This document shows positions 1 to 37,008 of a DNA stretch of 37,008 bases, in pieces. The stretch's first letter is position 1; each line of letters opens with the position of its first letter. The translations under genes were made by a program, and so were the position numbers. The stretch spans positions 17,151 through 54,158 of the forward strand of contig CAZHFX010000002.1 in assembly GCA_964531745.1 (NCBI GenBank). The letters run 5' to 3'. The stretch comes from an uncultured Gammaproteobacteria bacterium (GTDB taxonomy: Bacteria; Patescibacteriota; Patescibacteriia; Magasanikbacterales; GWA2-37-8). The notes under the pieces were generated by a model. It was not told where the DNA came from. It searched no databases and worked only from the letters and a program-made list of their open reading frames with translations.

Positions 1-1
1 T

Positions 2-3000
2 GGCTATGCCGCCGCGAGCAACGGGAATAATATGTATATTGGCGCTCTGAATTATTCAACTTCCACCAAGAGTTTGTATGATCTGATTTATCTGTTGAGT
101 GTTAACAGCAATGCCCAGAGCGAGACGCGCCAGGTATTTGACGTCATGGTCAAAAATTTTCATTTAACGACCAACCTGACCGGGAATGACGGCTATTGCG
201 GCGCGACGATGGATACTCCCGACTATAATGTTCCGTGCCGCTCTGATCTTGATTGCCCATCCGGCCGGGTGTGCGCGGTTCAGGTGGAAAAAATGCGCCG
301 CGACTATCAGCGCATACGCGATTTGCGGACAATTGAGGCCAGTTTAGAGAGCTACGCGGCCGATCATACGGGCGGTGCGGTTGGAGTGAAAAAATATCCG
401 GATCTGAAAGAAGGCACCTATCTTGAGGGGCAGACATTAAGCGCCTGGTCGTCTTGGTCGGTCTTGGGGCAGGCGGTCGGCCAATCCTTGCCGCTTGATC
501 CGATTAACCAGCTGGGGAAAGCCGGCACCTGCACGCCAAGCTCCACTCCCCCAGACACAACAGACATTCTGTGCGCCCGCGGCCAGTGTAATATTTTTTG
601 CACAACCGACGCTCAGTGCGGCTCGGGTAAATGCGCCCTGCATGACTCCGCCACCGGCTGGAGCGTGGCGGATCGGCGGTTTAGTTTTGCCTGCGCCACT
701 TCATCATACGCGTATCGTTATATCAATTCCTCTTCCACTGGGTATGCCCTCCGTTCCAACATTGAAGATATCGGGGTGCCGGTAAATAATCTGGATGGTT
801 TTTTGAGCGGATTTAATTTTTCAGATTTAAGCCGTTATAACGGACTTGGGTTTAACGGCGGAGGAACCGGTATTTGTAATAAAGACCAGGAAGTCGCCAC
901 CATCAACAAAGGGGTGTGCGGCGATCGGCAGGTGAATGTCGCCAATGGCGAACAGTGCGATCCGCCCGGCGGACAAAGATTCAGCTCCTGCATCAATAAC
1001 CAGATAACTGTGGAGGCGTGCAGTGATAAATGCCAGTGGATTCCTGCGAGCCCTTCCGCCGTTTCTTGCGCTTCTTTAAGCAAATGCGGCAATGGCCGGG
1101 TGGAAGCGGGGGAGACCTGCGATGACGGCGCGTTGAAGGGGAAATATAACCACTGTAATGATACTTGTACGGGTAAGGTGGCGGCTTACAATCCGGGTAA
1201 TCCTTCGGCTTCGCCCGGATATTGCGGCGATGGCCAAAAGAACCCGGTATTTGAGCTGTGCGACAACGCCACTGACCAGCCGATCTATGCTACTAGTACA
1301 ACCGATAAAACGACATCATGCAGTTCCGACTGCCAATCATACGGTACTTATTGCGGCGACGGCGCGGTGCAGATATTGAATGGCGAGGAGTGCGACCCGG
1401 CGGCCAGCGATTTTACCTGCACCAACGCGGCCGGGAGAAAAGGCGTCTTTGCCTGTTCCAGCGACTGCAAGAAGCAGGGCGGGCAGGCGTCCGTCGCCGG
1501 AGCCGCCTGGTGGTGGAGATTTGACGAACTTCAAGGGAGCGCAGTAGCCGATGCCATGGGTAACCACCCTGGGGTGTGTGTTGGAAATTGTCCCGTTGTT
1601 TCTTCAACCGGTAAATTCGGCAAAGCTTATAAATTCAGTTCTAACAGCATTGTGGGGGCGAACTATACTGACACCAGCGCCACATCCTCATTCTCTTTTG
1701 GATTTTGGATTAAATGGTCAACCCTTCCACCCGCAAGTACAGTTATTTGGCAAAGCGTTATTGGCAATACGACATTTAACTTTGAACTTACCAATAACGC
1801 CCAAAATTTGGCCAAACCAAAGATTACGGTTAAGAAAAATAACACAAAAATAGCTGAGTTTATCAAGACTTTTTCCGTATGGCTCAACCAATGGAGTAAT
1901 GTTTTTGTAACGTACGATGGGCATAATTTATGGTTTTATATTGATGGGAAGTTATATCAAAGTGATAGTGTCCAAAATGCTAATTTTGTTAGGCAAAATT
2001 TACAAATTACAGGAGCAGAAAACAAGACCATCCGCATCGGTAATTTTGACGGGTTGATTGATGAGGCAGTTTTTTATAATCGGGCGCTTACCGGAGACGA
2101 GGTTAAAAATTGGGGCATTGACTGGTGCGCCGCGGCTCCGGTGGTTTTGCCTCCGCCGCCAGTTGGCTCCTGCGGCAACACTGTGGTTGACCCGGCGGAA
2201 GCCTGCGATAACGGCCCGGCCAATAATGGCCTTGTTTGCGCTCCGAGCTACGGCCGCGCCTGCTCGTATTGTTCCGCCGACTGTAAAAATAAAATAGATG
2301 TCCAGCCCACCGAGTATTGCGGTGACGGCATTATTGAAGCCTCCGAGGCGTGCGATACCGATGCCGCGGGCGTGGTCTACGCTAAATCCACCACCACTCC
2401 GGCCACCACTATATTAGTAAAATCTGCAGCGAACAATGGCTACCAGGTGTTGGCTTGCGCCAGTGAACCCATTGAAACAAATGTATTTAAGAAAGGAACT
2501 AAAGTTTGCGCCAACAATTGCACAGCGATCTTAACGAAAGAAACTAATCAAGCCAGTTGTGTTAGGTGCGGTATAGACGCGGATAAAGGGGTAATCGTTA
2601 AGGGTAATATGCTTAATGTGTTGGAGGCGGCCAACCCGGCGACGTCCAATAATCCTCTGTATGCGAGACAGACAGCAAACGACGGTGGTGTGATAAGCGG
2701 TAGAATTTTACTGTCCGGTTTTGTTCCTGTTAATTACAACAATGCTTTTGCCTTTGTTTTACAGGATCCTCTAAACGCTTCTAGTCGTTATAAACCATCT
2801 TCAGCGTATACGTTGCAAGATTCTTCTCACAGTACTAGCGTGCCGCTCGCGACCGACAGCCTTTGTTATGCCGGCGATAACGGGGGAAATTATAGGCTGT
2901 CAGTAAATGGCAGTGATCCATTCTTGTTCCCAATTAAGAAAGCGCCGGAACCTTGGCAGTATGATTTTGTATTGTCACCGATTATCAGCACGATCGGGCT

Positions 3001-3607
3001 GAAAGATATTAGTAAGAGTGTTCCACCGGCGCTGTTGGACAGAAGCCAACGTCCCAATGATATACGCATTGTGGTAAGCTGGGTGGGTGAAAATGCGTTT
3101 GCGAGCGGTTTTGCAAAGCCGGTCGCCGGCAGTCCGACTATTGAATCTTTGGGTTTCAGCCAACCTCCCGTCACTGGTTTTGATTATTTCACCAAGCCTG
3201 ATACAGATCTTTGGAAAATTTGGTCGCATGGCCGCGGACAAACACCAGGTTTGCTCTCGGAAGAATCTTATACTGTTAACACTGCTGACATGCAGAACGA
3301 TACCTATGTATTTTATGTGCGCACCGAAGACGGAAGCGCCATCAAGAATATCGGCCGGACAGCAAAATTGCGGGTGGATGTTTACTTGCCGAAAACGCCA
3401 GCACGCGTGCCGGATTATGCCACTTTCACCCGGCCGGACAAAAGTTTTCAATTTTCTCTAGCTGATGTTTCATCGGATAATCCTGGAGCATCGTACTGGG
3501 AGGTTTTGAAGATACAGAAAACTCCGTCTGACGTTATCAACCGCATTGAGAACGTGACGGTTCCGCTTGATAATGGTAGAATAGTGACGGGCGTAGCTCA
3601 ATTTTAA
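2..3607 (+). CDS. Giant Cys-rich surface protein (5'-truncated): pilin/GspG-like helix, CGxGxxxxxExCD (Myxococcus Cys-rich/DUF4215-like) repeats, LamG-like jellyroll domain
   Basis: Frame is open from position 2 (GYAAASNGNN-MYIG), so the real start lies upstream of the window. It has repeated CGDG/CGNG...E-x-CD motifs, LamG-like hallmarks (WWRFDE, GKFGKA, WSNVFVTYDG, FYIDG, FDGLIDEAVFYNRAL) and an RDxxRxxDLxxIxxxLExY...YP segment. Confidence 0.75.
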   Translation, partial: GYAAASNGNNMYIGALNYSTSTKSLYDLIYLLSVNSNAQSETRQVFDVMVKNFHLTTNLTGNDGYCGATMDTPDYNVPCRSDLDCPSGRVCAVQVEKMRRDYQRIRDLRTIEASLESYAADHTGGAVGVKKYPDLKEGTYLEGQTLSAWSSWSVLGQAVGQSLPLDPINQLGKAGTCTPSSTPPDTTDILCARGQCNIFCTTDAQCGSGKCALHDSATGWSVADRRFSFACATSSYAYRYINSSSTGYALRSNIEDIGVPVNNLDGFLSGFNFSDLSRYNGLGFNGGGTGICNKDQEVATINKGVCGDRQVNVANGEQCDPPGGQRFSSCINNQITVEACSDKCQWIPASPSAVSCASLSKCGNGRVEAGETCDDGALKGKYNHCNDTCTGKVAAYNPGNPSASPGYCGDGQKNPVFELCDNATDQPIYATSTTDKTTSCSSDCQSYGTYCGDGAVQILNGEECDPAASDFTCTNAAGRKGVFACSSDCKKQGGQASVAGAAWWWRFDELQGSAVADAMGNHPGVCVGNCPVVSSTGKFGKAYKFSSNSIVGANYTDTSATSSFSFGFWIKWSTLPPASTVIWQSVIGNTTFNFELTNNAQNLAKPKITVKKNNTKIAEFIKTFSVWLNQWSNVFVTYDGHNLWFYIDGKLYQSDSVQNANFVRQNLQITGAENKTIRIGNFDGLIDEAVFYNRALTGDEVKNWGIDWCAAAPVVLPPPPVGSCGNTVVDPAEACDNGPANNGLVCAPSYGRACSYCSADCKNKIDVQPTEYCGDGIIEASEACDTDAAGVVYAKSTTTPATTILVKSAANNGYQVLACASEPIETNVFKKGTKVCANNCTAILTKETNQASCVRCGIDADKGVIVKGNMLNVLEAANPATSNNPLYARQTANDGGVISGRILLSGFVPVNYNNAFAFVLQDPLNASSRYKPSSAYTLQDSSHSTSVPLATDSLCYAGDNGGNYRLSVNGSDPFLFPIKKAPEPWQYDFVLSPIISTIGLKDISKSVPPALLDRSQRPNDIRIVVSWVGENAFASGFAKPVAGSPTIESLGFSQPPVTGFDYFTKPDTDLWKIWSHGRGQTPGLLSEESYTVNTADMQNDTYVFYVRTEDGSAIKNIGRTAKLRVDVYLPKTPARVPDYATFTRPDKSFQFSLADVSSDNPGASYWEVLKIQKTPSDVINRIENVTVPLDNGRIVTGVAQF

Positions 3608-3608
3608 T

Positions 3609-3998
3609 ATGAAGAAGCTTGTCATTTTTATTATTGTTGGTTTCGTAGTGGCCGCGGGAGCGTTTTGGGCGTATCGGCGTTCGCGACCGCCGGTTCCGGC
3701 TGAAGTAACGGTTGATCAATCTGGTGGTGAAGGCGCTGATAAGGCCTTGAGCGAAGTTTTTAAAAAAATAAGCGAAACCGATAAAGATTTGGACGGCCTG
3801 ACAGACGCGGAGGAGAAAAAGTATGGCACCGACCCGGCCAAAGCCGACACCGATGGCGACGGAATTTTAGATAAAGATGAGATTGCCATTTATCGTTCCA
3901 ACCCGCTAAAAGCCGATACCGATGGTGATGGAGTTAAGGACGGCGCGGAAGTGCGGCGCGGTTTGAACCCCAATGGCGCGGGCAAACTTTCTTTATAA
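3609..3998 (+). CDS. Membrane-anchored protein with DxDxDG Ca-binding (bacterial TSP3-like) repeats
   Basis: N-terminal hydrophobic anchor; DKDLDGLTD-x-EE, DTDGDGILD, DTDGDGVKDGAEV...NPNG repeats. Confidence 0.8.
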   Translation: MKKLVIFIIVGFVVAAGAFWAYRRSRPPVPAEVTVDQSGGEGADKALSEVFKKISETDKDLDGLTDAEEKKYGTDPAKADTDGDGILDKDEIAIYRSNPLKADTDGDGVKDGAEVRRGLNPNGAGKLSL

Positions 3999-4048
3999 AG
4001 AAATTTATATTTTTATCGCGCGGATAATTTTTCGCGCCTGATAGTTAT

Positions 4049-4843
4049 ATGTTTGAGGACCAACCAAAAAGCGCCGGCGGGCCGCCGGCAAATTTGCCCA
4101 CGGAACCGGTGGATATGTTCGCCGGAGTGGAGGAAAGCGCGGAGGTGGCGCCGCCAAAAATGCCCGATGCTTTGTCGTCCGGGCTTTTGAAACGAAAAAG
4201 TGCCGAAATACCAAAACCAGCGGCTGTTGCGCCTCTGCCATCCGTTGGAGAAGAGGCCACAGCGGTGCCGGCAACGTCATTTTCAGCCACTGCCCAGCCG
4301 ATATTAGGCAAAATATTATTAGTGATTTTGATTTTAGCGGCGCTCGGCGGCATCGGCTGGGGCGGCTGGTGGCTCTACGCCAATTACATAGCTAAAAAAG
4401 CACCGATCGTTCCGGCGATCACCGAAACACCGGCGCCGATTGTCCGGCCTCCGCCTCCGGCGGCGGCAACTCCCGCGGCGCCAGCCCCCGCGGCACCGCC
4501 AGCCAGCGATCAGCCGCTGGTTTCCGAGACCCCGACTTCTACTATTATGACGAAGATAAAAAATGACGCTATTTTATTTGGCGAACCGGTGGACAGTGAC
4601 AAGGACGGTCTTGACGATGTGCGAGAAAAAGAAATCGGCGCCGACCAGAACAACCCGGATACCGATGGCGACGGTTTGAACGACGGCGACGAGGTTTTGG
4701 CGTGGAAAACCAATCCGCTCAACTCGGATACCGATGGCGACAGCTATCTTGATGGCGCGGAGGTAAAGAATGGTTACAACCCGTTAGGGCGGGGCCGGCT
4801 TTTGTTGAGTCCCACTTCCACCGTCCCGGCCGGGACTCCATAA
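4049..4843 (+). CDS. Single-pass membrane protein with Pro/Ala linker and DxDxDG (TSP3-like) repeats
   Basis: One TM helix (ILLVILILAALGGIGWGGWWLY), Pro-rich linker, and DSDKDGLDD/DTDGDGLND/DTDGDSYLDGAEVKNGYNP repeats. Confidence 0.8.
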   Translation: MFEDQPKSAGGPPANLPTEPVDMFAGVEESAEVAPPKMPDALSSGLLKRKSAEIPKPAAVAPLPSVGEEATAVPATSFSATAQPILGKILLVILILAALGGIGWGGWWLYANYIAKKAPIVPAITETPAPIVRPPPPAAATPAAPAPAAPPASDQPLVSETPTSTIMTKIKNDAILFGEPVDSDKDGLDDVREKEIGADQNNPDTDGDGLNDGDEVLAWKTNPLNSDTDGDSYLDGAEVKNGYNPLGRGRLLLSPTSTVPAGTP

Positions 4844-4855
4844 TTTTTGTAAAAT

Positions 4856-5995
4856 ATGTTTGGTTTGGGCACGAAAAAAAATATCGAAGAAAAACCGCCA
4901 AGCGCCGTTCCTATTTCGGCGATGCCGGCGGAATTTTATGGCGGCGCCAACCCGGTGGTGACATTTAAGACGGTGGCGAAAGAAGTGTCGTCCGGCGGTT
5001 TGACGGCCGGTGAGAAAAAAGCGCTTGATCGGGCTACCGCGCCGGGTAGCGGCCAGCCGTTTCATCCGGCGAATCTTTTCACCAGCCGCCGTTTTATTGT
5101 CATTGCCGGCGTTGTTTTGCTGGCGCTTTTCGTCGGTGGCGCCAGTTGGTATTACCTCCGTCAGGCTAATTTGCCGACACCGGCTCCCGCGGCTCCACCA
5201 GTTGTCCCCGTCGCTCCAGTGGTAGAGGAACAGCCGATTGTCGCCACGACTACTGTTGAAACGACGGCTCCGCCGTTAGCGGAGGAAACCCCGACCACTA
5301 CTCCCGCCGTCGCCAGCGGTCTGATGGAGTTCCCATCTTTAATATTGGGTAGCGCGCCGGATTCCGATCGCGATGGCTTATCTGGTCCGGAAGAAGAATT
5401 ATTCAAAACCGACCCCCAAAATTCCGACACCGATGGCGATGTTTATTTTGATGGGAGCGAGGTTTACCATTTGTATAACCCGGTTGGCAAAGAGCCGCAA
5501 AAATTGATTGACTCTGGTCTGGTTAAAGAATTTGTTAATCCGGTTTTTAATTATCGGCTCTATTATCCGTCTTCATGGGCGGTTGGGAATGTTGATGAGA
5601 ATTATCGCGATATGCTTTTCAGTGCCCTGACCGGCGAGAATATTGAAGTGAAAGTATCCGGTATTGAGCCCGGCCAGACGATGGCCGATTGGTTTAATGT
5701 TTTTGCGCCTACTGAAAATATAAATACTCTGGCCAATTACGCGTCGGTGTTTAAGGAAACAGGTTTGCGCCGTCCCGATGGTTTGGTTTTTTATTTCACT
5801 CGTCCGAATCAAATTATAACGGCGGCGTATCACCCGGCGGTCGGCGAAAACATTGCGAATTACCGTTCGGTTATCGCTATGATGGCCCAGAGCTTCCGCT
5901 ATCCTGGCAACGGCTTTGCTTTACCGCCTCCCTCGCCGGCAGTGGTGTTTGATGTCGCCAGCACTCCCGCGACCTCAACTCAGCCGACGCTCTGA
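4856..5995 (+). CDS. Single-pass membrane protein with DxDxDG repeats and a C-terminal PsbP-like domain
   Basis: TM helix, Pro/Thr linker and DSDRDGL/DTDGDVYFDG..YNP repeats. FNYRLYYPSSW resembles the start of PsbP-like folds (weak call). Confidence 0.7.
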   Translation: MFGLGTKKNIEEKPPSAVPISAMPAEFYGGANPVVTFKTVAKEVSSGGLTAGEKKALDRATAPGSGQPFHPANLFTSRRFIVIAGVVLLALFVGGASWYYLRQANLPTPAPAAPPVVPVAPVVEEQPIVATTTVETTAPPLAEETPTTTPAVASGLMEFPSLILGSAPDSDRDGLSGPEEELFKTDPQNSDTDGDVYFDGSEVYHLYNPVGKEPQKLIDSGLVKEFVNPVFNYRLYYPSSWAVGNVDENYRDMLFSALTGENIEVKVSGIEPGQTMADWFNVFAPTENINTLANYASVFKETGLRRPDGLVFYFTRPNQIITAAYHPAVGENIANYRSVIAMMAQSFRYPGNGFALPPPSPAVVFDVASTPATSTQPTL

Positions 5996-6002
5996 CCGAG
6001 GT

Positions 6003-6446
6003 ATGCTGACGATTTTTTATCGGTCCACTGTTGTTTGTCCAATATCCAGAAGAGAAGTGGAAAGAATAGCCAGTTTAGCGGCTCGGCAGGAGAAAAAAAT
6101 AAAAGGTCAAATTGATATCACCGTGATGGGGGACGCGGCGATTAGGAGTTTGAATAAACGTTATCGCGGGAAAAACCAAACTACCGACGTGCTCTCATTC
6201 GCGTGGGGCGAGGATCAAACCATGCCCAGCGCGTATTTGGGGCAAGTCTATCTGTCATATCCGCAGATCAGGCGGCAAGCGCGCGCGTTTCAAGCGTCGG
6301 TCAAGGAAGAATTCGCGCGCATGCTGGTTCACGGTTTGTTGCATATAGCGGGGCATGACCATGTCCGGTCGCGGGAAGCCAAGCGCATGTTTTCCCTGCA
6401 GGAAAAAATTATCGCGCCAGCGCGATTATCTGTAAAGCGATTTTAG
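6003..6446 (+). CDS. ybeY: rRNA maturation endoribonuclease YbeY
   Basis: LNKRYRGKNQTTDVLSF and HGLLHIAGHDH metal-binding motifs. ATG at 6003 avoids overlap with the upstream gene. Confidence 0.93.
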   Translation: MLTIFYRSTVVCPISRREVERIASLAARQEKKIKGQIDITVMGDAAIRSLNKRYRGKNQTTDVLSFAWGEDQTMPSAYLGQVYLSYPQIRRQARAFQASVKEEFARMLVHGLLHIAGHDHVRSREAKRMFSLQEKIIAPARLSVKRF

Positions 6447-6454
6447 CAAACTTT

Positions 6455-6823
6455 ATGTTGTCATTACGCCGTTTGGCGCAAAGCTTCAAGGATGCCATTC
6501 GCGGTTTAGCCCAAGTGTTCCGGACGGAGCAGAATTTTCGTCTGCAAGTTATGGGCGCGGCGCTGGTTTTGGCGGCGATGGCGTATTTTCCTCTGCGCCA
6601 GTGGGAAATGGTTGTCATTTTTCTTCTTATCGTGATGGTTTTAACGATGGAGATTCTGAACACGGCCTTGGAGCGCTTTACCGATTTGCTCAAGCCGCGA
6701 TTGCATCACTACGTTGGCGCGATTAAAGATACTATGGCCGCCGCCGTGCTCGTTACGTCGCTCGGCGCGTTCATTATCGGGGTGATCATTATGAGTCCGT
6801 ACTTTATCAGTTTAGCCAGATAG
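6455..6823 (+). CDS. dgkA: Diacylglycerol/undecaprenol kinase (DgkA family)
   Basis: SFKDAIRGL..EQNFR, EILNTALE..D and KDTMAAAVL motifs, three TM helices, classic ybeY-dgkA synteny. Confidence 0.9.
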   Translation: MLSLRRLAQSFKDAIRGLAQVFRTEQNFRLQVMGAALVLAAMAYFPLRQWEMVVIFLLIVMVLTMEILNTALERFTDLLKPRLHHYVGAIKDTMAAAVLVTSLGAFIIGVIIMSPYFISLAR

Positions 6824-6839
6824 TGTATACTGCCAGTGT

Positions 6840-8111
6840 ATGAAAAAAGATTATTCCTCGCTGATCGCCGGTTTAGATATCGGGTCGTCCGCGATTCGGC
6901 TCGTAGTGGGCCAGCTCGCTTCTCCGGAAGAGGCGGAGAGCGAAGTTGAACTGCAAATTTTGGGCGCGGCCGAAGCGCCGTCGGAAGGCGTGCAAAAGGG
7001 CATCATCACCAGCATTGAAGATGTTGTTTCTTCCATATCCGCTTGTTTGGAGACGGCGGAGCGCATGGTGGGGGCGCCCATTAACAGTTTGTGGGTGGGA
7101 ATTTCCGGCCTTCACATTATTTCACAGAATAGCAAGGGAGTCGTGGCTGTTTCCAAAGCGGACAGCGAAATCAGCGAGGAAGATGTAACGCGGGCGATTG
7201 AGGCGGCGCGAGCTATCGCCACGCCGCTTAATTATGAAGTGTTGCATGTTTTGCCAAAGAATTTTGGCATTGACGGGCAGGGTACCGTTAAAGATCCGGT
7301 TGGCATGACCGGCATTCGCCTGGAGGTGGACGCGCAGATTATTCTCGGGTCGGCTTCGCAAATTAAAAATTTAACGAAAGCGGTTTATCGGACAGGGCAG
7401 GATATTGAAGATTTGGTTCTATCCATTCTCGCTACCGCCGAAGCGGTGGTAACGCCGCGGCAGAAGGAGATCGGCGTTTTAGTGGTGAATATCGGAGTGT
7501 CTACCACGAGTTTGGCGGTTTTTGAGGAAGGGGAAATTTTACATACGGCCATTATCCCGCTCGGTTCCGAACATATTACCAAAGATATCGCGTTAGGGCT
7601 TCGCACGTCTATTGATATTGCCGAAGCGGTAAAGCTTGAGCACGGCGATTGCGCGCCGGGCTTGGTATCCAAACGCGAAGAGGTTGATCTTTATGAGCTC
7701 GGCGCGCCGGAACATGAAATTGTGAAAAAACAATATGTGAGTGAAATCATTGAGGCGCGCGCGGAGGAGATTTTACAAAAAATTAATCAAGAGTTAACCC
7801 GGATAAAACGGAACGCTCTGCTTCCGGCCGGGGCGGTTTTGACCGGCGGCGGCGCCAAGCTAGCCGGTTTGGTGGAGCTGGCTAAAAAGCAATTGCGCCT
7901 TCCCGCCATTCTGGGCTATCCGCTCAATGTGGCGAGCGTTACTGACAAAGTAAATGATTTAGGCTTCGCCACCGCGGTTGGCTTGGTGAAGTGGGGAGGA
8001 GCCATGGAGCGGCGCGGCTATAGCGGACGGCGCGAAGAGAGAGGGCCGATGAAAAAAATAAATCGCGCCGGCGGTCAGCTTAAAAAATGGTTCAAAACGC
8101 TTATACCTTAA
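6840..8111 (+). CDS. ftsA: Cell division protein FtsA
   Basis: GLDIGSSAI, DPVGMTGIRLE and VLTGGGAKL actin-like ATPase motifs; lies directly upstream of ftsZ. Confidence 0.96.
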   Translation: MKKDYSSLIAGLDIGSSAIRLVVGQLASPEEAESEVELQILGAAEAPSEGVQKGIITSIEDVVSSISACLETAERMVGAPINSLWVGISGLHIISQNSKGVVAVSKADSEISEEDVTRAIEAARAIATPLNYEVLHVLPKNFGIDGQGTVKDPVGMTGIRLEVDAQIILGSASQIKNLTKAVYRTGQDIEDLVLSILATAEAVVTPRQKEIGVLVVNIGVSTTSLAVFEEGEILHTAIIPLGSEHITKDIALGLRTSIDIAEAVKLEHGDCAPGLVSKREEVDLYELGAPEHEIVKKQYVSEIIEARAEEILQKINQELTRIKRNALLPAGAVLTGGGAKLAGLVELAKKQLRLPAILGYPLNVASVTDKVNDLGFATAVGLVKWGGAMERRGYSGRREERGPMKKINRAGGQLKKWFKTLIP

Positions 8112-8119
8112 GCGTTTAG

Positions 8120-8175
8120 TTATACACATTCCTTAACAATCGCGCTTGACAGGGTATTATCTTGAACGATACACT
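8120..8175 (+). promoter_or_regulatory. ftsZ promoter (TTGACA-N18-TACACT) preceded by a DnaA box TTATACACA
   Basis: TTATACACA at 8120-8128 matches TTATNCACA; TTGACA at 8146-8151; TACACT at 8170-8175. Confidence 0.55.
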
Positions 8176-8253
8176 ATCTAGCGAAGAGGCGTTTCTTCGC
8201 TTATTTTATTATCAGGGGTTTGAACACAAAAATTATTCATCAATTTCACACTT

Positions 8254-9468
8254 ATGCCGCAGGTAAAACCAGAAATTGAAGCTTTTGCCAAAATTAAAGT
8301 GGTTGGCGTGGGCGGGAGCGGCGGCGCGGCCATCAACCGAATGATGGCGAATAAAATTCGCGGTGTTGATTTTATCGCCATGAATACCGATGTGCAGGCG
8401 CTCCACTACAACAGCGCGCCGCATAAAATTCATATTGGCAAAACAGTGACCAAAGGCCTCGGCGCCGGCATGGATCGGGAGGTCGGCCGCAAAGCGGCCG
8501 AGGAATCGCAAAATGAAATCCGCGAAGCTCTTAAGGAAACCGATATGGTGTTTATCACTTGCGGGCTGGGCGGAGGCACCGGTTCGGGGGCGGCGCCGAT
8601 TGTGGCCGAGGTGGCGAAAGAGCTGGGCGCTTTGACGGTGGCGGTGGTAACCAAGCCCTTTTCTTTTGAGGGGCCGCAACGCGGCTCTATCGCCGATAAA
8701 GCGTGGGAGGAGCTGGTAAAGAATGTGGATACTATTATTACTATCCCGAACGATCGGGTACTTCAGGTGATTGATAAAAAAACCACTTTGCTTGACGCGT
8801 TCAAAATTGTTGATGATATTTTACGTCAAGGCGTGCAAGGAATTTCCGAGTTGATCACCATCCCCGGGCTTATCAACGTTGATTTTGCCGACGTGAAAAC
8901 TATTATGCGCGACACCGGTTCAGCGCTGATGGGCATTGGCGTCGGCACCGGCGAGAGCCGGGCGGTGGAAGCCGCCAAAGCGGCCGTGGCCAGCCCTCTG
9001 CTGGAACTATCCATTGACGGCGCGCACGGCATTCTTTTCACCATCACCGGCGGTCCGGATTTGACCATGAACGAAGTAACCGACGCGGCCAAACTGATCA
9101 CCGGTTCAGCCGCGGCTGACGCCAAAATTATTTTTGGCGCCATTATTGATGAAAGCATGACCGGCAGTATGCGCATTAATGTGGTGGCCACCGGCTTTGA
9201 CGATCGCCGCCCGAGCACATTGAAAGAAGACACGGCGCCGGCGCAGAATTTCTTCTCCGGCGGCAAATATATGCCGAGCACGTTTTTGCGCAAAGCGCAG
9301 AAGGAAGAGGAAGAGGAAGAAAAAAAATTCAAGAATTTTACTCAACGGAATATTCCGGCCGCCGCGCCGAACCCGAGCGAAGCGAATAAATTAGCCAAAG
9401 ATCAAGATGCGGGTCTGGAAGAAGATCCGGAAATGCCGGCTTTCCTTCGTAAAAGAATGGGTCTCTAG
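8254..9468 (+). CDS. ftsZ: Cell division GTPase FtsZ
   Basis: GGGTGSG tubulin signature, NVDFAD, and C-terminal peptide PAFLRK. Confidence 0.99.
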   Translation: MPQVKPEIEAFAKIKVVGVGGSGGAAINRMMANKIRGVDFIAMNTDVQALHYNSAPHKIHIGKTVTKGLGAGMDREVGRKAAEESQNEIREALKETDMVFITCGLGGGTGSGAAPIVAEVAKELGALTVAVVTKPFSFEGPQRGSIADKAWEELVKNVDTIITIPNDRVLQVIDKKTTLLDAFKIVDDILRQGVQGISELITIPGLINVDFADVKTIMRDTGSALMGIGVGTGESRAVEAAKAAVASPLLELSIDGAHGILFTITGGPDLTMNEVTDAAKLITGSAAADAKIIFGAIIDESMTGSMRINVVATGFDDRRPSTLKEDTAPAQNFFSGGKYMPSTFLRKAQKEEEEEEKKFKNFTQRNIPAAAPNPSEANKLAKDQDAGLEEDPEMPAFLRKRMGL

Positions 9469-9495
9469 TGAAAATGCTAATTTTATTCTTTCTGT

Positions 9496-9957
9496 ATGCG
9501 CTGTCCAGTTTGCAACTATCGCGATGTCAGCGTTATAGATACTCGTCCGTTGGAGGATGATTTATCCGTCCGCCGGCGCCGGGAATGCCAGAAATGCCAC
9601 TATCGGTTTTCCACGGTGGAAGAAATTGAGCTGTTGGACGTCATTGTCGTGAAGAGAAACGGCGAACGGCAGAGTTATATGCGCGACAAAATAGAGGCCG
9701 GCATTCGGCGCTCGCTTACCAAGCGCCCTTTTACGCAGGATAAATTGCACCGGCTGTTTCACGCCATTGAGCGCGATATTCAAAAGAAACGGCGGCGGGA
9801 AATCGCGAGCAACGAGATCGGCGAAATCGTGATGAAACACCTGCATAGTTTTGATAAAATAGCTTATATTCGTTTCGCGAGCGTTTATCGCGACTTTAAA
9901 GACGTAAAGACGTTTGAAAAGGAGCTGAAGCGTCTTAGCCATAAACAAATTAAATAG
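9496..9957 (+). CDS. nrdR: Transcriptional repressor NrdR
   Basis: CPVC...RRRRECQKC..RFSTVE zinc ribbon, ATP-cone, and AYIRFASVYR. Confidence 0.97.
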   Translation: MRCPVCNYRDVSVIDTRPLEDDLSVRRRRECQKCHYRFSTVEEIELLDVIVVKRNGERQSYMRDKIEAGIRRSLTKRPFTQDKLHRLFHAIERDIQKKRRREIASNEIGEIVMKHLHSFDKIAYIRFASVYRDFKDVKTFEKELKRLSHKQIK

Positions 9958-9967
9958 CATTTATTTT

Positions 9968-10426
9968 ATGTTTAAACGCGCGGTTAAAACTCCGCCGGAA
10001 GATCAGAACGCCGTGAGCGGCGCGTCGGCGGGAGCGGCCGCCTCCGAAGCGGCGGAACGCGTTGAGACAGCCGCTCCGAAAGACGCGAGCCCGCTGGCGT
10101 TGCGCGATCTTTTGGAAAAAAATCTCAAATGGTCGCAAATTATTTACGAACAGAACCGGAGAATTAACAGCAAATTGTTGTGGGCGGCGGCGGCCAATTG
10201 GCTTCGGCTTCTAGTAATTATCGTGCCGCTTATTTGGGCTGTTTGGTATTTGCCGTCTATTCTGAAAGGGTTGCAAAATAAATATGGTCTGTTTTTAAAC
10301 GCGGCGGCCAAGGGTCAGCTGTCAAGCTCCTCGGTGAACAGCTTGCTTGATGTCTTGCCGATCAACGCGGTGGAGCGGGAACAACTCAAGGCGATGTTAC
10401 AGCCGTCCGGGACGGGTAAAAAATAA
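9968..10426 (+). CDS. Hypothetical single-pass membrane protein
   Basis: Fills the nrdR-pyk gap with tight spacing; short coiled coil followed by a TM helix. Confidence 0.7.
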   Translation: MFKRAVKTPPEDQNAVSGASAGAAASEAAERVETAAPKDASPLALRDLLEKNLKWSQIIYEQNRRINSKLLWAAAANWLRLLVIIVPLIWAVWYLPSILKGLQNKYGLFLNAAAKGQLSSSSVNSLLDVLPINAVEREQLKAMLQPSGTGKK

Positions 10427-10429
10427 GCT

Positions 10430-11866
10430 ATGTTTAAACACACGAAAATTGGCGCTACCGTCGGCCCGTCATGCGCCGACCAGCTGGTGCTGGAGAAAAT
10501 GGTCAAAGCCGGGATGAATTTTGCCCGTCTTAATTTTGCTCACGGCACGCACGAGAGCAACGGAGCGCTGCTCAAAACGATTCGCGCTGTAGAGGAAAAG
10601 ACCGGCGAGCCGATTGCCATTCTTCAAGATTTACAAGGGCCGCGTATTCGCATTGGCGTTATGCCCGATGATGGAGTGGCTATAAAAGATGGCGAAAGTG
10701 TTATTTTGAACACCGCTCTCACTGCCTACGCCGGCGGCGATTGGCCGGTTGATCATCCCGAGTTGCACCGTTTTATTAAACCGGGAGAGCGTATTCTTAT
10801 TGATGACGGCCGGGTGGAGTTGGAGGTGACAAATGTTACCGGCACGCAAGTGACCGGAAGTGCGACCCAAGGCGGCGTGGTAAAATCGCATAAAGGAATA
10901 AATTTGCCGGACAGCGCGCTCACGATTCCGGCTTTGAGTGAAAAAGATCGCTCAGATTTGCGATTTGCCGTGAAAAATGAAGTAGACATGGTCGGACTGT
11001 CTTTTGTCAGCAGTGCCAAAGATATTTTGGATGTTCGTTTTTTAATACAACAATATTTGAAAGAAGAAAATCTCACCCGTAAACAGCCGATTTTTATTAT
11101 CGCCAAAATTGAACGGCGGGTCGCGGTGGAGAATTTAAGTGAAATTTTAGATGTGGCCGACGGCATTATGGTGGCGCGCGGCGATTTGGGTCTAGAATTG
11201 CCGGCGGCGCAGGTGCCTTTGGTGCAAAAAAGAATTATTGATGCCGCGAACGCGTTGGCCAAGCCGGTGATTGTGGCCACCCAGATGCTCAATTCCATGC
11301 AGACCAGCCGCCGCCCCACGCGCGCGGAGGTGTCCGACGTGGCGAACGCTGTCATTGATCACGCCGACGCTCTGCTTTTGACCAACGAAACAGCAAGCGG
11401 GGAGTTCCCGGTTTTGGCGGTGGAAACCATGGCGGATATTGCCGTCACCACCGAGCGTTCAAGCTATGACGACACGGATTTGCCCATTCATCACAAAGGG
11501 ACGCCGTTGGATTCGGCTATCGCTGATATGTCGCGTCTGCTCGCCGATGAGCTGAATGCCAAGCTGATTTTAGCGGCGTCAATTTCCGGAGAAACTGGCC
11601 GGCTCATCAGCCATGTTCGGCCCCTTCTGCCGATACTGGTGGCTACCGCGACGCCGGCTTCGTGGCGACAGTTGAATCTTTCCTGGGGAGTGAAGCCGTT
11701 TATGATGTTGCCGTGCCAGTCTATTGAGGAGTTGGTGGAGCGTTCCATAAATTATATTAAACAGCAGAAGCTCGCGAAAAAAGGCGATACCATGATTATA
11801 GTGGCTGGCGAGCCGGTTGGCCAGGCGGGTCATGTCAATTTGGTGGAGGTCCGGGAGATAACATAA
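10430..11866 (+). CDS. pyk: Pyruvate kinase
   Basis: TKIGATVGP, DLQGPRIR, IIAKIE, DGIMVARGDLG, ATQML and PTRAEVSDVANA motifs. Confidence 0.98.
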   Translation: MFKHTKIGATVGPSCADQLVLEKMVKAGMNFARLNFAHGTHESNGALLKTIRAVEEKTGEPIAILQDLQGPRIRIGVMPDDGVAIKDGESVILNTALTAYAGGDWPVDHPELHRFIKPGERILIDDGRVELEVTNVTGTQVTGSATQGGVVKSHKGINLPDSALTIPALSEKDRSDLRFAVKNEVDMVGLSFVSSAKDILDVRFLIQQYLKEENLTRKQPIFIIAKIERRVAVENLSEILDVADGIMVARGDLGLELPAAQVPLVQKRIIDAANALAKPVIVATQMLNSMQTSRRPTRAEVSDVANAVIDHADALLLTNETASGEFPVLAVETMADIAVTTERSSYDDTDLPIHHKGTPLDSAIADMSRLLADELNAKLILAASISGETGRLISHVRPLLPILVATATPASWRQLNLSWGVKPFMMLPCQSIEELVERSINYIKQQKLAKKGDTMIIVAGEPVGQAGHVNLVEVREIT

Positions 11867-11894
11867 TGGTAAATATAGGGAGGTGAGGAACGCT

Positions 11895-11924
11895 TTGACG
11901 CAGACAGTTGTGGAGTGGTATAAT
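11895..11924 (+). promoter_or_regulatory. Sigma70 promoter TTGACG-N18-TATAAT with extended -10 TG
   Basis: TTGACG at 11895-11900 and TGGTATAAT at 11916-11924, about 50 nt upstream of the 11973 start. Confidence 0.65.
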
Positions 11925-11972
11925 TTGATTACGAATCTAGCTGGAAGCATATAATTATTAATTTTTATTTCT

Positions 11973-12299
11973 ATGGCCAAGCAGGAACTTTCTTTTTTGG
12001 AAAATTATATCATGGAAGTTTTGCAAGACAGCGGGCTCGGCAAACTGTCCTCAGCCAACAGACAAGTCTACGTGCCACAGCTCGCGGCGGAAGCCGAGCA
12101 TCGTTTGGGTCTTGAATTGCTCCCCAAGCTTGATCAAGAGCAAGCGAAAAAATTTAGTGATATGGTGTCCGCGGAAGAGAGCTCGCCAACAGTTTGGCAG
12201 GCTTTTTGGAAACAAGCCGTACCGCAGTTTGATACTACTGTTAAGTCAATTTTAAAGAAATTTGCCGAGGACTGCCGAAAAATTTTAGCCCGCGTATAA
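11973..12299 (+). CDS. Small helical protein, DUF5663-like (common in CPR)
   Basis: Pattern GL..L....RLGLELL..L..EQ..KF...FW...VP resembles DUF5663 (from recall, not searched). Confidence 0.6.
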   Translation: MAKQELSFLENYIMEVLQDSGLGKLSSANRQVYVPQLAAEAEHRLGLELLPKLDQEQAKKFSDMVSAEESSPTVWQAFWKQAVPQFDTTVKSILKKFAEDCRKILARV

Positions 12300-12300
12300 T

Positions 12301-12495
12301 ATGGCCAAGACTGGTACCACGCAGAAACAGCGGCTAGGGCAAATTCACAGCGAACTCGTAAAAAATTACGAGGATATTTTGAAACGATTGGTCGTTTTAC
12401 AAAAGAAACGCGCGGTGTTGCATAAAGAAATACTGGCCGCGCTTGACCGCGCCAAGGCGCGGAATGTTTTGGAAAAAATTAAACGGATGAGTTAA
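12301..12495 (+). CDS. Small basic coiled-coil hypothetical protein
   Basis: 64 aa; lies 1 nt after the upstream gene and 12 nt before the downstream gene. Confidence 0.6.
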   Translation: MAKTGTTQKQRLGQIHSELVKNYEDILKRLVVLQKKRAVLHKEILAALDRAKARNVLEKIKRMS

Positions 12496-12507
12496 TATAT
12501 ATTTTAT

Positions 12508-15500
12508 ATGGCTTCTGCCAAATCAGCCTTTCAAGCTCCCGACAGCCGTCCCCCCCAAGGTCAAGGGTCGGAAAGGCGTCTTCGTTTGGTACACCCGGAG
12601 GGAACGGAAGCACAAGAACGCGCCGCCAGCGAAACGCAACTACAAACGAAAATCAGAACGATTAAGAAGGAATTGCAAGATTTGTGGGATAGAGGTTTTA
12701 TAGAAGAAGCGGATGCGCTGGAAGATGAATTGGAAGAATTGGCACGGTCTAAAGAACAGCTGGGGGAAAGTGATTATGAGGCGTTTCGCGATCAAGTGAC
12801 TGAACTGTCAGAATCGCTAGGAGTTTTGAAAAACGCTGTTAATGTTATTTTAGAAAGAGATAATTTGAGGGAGAAAGCAACGGCGACGCCAACCGGAAAA
12901 GATTCATCAGCCGATTCTCGGCCGGCGGATACAGCCATTATTGATCTTAACAGAGTGCGCGGCGAGCCGAGAAGAAAAGATTTTGAACCAGGCCGGAAAG
13001 CGACAGTGGATATTCCGGCGGCTTTGGTGAAAGATATTGTCAGAGAAAGCGGCGAGAGAAATAATTTAATTAGAGCAGTTGTTTCCAGTGATCAGCAAAC
13101 GGCAAGAGATATTTGTCATGATTTGCTAGATAGACGCGGTTCTGCCAGCGTCCAAGTAGAACAGACGGACCTTGAGGCAAAACTGGATAAAGTTTTAGCC
13201 CCTCAAGGCTTTACTTTAGAACAATTTCGCGAACAATGGAAAGATGGTTTATATGAGCTGGTTTTGAAAGTTGTCCAAGATCGCGCGGACGCGGAAATAC
13301 GAAAACAGGCGGTGGCAGAAATTTCCACTATTGATAAATTGAAACTAAATTGGAAAGGGATTGCCAAAAAGGCTTTGCTGATCGGTGGCATCACCGCCGC
13401 CACTGCCACCGGCTTCGGCGCAGTGTTTGGCGCCGCGGCGGCCATTGGCGCCGGTGTGGCGACCGGCGGCGTGATTTCGCGTTTTTTCCAGGGTTTTGCC
13501 AAGAAACGGCGCGAAGAAGGGGCAGAGAGTGCTGATGAGAAAGAAGCACAGAGCAGAATGAACGCGCTCATTCAGAAAAAGAAAAGCGAGATTGTTGACA
13601 AGTTGGTAAAGGAATGGGAAAGCGATGAAACGGGGATGTCGTTGGTGTTGAGCCAAGCTATCCGTGAAGCGTCCGCGGGCGACGAGAACGCCAATCGAAC
13701 AATCGTTCAAGATAGTCTGCTTAAAACAGCGGAAAGGTTGAAAGCTGACGGTGAAGCAGATGAAGCGCAGGCGAGGGAATTGGAAGGCTTGATTGCTGGT
13801 TTAGGCAATCTGCGCGAGACCGATCCAGAATTGAAAAAACTTATCGCCGATGCCGAATCCACGCCGGTCGCGATTGAAATTTTAAAGAAATTGCAGGAAG
13901 CCAAGAGCGGCCAGCTGTTTGCCGCCGCTAAAGGCGATACAAAAAAATCAAAAATTGAAAAGGCGGCCGGCTATTTGGCTCCGATCGCGGTCGGCGCGGC
14001 CGTTGGTTTGGCCTATACTTCCGGGGTTGCGGTGGGGGCGCGCGCGGGCCTGGGCGCTTTTGGTATGGGTGTGACCGGTTATAAAATAGGTGAAGCTCGC
14101 GACCGGGCGGCCAAAGAGAAACAAGTAGAGGTTGAGGTGAATGAAGTGATGAAAAATACAGAAACAGCCGTTGGCAAGTATAAAGATCGAATGCCGCCAG
14201 TTGAACTCACCGAGCATGATTTAGGTTATTTAAGAGATTATGTCGGGAAGTTAGACGCCGACATTGAAATTTTATCGGCTCTGCAGACGGGGAAACAAAA
14301 AACACTTCTCCTTACCGAAGCGGAAGCGATTGTTCATGAGGCCAGGCGGATTATTAGGGAAATTGAAAAAACGAGCGAATTGCTGGTTGCGTTGCGCAAA
14401 CAGCGCGAGACAATAGTTGAGCATGCCGGCGCGCAGATGCAAAGAATAAACAAAGATGCCGGCCGGTGGCGGCGGTGGGTAGGGCTCGCGGCCGGGGCGG
14501 TGGTCGGCGGCGGTATCGGGTTTTTGGGCGGCGAGTGGGCGGAGCAGAGGCAGGAAGTAAAAATGGAAGAAAAATTGGATGAACTTTTGGCAGGCGTGCC
14601 GGCCGGCGTGAAAGACCGAGCGTTGCAGTCATTTGCCGCACCCGGCCATGAGGTGCACGATGTTGAGGATCTGACGTTCGCCGAGCTGAAGGGCATATCA
14701 GTAGATGGCGGAAAGGCGCTGGATGTCGGTTTGATTCAATTGAAAATTACCGAAGCCCAAGGCCGGGAAAATTTACTGCGCCATTACGGTTTGCAGTCAC
14801 ATGAGCTTGATGTTATGCCGCTTCACGATCGGGTAGAAGCTCTGCAAGATATGTCCAAAACATTCGCCGGCTGGGAGGAACAGGGTCTTGAGAAAGACGC
14901 TATCGCGGCGATTGGCGCGATGAGACGCGGCGTCGCCAGAGGTCCCGCGGCCGAGACAGTGAACAACCTGTTGGCGTGGGATAAAGCTCACGGAGGGCAT
15001 ACCGCGGTGGTGAAAATGTTGAACCGCGATATTCCTCTGCCCCAAGCGGATGTTACAAAAGTTTTGGAAAGCGCCGTCAGGCTCAAAGACAGCATTACCG
15101 GCTGGGAAAAGAGCGGGTTGAACGCGGGCAGTATTGACGCGATTGCGCGCGTAGACACCAGAACTATGGAGGCGGTTGATCAACTGCTTGAGAGAGGCGG
15201 GGAAAACAAAGGAATCATCGCCAGGTTCATTAACGCCAATCTCGGTGAAGAGGGCGCCGATCTTCACAATGTATTGCGCGAGGCAGATATGGTGGGACGC
15301 AAGATCTCAACTTGGACTAAACATGGGTTAAGCGCGGAGGCGATTGACGCGATTGACGTAAGTTCTTCCGCCGGGGTGGCGGGGAAAGCGGCCACTATCG
15401 ATCGGCTGGTAGCCGGAGCGGGAGGGAATGCTGACGCTATGCACACGCTCAATGCCCAATTGGAGGGCGGGACTGATATTGACACCGCGCTCAAGAGCGT

Positions 15501-16296
15501 GCTGGTGGCCCGGGAACGAGGCGCCAACAGCGTTACAGCCTTGGTCGCCCGCCAGCTTTCAGCCAACCCCGGCCACTACGGATTTGACGCGCAGAAACGG
15601 TTCACCGATGCCGCCGAATGGGCCAAACACGAAGCGGCCCGTCTGGCCATTGAAGGGGGTTATATTAATAAAGACGGCCACTCGCACCTGGGCGTCGTTT
15701 GGCAAAACAAGAAAGACAATTTTGTTCTCTTGACGGAAGACGAGAACGGTCATTTGGGCATTAAAGTAACGGGGAAGACGTATATCATGGACGCGCCGCC
15801 GGCCGCGACGGGGAGTCATCGTGGAGCATTGTCAGCCGCGGAATCCGCACGGGTGAATATTCGCGGTATGTCTGGTAATTTGACGAAAGGCGACAGCGCG
15901 ATCGGAAGCGCGGCTGATGTGGCTCAAGCCGGTAGTTCTGTTAGAACTGAGGGAGTTGTTGTGAATACAGGGGTAAGAGTAACGAAACTTACTGCCGCTT
16001 TGCATAGGGAATTTTTAGGGGATAAGTATTACCAAGCAGGCACAAAAGTGCATTATCCGGGAACTCCGGCCGGAATGGATGAAAAAGTTTTTCGCCAGCA
16101 ATTTGATGAACAGTTAAGCTCCCTGAAGGCGTTAAGCGCGCGATATGAAAGCGGTGGCGACGCTGGTTTGGCTGAAAGGATTAAAACGGAAATGACAAAA
16201 ATTGCCAAGCGGTGTACTCTCTCTCCCGAAGAGTTGTATAGCGCAAAAATGGTCAATACTTTCCTTAATAATCCGTCAGCTATTGCCCGAAGATAG
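12508..16296 (+). CDS. Large coiled-coil protein with three Gly/Ala-rich (glycine-zipper) hydrophobic segments and internal repeats
   Basis: 1262-aa ORF with charged helical regions separated by GxxxG-rich segments and three W-x3-GL-x3-[AS]I-x-AI repeats. Confidence 0.8.
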   Translation: MASAKSAFQAPDSRPPQGQGSERRLRLVHPEGTEAQERAASETQLQTKIRTIKKELQDLWDRGFIEEADALEDELEELARSKEQLGESDYEAFRDQVTELSESLGVLKNAVNVILERDNLREKATATPTGKDSSADSRPADTAIIDLNRVRGEPRRKDFEPGRKATVDIPAALVKDIVRESGERNNLIRAVVSSDQQTARDICHDLLDRRGSASVQVEQTDLEAKLDKVLAPQGFTLEQFREQWKDGLYELVLKVVQDRADAEIRKQAVAEISTIDKLKLNWKGIAKKALLIGGITAATATGFGAVFGAAAAIGAGVATGGVISRFFQGFAKKRREEGAESADEKEAQSRMNALIQKKKSEIVDKLVKEWESDETGMSLVLSQAIREASAGDENANRTIVQDSLLKTAERLKADGEADEAQARELEGLIAGLGNLRETDPELKKLIADAESTPVAIEILKKLQEAKSGQLFAAAKGDTKKSKIEKAAGYLAPIAVGAAVGLAYTSGVAVGARAGLGAFGMGVTGYKIGEARDRAAKEKQVEVEVNEVMKNTETAVGKYKDRMPPVELTEHDLGYLRDYVGKLDADIEILSALQTGKQKTLLLTEAEAIVHEARRIIREIEKTSELLVALRKQRETIVEHAGAQMQRINKDAGRWRRWVGLAAGAVVGGGIGFLGGEWAEQRQEVKMEEKLDELLAGVPAGVKDRALQSFAAPGHEVHDVEDLTFAELKGISVDGGKALDVGLIQLKITEAQGRENLLRHYGLQSHELDVMPLHDRVEALQDMSKTFAGWEEQGLEKDAIAAIGAMRRGVARGPAAETVNNLLAWDKAHGGHTAVVKMLNRDIPLPQADVTKVLESAVRLKDSITGWEKSGLNAGSIDAIARVDTRTMEAVDQLLERGGENKGIIARFINANLGEEGADLHNVLREADMVGRKISTWTKHGLSAEAIDAIDVSSSAGVAGKAATIDRLVAGAGGNADAMHTLNAQLEGGTDIDTALKSVLVARERGANSVTALVARQLSANPGHYGFDAQKRFTDAAEWAKHEAARLAIEGGYINKDGHSHLGVVWQNKKDNFVLLTEDENGHLGIKVTGKTYIMDAPPAATGSHRGALSAAESARVNIRGMSGNLTKGDSAIGSAADVAQAGSSVRTEGVVVNTGVRVTKLTAALHREFLGDKYYQAGTKVHYPGTPAGMDEKVFRQQFDEQLSSLKALSARYESGGDAGLAERIKTEMTKIAKRCTLSPEELYSAKMVNTFLNNPSAIARR

Positions 16297-16298
16297 TT

Positions 16299-17549
16299 TT
16301 ATTGAAGTGTCGGGTAAAGCGGGAATTTTTTGGTGAGATTTTTTACTTCTTCTTTTATAGCCATTAGTTTGGCGTCGTCTTTAGCGTTTAGAATAGCTTG
16401 ATCAATCCATTCCCCCACCTGCTCCATTTCGGCCTCCCTAAAATTACGGGTAGTGAGGGCCGGCGTGCCGAGGCGAATGCCGCTTGGGTCCATCGGCGAA
16501 CGCGGGTCATCGGGAATCATATTTTTGTTCACCGTGATGCCCGCTTTGTCCAGCGCGATTTGCGCCTCTTTGCCGGTGATGCCTTTGCTCTCAAATACAT
16601 TTATAAGCAGAAGGTGGTTATCGGTGCCGCCAAAGCAGAGCTGGTAGTTTTTGGCATTAAAAATTTTTTCTAGCGCCTTGGCATTGGTTTTAATTTGTTT
16701 GGCGTAGTCTTTAAATTCCGGTTGCAAGGCTTCTTTGAAGGCCACGGCTTTCGCCGCTATGTTATTTTCATGCGGGCCGCCCTGAAAGCCCGGGAAAACC
16801 GCTTTGTCAATCGCTTTAGCCCACTTTTCCTTACACATAATCATGCCGCCGCGCGGGCCGCGGAGCGTTTTGTGGGTGGTGGTGGTAACCACGTCAAAAA
16901 GTGGCACGGGATTATTCATTTGGCCGCCCGCGATGAGGCCGGCGATGTGGGCGATGTCGGCCATGGTTAAAGCCCCGACTTCGTCGGCGATGGCTTTAAT
17001 TTTTTCGTATTCAATTTCACGCGAGTAGGCCGAGTACCCGACCAAAATCATTTTTGGTTTATGCGTGAGCGCCATCTGCCGCAAGTTGTCTAAATCAATT
17101 TTACCCTCGGCGTTCGTTTTATAGCGGACGAAGTTGAAAATTTGCGCCATGTAGGTGACGGGGTGGCCATGAGTGAGGTGTCCGCCATGAGACAGGTCCA
17201 TGCCAAGAATCGTATCACCGGGTTTCAGGAGCCCGAAATAAACCGCGATATTCGCCGGCGCGCCGGAGAGCGGTTGAACATTGACGTGTTTGGCGCCAAA
17301 GAGCTGTTTGGCGCGATCAATCGCCAGCGTTTCCACTTCATCAATAAATTCACAGCCGCCGTAGTAGCGTTTACCCGCGTAGCCTTCAGAATATTTGTTG
17401 GTAAGAATAGAACCCAGTGCCTCAAGCACGGCCGGGGAAACAAAGTTTTCCGAAGGGATCATTTCCAAACCGGTTTCCTGCCGGTTTTGTTCTCGTTTTA
17501 TGCTCGCGAGAATGTCCGGGTCAAAGTTTTTAAGATTATGGGTGTACAT
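16299..17549 (-). CDS. glyA: Serine hydroxymethyltransferase
   Basis: [33 protein letters not shown] (PLP lysine) and SGIRLGTPA motifs. Confidence 0.99.
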
Positions 17550-17612
17550 ATAAATTGCTACTTTCCGCTCCCCTATGGTATCATTTCATTGCTTTGAACG
17601 CAATATATTTAT

Positions 17613-18608
17613 ATGAATAGCGATTTTGCCGTTATTGATAGCAATTTGGAGCGGGCTAGCGAGGGCCTGCGCTTGCTTGATGAAATCGCCCATTTTATTA
17701 CCGCTCAAGAGGGTGTTTTTACCGAGCTAAAGACTATCCGGCATGATTTGCAGGATATTGGAGCTTGGTTTGGCCCGGCCAGATTAGTCGGAGCGCGGGG
17801 AGACACTGGCAAGCCTGGGGCGGAGGTAATGGGCGCGGAGGCCGTTCGCACCACCACCTGGTCTTTAATTCGCGCGAGCGTGGGGCGAGTAGCCGAGTCG
17901 TTGCGGATTCTGGAAGAGTTTTCCAAAATTTACGCTTCGCCGGCGACGGAGTTTGTCAAACATTCGCGTTATGCCGTGTATGTGCTGGAGAAGGAGTTAC
18001 TGCAGGCGACGCCGCACTATTATTTGCGGCGTTATTTTGAACGCGGGGTTATTTATCCGCTCTCGGAGAGCGTGGAGGAAATTTTGTGGCTCGTAGAACA
18101 CGGGGCGCAAATGGTGCAGTTGCGCGACAAAACCAGTTCGCGCGCTGAAGTGTTTGCAAAGGCTAAATTTTTGAGCGCGGCGATCGTCGAAAAAAATAAG
18201 GCCGGCGGAGACCAAATTCTTTTTATAATAAACGACTATCCGGAAATCGCCGCGGAGTTGCCGGTGGCTGGAGTGCATATCGGCCAAGAGGATGGCACGG
18301 TCGCTCCGGCGCGCCGATTGGTGGGGAGCAATAAGATTATCGGCCGTTCCAATCACTCTATTGAACAAATCCGAGAAGCAGTGGCGGATGGCGCGGACTA
18401 TGTGAGCATTGGTCCGGTATATGCCACGCCCACCAAGCCGGATCGTCCGGCCGTCGGGCTTGAGTTGGTGCGCCAGGTGGCTGATGAAATTTCCGTTCCG
18501 TGGCTCGCGATTGGCGGCATTGATGAAGCGGCCATTCATGACGTGCGCGCGGCCGGAGCCAAGAATATGGCGGTGGTGCGCTCGGCGCGGAATTTTTTCC
18601 AAAATTAA
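17613..18608 (+). CDS. thiE: Thiamine-phosphate synthase with N-terminal ThiD2-like helical domain
   Basis: N-terminal IDSNLERASEGLR...ESLRILEEF; C-terminal QLRDK, IIND, GVHIGQED, GPVYATPTKP and AIGGI. Confidence 0.9.
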   Translation: MNSDFAVIDSNLERASEGLRLLDEIAHFITAQEGVFTELKTIRHDLQDIGAWFGPARLVGARGDTGKPGAEVMGAEAVRTTTWSLIRASVGRVAESLRILEEFSKIYASPATEFVKHSRYAVYVLEKELLQATPHYYLRRYFERGVIYPLSESVEEILWLVEHGAQMVQLRDKTSSRAEVFAKAKFLSAAIVEKNKAGGDQILFIINDYPEIAAELPVAGVHIGQEDGTVAPARRLVGSNKIIGRSNHSIEQIREAVADGADYVSIGPVYATPTKPDRPAVGLELVRQVADEISVPWLAIGGIDEAAIHDVRAAGAKNMAVVRSARNFFQN

Positions 18609-18617
18609 AATTTTTTG

Positions 18618-20267
18618 CTATGGTTTCAGATTTTTTACCATATACGTTTTTTCCAGTCGGTAGCCCAAACGGCGATAATAAGCGCGTACGCCAACGCCGG
18701 AAATCACCGCTAATTTTTTAATCTTATGATCTTTTACAATTTTCTCCGTCAGAGCCAACAATTTTTTCCCTAAACCCTTGTGCTGGCTGGAGGTTTCTTG
18801 TTTTTTCCCGATGCGCACGAGCTGGCCATAGGTGTGAAGCTCGCGGATGTAGGCTCCGTAGGAATTTAATTTTTTGTTTGGGTGGGTAATAGGTTTGTCA
18901 ACGAGACGGAGGCGGCAGAAAGCAAAGACCACGCGCTGTTTTTTATCTTCAAAACTTAAAAAATATTCCGTGCCGCCGCGCATTTTATATTCATCAATAA
19001 ATAAAATCGGCTTCAGTTCTTGGAGTGTCCATTCATCTGTTTTCACATGGCCAATTTCGCGGCAACGCAAACACCGGCACATCAGGCCATCGCGTTTCAT
19101 TTCCGTTTCAATAACTTGGCGTAAATTCGTGACGATATTGCCATTCTCAATATATTGCCCGGGGATGTCGCGGATGAGGCGCGAGACGCGGGCATAGCGG
19201 GGGATAGTCGTTTTGAAAATTTTGATAATTTTTATCAAATCGCGCGTCGGGTAAGCGTGGTATTTTCCCTGCACAAACCAATCATAGAGTTCAGAGCCTT
19301 TTACGACCGTGCAAGGGTAAATTTTAATCATATCCGGCTTCAAGCCCGGGTCGGTAAAAACATTTTCCATCATGGTCAAATCTTTTTTTGGCGTTGCCCC
19401 CGGTAACTGCGGCATTAAGTGAAAGTCCACTTTATAGCCGTAGTTGCGTAAAAGTTCGGTAGCTTCGCGAGCGCGGGCAATGGTATGACCGCGTTTGGTA
19501 AGAGCCAAAATCGTATCATCAGTATGCTGTATGCCCAGCTCCAAGCGGGTACAGCCCTGCTCGCGCATCTGCCAGATGGTGTGTTTGTTAATACAATCCG
19601 GACGAGTTTCTAAAGTAAGGCCGATAATACGGTGTTTGGCGGTTTCGTTGAGGCGTTGTTGTTTGAATAGTTCTTTTTTTAATTCGGCCAACTGCGACGT
19701 TTCAGTAAGCTTGGCGAGTTTTGGTTTAGTTTTGCCGCAGGTATTGCAAGCTTCAAATGATTTCAAAATAAACCAGTATTGATAAGCGAGCGGGTAGGAG
19801 TTCCAGGTGCCGCCTTTCACGATGAATTCAATTTTGTCGGTGGGGTGGCCATTGTTTTCCAAAGCCTCAATACGCCGCGCCATTTGTTCGTAGGGGTTGA
19901 ATTTAAGCGTGAGCGCGCGCATCGCGGCCGGCTCCTCGGCCAGGTAGCTTTTCGGCATGCGTTCATCTAGCGGGCAGTAGACGCATTCTCCCGGGCAAGG
20001 GTAAGGCTTAACGAGAGAAGTAACGACAGCAATGCCGGAGAGTGAACGCACCGCGCGGCGAGTGAGCAGGCGTTCCAGAGCAGGCACTCGTTTAATTCTT
20101 TTCTTGGCTAACAATCTGTGGTATGCTGACAGCAAGCTGGTTTTTGTGGGCAATCCGCCGTGCGTCTTTTCACCTAGAATAACCGCGCGTTTGAGCGCGT
20201 TAAAAGTCCGCTCATCAGTAGGCGGTTGTTTGATGGAAGCCTTGATTATTTTTTCAGTCAAGATCAT
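18618..20267 (-). CDS. elp3: Elp3-family tRNA U34 carboxymethyltransferase (radical SAM + KAT)
   Basis: CPGECVYCP Fe-S motif, GGTW, ETRPD, KIYP, RxxRDIP, IRELHTYG, QHKGLG and ISGVGVRAYYRRLGY. Confidence 0.95.
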   Translation of the reverse strand: MILTEKIIKASIKQPPTDERTFNALKRAVILGEKTHGGLPTKTSLLSAYHRLLAKKRIKRVPALERLLTRRAVRSLSGIAVVTSLVKPYPCPGECVYCPLDERMPKSYLAEEPAAMRALTLKFNPYEQMARRIEALENNGHPTDKIEFIVKGGTWNSYPLAYQYWFILKSFEACNTCGKTKPKLAKLTETSQLAELKKELFKQQRLNETAKHRIIGLTLETRPDCINKHTIWQMREQGCTRLELGIQHTDDTILALTKRGHTIARAREATELLRNYGYKVDFHLMPQLPGATPKKDLTMMENVFTDPGLKPDMIKIYPCTVVKGSELYDWFVQGKYHAYPTRDLIKIIKIFKTTIPRYARVSRLIRDIPGQYIENGNIVTNLRQVIETEMKRDGLMCRCLRCREIGHVKTDEWTLQELKPILFIDEYKMRGGTEYFLSFEDKKQRVVFAFCRLRLVDKPITHPNKKLNSYGAYIRELHTYGQLVRIGKKQETSSQHKGLGKKLLALTEKIVKDHKIKKLAVISGVGVRAYYRRLGYRLEKTYMVKNLKP

Positions 20268-20332
20268 AGTTTTTTGTCTTAACCCCCCATCCTCTATCCT
20301 CTCCCTAATAGGTGAGGAAGACGACGAAACGT

Positions 20333-21025
20333 ATGGACATTGTACAGAAGACGCGCGATGATTACAATAAAATTGCCAAGCATTTCGCGGCCACGCGAAG
20401 CCGCGTTTGGCCGGAGTTTGACCAGTTTAGCGCACTCATCAAGAATGGTCAACGGATTTTAGACTGGGGTTGCGGCAGTGGGCGGCTATTGTTGATGCTG
20501 GAGAAATGGCAAGTGGAATATTTTGGCGTTGATCAAAGTATTGAACTTTTAAAAATTGCGCGACGGCAATACGCTGAATTTATTAAATCCGGCCGGGCGC
20601 ATTTTTATTCAACAGCAGTCCGCGAGAAAAAGTTTCCTCCCGACTTTTTTGATCTGGTTTTTATGATTGCGTCGTTTTTTCATCTGCCCGATGAACCGAG
20701 CCGGCAAAAATTACTTGATAAAACATGGCAGGAATTGAAACCGGGTGGCAAATTGGTGATATTAGTATGGAATCTAGGGAGTGACTGGGCGAAAGAGAAA
20801 AAGAAGACATGGAAACAACTTGGTGAGCACGATTTCCTAATTCCGTGGAAAAATCCGTCGGGAGTGATTGAAGCCGAGCGTTACTACCACCATTTCACGC
20901 CGGAAGAATTAAAAGGTCTTTTAACGCGCGCCGGATTCGTCGTTGAACGGCTGGAATATAGTAGCGGCACCTGGAGCGACAGCAAAGGCGGGAGAAATTT
21001 GGCGGTCGTAGCAGTTAAACCATAA
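20333..21025 (+). CDS. Class I SAM methyltransferase resembling Trm9/ALKBH8 tRNA cm5U methyltransferases
   Basis: YNKIAKHFAATR..WP, LDWGCGSGR, IASFFHL, LKPGG..VILVW, D.LIPW and RYYHHF..EEL match the motif order of Trm9/ALKBH8. An alternative GTG start lies at 20312. Confidence 0.8.
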   Translation: MDIVQKTRDDYNKIAKHFAATRSRVWPEFDQFSALIKNGQRILDWGCGSGRLLLMLEKWQVEYFGVDQSIELLKIARRQYAEFIKSGRAHFYSTAVREKKFPPDFFDLVFMIASFFHLPDEPSRQKLLDKTWQELKPGGKLVILVWNLGSDWAKEKKKTWKQLGEHDFLIPWKNPSGVIEAERYYHHFTPEELKGLLTRAGFVVERLEYSSGTWSDSKGGRNLAVVAVKP

Positions 21026-21030
21026 TTTTT

Positions 21031-22245
21031 ATGCGGATATTGCAGATTAATAAATTTTTTTCCGTGCAAGGCGGTTCGGACACCGTTTTTTTTGAAACGA
21101 TTGAAGGGTTGCGCGGGCGCGGCCATACGGTCGTCGAGTTTTCTATGCGGCGGGAGGGGGACAGACCCTCGGCTTACGAAAAATATTTTGTCAGTCCGGT
21201 ATCCCTGCGCGCCGGGAGCCTTGCCGAACGTTGGCGCGCTGCGCGGCGTATTTTTTCTTCTTCCGAAGTTACCGCCAAACTCACTCAATTGGTGAAGGAC
21301 ACCCGGCCTGACGCGGCGCATGTGCACAATGCCTACCGCGAACTCTCGGCAAGCACATTTTTGACCTTGAAAAAACTGGGCGTGCCGATCGTTCATACGG
21401 TGCACGATATGTTTCCGCTATGCCCCAACCACAGTTTTATTTTAGGTGAAACTTTGGCCGAAGCCAAACTTAATCGGCTTTATAAATGTGTGATTAACAA
21501 ATGCGTCAATGGTTCGTTCACGCAGAGTCTAGCGGGCGCCGCCGAAGCCTATTATTACCGCGCCCGCGGCATTTGGAAAAAAGTTGATCGATTTATCGCG
21601 CCGAGCGAGTTCATGAAAGATAAGTTGATTCAGTATGGTTTTCCTGCCGAAAGAATTCGGAAAATAATGTATCCTGCCGCCACGGTGTTAAAAAATATCC
21701 CGCCGCTCGGCGACAAAATCGTGTATTTAAGCCGTCTGCATGTGGAGCGTGGTATCAGAGTGTTTATGCGCGCGGTGAAAGATTTGAAGCAGTACCGAGT
21801 GGTGGTAGCGGGGGATGGACCGGAAGCGGCGTGGGTAGACCAATTTATAAAAGATAATCGCCTCACTCACGTTGAGCGGCGCGGCTGGGTGAGCGGAGCC
21901 GGAAAAGAGGCGGCGCTGGCGGAAGCGCGCGCGGTGGTCGTCCCGGCGATTTTTTACGACCTCTGCTCGCTCACGATTCTGGAAGCATTGGCGCTAGGGC
22001 GGTTGGTGGTGGCAAGCGATCGAGGCGGGAATCCTGAGCTGGTAATTGATGGAAAAACTGGTTGGTTAGCTCGCCCGGAAGACCCGGCCGACCTTGCGCG
22101 GGCCATTCAGGAGGCCATGACAGCCCCGCAAAATCAGGTAGAGAGCATGGTTGCCGCAGGCAGGGATTTAGTGCGGAAAAACCATGATTTGGGCCGTTAT
22201 TTAGACAATGTAGAGGCGGTTTATGCCGAGGTAAAAATGGTCTAA
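21031..22245 (+). CDS. Glycosyltransferase family 4 (GT-B)
   Basis: MRILQINKF..GG, HTVHD, FIAPS, and ILEALALG..VVASDRGGNPELV.DG..G. Confidence 0.9.
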   Translation: MRILQINKFFSVQGGSDTVFFETIEGLRGRGHTVVEFSMRREGDRPSAYEKYFVSPVSLRAGSLAERWRAARRIFSSSEVTAKLTQLVKDTRPDAAHVHNAYRELSASTFLTLKKLGVPIVHTVHDMFPLCPNHSFILGETLAEAKLNRLYKCVINKCVNGSFTQSLAGAAEAYYYRARGIWKKVDRFIAPSEFMKDKLIQYGFPAERIRKIMYPAATVLKNIPPLGDKIVYLSRLHVERGIRVFMRAVKDLKQYRVVVAGDGPEAAWVDQFIKDNRLTHVERRGWVSGAGKEAALAEARAVVVPAIFYDLCSLTILEALALGRLVVASDRGGNPELVIDGKTGWLARPEDPADLARAIQEAMTAPQNQVESMVAAGRDLVRKNHDLGRYLDNVEAVYAEVKMV

Positions 22246-22276
22246 AATAGCGGGTGCTTGCGGGGTAGAATGACCC

Positions 22277-22321
22277 TGTGGATAACATTAATTTGACAGT
22301 TTTTAGTAAGATCGGTAGTCT
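22277..22321 (+). promoter_or_regulatory. Perfect DnaA box (reverse orientation) followed by sigma70 promoter TTGACA-N17-TAGTCT
   Basis: TGTGGATAA at 22277-22285; TTGACA at 22293-22298; TAGTCT at 22316-22321. Confidence 0.65.
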
Positions 22322-22338
22322 TATTATATTACACTACT

Positions 22339-22458
22339 ATGTCGTTAAATCACTCCAACAATCTTCGCTGGGATAAAAAGGCAAAGAGCGCCTTTACTTT
22401 GACTTTGGCGGTAATTGCGCGCCCGTGCGGGTTTTGGGGTGAATATAAACGAAGATAG
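22339..22458 (+). CDS. Putative 39-aa leader peptide (MSLNHSNNLRWDKKAKSAFTLTLAVIARPCGFWGEYKRR)
   Basis: Short ORF just after the promoter; its 3' end overlaps the predicted antiterminator stem. Confidence 0.5.
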   Translation: MSLNHSNNLRWDKKAKSAFTLTLAVIARPCGFWGEYKRR

Positions 22459-22513
22459 ATAATGGATAAATTTCGTTTATAAGAACCTCGAACCTAAACT
22501 CTCGGGGTTTTTT
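22429..22513 (+). terminator. Attenuator: intrinsic terminator with mutually exclusive antiterminator
   Basis: Terminator is GAACCTCGA (22483-91)/TCGGGGTTT (22502-10) plus a T-run. Antiterminator pairs 22429-40 with 22485-95 and TATAAACGAA (22444-53) with TTCGTTTATA (22472-81). Confidence 0.6.
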
Positions 22514-22520
22514 AATGAGT

Positions 22521-22569
22521 CCGCCAGACTAGCAAATTGCCTTTTTAAGGCGGTTTGCTAGTCTGGCGG
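22521..22569. repeat. 23-bp inverted repeat (REP-like CCGCC...GGCGG hairpin)
   Basis: CCGCCAGACTAGCAAATTGCCTT / AAGGCGGTTTGCTAGTCTGGCGG; the two deviations are both G-U compatible. Confidence 0.85.
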
Positions 22570-22644
22570 GAATGCCAGCGACAACCAGTCTCACTGTCGC
22601 AGAGGGCGGCGCTGACGATTGGTTTCCTCCAAGGAGGAAGTTAC

Positions 22645-23088
22645 ATGGAGAACGCGGTGGCGAGAAAACAGCAGGAGAAGCTGGTTGCAGTGCACCCGGA
22701 GCTCAAAAGGCACTACAAGCCGAGCGGGCGCCTGTCGCACTTTGACGGGTGCGAGGACGATCTGGTCGGCCGCGTGCAGACGGCGCTCCAGAGCGGCGCC
22801 CCCCATTGCCGCGGTAGGTTCCCCGGGAGTCTGATCGTGGAGATCGCCCCGCAGGGAGTGTACTGCAAAGTCGCACCGGAGGGGCGCACCCGCGAAGGCT
22901 ACGAGAAGCTGGAGGCCAGGCGCGCCGAGGCGGTGCTCCACACCAAGGAGCTCGTGGCGGAGCAGACCGCAAGGAGGAGCGGCGACAAGCGCCGGCGCCG
23001 TATCCGCCTGCTGGGTGACAACGTCCGGTACTTCCTGGTGGCGGTGCACGGCTTCTCCTCCGACCGCCAGCCCGGCCGCGACGCCTAG
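22645..23088 (+). CDS. GC-rich 147-aa hypothetical protein, possibly a divergent DUF3228-like protein
   Basis: Strong AAGGAGG SD at 22631-37 and strong GC3 bias. The pattern SHFDG..DDL...G..PGSLIV.I.P.G...K..A...VL....L...FLVAVH resembles DUF3228 proteins (from recall). Confidence 0.7.
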   Translation: MENAVARKQQEKLVAVHPELKRHYKPSGRLSHFDGCEDDLVGRVQTALQSGAPHCRGRFPGSLIVEIAPQGVYCKVAPEGRTREGYEKLEARRAEAVLHTKELVAEQTARRSGDKRRRRIRLLGDNVRYFLVAVHGFSSDRQPGRDA

Positions 23089-23183
23089 TCCGCGCGCTCG
23101 CGTTGCTCTACCTGACCCGGAGACGGGTGAATGCACAGTCGGCTGTGACAAACAGCGGACAATGCTCACCCTCTCCGGCAATC

Positions 23184-23248
23184 TAGTCTCTCCCGCTGAT
23201 AGCGGGACTGATGAGTCCACAACTGTTTTGACTAAGGACGAAAGACTA
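23184..23248 (+). ncRNA. Type III hammerhead ribozyme; predicted cleavage after C23190 (CUC)
   Basis: Stem III TAGTC (23184-88)/GACTA (23244-48); UH at 23189-90; stem I TCCCGCT/AGCGGGA; core CTGATGA (23208-14); stem II GTCC/GGAC; GAAA (23240-43). All core nucleotides are present. Confidence 0.92.
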
Positions 23249-23252
23249 CAAC

Positions 23253-23288
23253 AAAAAACTCTCTCAACGTATGCGGGAGAGTTTTTTT
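23253..23288 (+). terminator. Intrinsic terminator (possibly bidirectional)
   Basis: AAAAAACTCTCTC-9nt-GGGAGAGTTTTTTT. Confidence 0.8.
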
Positions 23289-23310
23289 ATGCTATATTAT
23301 AGCGAAGCTT

Positions 23311-24216
23311 ATGTGGTTAACCAGTGCTGTTAGCGGCTACATTTGTTTAGCCGTGGTCACCATTTTAGATAAATATATTTTGTCGGAGCGAAAAGTGCGG
23401 CCGATTTTGTATGTTTTTTATTCCACGATTTTTGTCGTTCCCATTTGGTTTCTCTTGCCTTTTGGAGTAAAAATTTTTGCTTCGCCGGCGCAGTGGCTTT
23501 CAGCGTTAGCGGCCGGGCTCGGTTTCGCTCTTACTCTCTGGGCCCTCTACCGTGCGGTGGCCGAGAGCGAGGCGAGCCATATCGGTCCGTTTATCGGCGC
23601 GGTGGTACCGAGTTTTGTTTTAGTATTTGGCCGGATTTTTTTGAATGAACAGATTACTGTCCGGCAGGAGGCGGCGATAGCACTGCTTATTCTCGGCTCG
23701 CTTATCATTTCTTTTGAAAATAGTCCGCGCCACCATGGTTGGCACCGAGGGTTTTGGTGGGGGGCGGTGGCGGGTTTTTTTGCTGCCATCTATCAGGTTT
23801 TGTCAAAATATATCTATGGTTTGGTAGGTTTTTACAGCGGTTTTGTGTGGATTTGGGCTAGTGTCGGGCTGTGCGGCGTGTTTTTATTGACCCACCCAGT
23901 TGTTCGCGAGGTATTATGGCACCCAGATCGCTCACAGAGCCGCAGGCGGCCTATGACAGCGCGTATGGTGGTGTTGGCCGATAAGTTGCTTGGCGCGGTC
24001 GGGGTGGCGCTCGTGCAATACGCGGTGGCGCTCGGGAGCGTGTCAGTCGTTAATGCTTTAGCTGGAGTACAATATGGATTTTTGGTAATTCTTGTCGCGG
24101 CGCTGTCAAAGTTCGCTCCGGGCGTGTTTCGTGAAACGTACGCGGCGGGAGAGATCGTTCAAGAGTTGGCGGCGGTCGTGTTGATTGCGTCCGGTCTCGT
24201 TTTAGTGCTTTTATGA
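23311..24216 (+). CDS. EamA/DMT family transporter
   Basis: About 10 TM helices with two-repeat DMT architecture (DK..L, EAS...P, FLNEQ). Confidence 0.8.
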   Translation: MWLTSAVSGYICLAVVTILDKYILSERKVRPILYVFYSTIFVVPIWFLLPFGVKIFASPAQWLSALAAGLGFALTLWALYRAVAESEASHIGPFIGAVVPSFVLVFGRIFLNEQITVRQEAAIALLILGSLIISFENSPRHHGWHRGFWWGAVAGFFAAIYQVLSKYIYGLVGFYSGFVWIWASVGLCGVFLLTHPVVREVLWHPDRSQSRRRPMTARMVVLADKLLGAVGVALVQYAVALGSVSVVNALAGVQYGFLVILVAALSKFAPGVFRETYAAGEIVQELAAVVLIASGLVLVLL

Positions 24217-25232
24217 TTATGGGCAGGCGTTCATTGCGGCGTAAAAAAATTATTTTGGTTGGCGCGGCGCTGTTCGGGTTGCTGGCATTCTTTTATGCCA
24301 GCCTATTTTTGAATTGGGGCCGCCGTTCAAACCAAATATATGGCGTTAGTTTTGATCCGGTCTACGCCCGTTATCTCGGGATTGATTCCGGGAAAGCCTA
24401 TTACGAAGCGTTAATTCGCGATTGGGGTTTTAGGTATATTCGTCTGTCGGCGCATTGGGACACGGTTGAAAATCAGCGCGGGCAGTATGATTTTAGCGAT
24501 TTGGATTGGTATGTCAATCGGGCGGCGGAAGCGGGGGCCAAAATAACGCTCGCTATTGGTCAGAAGACGCCGCGCTGGCCCGAGTGTCATGAGCCGGAGT
24601 GGGCTAAAAAATTGCCGGCGGCCGAAAATCGCGCGGCGCTTTTGAACTATATTACCGCCGTCGTTGAACATTATCGCGTTTGGCCGGGGATTGAGCTGTG
24701 GCAGGTGGAAAACGAGCCGTTTTTGGATTTTGGCGAGTGCCATGCTTTTGGCGTCAAAGATTTGAAAGAGGAAATAACTTTGGTGAAGCGGCTAGATTCG
24801 GCGCACCCTACCATCACTACTGATAGCGGCGAGTTGAGTTTGTGGTGGAAAACGGCCCGGGCCGCGGATTATTTCGGCGCTACGATGTATCGCACGGTAT
24901 GGGACAAAATGTTTGGATATTTTACTTATCGTTTTCTCCCTTCGGGCTGGTATCCGGCGCGGGCATTTTTTATGGGGCGTGATCTTAATACCGCGTTTGT
25001 AATGGAATTGCAGGCCGAACCATGGAGCCCGGGCAAGCCTATCACGAGCGTACCTTTAGCCGAACAATATCAATCAATGAACAGGGAACGTCTTCAAGAA
25101 AATATTGAGTATGCCAAGCGGTCTGGATTTCCGCGGGTGTATTTGTGGGGCGCGGAGTGGTGGTATTGGCTGCAAAAAAAGGGATACAATGAAATTCCTG
25201 ATTATGTAAAAACTTTGCCTAAAGGGAATTGA
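24213..25232 (+). CDS. Membrane-anchored clan GH-A glycoside hydrolase (GH42/GH5-like)
   Basis: IRLSAHW..E...G.YDF..LD, WQVENEP (acid/base Glu), ELQAEPW (likely nucleophile), N-terminal TM. Confidence 0.75.
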   Translation: MIMGRRSLRRKKIILVGAALFGLLAFFYASLFLNWGRRSNQIYGVSFDPVYARYLGIDSGKAYYEALIRDWGFRYIRLSAHWDTVENQRGQYDFSDLDWYVNRAAEAGAKITLAIGQKTPRWPECHEPEWAKKLPAAENRAALLNYITAVVEHYRVWPGIELWQVENEPFLDFGECHAFGVKDLKEEITLVKRLDSAHPTITTDSGELSLWWKTARAADYFGATMYRTVWDKMFGYFTYRFLPSGWYPARAFFMGRDLNTAFVMELQAEPWSPGKPITSVPLAEQYQSMNRERLQENIEYAKRSGFPRVYLWGAEWWYWLQKKGYNEIPDYVKTLPKGN

Positions 25233-25257
25233 CGGAAAGGCCTTTTTCGGTTATAGT
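25229..25257 (+). promoter_or_regulatory. tRNA promoter TTGACG-N17-TATAGT
   Basis: Near-consensus hexamers ending 12 nt before the tRNA. Confidence 0.7.
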
Positions 25258-25269
25258 AGCCCAACTTTC

Positions 25270-25346
25270 GCACGCCTAGCTCAGTTGGTTAGAGCACCTC
25301 GTTTACACCGAGGGGGTCAGGGGTTCGAATCCCTTGGCGTGCACCA
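25270..25346 (+). tRNA. tRNA-Val (anticodon TAC), CCA encoded
   Basis: Acceptor stem GCACGCC/GGCGTGC, D-loop AGTTGGTTA, anticodon arm CCTCG-TTTACAC-CGAGG, GTTCGAATC T-loop, 3' ACCA. Confidence 0.97.
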
Positions 25347-25416
25347 GCAAGGAAATTGCTTCGTAAAAAGCAGTTTTTTATTTGTCTTTTTTTATGGTAT
25401 ACTTCTCATTGAGAAT

Positions 25417-26568
25417 ATGCTTCACGATGAACGCCCGATAGTTTTGCATCAGGGAGTTTATAAAAAAACCGCCACAGTAGGAGAGGCGGTGTTTATGATT
25501 ACCGGCATGACCATCGGCGCTGGCATTTTAGGCCTTCCGTACGCTGTTTCTCGCGCTGGCCTTTTGCCCGGAGTATTTTTAATTTTTGTTTTAGGGATTA
25601 TAATGTTCTCTATCAATTTAATGATTGGCAGAGTAGCGACACTGGCCGGAGATAATTTACAGTTGCCGGGGTTGGCGGGTAAGTATTTAGGCGGGTGGGC
25701 GAAAGGAGTTCTTTCCATTACGGTTATTTTTAGTTCATACGGAGTTTTGTTAGCGTATTTGGTTGGCGAGGGGGCGGCCTTGAGCGCTTTGTTCGGCGGC
25801 AGCGCGCTTGGGTGGAGCGTAGTTTTTTGGTCAGCCGGCAGTTTTTTAATATGGCTTGGCCTGCAACGCATCCGATATGTGGAGAAATTTTTCAGTCTAG
25901 CGGTGATAATTATTATTGCAGTGCTATCGGCCGGGCTTCTGCCCTACTTCCGCCCAGCGGCGTTTACGGAAGTGCATTGGCCGTCATTTTTCTTTCCCAT
26001 GGGAGTTATTTTATTTGCTTTGCACGCCACGCCCGCTATCGCGGAAGCGCGAGCGCTTTTACCAGGGCGTCCCGCGGCATTTCGGCGCGCGCTGGTTATC
26101 GGAACAATAATTCCGATAGCCGTTTATATTCTTTTCACGGTAGCGGTGGTTGGTTTGAGCGGCTTATCCACTACGCCCGTCGCTACAGTTGGAATCGGCC
26201 AAGCCTTTAGCCCGATTTTTTTGATATTAGCGAATATCTTTGCCGTGCTCGCCATGAGCACCGGTTTTATGGGTTTGGGCACGGCACTTAAAGAAACGCT
26301 GATGTGGGATTATCGCGTTCCATCCGGCGCGGCGCAATTTTTGGTTATCAGCGTTCCGTTGGCTCTGTTTTTGCTGGGGGCGCGGCATTTTGTGGGTATC
26401 TTGAATGTGGTGGGCGGACTTTTTATTGCCGTTGAATCCATTATTATGATTTTGACGTATTTTAGAGCGACGGGGCAGGAAAAGCGAACGTGGTTTTTGC
26501 TCTTGCCATTGTTGGCATTTTTTAGTATACTGGCGATATTCAGCCTCTACGGAGCGCTGGAAAAGTAG
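25417..26568 (+). CDS. Aromatic amino acid permease (Mtr/TyrP, HAAAP family)
   Basis: ITGMTIGAGILGLPY motif and about 11 TM helices. Start moved to ATG 25417 because the longer ORF overlaps the tRNA; extended -10 TGGTATACT at 25395-25403. Confidence 0.85.
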   Translation: MLHDERPIVLHQGVYKKTATVGEAVFMITGMTIGAGILGLPYAVSRAGLLPGVFLIFVLGIIMFSINLMIGRVATLAGDNLQLPGLAGKYLGGWAKGVLSITVIFSSYGVLLAYLVGEGAALSALFGGSALGWSVVFWSAGSFLIWLGLQRIRYVEKFFSLAVIIIIAVLSAGLLPYFRPAAFTEVHWPSFFFPMGVILFALHATPAIAEARALLPGRPAAFRRALVIGTIIPIAVYILFTVAVVGLSGLSTTPVATVGIGQAFSPIFLILANIFAVLAMSTGFMGLGTALKETLMWDYRVPSGAAQFLVISVPLALFLLGARHFVGILNVVGGLFIAVESIIMILTYFRATGQEKRTWFLLLPLLAFFSILAIFSLYGALEK

Positions 26569-26661
26569 CGAAATTAAGAAGATGGTGTTGGTTGTTGACC
26601 GGTTCCATCGTTCGGGGTCGATGCGGGCGATTACTGTGCAACAACTTCCTTCTATCTTCTT
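26503..26661 (+). promoter_or_regulatory. metK promoter (TTGCCA-N17-TATACT) and structured 5' leader
   Basis: Promoter at 26503-26531. Nested stems: AAGAAGATGG/CTATCTTCTT, GTTGTTG/CAACAAC, CATCG/CGATG. Confidence 0.55.
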
Positions 26662-26695
26662 TGGCTAGTTTGTTATTAAGTTATTTTTTAGTTTT

Positions 26696-27844
26696 ATGTC
26701 AGAAAAATATTTTTTTACTTCGGAGTCGGTGACCGAAGGTCACCCGGATAAAATTTGCGACCAGATTTCCGACGCAGTTTTGGATAATTTGTTGGAACAA
26801 GATCCGGCGTCGCATGTGGCAGTGGAGTGTTTTACCACCACCGGCCTCGTGATTGTTGGCGGTGAAGTGACCACCAATGGCTACGTTGATGTGCAGAAAA
26901 TTGCTCGGACAGTTTTGGGCGACATTGGTTACACCGATCCGGCGTATGGCATTGATGCCGAGCATGCCGGCATTTTAGTTTCTATTCATGAACAATCCCC
27001 GGACATTGCTCAGGGGGTGGCCAAATTGACTGCTGAAGAACAGGGGGCCGGCGATCAAGGGCTGATGTTTGGCTATGCGACCAATGAAACCTCGGAATAT
27101 ATGCCGTTACCGATTTTACTCGCGCATCGGTTGGCCGAGCGTTTGGCGGTAGTACGCAAAGATGGCACCATTCCGTATCTCCGGCCAGACGGCAAGTCAC
27201 AGGTGGCGGTTTTATACGAAAATGGCAAACCGGTTGGTGTGGAGAACGTGGTTATTTCCGCCCAGCATCATGACACCGTGGAATTGGAAGATTTACGTCG
27301 TGATATCACAGAGAAGGTAATTAAACCCGTCTGTGCCAGCTATTTAAGCGAGGCCGCTCAATTTTTTATAAATATGACCGGGCGATTCGTGATTGGCGGT
27401 CCGCAGGGCGATACCGGTCTTACCGGGCGCAAAATTATCGTAGATACTTACGGCGGCATGGGTCGCCACGGTGGCGGTTGTTTTTCTGGCAAAGACCCAT
27501 CGAAAGTTGATCGCTCCGGCGCCTATATGGCGCGTTATGCGGCGAAAAATGTGGTAGCTGCTGGTTTGGCCGAGCGTTGTGAGTTGCAAGTGGCGTATGT
27601 CATAGGCCGCGCTGAACCGACCAGCATTAATATCAATACGTTTGGCACCGGTAAAGTTAGCGATGAAAAATTGATCGCCGCGGTTAAACAGGTTTTTGAT
27701 TTCCGCCCAGGTAAAATTATTCAGAACCTTGATCTTCTTCGTCCGATCTATCGCGCCACCGCCTCCTACGGGCATTTTGGACGAACCGAGTTTCCGTGGG
27801 AGAGGCTTGATAAGATTGACGCTTTGAAGCAAGCCGCCGCTTAG
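26696..27844 (+). CDS. metK: S-adenosylmethionine synthetase
   Basis: [42 protein letters not shown] and YGHFGR motifs. Confidence 0.99.
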
Positions 27845-27859
27845 TTGGATATACATTGG

Positions 27860-27899
27860 ATAACAAAATCCCAGTCTATTATGACTGGGATTTTGTTAT
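27860..27899. terminator. Bidirectional terminator between convergent genes
   Basis: Perfect 17-bp inverted repeat ATAACAAAATCCCAGTC-tattat-GACTGGGATTTTGTTAT. Confidence 0.85.
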
Positions 27900-27905
27900 G
27901 TTTGA

Positions 27906-29654
27906 TTATCTCGCCACAACCGTCGCTCCGGCAGTCGAACCGCGGTCGGTTGGGCCGAGAATATTGGTGAGAGACGGCCCGGTTAGTTGGAAGTTTTTGC
28001 CGACCGTATCATCGGTAGCTGTTAGGGTTATATCTTTGGTGATGGTTAAGGTTTCTCCGAGTTGGTTTGGGGTCGGGCGCAATGCCACTTCAAAATATAA
28101 GCCGGCAGAACTGCGGGCCGGAATAAGCCGGTAATGCCAGGAAACAGTTTTGCTGGTTGAGTTGTAAACGAGCTCTGGCCCGATAGTAACACTCTGCCGG
28201 CCGGTGAATTCCACGCCTGGAGGGAGAACAAGCGCAAGGGTGGCGTCGCGGAGCGGATTGGCGGTATTGGTAAATTGGACAAATATCCAGTATTTGGTGG
28301 CTTCACCAACTGTTGGCGGCAAAGGGCCACGTCCCAGTTGGTCGCCTTCGTCGGTGTAGTAGCGCACTTCGCTTTTCAAGGCAACTTCAGTGGCCAGTGG
28401 AATATGTATGGCCTTGCCGGTTTCAGAAAATTTTTGTCCCGGTACTTCGGTGGCATCACCTTCAAATATTGGCGTGAGGGTAAAAGAGTCGGCGTCGTTT
28501 GCGGTAGTAAAAGCCGGCAAGAGCGTAAAATTAACCGTAAAGGTGTCGCCAGACCCGCGGCCTCCGCTCGCGAGCGCGGTTCGGTTTGAGCTGTCGGCGA
28601 TTAGGGCGTTCCCTTCAATTTTTAAATTGTTTTCCAGGGCAGTGGTTTTTAGATCTACCAGGCCGGGAGTGGTGGCGAGGCGCAGGCGTTGCGCTTTGAG
28701 AGAGTAGTCGCTGTCGTTGCGCCAGCTGACGATGATTGGTATTTTCTGCGTTGGCTCCGCGTAAGCGACCGGTTCAGCCAGCCGAGCCGAAGACGCGACA
28801 CGCGGAGCGATAATGGTAATTTTAGTTTGCACTGGTGTTTGCGCGATAGGGCGATTATTAACAAGAGCCGCCGGGGTGATGGTGAATACGATGTTGGCAG
28901 TTTTTTCCGGCACGGCCAAGCGTCCAGTGATAGTTTTTGTTTCCTGCCGTGCCAGTGAAAATGTCGTAGCGTCCGGCTGGTCAAAGGCGGCGTTGCCTCC
29001 GGTGACGTTTAGCTGTATTTCTTCAATAGCAACAGCGCCGGTATTTTGCAGAGTGTACGTAAATGGCAAAGAAGCACTGGGAAAGGTTGACGATGCGATA
29101 ACGAGGCGCGGACGAAGAACACTCTCCGGAAGCGACAGAAGAAAACTGGTGAGCGCCTGTTCGCGCTCCTCGCTCTTTTCTTGTTTATACGAAAAGGTCC
29201 CAAAAATATTTTCTTCGTGTTGGGGCATTGCCCACAAACGTCCGGTGACCGTTATTTGACCTTTTCCTCCGGGCGGGACAGGTGGAATAGTAAATGTTGA
29301 GTTGTTGGAAAAAACGGATTCCGGGGTGGCCTGTCGGTTAATGACAAAGCCCTCGGGCAGACGAAGAGCCAACGCCACATCGGTGAGCAGATGTTTGCTG
29401 TGGTTGGCATAGTCAACAGTGAGGCGTACTTCTTCGCCGCTTTTGATTCTGTTACCGCCCACCGACATGGATAGCTCTATGAGATTGGCGATGCCCGGTT
29501 TCCAGAAGAAGAACCACAGGCTCGTGCCGAGCATGAGTGTAGCTAACAGTAGCAGGACAATATCAAAAATAAATAATTGTTTGGCGTGGTGATAAATACC
29601 ATGGTAGCGAGCGTGGTAATGGCGATGAAAGAAGGAGTAAATTTTTTTGAGCAT
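27906..29654 (-). CDS. Membrane-anchored protein with tandem DUF11/Ig-like domains
   Basis: N-terminal TM; repeated G-x4-Y-x-N...L-x-LP-x-G patterns; GPLPPTVGEATKYWI. Likely start is ATG 29654. Confidence 0.75.
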   Translation of the reverse strand: MLKKIYSFFHRHYHARYHGIYHHAKQLFIFDIVLLLLATLMLGTSLWFFFWKPGIANLIELSMSVGGNRIKSGEEVRLTVDYANHSKHLLTDVALALRLPEGFVINRQATPESVFSNNSTFTIPPVPPGGKGQITVTGRLWAMPQHEENIFGTFSYKQEKSEEREQALTSFLLSLPESVLRPRLVIASSTFPSASLPFTYTLQNTGAVAIEEIQLNVTGGNAAFDQPDATTFSLARQETKTITGRLAVPEKTANIVFTITPAALVNNRPIAQTPVQTKITIIAPRVASSARLAEPVAYAEPTQKIPIIVSWRNDSDYSLKAQRLRLATTPGLVDLKTTALENNLKIEGNALIADSSNRTALASGGRGSGDTFTVNFTLLPAFTTANDADSFTLTPIFEGDATEVPGQKFSETGKAIHIPLATEVALKSEVRYYTDEGDQLGRGPLPPTVGEATKYWIFVQFTNTANPLRDATLALVLPPGVEFTGRQSVTIGPELVYNSTSKTVSWHYRLIPARSSAGLYFEVALRPTPNQLGETLTITKDITLTATDDTVGKNFQLTGPSLTNILGPTDRGSTAGATVVAR

Positions 29655-29708
29655 ATGGTGAATTATATTGGTATAGAGAGGTAAAGTCAAATAAAAAACC
29701 CTTGGCTT

Positions 29709-30068
29709 TTAAGCTAAGGGTTTTGTGCTGGTATCGGTTGCCGTGTTGGTTGTTGAAGTGTCAGGCGGTAAAATTTTAGGGACAGACTTCGGGTTGGGGG
29801 AGAACAGCGGATTTTTGATTTTCCACTTATCCACAAATTGTCCGATTCCCTTTTGGGCCAGTTTATTGCGGACGGTAGTGTGGTGTTGCGACCATTTAAC
29901 CAGGCTTTCAAAGTTTATTTTGTATCGTCCGGCTACTATGACATAGGTCACTTCTTGAGCTTGAATAGCGCGGCGGACGGTTTGGGTGTTAACCCCAAAA
30001 AGGCGAGCGGCCTCTGAAATTGAGACCCGGACCATTTCTTTAGATTTGTTTATTTTAACGTCATCCAT
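29709..30068 (-). CDS. Excisionase/MerR-like (HTH_17-type) DNA-binding protein
   Basis: SISEAARLFGVNTQTVRRAI...GRYKI winged HTH. The ORF-track TTG start at 30125 coincides with the -35 box, so ATG 30068 (or 30035) is preferred. Confidence 0.8.
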   Translation of the reverse strand: MDDVKINKSKEMVRVSISEAARLFGVNTQTVRRAIQAQEVTYVIVAGRYKINFESLVKWSQHHTTVRNKLAQKGIGQFVDKWKIKNPLFSPNPKSVPKILPPDTSTTNTATDTSTKPLA

Positions 30069-30073
30069 ATCTA

Positions 30074-30264
30074 TTTGTATAGAGTAGTCTAGACAAAGAC
30101 TAGCATATATTCTTTTGTTTGTCAAGATTTTATGGGCTGGTTTTCATTTTTTTGTATACACTAGTGTATACAAATTTTAGTTTTTTACTTATAAAATAGG
30201 CCTTTTCCTCGTCGGAGTGCCATTATTCAAGTTTGTATACACTAGTGTATACAAACTTGAATAA
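30074..30264. repeat. Three copies of the 24-bp palindrome TTTGTATACACTAGTGTATACAAA
   Basis: 30074-97 (20/24 match), 30151-74 (perfect), and 30232-55 (perfect, inside a 42-bp perfect palindrome at 30223-30264). Confidence 0.95.
30097..30125 (-). promoter_or_regulatory. Promoter of HTH gene: TTGACA-N17-TAGTCT (minus strand)
   Basis: Plus-strand TGTCAA at 30120-25 and AGACTA at 30097-30102. Confidence 0.65.
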
Positions 30265-30486
30265 CTTTGCTTGTTGCTTTTCCCACGGCAAGTCGTGTCG
30301 GGGGGGGGCGGTCGCCTACGGCGACCTCAAGATGACAGCGAGCAAAATCTTATGTATGGTCGTTTAGGACGCTGTTTATTTGACCTGTCAGTGATTTTTT
30401 GTTATTCTGTATGTTGTAGTTTACTTGTTTTGGTAGGCATTTTTTAGTTAAAGTAGTGTTACTTTAAAGGAAATTGGAAATGGCAG

Positions 30487-30514
30487 TGTAACACTTTTAT
30501 TTTTTTTACGTCTA
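30487..30514 (+). promoter_or_regulatory. ECF-sigma autoregulatory promoter TGTAAC-N16-CGTC
   Basis: Matches the SigX/SigW-type consensus, and the predicted TSS falls at about the ATG (30520). A sigma70-type TTGACC-N17-TATTCT also lies at 30380-30408. Confidence 0.75.
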
Positions 30515-30519
30515 CTAGA

Positions 30520-31077
30520 ATGTCCGGTACTTTACAAGAGAAAATTCTCCTGTTCAAATTACAAATAGAGCAAGATCCGGAAGCCTTCGCCGCTCTCTAT
30601 GATATATATGTAAAACGAATTTACCGGTTTGTTTATTTTAAGGTTTCGTCGCACGAGGAAGCGGAAGACATAACGTCGGAAGTATTTCTTAAAGCGTGGC
30701 ATTTTTTACAGGAAAAAAAAGAAGTGAAAAGTTTTTCTGGTCTGCTCTATCGGGTCGCGCGTAATTGTATTATTGATTTGTATAGAAGAAAGGCGGCCAA
30801 ACCAGAAACAGCATTGTCTAATTTTTTGGAAGAGGCGCTAGAAATAGGCGATAGAGGACAATGGTACGCCGATGTTGGAGGAAAAATGGAAGCACAGCAA
30901 ATCATTGAAGTTTTAAAGAAATTGAAACAAGAATATCGGGAAGTGGTAACGTTGCGCTATGTTGATGAACTGGAAATAGATGAAATCGCGGAAATAGTGG
31001 GAAAAACAAAAATGGCGGTGCGTGTCACCCTTCACCGAGCGATAAAAAAAATTCGGGAAATTTTACCCGAAAATTAA
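30520..31077 (+). CDS. ECF RNA polymerase sigma factor
   Basis: AFAALY..Y...IYRFV, AEDITSEVFLKAW, LYRVARN..ID..R; region 4 EIAEIVGKT..AVRVTLHRA. Confidence 0.95.
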   Translation: MSGTLQEKILLFKLQIEQDPEAFAALYDIYVKRIYRFVYFKVSSHEEAEDITSEVFLKAWHFLQEKKEVKSFSGLLYRVARNCIIDLYRRKAAKPETALSNFLEEALEIGDRGQWYADVGGKMEAQQIIEVLKKLKQEYREVVTLRYVDELEIDEIAEIVGKTKMAVRVTLHRAIKKIREILPEN

Positions 31078-31080
31078 TCT

Positions 31081-32397
31081 ATGCGGGAACGCGTTATTGA
31101 ACAATTGAAACGGTTGCAACACGGAAGTGTAAACCCCCAAACCGATTGGGAGGCGCGGAATCGCGCTTTGCTTTTGTCCCAGATAAAAAATACCCTGCCG
31201 GAGAGTTTGTCAATTAAATCGACAGAAAGAATGTGGGCTGGCTTGTCTATTTTTATTCCGAAGCCGCTAGTATATAATGTGGTGCGCCCGGTGGCGATGT
31301 TGCTTATTGTCGTCTTGGTGGCCACCACCGCCTATTCCGGCACGGTGAAGGCATCTTATGAAACGCTTCCGGGTGATTGGCTCTATCCAGCTAAACGGGG
31401 CGTGGAAAAAACCCAAGCGGCCGTGCTTTCGGTAATCGGCAATGCAACTTCGCAGACAAAGTTGCATGTGGAGTTCGCGAAACGGCGCGCGGCGGAAACT
31501 AAACAAATAATTAATAGCACTGATCCTGACAAAGCGGCGAAAGTCGGAGAAACCGTGGCCGATTTGAAAGATGAGATGAAAAGCATTAATTCCAAGCTTG
31601 ATGAGAATAAAAGCGCTAATGTAAATTTTCAAGCCACGGTAGCGAAAGATATAAAACAGAACACCGAGCAAATTAAAAATGTCTTGCAAGACGCTAAAGA
31701 TAATTTGGCCCTGACTCCGAATGTGGAGAATAAAGTTCTTTCTCAAGAGATCAGCGAAACTAAAGATTTGGTAAAGGATGTTTCGGTGAAGGCGATGGAA
31801 GTGCTCGTAACCAAGCATCTTGAAGGCGATACGAGTGTTTCTAAAGAGGAAGTAAAAAAAGAAATCAGCAGCGCCCTGCAAACGTCGGTGGATGATGTTG
31901 GCGTGTCCAAACAAAATGTAGACGGCGCCAAGATTATTTTAGAGAGCATGAGAGGCGCGGTTCAAGATTTGAAGAGTGAAGCTCAAAAACAAAATAATAT
32001 TGATTTAGTATCAAGCACCAAAGCTTTTTCTGATAAAGTTTCTACCGCGGCCAACCAAACAGTAGCGGCGGTTTTAAAGACCGAAGCGGTGTCGGTGGAG
32101 CTGGACAAAAAGGTTAATGAAGCTAACGATTTTATGAATAAAGATGATTTGGCGCAGGCTGTGGATAAGGTGCGGGAAGCCAACCAAGCCTCCAAAGATG
32201 CGGAGAAGATATCTGATACGGCGATTGAAAAAACCCAGACATTTTTGCCGATCGTGCAGGTAATTAAGGACAGCTCCGCGGCAACCACCACTGTTCAAAG
32301 CATTGGCAAAGATTTGCCCCCGCTGATCGTGACGACCACGCCGGTTTCCGCTGTTAGCGCGACTCCCGTTGTGATTCCGATTTTATTAAAAAATTAA
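31081..32397 (+). CDS. Putative anti-sigma factor with DUF5667-like domain
   Basis: Starts 3 nt after the sigma gene; short cytoplasmic N-terminus, one TM, TLPGDWLYPAKRGVE...FAKRRAAE motif, then a coiled coil. Confidence 0.75.
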   Translation: MRERVIEQLKRLQHGSVNPQTDWEARNRALLLSQIKNTLPESLSIKSTERMWAGLSIFIPKPLVYNVVRPVAMLLIVVLVATTAYSGTVKASYETLPGDWLYPAKRGVEKTQAAVLSVIGNATSQTKLHVEFAKRRAAETKQIINSTDPDKAAKVGETVADLKDEMKSINSKLDENKSANVNFQATVAKDIKQNTEQIKNVLQDAKDNLALTPNVENKVLSQEISETKDLVKDVSVKAMEVLVTKHLEGDTSVSKEEVKKEISSALQTSVDDVGVSKQNVDGAKIILESMRGAVQDLKSEAQKQNNIDLVSSTKAFSDKVSTAANQTVAAVLKTEAVSVELDKKVNEANDFMNKDDLAQAVDKVREANQASKDAEKISDTAIEKTQTFLPIVQVIKDSSAATTTVQSIGKDLPPLIVTTTPVSAVSATPVVIPILLKN

Positions 32398-32408
32398 GTA
32401 TTTATTCA

Positions 32409-32467
32409 TTTCTCTCTCCCAGTTTGGCGCGAAAACGCGCGTCGCGCACCAAACTGGGAGAGAGAAA
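32409..32467. repeat. Perfect 19-bp inverted repeat at the start of the S-layer leader
   Basis: TTTCTCTCTCCCAGTTTGG / CCAAACTGGGAGAGAGAAA. Confidence 0.9.
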
Positions 32468-32629
32468 ATAGTTAACCATAAGGCCAGCGCTTAAAGGTCG
32501 AAAGTCGCGTATGCGATTTGCCTGCCTTCCTGTGGGCCTCGGCGCAAGCTGGGACCGCAAGCTCTAGTCAATTGATCCCGAGTTACTCGAGACGCAATTG
32601 CCTAGCAGCATTAAATTGCTAAATTATTT

Positions 32630-35600
32630 ATGTCAAATGTATTAAAGTTAGGAAAGAAAGTCCTGACCGTTAGTACTGTCTTTACCACCATGTTATGGTC
32701 GGTTGGCGTAGCGAGCTTGGTGCCAGCAGTGGCTCAGGCGGCTGCCTGCCCCTCTTTCAGCTCTGGTGATATGGTGAAAGTGACTGGGAAACCAGCCATT
32801 TACTCCGTAGACAGCAACGGCAAGCTGCTTTACTTCCCCAGTGGCGATGAGTTCAAAAGTTGGAATGTAGACAACAAATATAGCGGTTACACCACTATTT
32901 CACAAGAGTGTTTTGACGCTCTGCCAATTCCAGTCAATGCTCCATACGGAGTCGGTTTCCGACCGGGCTCTTACACTCTCAAACGCGCTTCATCTGATCA
33001 ATTATACGTTGTAGAGCCGGGCAACAAACTGGCAAAAATTACGGTGGCTGCCGCTAACGCGCTCTATGGAATGGGTCACAAGACTTTTACGATCGCTGAT
33101 GTGTTTTGGCCAAATTATGGCAATGACCGCGGCGTTGAAGTAACTGAATCCAAAGTGCACCCAGGCATGCTCGTCAAAAATGGCGGCAAGAATTGGTATG
33201 TTGACGCCGACAGCAAATTGCGCGAAGTTTCTGACACCGGTTTCACTGCCAACCGCTTCAAGACAGCGTTTGTGCGCGCGGCGACCGATGATATGATTGC
33301 TGGTTTGAGCGTTGGCGAAAAAATTGACGCCCTCGTGGCATCAGTCGCTGATCGTTCCCAGACTGGCGGTGGATCAAGCTCTACTACGGCTACTACTACG
33401 ACCACCACCACCACTACAACCACCACTCCGGCCCCAGTGGCAACCACCACCGGCAGTTTGACCGTAGCTCTCGCTTCAGACAATCCAGTCGCGGCTACGA
33501 TCGTTTCTGATTCCGGCACGAACGGCGCCCAGTCCATGATTCCGGTTCTCAAGTTGAATCTCACGGCCGCGGGCGGCGAAGCTAAAATCACAAGCATCAA
33601 GCTTGTTCGTTCTGGTATTTCCGCTGATACTGATATCAGCAATATGTACCTTTACGATGGCGAAACGCAAGTTGTTAGCAACCCGAGTGTTTCCAACAAC
33701 AGCATCACATTTACCAAGAGCGCTGGCATCGTAACGATTGCTTCCGGAGCCAGCAAGACCCTGGTGGCTAAGTTGGATTTGAAGAATGCTGTAACAGCTG
33801 GCAAGGAGTTCGTTTTCTCGGTAGACGCTGGAACTGATGTCGTTGTGTCCGGCGGCGGAACGGTGAGCGGGACCTTCCCAGTAAAGAGCAATGTCTTTAC
33901 TTCTGCCGCAGTTTCTGATCTTGGCAAACTTGTGTTTACCAACGTCAGCCCAACGGCCGCTGGCACAGTTGATCCAGGCACCACTGGTTTTGAAATCTGG
34001 AGATTCACGGCGGCTAGCACCAACCAGGACATGCAAATCCGCAAGATCGTTCTCACCATGGTTGGTTCAATCAATGTTGGCGACCTTCAGAATTTCAGTC
34101 TCTGGGACGGATCCACGCAGATTGGTTCCACGGTAGTTGATATGGATTCCAGTAAGCTTGTTACGTTGGATTTAAGCGCGGCTCCATATTTGGTGACCAA
34201 AGGCCAAACCAAGACCTTGAGTCTCAAGGCTGACGTCGTGGCCGGCACCAACCGCACTTTTTACGCCTCTTTCCAGAATTCCGGCGATATCGTTTCCTAT
34301 GACAAGAACTATGGGGTGTTTGTCAAAACGAACGGCACTGACACTTTCACGGTTCTTTCGCCAGTAACCGGAACTACCGCAGTAAGTTACACTATCAACA
34401 CCGGTAGCTTAACCCAGACTTTGTCCGCTGACTCGCCGACCGGCAACATCGCCGATGGCGCGACCAATGTTACATTAGCCAAATTCCTCTGGAAAGCGAA
34501 CGGCGAGGATATCAAAGTTTCCAGCTTGAATGTGTCTTCCACTTCAAGCGGCAACTCCTTGTCCAACGTCCGTCTCTTGGTGGATGGCTCGCAGGTTGGT
34601 AGCACTATCTCCACCCTTACAGCCAATGGCGCAAGCAACAACGGTTGGGGAACATTCGGCAACAGCTTTATTATTAAAGCTGGCAAGAGCGCCGTTGTTT
34701 CTGTCGTCGCCGACACTACTCATAGCAGTGTCGCCGCGGACGAAACGGTCATCGCTGGTTTCCCGGCCGGTTCAAGCAATGCCCAAGGCACCGTTTCCTT
34801 GACCAGCATTAGCTCAGTTGGCACGAATGCCAATACTTTGACCGTTAAGGCCGGCACTGTTACTGTGTCCAAGAATGCGGCCTTTGGCGATAAGAGCTCT
34901 TCAAACCCGACTGGTCCGGTCAATGCCTCGGGGGTGAAAGTCGCCTCGCTGGTCATTGTGGCTGGCGCGGGAGAAGATGTTGATCTATCACAAGTGGTTC
35001 TGCGCGATAACGCTGCCAGCACTTGTGTTGGCACTTACATGCAGAATTTGACATTGAAGGATTCCGCTGGCAAACAGCTGGGCACAACCGTGTCCAATCC
35101 GTCCACGACTTGCACGACGCAAAATTCATTCACCTATAACATTTCGCCGGTCGTTACCATTACTAACGGCGCGCAATATGTTATTGATGTGTTTGCTGAT
35201 TTGAAAGCCTCGCTTACGACCGCGACCGCGCTCTTAGATGTCAACACGATTACGGCGAGCGGCAAGACAACTGGCACTGACGCCAGCGCGACTTCCCAGA
35301 ATAAAGAGCTCCAAAATTCGTATATCTCTTCAGTTGGCAGCTTGATGATCCAAGTTGATTCCGACACCGCGGTAGCCAATAACTACCTGATGGGCGCCAC
35401 GGATCAAGTGCTTGGCAAATTCAAAATCAGCGCCTCGTCCACTGAAGCGATTAACATCACCCAGTTGGTTCTTAGCGCCGACTTCAGTTCAGCCGCTACC
35501 GGCACCATCAAGAACGTCCGCTTAGTGGATGATCTCACTGGATTGCAAATCGGCACAGCCGTTTCATCTTTCAATGACACGGTAGCCGGTTCCAGCGCGG

Positions 35601-36466
35601 CCACTGGCACCTATTCGCACGCCACTTTCACCGGTTTGAATCTTCAGGTTAGCGCCGGCATCTCCAAGACCGTTCAGGTGAAAGCCGATATTACCACTTA
35701 TGTGGATGGCGGCTATACAACCACTGGCCAAAAGGTAGGTTTGGCTGTATTAGCGGCGTATACCGGCGTGGTGAGCGGGACTAACCCGATTACCGCGACC
35801 GGCGCTTCTTCCGGAAGCACGGTTACCGCTACAGTTTCCAACAGCGGAACTATCAACAACTATGGCACATCAGCCGCGGCCGGCCCGTTGATGGGCGGCG
35901 CGTATGTTGCCACAGCGACGTTGTATCGCGCCAAACTAACTACAGCCTGGTCCACGGATACTCCAAGCGGAGCCGCTTCCCCAGGGACTAGCCAGACCGT
36001 TGCTAAGTTCGTGGTTACGAACCTGGCCAACGCCGGTTCGTACACCGCTACAGTGAACCTTGTCAACTTTGATCTTTCCACCACTATTTCCGCCGCGGTT
36101 GGCACCAATTCCACCCGCGCGTTGACAGTGTACAAAGATTCATTGGCAACCACCGCGCTTGCTACCAGCAATTTTGCGGCTGCCGAGAAGTTTGATGGCA
36201 CGGGTCCTTCTGGATCTGTCGCCGCCGCGTCAACCAGGATTGCCGAAAGCGACTTTACTGACGTAGACATTGCGTCAGGGGCCAGCAAGACTTTCTACGT
36301 AACGCTTGATACTTCGGATGCGGCAAGCACCAAGTCTCTCTCAATACGTATTCCGGCTGGCACCGCGAGCAGCAACCTCGGCTTCCTCTGGACTGATGGC
36401 GTGAGCACCAGTCTCACCGCCATGGGCGCCGATCTGCCGCTCCTGTATAAGACCTTCACTTACTAG
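32630..36466 (+). CDS. Large secreted S-layer-like protein with tandem beta-sandwich domains
   Basis: Signal peptide ending AQA; Ser/Thr/Gly/Ala/Val-rich; poly-Thr linker; repeated ~150-170-aa units (GSL.V....P...KF...A..E.......L...D.......G..KT....D); C/T-ending codon bias. Confidence 0.75.
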   Translation: MSNVLKLGKKVLTVSTVFTTMLWSVGVASLVPAVAQAAACPSFSSGDMVKVTGKPAIYSVDSNGKLLYFPSGDEFKSWNVDNKYSGYTTISQECFDALPIPVNAPYGVGFRPGSYTLKRASSDQLYVVEPGNKLAKITVAAANALYGMGHKTFTIADVFWPNYGNDRGVEVTESKVHPGMLVKNGGKNWYVDADSKLREVSDTGFTANRFKTAFVRAATDDMIAGLSVGEKIDALVASVADRSQTGGGSSSTTATTTTTTTTTTTTPAPVATTTGSLTVALASDNPVAATIVSDSGTNGAQSMIPVLKLNLTAAGGEAKITSIKLVRSGISADTDISNMYLYDGETQVVSNPSVSNNSITFTKSAGIVTIASGASKTLVAKLDLKNAVTAGKEFVFSVDAGTDVVVSGGGTVSGTFPVKSNVFTSAAVSDLGKLVFTNVSPTAAGTVDPGTTGFEIWRFTAASTNQDMQIRKIVLTMVGSINVGDLQNFSLWDGSTQIGSTVVDMDSSKLVTLDLSAAPYLVTKGQTKTLSLKADVVAGTNRTFYASFQNSGDIVSYDKNYGVFVKTNGTDTFTVLSPVTGTTAVSYTINTGSLTQTLSADSPTGNIADGATNVTLAKFLWKANGEDIKVSSLNVSSTSSGNSLSNVRLLVDGSQVGSTISTLTANGASNNGWGTFGNSFIIKAGKSAVVSVVADTTHSSVAADETVIAGFPAGSSNAQGTVSLTSISSVGTNANTLTVKAGTVTVSKNAAFGDKSSSNPTGPVNASGVKVASLVIVAGAGEDVDLSQVVLRDNAASTCVGTYMQNLTLKDSAGKQLGTTVSNPSTTCTTQNSFTYNISPVVTITNGAQYVIDVFADLKASLTTATALLDVNTITASGKTTGTDASATSQNKELQNSYISSVGSLMIQVDSDTAVANNYLMGATDQVLGKFKISASSTEAINITQLVLSADFSSAATGTIKNVRLVDDLTGLQIGTAVSSFNDTVAGSSAATGTYSHATFTGLNLQVSAGISKTVQVKADITTYVDGGYTTTGQKVGLAVLAAYTGVVSGTNPITATGASSGSTVTATVSNSGTINNYGTSAAAGPLMGGAYVATATLYRAKLTTAWSTDTPSGAASPGTSQTVAKFVVTNLANAGSYTATVNLVNFDLSTTISAAVGTNSTRALTVYKDSLATTALATSNFAAAEKFDGTGPSGSVAAASTRIAESDFTDVDIASGASKTFYVTLDTSDAASTKSLSIRIPAGTASSNLGFLWTDGVSTSLTAMGADLPLLYKTFTY

Positions 36467-36523
36467 TAGAATTAGTTTAGTGGTAGCACAGAACCATTCT
36501 TCGCCCAGAGCATTGGGCGAAAC

Positions 36524-36555
36524 ACCCCCCGACTTAGTCGGGGGGTTGTTTTTTT
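36524..36555 (+). terminator. Intrinsic terminator of the S-layer-like gene
   Basis: ACCCCCCGAC-tta-GTCGGGGGGT plus T-tract, preceded by a second hairpin TTCGCCCA/TGGGCGAA at 36500-36521. Confidence 0.85.
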
Positions 36556-36598
36556 ATCGGTTTTTCGGTAGAATAGGCGAGCACTTTATTTGTTTTGT

Positions 36599-37008
36599 AT
36601 GCAACGTTATCTGTCGGCGGTTATACGGTATGGGTTGTATGGCACTTTATTTTTGCCGTTGCTCTTTACCTCCTTCACTTATTTTCCATGGCTTTTTGGC
36701 AAGACGATTATTTTTCAGATAGTTGTTGAGTTACTGCTTCTCTGCTGGCTGTTATGGGCTGTTAAAGGCCGTCCGGCCTCGCTTGCTCTCCGTGGCCTAG
36801 ATTGGTCCATCATTATTTTTCTTTCTATACTTATTATCACGGCGATTACCGGGGTTAGTTTTGCTCATAGTTTTTGGGGGTATCAGGCGCGCGCGGACGG
36901 TGTTTTCACTTGGCTGCATTTTGGCGTGTGGTATTTTTTGATGGTGAATACATTTAAAAAACCGGAAGATTGGAAAAAATTGCTTGCCATCAGCGTCGGC
37001 GTGGCAGT
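36599..37008 (+). CDS. O-antigen ligase / O-oligosaccharyltransferase-like membrane protein (3'-truncated; absent from ORF track)
   Basis: MQRYLSAV...YFPWLFGKTIIFQIVVE...SFWGYQARADGVFTWLH; open to the end of the window and multi-TM. Confidence 0.7.
   Translation, partial: MQRYLSAVIRYGLYGTLFLPLLFTSFTYFPWLFGKTIIFQIVVELLLLCWLLWAVKGRPASLALRGLDWSIIIFLSILIITAITGVSFAHSFWGYQARADGVFTWLHFGVWYFLMVNTFKKPEDWKKLLAISVGVA

What the first reader, a model, noticed from the sequence alone, without database searches (positions are those of the whole stretch)
22277..23288. Self-contained RNA-controlled cassette: attenuated leader, foreign GC-rich gene, hammerhead ribozyme, terminator
Seen in sequence, within 1 kb and in one orientation: DnaA box and promoter, 39-codon uORF with terminator/antiterminator, 23-bp hairpin, SD-occluding hairpin, a compositionally alien 147-aa ORF, a multi-stem 3' UTR, a complete hammerhead and a terminator. 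Inference: this is a single transcription unit controlled at initiation, elongation, translation and 3'-end processing. It could be a stress- or ribosome-stalling-responsive module, or a landing pad for exchangeable cargo genes. I know of no described system with this architecture, and it is the best candidate for a novel system in the window.
Basis: partly seen in the sequence, partly recalled or inferred. Interest (0 to 1): 0.85.

Follow-up and report, generated by a model that had tools for sequence, protein, structure and literature searches.

The report
Attenuator-controlled gene ending in a hammerhead ribozyme
A small-genome groundwater bacterium carries a conserved one-gene unit, switched by a ribosome-sensing leader and ending in a genuine self-cutting hammerhead RNA, which gives a clean natural case for asking what bacterial hammerheads are for.

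Summary

- **Hammerhead (23183-23249):** it belongs to a covarying type III family. The family occurs in 24 of 100 genomes of this family and in 14 of 151 genomes sampled across the phylum.
- **Hammerhead context:** it typically sits at the 3' end of genes that are richer in G+C than their surroundings, directly after a strongly structured 3' UTR.
- **Leader (22277-22513):** it is a four-segment, trp-like ribosome-mediated attenuator. It sits behind a promoter with a DnaA-box-like motif. I found it in 12 genomes of at least 7 genera.
- **GC-rich ORF:** it codes for protein (GC3 0.885). It is not a recent foreign insert: it is a short relative of the DUF3228 fold, and all 5 relatives found in the family have this leader. 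The hammerhead is present in 2 of those 5.
- **Same-genus relative:** it has an unrelated-looking orphan ORF between the same leader, 3' UTR and hammerhead.

The unit is real and not an assembly chimera. "Exchangeable cargo pad" is weakly supported. No RNA-end data exist. The role of the hammerhead (3'-end formation and stabilisation) and the signal the leader senses are inferred.

The parts
22277..22285 (+). DnaA-box-like 9-mer TGTGGATAA, 7 nt upstream of the -35 hexamer
   Evidence: Read. It is invariant in 6 of 6 aligned leaders. The genome holds 31 copies against 6.6 expected. The box plus promoter occurs at 66 places in 44 of 100 family genomes, and the reversed control pattern has 0 hits.
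22293..22321 (+). Promoter-like TTGACA, 17 nt, TAGTCT
   Evidence: Read. TTGAC and TAnnnT with this spacing are conserved in 6 of 6 leaders. The consensus scan did not list it.
22339..22458 (+). Leader ORF of 39 codons. Segment 1 is about 22350-22358 and segment 2 (UUUUGGGGUG) is 22432-22441.
   Evidence: An ORF of 30-39 codons is present in 6 of 6 aligned leaders. G.GUGAA is invariant as RNA; in G004 it holds the stop codon.
22481..22513 (+). Attenuator terminator: 11-pair hairpin plus U-run. Its 5' arm is also segment 3 of the antiterminator.
   Evidence: In one search the terminator folds at -11.6 kcal/mol and the antiterminator at -15.9 kcal/mol. The same logic holds in 6 of 6 genomes with covarying arms.
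22521..22569 (+). Long 5' UTR hairpin (21-24 pairs, 7-nt loop)
   Evidence: It is kept in G001 with one compensatory pair and with G-U pairs that work only on the + strand RNA. Long hairpins occupy the same place in G064, G093, G078 and G073.
22584..22639 (+). Two further 5' UTR hairpins. The second (22624-22639) holds the Shine-Dalgarno sequence GGAGGA.
   Evidence: SD-holding hairpins are also seen before both G064 genes, but not in G001.
22645..23088 (+). GC3-rich gene, 147 aa (P0002), a short DUF3228-fold protein
   Evidence: GC at codon positions 1/2/3 is 0.71/0.46/0.885. Homologues are listed. No Pfam hit. The model has pLDDT 79.5. Structure searches give 2pd0_A at Z 10.9 and 4fbd/2pd0 at Foldseek probability 1.0.
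23107..23168 (+). 3' UTR hairpin: a 13-pair outer stem with an inner stem-loop
   Evidence: One search shows 2 compensatory pairs compared with G001. In the hammerhead family, the 90 nt before the ribozyme have a mean z of -4.0, against -1.19 for control windows.
23183..23249 (+). Type III hammerhead ribozyme; predicted cut between 23190 and 23191
   Evidence: own covariance model R1: 81.1 bits, E 4e-20.
23258..23288 (+). Intrinsic terminator (8-pair stem, 9-nt loop, U-run)
   Evidence: it is conserved in G001 with one compensatory pair.

Best explanation
This is one conserved chromosomal transcription unit of a small-genome (CPR-like) bacterial family.

How it most likely works:
1. Transcription starts at a sigma-70-like promoter that carries a DnaA-box-like operator just upstream of -35.
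2. A trp-type ribosome-mediated attenuator then decides whether transcription continues. Segment 1 (leader codons 4-7) pairs with segment 2 (G.GUGAA). Segment 2 can instead pair with segment 3, which is the 5' arm of the terminator.
3. A ribosome stalled early in the leader ORF frees segment 2. The antiterminator forms and the polymerase reads on. Full translation of the leader, or no translation, lets the terminator form.
4. The read-through RNA carries long 5' hairpins and a GC3-rich gene for a short DUF3228-fold protein. It then carries a stable 3' hairpin, a type III hammerhead and an intrinsic terminator.
5. The hammerhead cuts between 23190 and 23191. The mRNA then ends 22 nt after the 3' hairpin with a 2',3'-cyclic phosphate. 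The ribozyme-plus-terminator piece is released with a 5'-OH end.

I read the pair '3' hairpin + hammerhead' as a device that forms and protects mRNA 3' ends and insulates the gene from what follows. It is added to some GC-rich genes in this lineage.

Shown: the anatomy, the conservation, the covariation and the coding status. Inferred: self-cleavage in the cell, the effect on stability, the stalling signal, binding of the box by DnaA, and the protein's function.
For: Hammerhead:
- The core is complete. Covariation is seen in stems I and III.
- A second copy in the own genome has a compensatory C-G to A-U change in stem I.
- The family occurs in 24 of 100 family genomes at 41 places, and in 14 of 151 phylum-sample genomes including G000.

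Hammerhead context:
- The 400 nt upstream are G+C-richer than the locus mean at 37 of 38 sites (56.2% against 46.6%). The 200 nt downstream are poorer at 28 of 38 sites.
- The 90 nt before the ribozyme have z below -2 at 34 of 42 sites, against 10 of 42 control windows.

Leader:
- In 6 of 6 aligned genomes there is a terminator (-10.7 to -16.9 kcal/mol), a stronger antiterminator overlapping its 5' arm (-14.7 to -28.5), and segment 1:2 pairing. Segments 2, 3 and 4 change together.
- Six further leaders were read by eye in G032, G078, G007, G079, G082 and G073.
- The G082 leader has the codon run F-F-F-Y-F and a weak Rfam Phe_leader hit (32.6 bits, E 0.051).

One unit:
- All 5 P0002-family genes found in the family have the leader (G000, G064, G093, G073, G082).
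- The hammerhead follows the cargo in G000, G001, G064 and G062.

Chromosomal and not chimeric:
- Neighbours are housekeeping genes.
- DNA contigs from 2 studies bridge GT4-leader-ORF (22042-22827) and ORF-hammerhead-EamA (22821-23900).

Established knowledge (recalled, from no call): hammerhead cleavage leaves 2',3'-cyclic phosphate and 5'-OH ends, and 3' stem-loops hinder 3' exonucleases. Processing of bacterial mRNAs by hammerheads has been proposed before (passages read in PMC3088659, and PMC6765202).
Against: - No RNA evidence exists. No listed run is on record as RNA, and the two runs labelled metatranscriptomic hold only a 194-nt contig inside the ORF.
- The Rfam score is below the gathering threshold.
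- The leader ORF has no visible Shine-Dalgarno sequence and lies only about 10 nt from the predicted start.
- Except in G082, there is no run of one amino acid, so the sensed signal is unknown.
- Cutting upstream of an intrinsic terminator removes a hairpin that would itself protect the 3' end. Stabilisation is therefore not the only reading.
- Only 8 of 42 hammerheads have a terminator-like site within 110 nt by my strict rule, which also missed the window's own terminator.
- The hammerhead is absent from 8 of 12 leader units. Other GC3-rich genes of this genome have no known ribozyme downstream: 0 ribozyme hits in 14 stretches, 13 of them flanks downstream of such genes and one a whole GC-rich island on contig C11.
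- The sites counted are related to each other and are not independent.
Confidence: 0.6

Rival explanations
1. The hammerhead limits expression. By removing the terminator hairpin and leaving a 3' tail it speeds decay, or it is a regulated (slow or conditional) ribozyme that tunes output. This would resemble the 3' UTR hammerheads of mammalian Clec2 genes (recalled, from no call).
For: - The hammerhead lies between the stop codon and an intrinsic terminator.
- Stem II loops vary greatly, from 9 to about 60 nt. That leaves room for control.
- Reviews note that 3' UTR ribozymes can influence expression (PMC6765202, passages).
Against: A very stable hairpin lies just before the cut in most family members. 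That fits protection of the new end better than exposure. The core is fully consensus, so fast constitutive cutting is expected.
Confidence: 0.2
2. The stretch between leader and hammerhead is a site where cargo genes are exchanged. The conserved 5' and 3' RNA modules would act as recombination flanks, or the units would move through an RNA intermediate bounded by ribozymes.
For: - G001 has an orphan ORF, not detected by the family profile at E up to 1 and alone in 5.8 billion proteins. It sits between a leader and a 3' UTR that are 79-82% identical to the window's.
- Leaders in genera g7 and g32 precede other small ORFs.
- Tandem gene-plus-hammerhead arrays with different genes lie at one site in G071 and G073.
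- Hammerheads often lie at contig ends.
- Raised GC3 could reflect frequent gene conversion (inference).
Against: - The P0002 family occupies the same GT4-EamA site in two genera (G000, G093).
- hhalign still aligns the G001 ORF to the family over the HFDG and KP.A motifs (probability 43%, E 2.5e-4). Fast divergence therefore explains it as well.
- No integrase, transposase or reverse transcriptase lies within about 12 kb.
- The family's stem I plus core pattern has 0 matches in 2.9 million viral contigs.
Confidence: 0.12
3. The released 3' piece (ribozyme plus terminator, about 100 nt with a 5'-OH end) is the functional product. Alternatively, the cut mainly insulates the downstream EamA gene from read-through.
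For: - The EamA start lies 23 nt after the terminator.
- The other copy in the own genome lies directly upstream of a promoter and a gene.
Against: The downstream context is not conserved across the family: AT-rich spacers, promoters, terminators or convergent genes. The conserved partner is the upstream hairpin.
Confidence: 0.06
4. It is an artefact: a chance hammerhead-like match, or an assembly chimera that joined a high-GC organism's gene to this genome.
For: The Rfam score is below threshold. The G+C jump is sharp. Logan contigs of both DNA runs break near 22828-22837.
Against: - Covariation of the hammerhead.
- The same architecture occurs in G001, G064 and G062.
- Contigs bridge both G+C boundaries.
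- A 98% identical full-length protein exists on another contig.
Confidence: 0.02

Closest known systems
Bacterial type III hammerhead ribozymes (Rfam RF00008; Perreault et al. 2011, PMC3088659, passages read)
   Same: Same catalytic core and three-stem layout with an open stem III. As in the published bacterial cases, copies flank single genes whose identity varies, and some stand in tandem. Processing of transcripts is the proposed role in the paper too.
   Different: - The published cases are mostly next to integrases and prophages. Here the context is chromosomal housekeeping genes, and the family pattern has 0 matches in viral contigs.
- This subfamily scores below Rfam's threshold (30.9 and 41.8 bits).
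- It has a conserved stem I (UCCCGA/UCGGGA, loop U.A.A).
- It follows a structured 3' UTR of G+C-enriched genes.
- I could not see the paper's supplementary alignments, so similar metagenome copies may already be listed there.
Ribosome-mediated transcription attenuators of amino-acid operons (trp, his, pheA leaders; Rfam Phe_leader RF01859)
   Same: Short leader ORF, four segments with mutually exclusive 1:2/3:4 and 2:3 pairings, and an intrinsic terminator. The G082 leader has F-F-F-Y-F.
   Different: - It does not control a biosynthetic operon but a small gene of unknown function.
- Most leaders lack a run of one codon; codons 4-9 are rich in Asn/His/Tyr.
- There is no visible Shine-Dalgarno sequence for the leader ORF.
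- Rfam hits are weak.
DUF3228 (Pfam PF11539; structures 2pd0 and 4fbd of apicomplexan proteins)
   Same: The predicted fold matches: 2pd0_A at Z 10.9, rmsd 3.7 over 129 residues, and Foldseek probability 1.0. The family profile reaches a true DUF3228 protein of a related genome (E 1e-5; Pfam E 2.4e-62).
   Different: P0002 is shorter (147 aa against about 195-205) and gets no Pfam hit. The function of DUF3228 is unknown, and the literature search for the name found 0 papers.
Integron gene cassettes
   Same: A structured element follows each of a series of variable small genes, and arrays lie at a fixed site.
   Different: The element is a catalytic RNA with a conserved ribozyme core, not an attC recombination site. 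No integrase is nearby. The search for papers holding 'hammerhead ribozyme' and 'integron' listed 10, none with both in the title.

Membership tests
Hammerhead ribozyme type III (RF00008) | Conserved core CUGAUGA ... GAAA, with an A15.1-U16.1 pair and a C17 cleavage-site nucleotide | tested here: met
   alignment: all core positions match. They are invariant in 7 of 7 aligned copies.
Hammerhead ribozyme type III (RF00008) | Three helices around the core, with stems I and II closed by loops and stem III open, supported by covariation | tested here: met
   98.2% of cells paired. 5 of 6 stem III pairs and 2 of 6 stem I pairs changed on both sides. Slid controls reach at most 53.6% paired.
Hammerhead ribozyme type III (RF00008) | Score at or above Rfam's gathering threshold (48.5 bits) | tested here: not met
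   30.9 bits for the window and 41.8 bits for G064. The long stem II loop and the short stem I differ from the seed.
Hammerhead ribozyme type III (RF00008) | Self-cleavage activity | not testable with these tools
   This needs in vitro transcription. No RNA read ends were available.
Ribosome-mediated transcription attenuator (trp/his/phe leader type) | Intrinsic terminator and a mutually exclusive antiterminator that overlaps the leader ORF | tested here: met
   Seen in 6 of 6 genomes, with segments 2, 3 and 4 changing together.
Ribosome-mediated transcription attenuator (trp/his/phe leader type) | Translated leader ORF with a run of regulatory codons | tested here: inconclusive
   An ORF of 25-39 codons is kept in 12 genomes. 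A codon run (F-F-F-Y-F) occurs only in G082. The others are rich in Asn/His/Tyr codons at positions 4-9. No Shine-Dalgarno sequence is seen.
DnaA box / DnaA-controlled promoter | 9-mer TTATCCACA (either strand) at a promoter | tested here: met
   A perfect match lies at 22277-22285. It is invariant in 6 of 6 aligned leaders and stands in the opposite orientation in G082.
DnaA box / DnaA-controlled promoter | Bound and regulated by DnaA | not testable with these tools
   The motif precedes many promoters, hrcA among them. It may be the site of another factor.
DUF3228 (PF11539) | Match to the Pfam profile | tested here: not met
   No Pfam family at E up to 0.1 for P0002, or for 6 relatives at E up to 0.01.
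DUF3228 (PF11539) | Same fold as the solved members 2pd0 and 4fbd | tested here: met
   This rests on a predicted model with pLDDT 79.5 and pTM 0.74.
RelE/BrnT/CdiA-CT-type RNase toxins | Shared fold and catalytic residues | tested here: inconclusive
   Most of ranks 2-31 are such toxins, at Z 3.3-5.7; other RNases and a few unrelated chains are mixed in. The tool rates that range as possibly only a common arrangement. Catalytic residues were not examined.
Integron cassette array | Integron integrase next to the array, and attC recombination sites | tested here: not met
   No integrase among the 15 neighbouring proteins scanned. The repeated element is a ribozyme. The whole genome was not searched for an integrase.

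The most novel reading that the evidence does not exclude
The 3' hairpin plus hammerhead, the AU-poor coding sequence (GC3 0.67-0.93 in this gene family, 1.00 in a related DUF3228 gene) and the long 5' hairpins together build a nuclease-resistant mRNA. The cell makes it only when ribosomes stall on the leader. The product, a RelE-like-fold DUF3228 protein (sometimes with, or fused to, a small Cys-rich partner), would act on RNA or on the ribosome during translation stress. Its own message would be shaped to escape that activity. The hammerhead would then have a defined cellular job: making a protected, terminator-independent 3' end.
Probability: 0.12. Interest if true: 0.8.

Novelty: new variant of a known kind. 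Interest (0 to 1): 0.6.

Why it matters
What genome-encoded bacterial hammerheads do is an open question; the review PMC6765202 says so in the passages read.

This lineage offers a compact case:
- There is one promoter, one attenuator, one gene and one ribozyme.
- Natural relatives carry the same unit with the hammerhead (G000, G001, G064, G062) and without it (G093, G004, G073, G082).
- The context rule is clear: a structured 3' UTR of G+C-enriched genes upstream, and AT-rich sequence downstream.

This makes the effect of the ribozyme on 3'-end formation and mRNA life directly testable with reporters.

It also adds three things:
- a trp-type attenuator in very small genomes;
- a widespread operator-like motif fused to promoters;
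- a gene family whose extreme GC3 persists across genera in genomes of 41-55% G+C, which asks for an explanation of its own.

Tried and rejected
- **Function of P0002 and its relatives:** Pfam and PHROGs gave nothing. A profile search of solved structures gave only E about 0.8-1. The ESM Atlas gave scores of at most 0.83, with no structure search.
- **Related loci for the protein family:** the metagenome scan found none. The genome scan found one weak partial match in an Acidobacteriaceae MAG, which I did not follow.
- **P0012:** this 2569-aa protein is a spurious hit; it consists of CARDB repeats.
- **Binding of the two G064 proteins:** Complex prediction returned no verdict.
- **Expression:** no RNA holder was listed. 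The two runs labelled metatranscriptomic (marked probably DNA) hold one 194-nt contig, 22915-23108, which shows no transcript ends. No single Logan contig spans 22828-22837.
- **Other ribozymes:** Rfam found none downstream of 13 other GC3-rich genes, or in the GC-rich end of contig C11.
- **Literature:** 'hammerhead ribozyme' with 'Candidate Phyla Radiation' found 0 papers. 'hammerhead', 'ribozyme' and 'Patescibacteria' together found 1 unrelated paper. 'DUF3228' found 0. So I found nothing in that library on hammerheads in this phylum. Supplements are closed and were not seen.
- **Sequence likeness of hairpin and stem III:** the idea that the 5' hairpin arm (CUAGUCU) and stem III of the hammerhead are related was dropped, because G001 does not keep the likeness.
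- **Second promoter:** the idea that GTTCTTTACAA after the leader terminator is a second promoter was dropped, because no -10 hexamer stands at the right distance.
- **Taxon:** I did not verify the taxon name. 'CPR-like' rests on genome size (0.84 Mb at 95% completeness), on relatives rounded in the tables to 0.6-2.2 Mb, nearly all 1.3 Mb or less, and on groundwater sources.
Full report
**Observation.** The window is G000:C2:17151-54158 of a genome of 842,508 bases in 53 contigs, 95% complete, 49% G+C. The cassette lies between a group 1/4 glycosyltransferase gene (21031-22245) and an EamA transporter gene (23311-24216). I read the following parts there:
- TGTGGATAA at 22277-22285.
- TTGACA, 17 nt, then TAGTCT at 22293-22321.
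- A 39-codon ORF at 22339-22458.
- A terminator hairpin with U-run at 22481-22513.
- A 21-24-pair hairpin at 22521-22569.
- Two further hairpins, the second holding the Shine-Dalgarno sequence (22624-22639).
- A 147-codon ORF at 22645-23088.
- A hairpin at 23107-23168.
- A hammerhead at 23183-23249.
- A terminator at 23258-23288.

The G+C content rises from about 39% in the leader to 70% in the ORF. It falls back to about 40% after the hammerhead.

**The hammerhead is real.** Rfam's Hammerhead_3 model matches with all core positions, but at 30.9 bits, below the gathering score of 48.5.
- A DNA search of the own genome found a second copy at the very end of contig C32. There the sixth pair of stem I is A-U instead of C-G.
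- Relatives gave more copies.
- In an alignment of 7 copies from 5 genomes, 98.2% of cells pair and 7 of 16 pairs show changes on both sides, 5 of them among the 6 pairs of stem III. None of 500 shuffles reaches the covariation score, and sliding the partners drops pairing to 30-54%.
- A covariance model built from this alignment (R1) finds 2 copies in the own genome.
- R1 finds 41 places in 24 of 100 genomes of the family, up to 5 per genome.
- It also finds matches in 14 of 151 genomes, G000 included, drawn evenly from the phylum.
- The family's stem I plus core pattern has 0 exact matches in 2.9 million viral contigs and 21 matching stretches in metagenome contigs.

**Context of the hammerhead family.** My script recognised 42 distinct hammerheads in the loci held at that point, and 38 of them had enough flank.
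- The 400 nt upstream average 56.2% G+C against 46.6% for the locus. They are higher at 37 of 38 sites, by a median of 9.2 points.
- The 200 nt downstream average 40.7% and are lower at 28 of 38 sites.
- The upstream genes are diverse: secreted, membrane and small proteins. They mostly have raised GC3.
- In a later run, 42 of 47 distinct hammerheads had enough flank. The 90 nt just before stem III fold far better than shuffles: mean z is -4.0, and z is below -2 at 34 of 42 sites. Control windows 300 nt further upstream have mean z -1.19 and are below -2 at 10 of 42 (mononucleotide shuffles).
- Only 8 of 42 have a terminator-like site within 110 nt by my strict rule, which also missed the window's own terminator because its loop has 9 nt.
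- In G071, G073 and G012 several gene-plus-hammerhead units stand in tandem. G071 and G073 carry different genes at one syntenic site.
- These sites are related to one another, so the counts overstate independence.

The constant partner of this hammerhead is therefore a stable hairpin at the end of a G+C-enriched gene.

**The ORF codes for protein.** Its G+C at codon positions 1/2/3 is 0.71/0.46/0.885. ORFs of 150 aa or more in this genome have a median GC3 of 0.56 and a 90th percentile of 0.63.
- It has a 98% identical relative and two at 56-58% identity (best local alignment) in the 5.8-billion-protein collection.
- It has 13 hits among 1.8 billion representatives, one of them spurious.
- Conserved motifs are HP..KR..S.LSHF[DE]G, GSL.VEI.P.G, KP.A..AEVVLH and VAVHG.
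- Pfam, PHROGs and sequence search of solved structures give nothing.
- A model built on 15 sequences (pLDDT 79.5, pTM 0.74) matches the DUF3228 structures. Foldseek gives 4fbd and 2pd0 at probability 1.0. VIA gives 2pd0_A at Z 10.9, rmsd 3.7 over 129 residues.
- The next rows are mostly RNase toxins of the RelE/BrnT/CdiA-CT/colicin D kind at Z 3.3-5.7. This is a lead only.
- The family profile also reaches a full DUF3228 protein of G115 (E 1e-5; Pfam E 2.4e-62). That gene has GC3 of 1.00 over 195 codons in a locus of 47% G+C.

**The unit is conserved.**
- *G001 (same genus).* At the same GT4-EamA site it has the box, the promoter, a 39-codon leader ORF, the terminator, the long hairpin, a GC3-rich ORF, the 3' hairpin, a hammerhead with a large stem II insert, and the terminator. 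Leader and 3' region are 79-82% identical to the window's and carry compensatory changes. The G001 ORF is not found by the family profile at E up to 1 and stands alone in the protein collection. hhalign aligns it over the HFDG and KP.A motifs at 43% probability.
- *P0002 family.* A family-wide profile search found the family in 6 of 100 genomes, G000 and the G115 DUF3228 gene included. All five P0002-type genes (G000, G064, G093, G073, G082) follow a leader of this kind.
- *G093.* The gene again lies between GT4 and EamA.
- *G064.* The gene is followed by a second GC3-rich gene for a small Cys-rich protein and then by a 3' hairpin and a hammerhead (Rfam 41.8 bits, R1 48 bits).
- *G062 and G004.* The Cys-rich gene alone follows the leader, with a hammerhead in G062 and without one in G004.
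- *P0015.* This protein fuses the Cys-rich domain to a P0002-like domain, which links the two families.
- *Genera g7 and g32.* Leaders there precede other small ORFs that neither profile detects.

In all I saw the leader in 12 genomes of at least 7 genera. The hammerhead is present in 4 of them.

**The leader is an attenuator.** In the 6 aligned leaders the following are invariant: the box TGTGGATAA, TTGAC, the -10 frame TAnnnT, the start codon and the heptamer G.GUGAA. For 6 of 6 genomes my folding script shows three things:
- A terminator hairpin before a U-run (-10.7 to -16.9 kcal/mol).
- A more stable pairing of the G.GUGAA segment with the 5' arm of that terminator (-14.7 to -28.5 kcal/mol).
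- A pairing of leader codons 4-7 with the G.GUGAA segment.

The three downstream segments change together. For example, G093 has AUCUCGGG / CCCGAGAU / AUCUCGGG and G004 has GCUCAGAG / CCCUGAGC / GCUCAGG. In G004 the heptamer holds the stop codon, so it is conserved as RNA rather than as peptide.

This is the logic of the trp, his and phe leaders. A ribosome held early in the leader ORF allows antitermination. Full translation or no translation gives termination.

The signal is not clear. Codons 4-9 are rich in Asn, His and Tyr codons. G082 has F-F-F-Y-F and a weak Phe_leader hit. I see no Shine-Dalgarno sequence before the leader ORF.

**The box.** TGTGGATAA occurs 31 times in the genome against 6.6 expected. 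The box joined to a promoter occurs at 66 places in 44 of 100 family genomes, with none for the reversed control. The hrcA promoters are among these places. It is therefore a general operator-like promoter element of the family, not a mark of this unit. Whether DnaA binds it cannot be told here.

**Not a chimera, not a mobile island.** Logan contigs of DNA runs from two studies cover 22042-22827 and 22821-23900, so both G+C boundaries are bridged. The 15 neighbouring proteins scanned are housekeeping:
- upstream: pyruvate kinase, SHMT, thiamine synthesis, a radical SAM enzyme, a methyltransferase and GT4;
- downstream: EamA, a glycoside hydrolase, an amino-acid permease, SAM synthetase, a DUF11 protein, a sigma factor and a DUF5667 protein.

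The genome has about 15-18 further real ORFs with GC3 of 0.78 or more; 22 are listed, some of them shadows on the opposite strand. Nucleoside salvage genes are among them. None of the 13 downstream flanks examined, nor the GC-rich end of contig C11, has a known ribozyme.

**How it most likely works.** The promoter, under an unknown factor at the box, starts an RNA whose fate is set by ribosome progress on the leader ORF. Read-through RNA carries the highly structured 5' UTR and the AU-poor gene. The hammerhead cuts after C23190.
- The message then ends 22 nt past a 13-pair G+C-rich hairpin, with a 2',3'-cyclic phosphate.
- The ribozyme and terminator leave as a separate piece with a 5'-OH end. 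(The end chemistry is established knowledge, recalled.)

I take the hairpin-plus-hammerhead pair to be a device that forms and protects 3' ends and insulates the gene. Its role could instead be to limit expression. The published view is only that bacterial hammerheads may process transcripts (PMC3088659 and PMC6765202, passages read).

**Comparison and novelty.** Each component is of a known kind. What I did not find in the searched library is:
- this hammerhead subfamily in the phylum;
- its rule of context;
- its place inside a single-gene attenuator unit with natural hammerhead-free counterparts;
- the persistent extreme GC3 of the gene families behind this leader.

I rate it a new variant of a known kind, with interest 0.6.

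**Limits.** No RNA ends were available.

Noticed in passing
G000 contigs outside the window (C1:52712-53620, C3:44185-45189, C15:19845-21071, C39:2719-3111, C18:3808-5964 and others): About 15-18 real ORFs have GC3 of 0.78-0.98 in a genome whose median GC3 is 0.56. By their sequences, several look like nucleoside or pentose salvage enzymes. Many lie near contig ends.
   Followed up: partly
L081 (G115:C55) 1369-1956, minus strand: A full-length DUF3228 gene (Pfam E 2.4e-62) has GC3 of 1.00 over 195 codons, in a locus of 47% G+C.
   Followed up: partly
Family-wide; in the window 22277-22321; also G000:C13:4290-4335, C8:20062, C12:400: TGTGGATAA[CT] lies 2-7 nt upstream of TTGAC-N16-18-TAnnnT at 66 places in 44 of 100 genomes. 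The reversed control has 0 hits. The places include hrcA-like genes, so the motif looks like the operator of a regulon.
   Followed up: partly
L052 (G073:C2:250000-266000) 5300-11300 and L053 (G071:C1:78000-89828) 4600-6900: Tandem arrays of three units, each ending in a hammerhead (a gene, or in one G073 unit two genes), all on one strand. They lie between the same core genes in two species but carry different small genes, several of them membrane proteins.
   Followed up: partly
L006 1712-1726; L100, L101, L102, L103 just after the leader terminator; variant in L079: The motif GTTCTTTACAA follows the leader terminator in G001, G032, G078, G007 and G079. It is missing in the window.
   Followed up: no
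L077 1380-1497 and 2020-2123: In G064 each of the two GC-rich genes is preceded by the same 5' UTR module of about 100 nt. The module is a hairpin with loop GUAAGAGAGAUU, then AACGACCUAGUC, then a hairpin, then CCCUGAGGAGGG. G062 has the first part too.
   Followed up: no
G000:C32:9196-9250; also G111:C2:439, G115:C63:218, G081:C2:747, G258:C11:43 and several metagenome contigs: Hammerhead copies often lie within a few hundred bases of a contig end. Assemblies seem to break at or near these units.
   Followed up: no
window 25270-25343 and 25285-26568: A tRNA (69.1 bits) overlaps the start of the listed 427-aa ORF. The permease domain begins near residue 62-65, so the true start is further downstream.
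   Followed up: no
window 22750: Both DNA runs laid show C where the window has T, inside the GC-rich ORF. The 98% identical protein P0003 also differs at a few residues. This points to strain variation.
   Followed up: no

Follow-up and report, generated by a model that had tools for sequence, protein, structure and literature searches.

A predicted type III hammerhead ribozyme behind a conserved 3'-UTR hairpin in a tiny-genome bacterium and its relatives

The 3' UTR of an orphan gene and its ribozyme motif

The window, that is, the whole stretch of 37,008 nucleotides analysed here, comes from a genome of 842,508 bases in 53 contigs that is estimated to be 95% complete; sampled genomes of the phylum range from 0.4 to 2.2 Mb. 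Genes for FtsA, FtsZ, pyruvate kinase, SHMT, ThiE, MetK, a glycosyltransferase and an EamA transporter were found in the window together with a tRNA, and no integrase, transposase, reverse transcriptase or phage gene was found in it. Among these neighbours lies an orphan ORF with a ribozyme motif in its 3' UTR. The features of the locus are as follows.

22521-22569 (+): inverted repeat in the 5' UTR with 16-bp arms, CCGCCAGACTAGCAAA / TTTGCTAGTCTGGCGG, from the sequence and an opposite-strand self-match
22645-23088 (+): orphan ORF of 147 aa, with AGGAGG at 22632-22637; its 3' UTR holds the ribozyme
23117-23178 (+): rod-like 3'-UTR hairpin, from folding; it ends 5 nt before stem III and 12 nt before the cleavage site
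23184-23189 (+): 5' strand of stem III, TAGTCT (16.6-16.1), from sequence reading, RF00008 alignment and covariation
23190 (+): C17, with predicted self-cleavage 3' of this C; position from the RF00008 alignment
23191-23197 and 23201-23207 (+): stem I hairpin, TCCCGCT/AGCGGGA, 7 bp with a 3-nt loop GAT, from sequence and folding
23208-23214 (+): catalytic core C3-A9, CTGATGA, from sequence and RF00008 alignment
23215-23239 (+): stem II, GTCC (23215-23218) and GGAC (23236-23239) with a 17-nt loop, from sequence and RF00008 alignment
23240-23243 (+): G12 A13 A14 and A15.1 (GAAA), from sequence, RF00008 alignment and covariation
23243-23248 (+): 3' strand of stem III, A23243 plus 23244-23248 (AGACTA), 6 bp with TAGTCT
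23253-23288 (+): intrinsic terminator, a 13-bp hairpin with a 9-nt loop and T7 at 23282-23288, from folding

The 147-aa ORF has a G+C content of about 70%, against about 50% for the genome, and matched no Pfam family. Among 5.8 billion proteins it had three matches at 98%, 58% and 56% identity, the first of which is probably the window's own product. Profile search detected weak homologs in 3 of the 99 other genomes of the family; in one genome (G005) the homolog opens a unit of two genes, which is followed by a hairpin and a hammerhead. None of 465 pattern matches in JGI metagenome contigs was confirmed as a homolog of the ORF. The G+C-rich block upstream of the ribozyme was also considered as a structured non-coding RNA, which was rejected in view of the ORF with its AGGAGG and the protein homologs at 56-58% identity.

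The ribozyme motif was compared with the features that define type III hammerheads. CTGATGA provides the core C3 U4 G5 A6 N7 G8 A9, GAAA (23240-23243) and U23189 provide G12 A13 A14 with the A15.1-U16.1 pair, and nucleotide 17 (C23190) is not a G. Stem II includes the G10.1-C11.1 pair, and the three helices have the topology expected of type III, in which loops close stems I and II and stem III stays open. The sequence-only reading (an earlier note on this DNA) had claimed a full set of core positions and three perfect stems, and each was found in place. By its motif, 23184-23248 (+) is predicted to be a catalytically complete type III hammerhead, and the locus is a chemically ordinary hammerhead that belongs to a known ribozyme class.

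The covariance model RF00008 (Hammerhead_3, clan CL00010) aligned end to end with the window copy at 30.9 bits, with an E value of 4.6e-5 in a permissive scan of 231 nt against all Rfam families and of 4.0e-5 over the whole own genome (0.84 Mb). At gathering thresholds, Rfam reported the tRNA alone over the window and no hammerhead, because 30.9 bits falls short of the 48.5 bits of RF00008, which are a curated cut-off and not a structural feature. The deficit results from a 16-nt insertion in loop II. In the structural features compared, the window copy agrees with type III hammerheads throughout, and it falls short only in this score (30.9 against 48.5 bits). Judged from these values the motif is real and unlikely to have arisen by chance, but a lone sub-threshold match is not proof; it is the comparison with other copies, described below, that decides the matter. 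Unconstrained folding of the 70-nt element gave an alternative structure at -18.9 kcal/mol, against -18.8 kcal/mol for the active secondary structure, and this equally stable fold was counted against our main reading.

Hammerheads cut 3' of C17 and leave a 2',3'-cyclic phosphate on the upstream product and a 5'-OH on the downstream product. The cleavage site predicted at C23190 agrees with position 17 of the RF00008 alignment, and the predicted separation of the mRNA from its terminator, with 2',3'-cyclic phosphate and 5'-OH ends, follows from hammerhead chemistry. The length of about 98 nt that had been given for the 3' product was about right, as 23191 to the U-tract measures about 96 nt. 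Folding also bore out the terminator directly downstream of the hammerhead, a 13-bp hairpin followed by TTTTTTT. It has the form of a Rho-independent terminator, in which a G+C-containing hairpin (23253-23287) runs directly into a U-tract. A simple terminator scan, which allows loops of 3-8 nt, missed it because its loop has 9 nt. On the other side of the ribozyme lies the rod hairpin, and the 102-nt 3' UTR folds at -45.2 kcal/mol, with a z score of -4.55 against dinucleotide shuffles.

Copies in the family and beyond

A search pattern that comprised only the core and stem II was applied to 100 genomes of the same family. There were 31 matching sites, distributed over 17 of the 100 genomes, against none for the reversed pattern that served as control, and 30 distinct copies could be extracted. 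Every copy had the 17-nt stem I hairpin directly 5' of CTGATGA, U16.1, a non-G nucleotide at position 17 (C in 28, U in 1, A in 1 and G in none) and a complementary stem III, and the U-A pair 15.1/16.1 was formed in 30/30; the pattern had imposed neither the stem I hairpin, U16.1, the non-G at 17 nor the complementarity of stem III. With regard to the tertiary contact between loops I and II on which fast cleavage at physiological Mg2+ depends, two loop positions that the pattern left free were also invariant, A23235, which precedes GGAC, and the U at column 16, where loop I starts (each 30/30).

Covariation was computed with the hammerhead structure imposed on the 30-copy alignment. Results showed that 94.1% of cells were paired versus 70.0 ± 1.4% in shuffles (0/500 reach the observed value), that 130 cells were changed on both sides versus 40.7 in shuffles, and that the covariation score was 0.632 versus 0.160 in shuffles; these shuffle statistics overstate the independence of the copies, which are kin. 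A control in which the 3' partners were slid left 27-48% of cells paired. Changes on both sides occurred in 5 of the 7 pairs of stem I, where 98.6% of cells are paired across the family, and in 5 of the 6 pairs of stem III, while the search pattern itself kept stem II and the core invariant, so that they provide neither covariation nor independent support. At least one match in the family has core changes (L064, which reads CTAATGA and GAAT). Outside the catalytic core and the stems, sequence conservation in the family is slight.

BLAST against the own genome found a second copy of the ribozyme, 82% identical, at the very end of contig C32. Stem I of this copy has a compensatory change from C-G to A-T, and stem II has U-G in place of C-G. 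The 5' strand of its stem III is lost at the contig end, and the sole visible position, 16.2-15.2, has G opposite G. A GTCAA/TTGAC hairpin that follows its GAAA was set aside as coincidental, since as a closed stem III it would leave no U-H site.

The alignment of the 30 family copies was used to build a covariance model, R1. In the own genome R1 had two matches, at 71.5 bits (window copy) and 53.7 bits; a weak match at 31167-31233 (-) was rejected as noise (11.8 bits, E 0.34). Among the 100 genomes of the family there were 43 matches in 25 genomes, with up to five copies each, and 75 genomes had no R1 match, so the element is dispensable. In named genome records R1 had at least 106 matches in at least 80 loci. 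None of 21 long-loop copies (20 family loci) reached the Rfam gathering score, and the only copies to pass it were three with short loops, at 49.1-49.7 bits (15 loci, about 40 R1 matches; CPR-titled records). These three copies make the set continuous with RF00008.

The genus has one further genome, G051, in which R1 has a match in the syntenic slot between the same flanking genes. Alignment of its flanks with the window, on the glycosyltransferase side and on the EamA side, gave 72-76% identity, and conservation of the 3' UTR extends from about position 23105 of the window onward, with rod hairpin, hammerhead and terminator in position. Two compensatory changes were found in the rod hairpin, from GGGTGA/TCACCC to GGGCGA/TCGCCC and from CCGGAGA/TCTCCGG to CCGGAGG/CCTCCGG. 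The pair that closes stem I is U-G in G051 versus U-A in the window, and loop II is an unrelated 56-nt sequence without GACTA. The inverted repeat at 22521-22569 is also kept, with one compensatory change from T-A to A-T. Between these conserved elements, the ORFs of the window and G051 showed no detectable homology by BLASTP (E 0.29) and no significant match by blastn and tblastx, and a global DNA alignment gave z 2.1 over shuffles. As a second or trans cleavage site, the inverted repeat was tried and rejected: nothing in it complements stem I, and the TAGTCT that it has in common with stem III is lost in G051.

On a wider scale, 185,579 species genomes were scanned with a pattern, which yielded at least 120 stretches, with 80 loci among the matches listed. 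Among these listed loci, 54/80 carried Patescibacteria-type titles, 20/80 carried titles of other taxa (13 of them 'uncultured Gammaproteobacteria' MAGs) and 6/80 said only 'bacterium', proportions that are indicative only. Titles counted as Patescibacteria-type included Saccharibacteria (in MAG records), Magasanik-, Woese-, Shapiro-, Taylor-, Dojka- and Paceibacteria. These titles and the small genome point to a CPR/Patescibacteria-like bacterium as the source of the window. When the phylum of the window was sampled evenly, a stricter pattern was present in 5 of 400 other genomes, 4 of which belong to one family. These matches suggest a large type III set, mostly under the Rfam cut-off and apparently concentrated in tiny-genome Patescibacteria. 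Our literature search, of incomplete coverage, found no paper that pairs hammerheads with the Candidate Phyla Radiation or Patescibacteria, which does not prove that the set is unpublished. What is apparently new here is the size of the set, its apparent concentration in Patescibacteria and its hairpin-ribozyme-terminator layout.

A recurrent layout around the hammerheads

The surroundings were analysed for a set of 144 distinct hammerheads, 120 of which were flanked by 520 nt or more on each side. At -400 to -150, 72 of the 120 had their longest ORF co-directional with the ribozyme and 33 had it on the other strand, while 15 had no ORF there. Some of the 33 opposite-strand ORFs may be spurious, as ORF calls are noisy in G+C-rich DNA. 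Downstream ORFs had no preferred orientation (50, 45 and 25 of the 120). The stop codon preceded stem III by a median of 84 nt (IQR 68-120), and the ribozyme lay inside the upstream ORF in only 2 of the 72.

When the upstream 70 nt were folded and read by eye, a hairpin that ended within 6 nt of stem III was seen in 35 of 43 copies. A strict test (40 nt, dG <= -12 kcal/mol, end <=6 nt from stem III) was positive in 19 of 44 copies, whereas random windows drawn from the same loci passed it in 59 of 792 cases (Mann-Whitney, p 7e-8). On the downstream side, a crude terminator test was positive in only 30 of the 120 hammerheads. The alternative to a terminator there was a promoter-like TTCTTTACA/TTGACA motif, and in some copies the next gene followed directly.

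The upstream 400-600 nt are generally G+C-richer than the flanks. The proteins encoded there are heterogeneous and mostly orphans; 8 of 10 had no Pfam family, and the other two were a CMAS-type methyltransferase and an S9 peptidase. The idea that one protein family stands upstream of all hammerheads was dropped, as no such family exists among these heterogeneous ORFs. In several genomes the ribozymes stand in arrays, as many as six within 8 kb, and small ORFs lie between the individual ribozymes. The layout of gene, about 80 nt, hairpin, hammerhead, and terminator or next promoter is shared and recurrent.

Proposed function, rival readings and known systems

From this layout we consider it fairly probable that the ribozyme makes a hairpin-capped mRNA 3' end and insulates its gene from later transcription. 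The ribozyme would fold as the 3' UTR is transcribed and cut itself after C23190. This would leave the mRNA with the very stable rod hairpin 23117-23178, followed by a tail of 12 nt that carries a 2',3'-cyclic phosphate at its end, and a 5'-OH fragment of about 96 nt, made of the ribozyme body and the intrinsic terminator, would be shed. An end formed by a hairpin and a cyclic phosphate would be expected to resist 3' exonucleases and tailing. In copies without a terminator, the cut would part the gene from the next transcription unit. The earlier note had neither the family context nor the conserved hairpin 5' of the ribozyme, and this hairpin changes the likely consequence of losing the terminator. 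For bacterial hammerheads, the processing of transcripts into single-gene mRNAs of differing stabilities has been proposed, according to the available parts of two papers (PMC3088659, PMC6765202). The consistent placement of the hairpin is a new detail in support of such earlier suggestions of mRNA processing. Some observations weigh the other way. A terminator hairpin by itself would already protect a 3' end, a redundancy that the proposed function does not explain; 75 of the 100 family genomes lack the element, 33 of the 120 upstream ORFs lie on the opposite strand, and the terminator test was positive in 30 of the 120.

With up to five copies per genome in 25 of 100 genomes, the element is multi-copy and unevenly spread, which would also suit a hairpin-hammerhead that marks exchangeable gene cassettes or is the relic of a mobile element, with the ribozyme serving the RNA processing of that element. 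The cargo genes exceed their flanks in G+C content, and most of them are orphans (8 of 10 without Pfam); in the window and G051 the same slot holds non-homologous ORFs between a conserved 5' hairpin and a conserved 3' hairpin-hammerhead-terminator, although an orphan ORF that diverges rapidly could look as if it had been replaced. Another genus offers three genomes in which an island from secE-nusG-rplK to gyrB is a mosaic whose homology is mostly confined to stretches of 60-250 nt at or just upstream of hammerheads (71-95% identity), and bacterial hammerheads are often prophage-borne, as the available part of PMC3088659 has it. We nevertheless regard this origin as possible but rather unlikely, in view of the housekeeping neighbours in the window with no mobile or phage gene among them, the synteny of the module between congeners, and an unsystematic look in which no terminal repeats or target duplications were noticed. 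The non-homologous ORFs of the congeners and the secE-gyrB homology confined near hammerheads lead to a further reading that we judge unlikely and offer as speculation: in CPR/Patescibacteria, 5' hairpin and 3' hairpin-hammerhead might bound exchangeable G+C-rich orphan cassettes, with the ribozyme as both maker of the transcript end and boundary of swap, duplication and loss.

The sequence-only reading had also suggested a switch, in which a second GACTA inside the 17-nt loop II (23230-23234) competes with the 3' strand of stem III for TAGTC and turns cleavage off. The duplicated 5-mer is present in the window copy, and it is transcribed before the true 3' strand of stem III, so that a transient kinetic trap is conceivable. 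The comparisons, however, did not favour the switch: a stem III 5-mer occurs in loop II in 1 of 44 copies, that of the window alone, with 0.58 expected from loop shuffles, and GACTA is missing from the syntenic ortholog. The decoy helix also crosses stem II, which would have to open, and the best decoy fold (-13.8 kcal/mol) is about 5 kcal/mol weaker than the active fold (-18.8 kcal/mol), which makes the suggested switch extremely improbable. It is very unlikely, too, that the released 5'-OH RNA of about 96 nt, ribozyme plus terminator, acts as a small RNA. This fragment is structured and has a terminator hairpin at its end, and a 5'-OH end would escape 5'-monophosphate-dependent decay; but conservation in the family is slight outside the catalytic core and stems, and many copies lack the terminator and have a promoter-like site or the next gene directly downstream. 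A chance hammerhead-like motif, or a dead relic that does not cleave, would fit the score of the window copy below the Rfam gathering value and the changed core of L064 (CTAATGA, GAAT). With every core position intact in the window copy, an E value of 4e-5 per genome, covariation in the family and a syntenic ortholog, we give this explanation hardly any weight.

The reading that we favour, a ribozyme that makes a hairpin-capped mRNA end, was set beside known systems. With type III ribozymes of RF00008 the window copy shares the core (CUGAUGA, GAA, A15.1-U16.1, H17, G10.1-C11.1) and a junction open at stem III; it differs from them by its 17-nt loop II (30.9 bits) and by a position-conserved hairpin directly 5', and it lies on a chromosome, in a 3' UTR of a bacterium with a tiny genome. 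RiboJ is a synthetic insulator of the 5' UTR that consists of a hammerhead plus a hairpin, with the hairpin 3' of the ribozyme. Twister ribozymes have been placed in bacterial 3' UTRs in reporter constructs, which are cited in the available part of PMC6765202. Common to these constructs and the window is that a self-cleaving RNA and a hairpin define a transcript end and decouple neighbouring parts. They are engineered, whereas the module of the window is natural, lies in a 3' UTR and has its hairpin on the 5' side, where it would stay on the mRNA.

Prophage hammerhead clusters (Perreault et al. 2011, PMC3088659) resemble the window family in that, in the available part of that paper, they lie between varied genes and often in rows, and their proposed role there is the cutting of long transcripts into gene-length mRNAs. 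They differ from the present set, in which the window neighbourhood has no phage genes and every copy is of type III. Two features of this set, the hairpin next to the ribozyme on its 5' side and the terminator that often follows it, go unmentioned in the available part of the same paper. Of the known systems compared, the clustered prophage hammerheads around single genes are the most similar to the window element, which itself has chromosomal, non-phage surroundings.

According to the available part of a 2019 review, the biological role of bacterial hammerheads is still largely elusive (PMC6765202). The layout described here predicts that ribozyme cleavage leaves a hairpin-capped mRNA end with a cyclic phosphate. 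If this is true, reduced genomes would use a ribozyme as a routine device for 3'-end formation and operon insulation.

The gene that carries the hammerhead and its flanks

The open reading frame (ORF) at window positions 22645-23088, whose 3' UTR carries the type III hammerhead ribozyme (23184-23248, + strand), is an orphan with only three matches in a search among 5.8 billion proteins. Its G+C content is about 70%, versus about 50% for the genome. In another genome of the same genus (G051), where the hammerhead has a syntenic ortholog, the equivalent slot holds a different ORF that is also G+C-rich, and the UTR structures on both flanks are kept. The following features lie on the 5' side of the gene in the window.

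22339-22458: 39-codon ORF (MSLNHS...EYKRR); conserved in G051, where the counterpart likewise reads MSLNHS...EYKRR
22487-22515: small hairpin and a terminator-like hairpin with a T-run, after the 39-codon ORF and just 5' of the inverted repeat
22521-22569: inverted repeat with 16-bp arms, within the 5' UTR of the gene that carries the ribozyme; kept in G051 with one compensatory change

Since this inverted repeat accompanies the stable 3'-UTR hairpin (23117-23178) directly 5' of the hammerhead, the mRNA would bear stable hairpins at both ends. Elsewhere in the window, the G+C content falls to 37.8% at 30001-31000, in surroundings of about 50%.

A second copy in the same genome

The window's own genome holds one further hammerhead copy.

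Contig C32, 9189-9251, - strand (positions 1494-1556 of extracted locus L003): second hammerhead, truncated by the contig end 2 nt ahead of position 17

On its 3' side, TTGACA and TATTAT are separated by 18 nt and followed by a small membrane ORF and then another ORF. By eye, the last ORF reads as a putative metal-binding (HMA-like) membrane protein.

Islands, arrays and divergence of related hammerheads

In one genus, three genomes (loci L072, L073 and L074) have a variable island bounded by secE-nusG-rplK and gyrB, each with three hammerheads. Identity is 78-87% in the flanks of these islands; inside them, homology is mostly confined to short segments at the ribozymes (71-95% identity). At four loci (L134, L080, L123 and L099), from records whose titles name Taylorbacteria, Patescibacteria or Paceibacteria, 3-6 type III hammerheads form an array within 8 kb, with small ORFs in between; at two of these loci, L134 and L080, proteins with similar N-termini (MFEKYLKEIGL... 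and MLEKYLREIGL...) precede it. Separately, a Saccharibacteria-titled record (L107 1501-1725, - strand) gave an Rfam group I intron match of 66.4 bits next to tRNA matches.

The G051 ortholog (L061 1501-1609) has a 56-nt insertion in loop II with many ACGAAA-like repeats. A match in another genome of the family (L064 1501-1558) is probably an inactive relic, because its core is changed to CTAATGA and GAAT. In a different family of the phylum, the hammerhead at L039 1476-1546 has a stem I identical to that in the window (TCCCGCT...AGCGGGA) and a near-identical stem III, a likeness across families that may reflect conservation or transfer.
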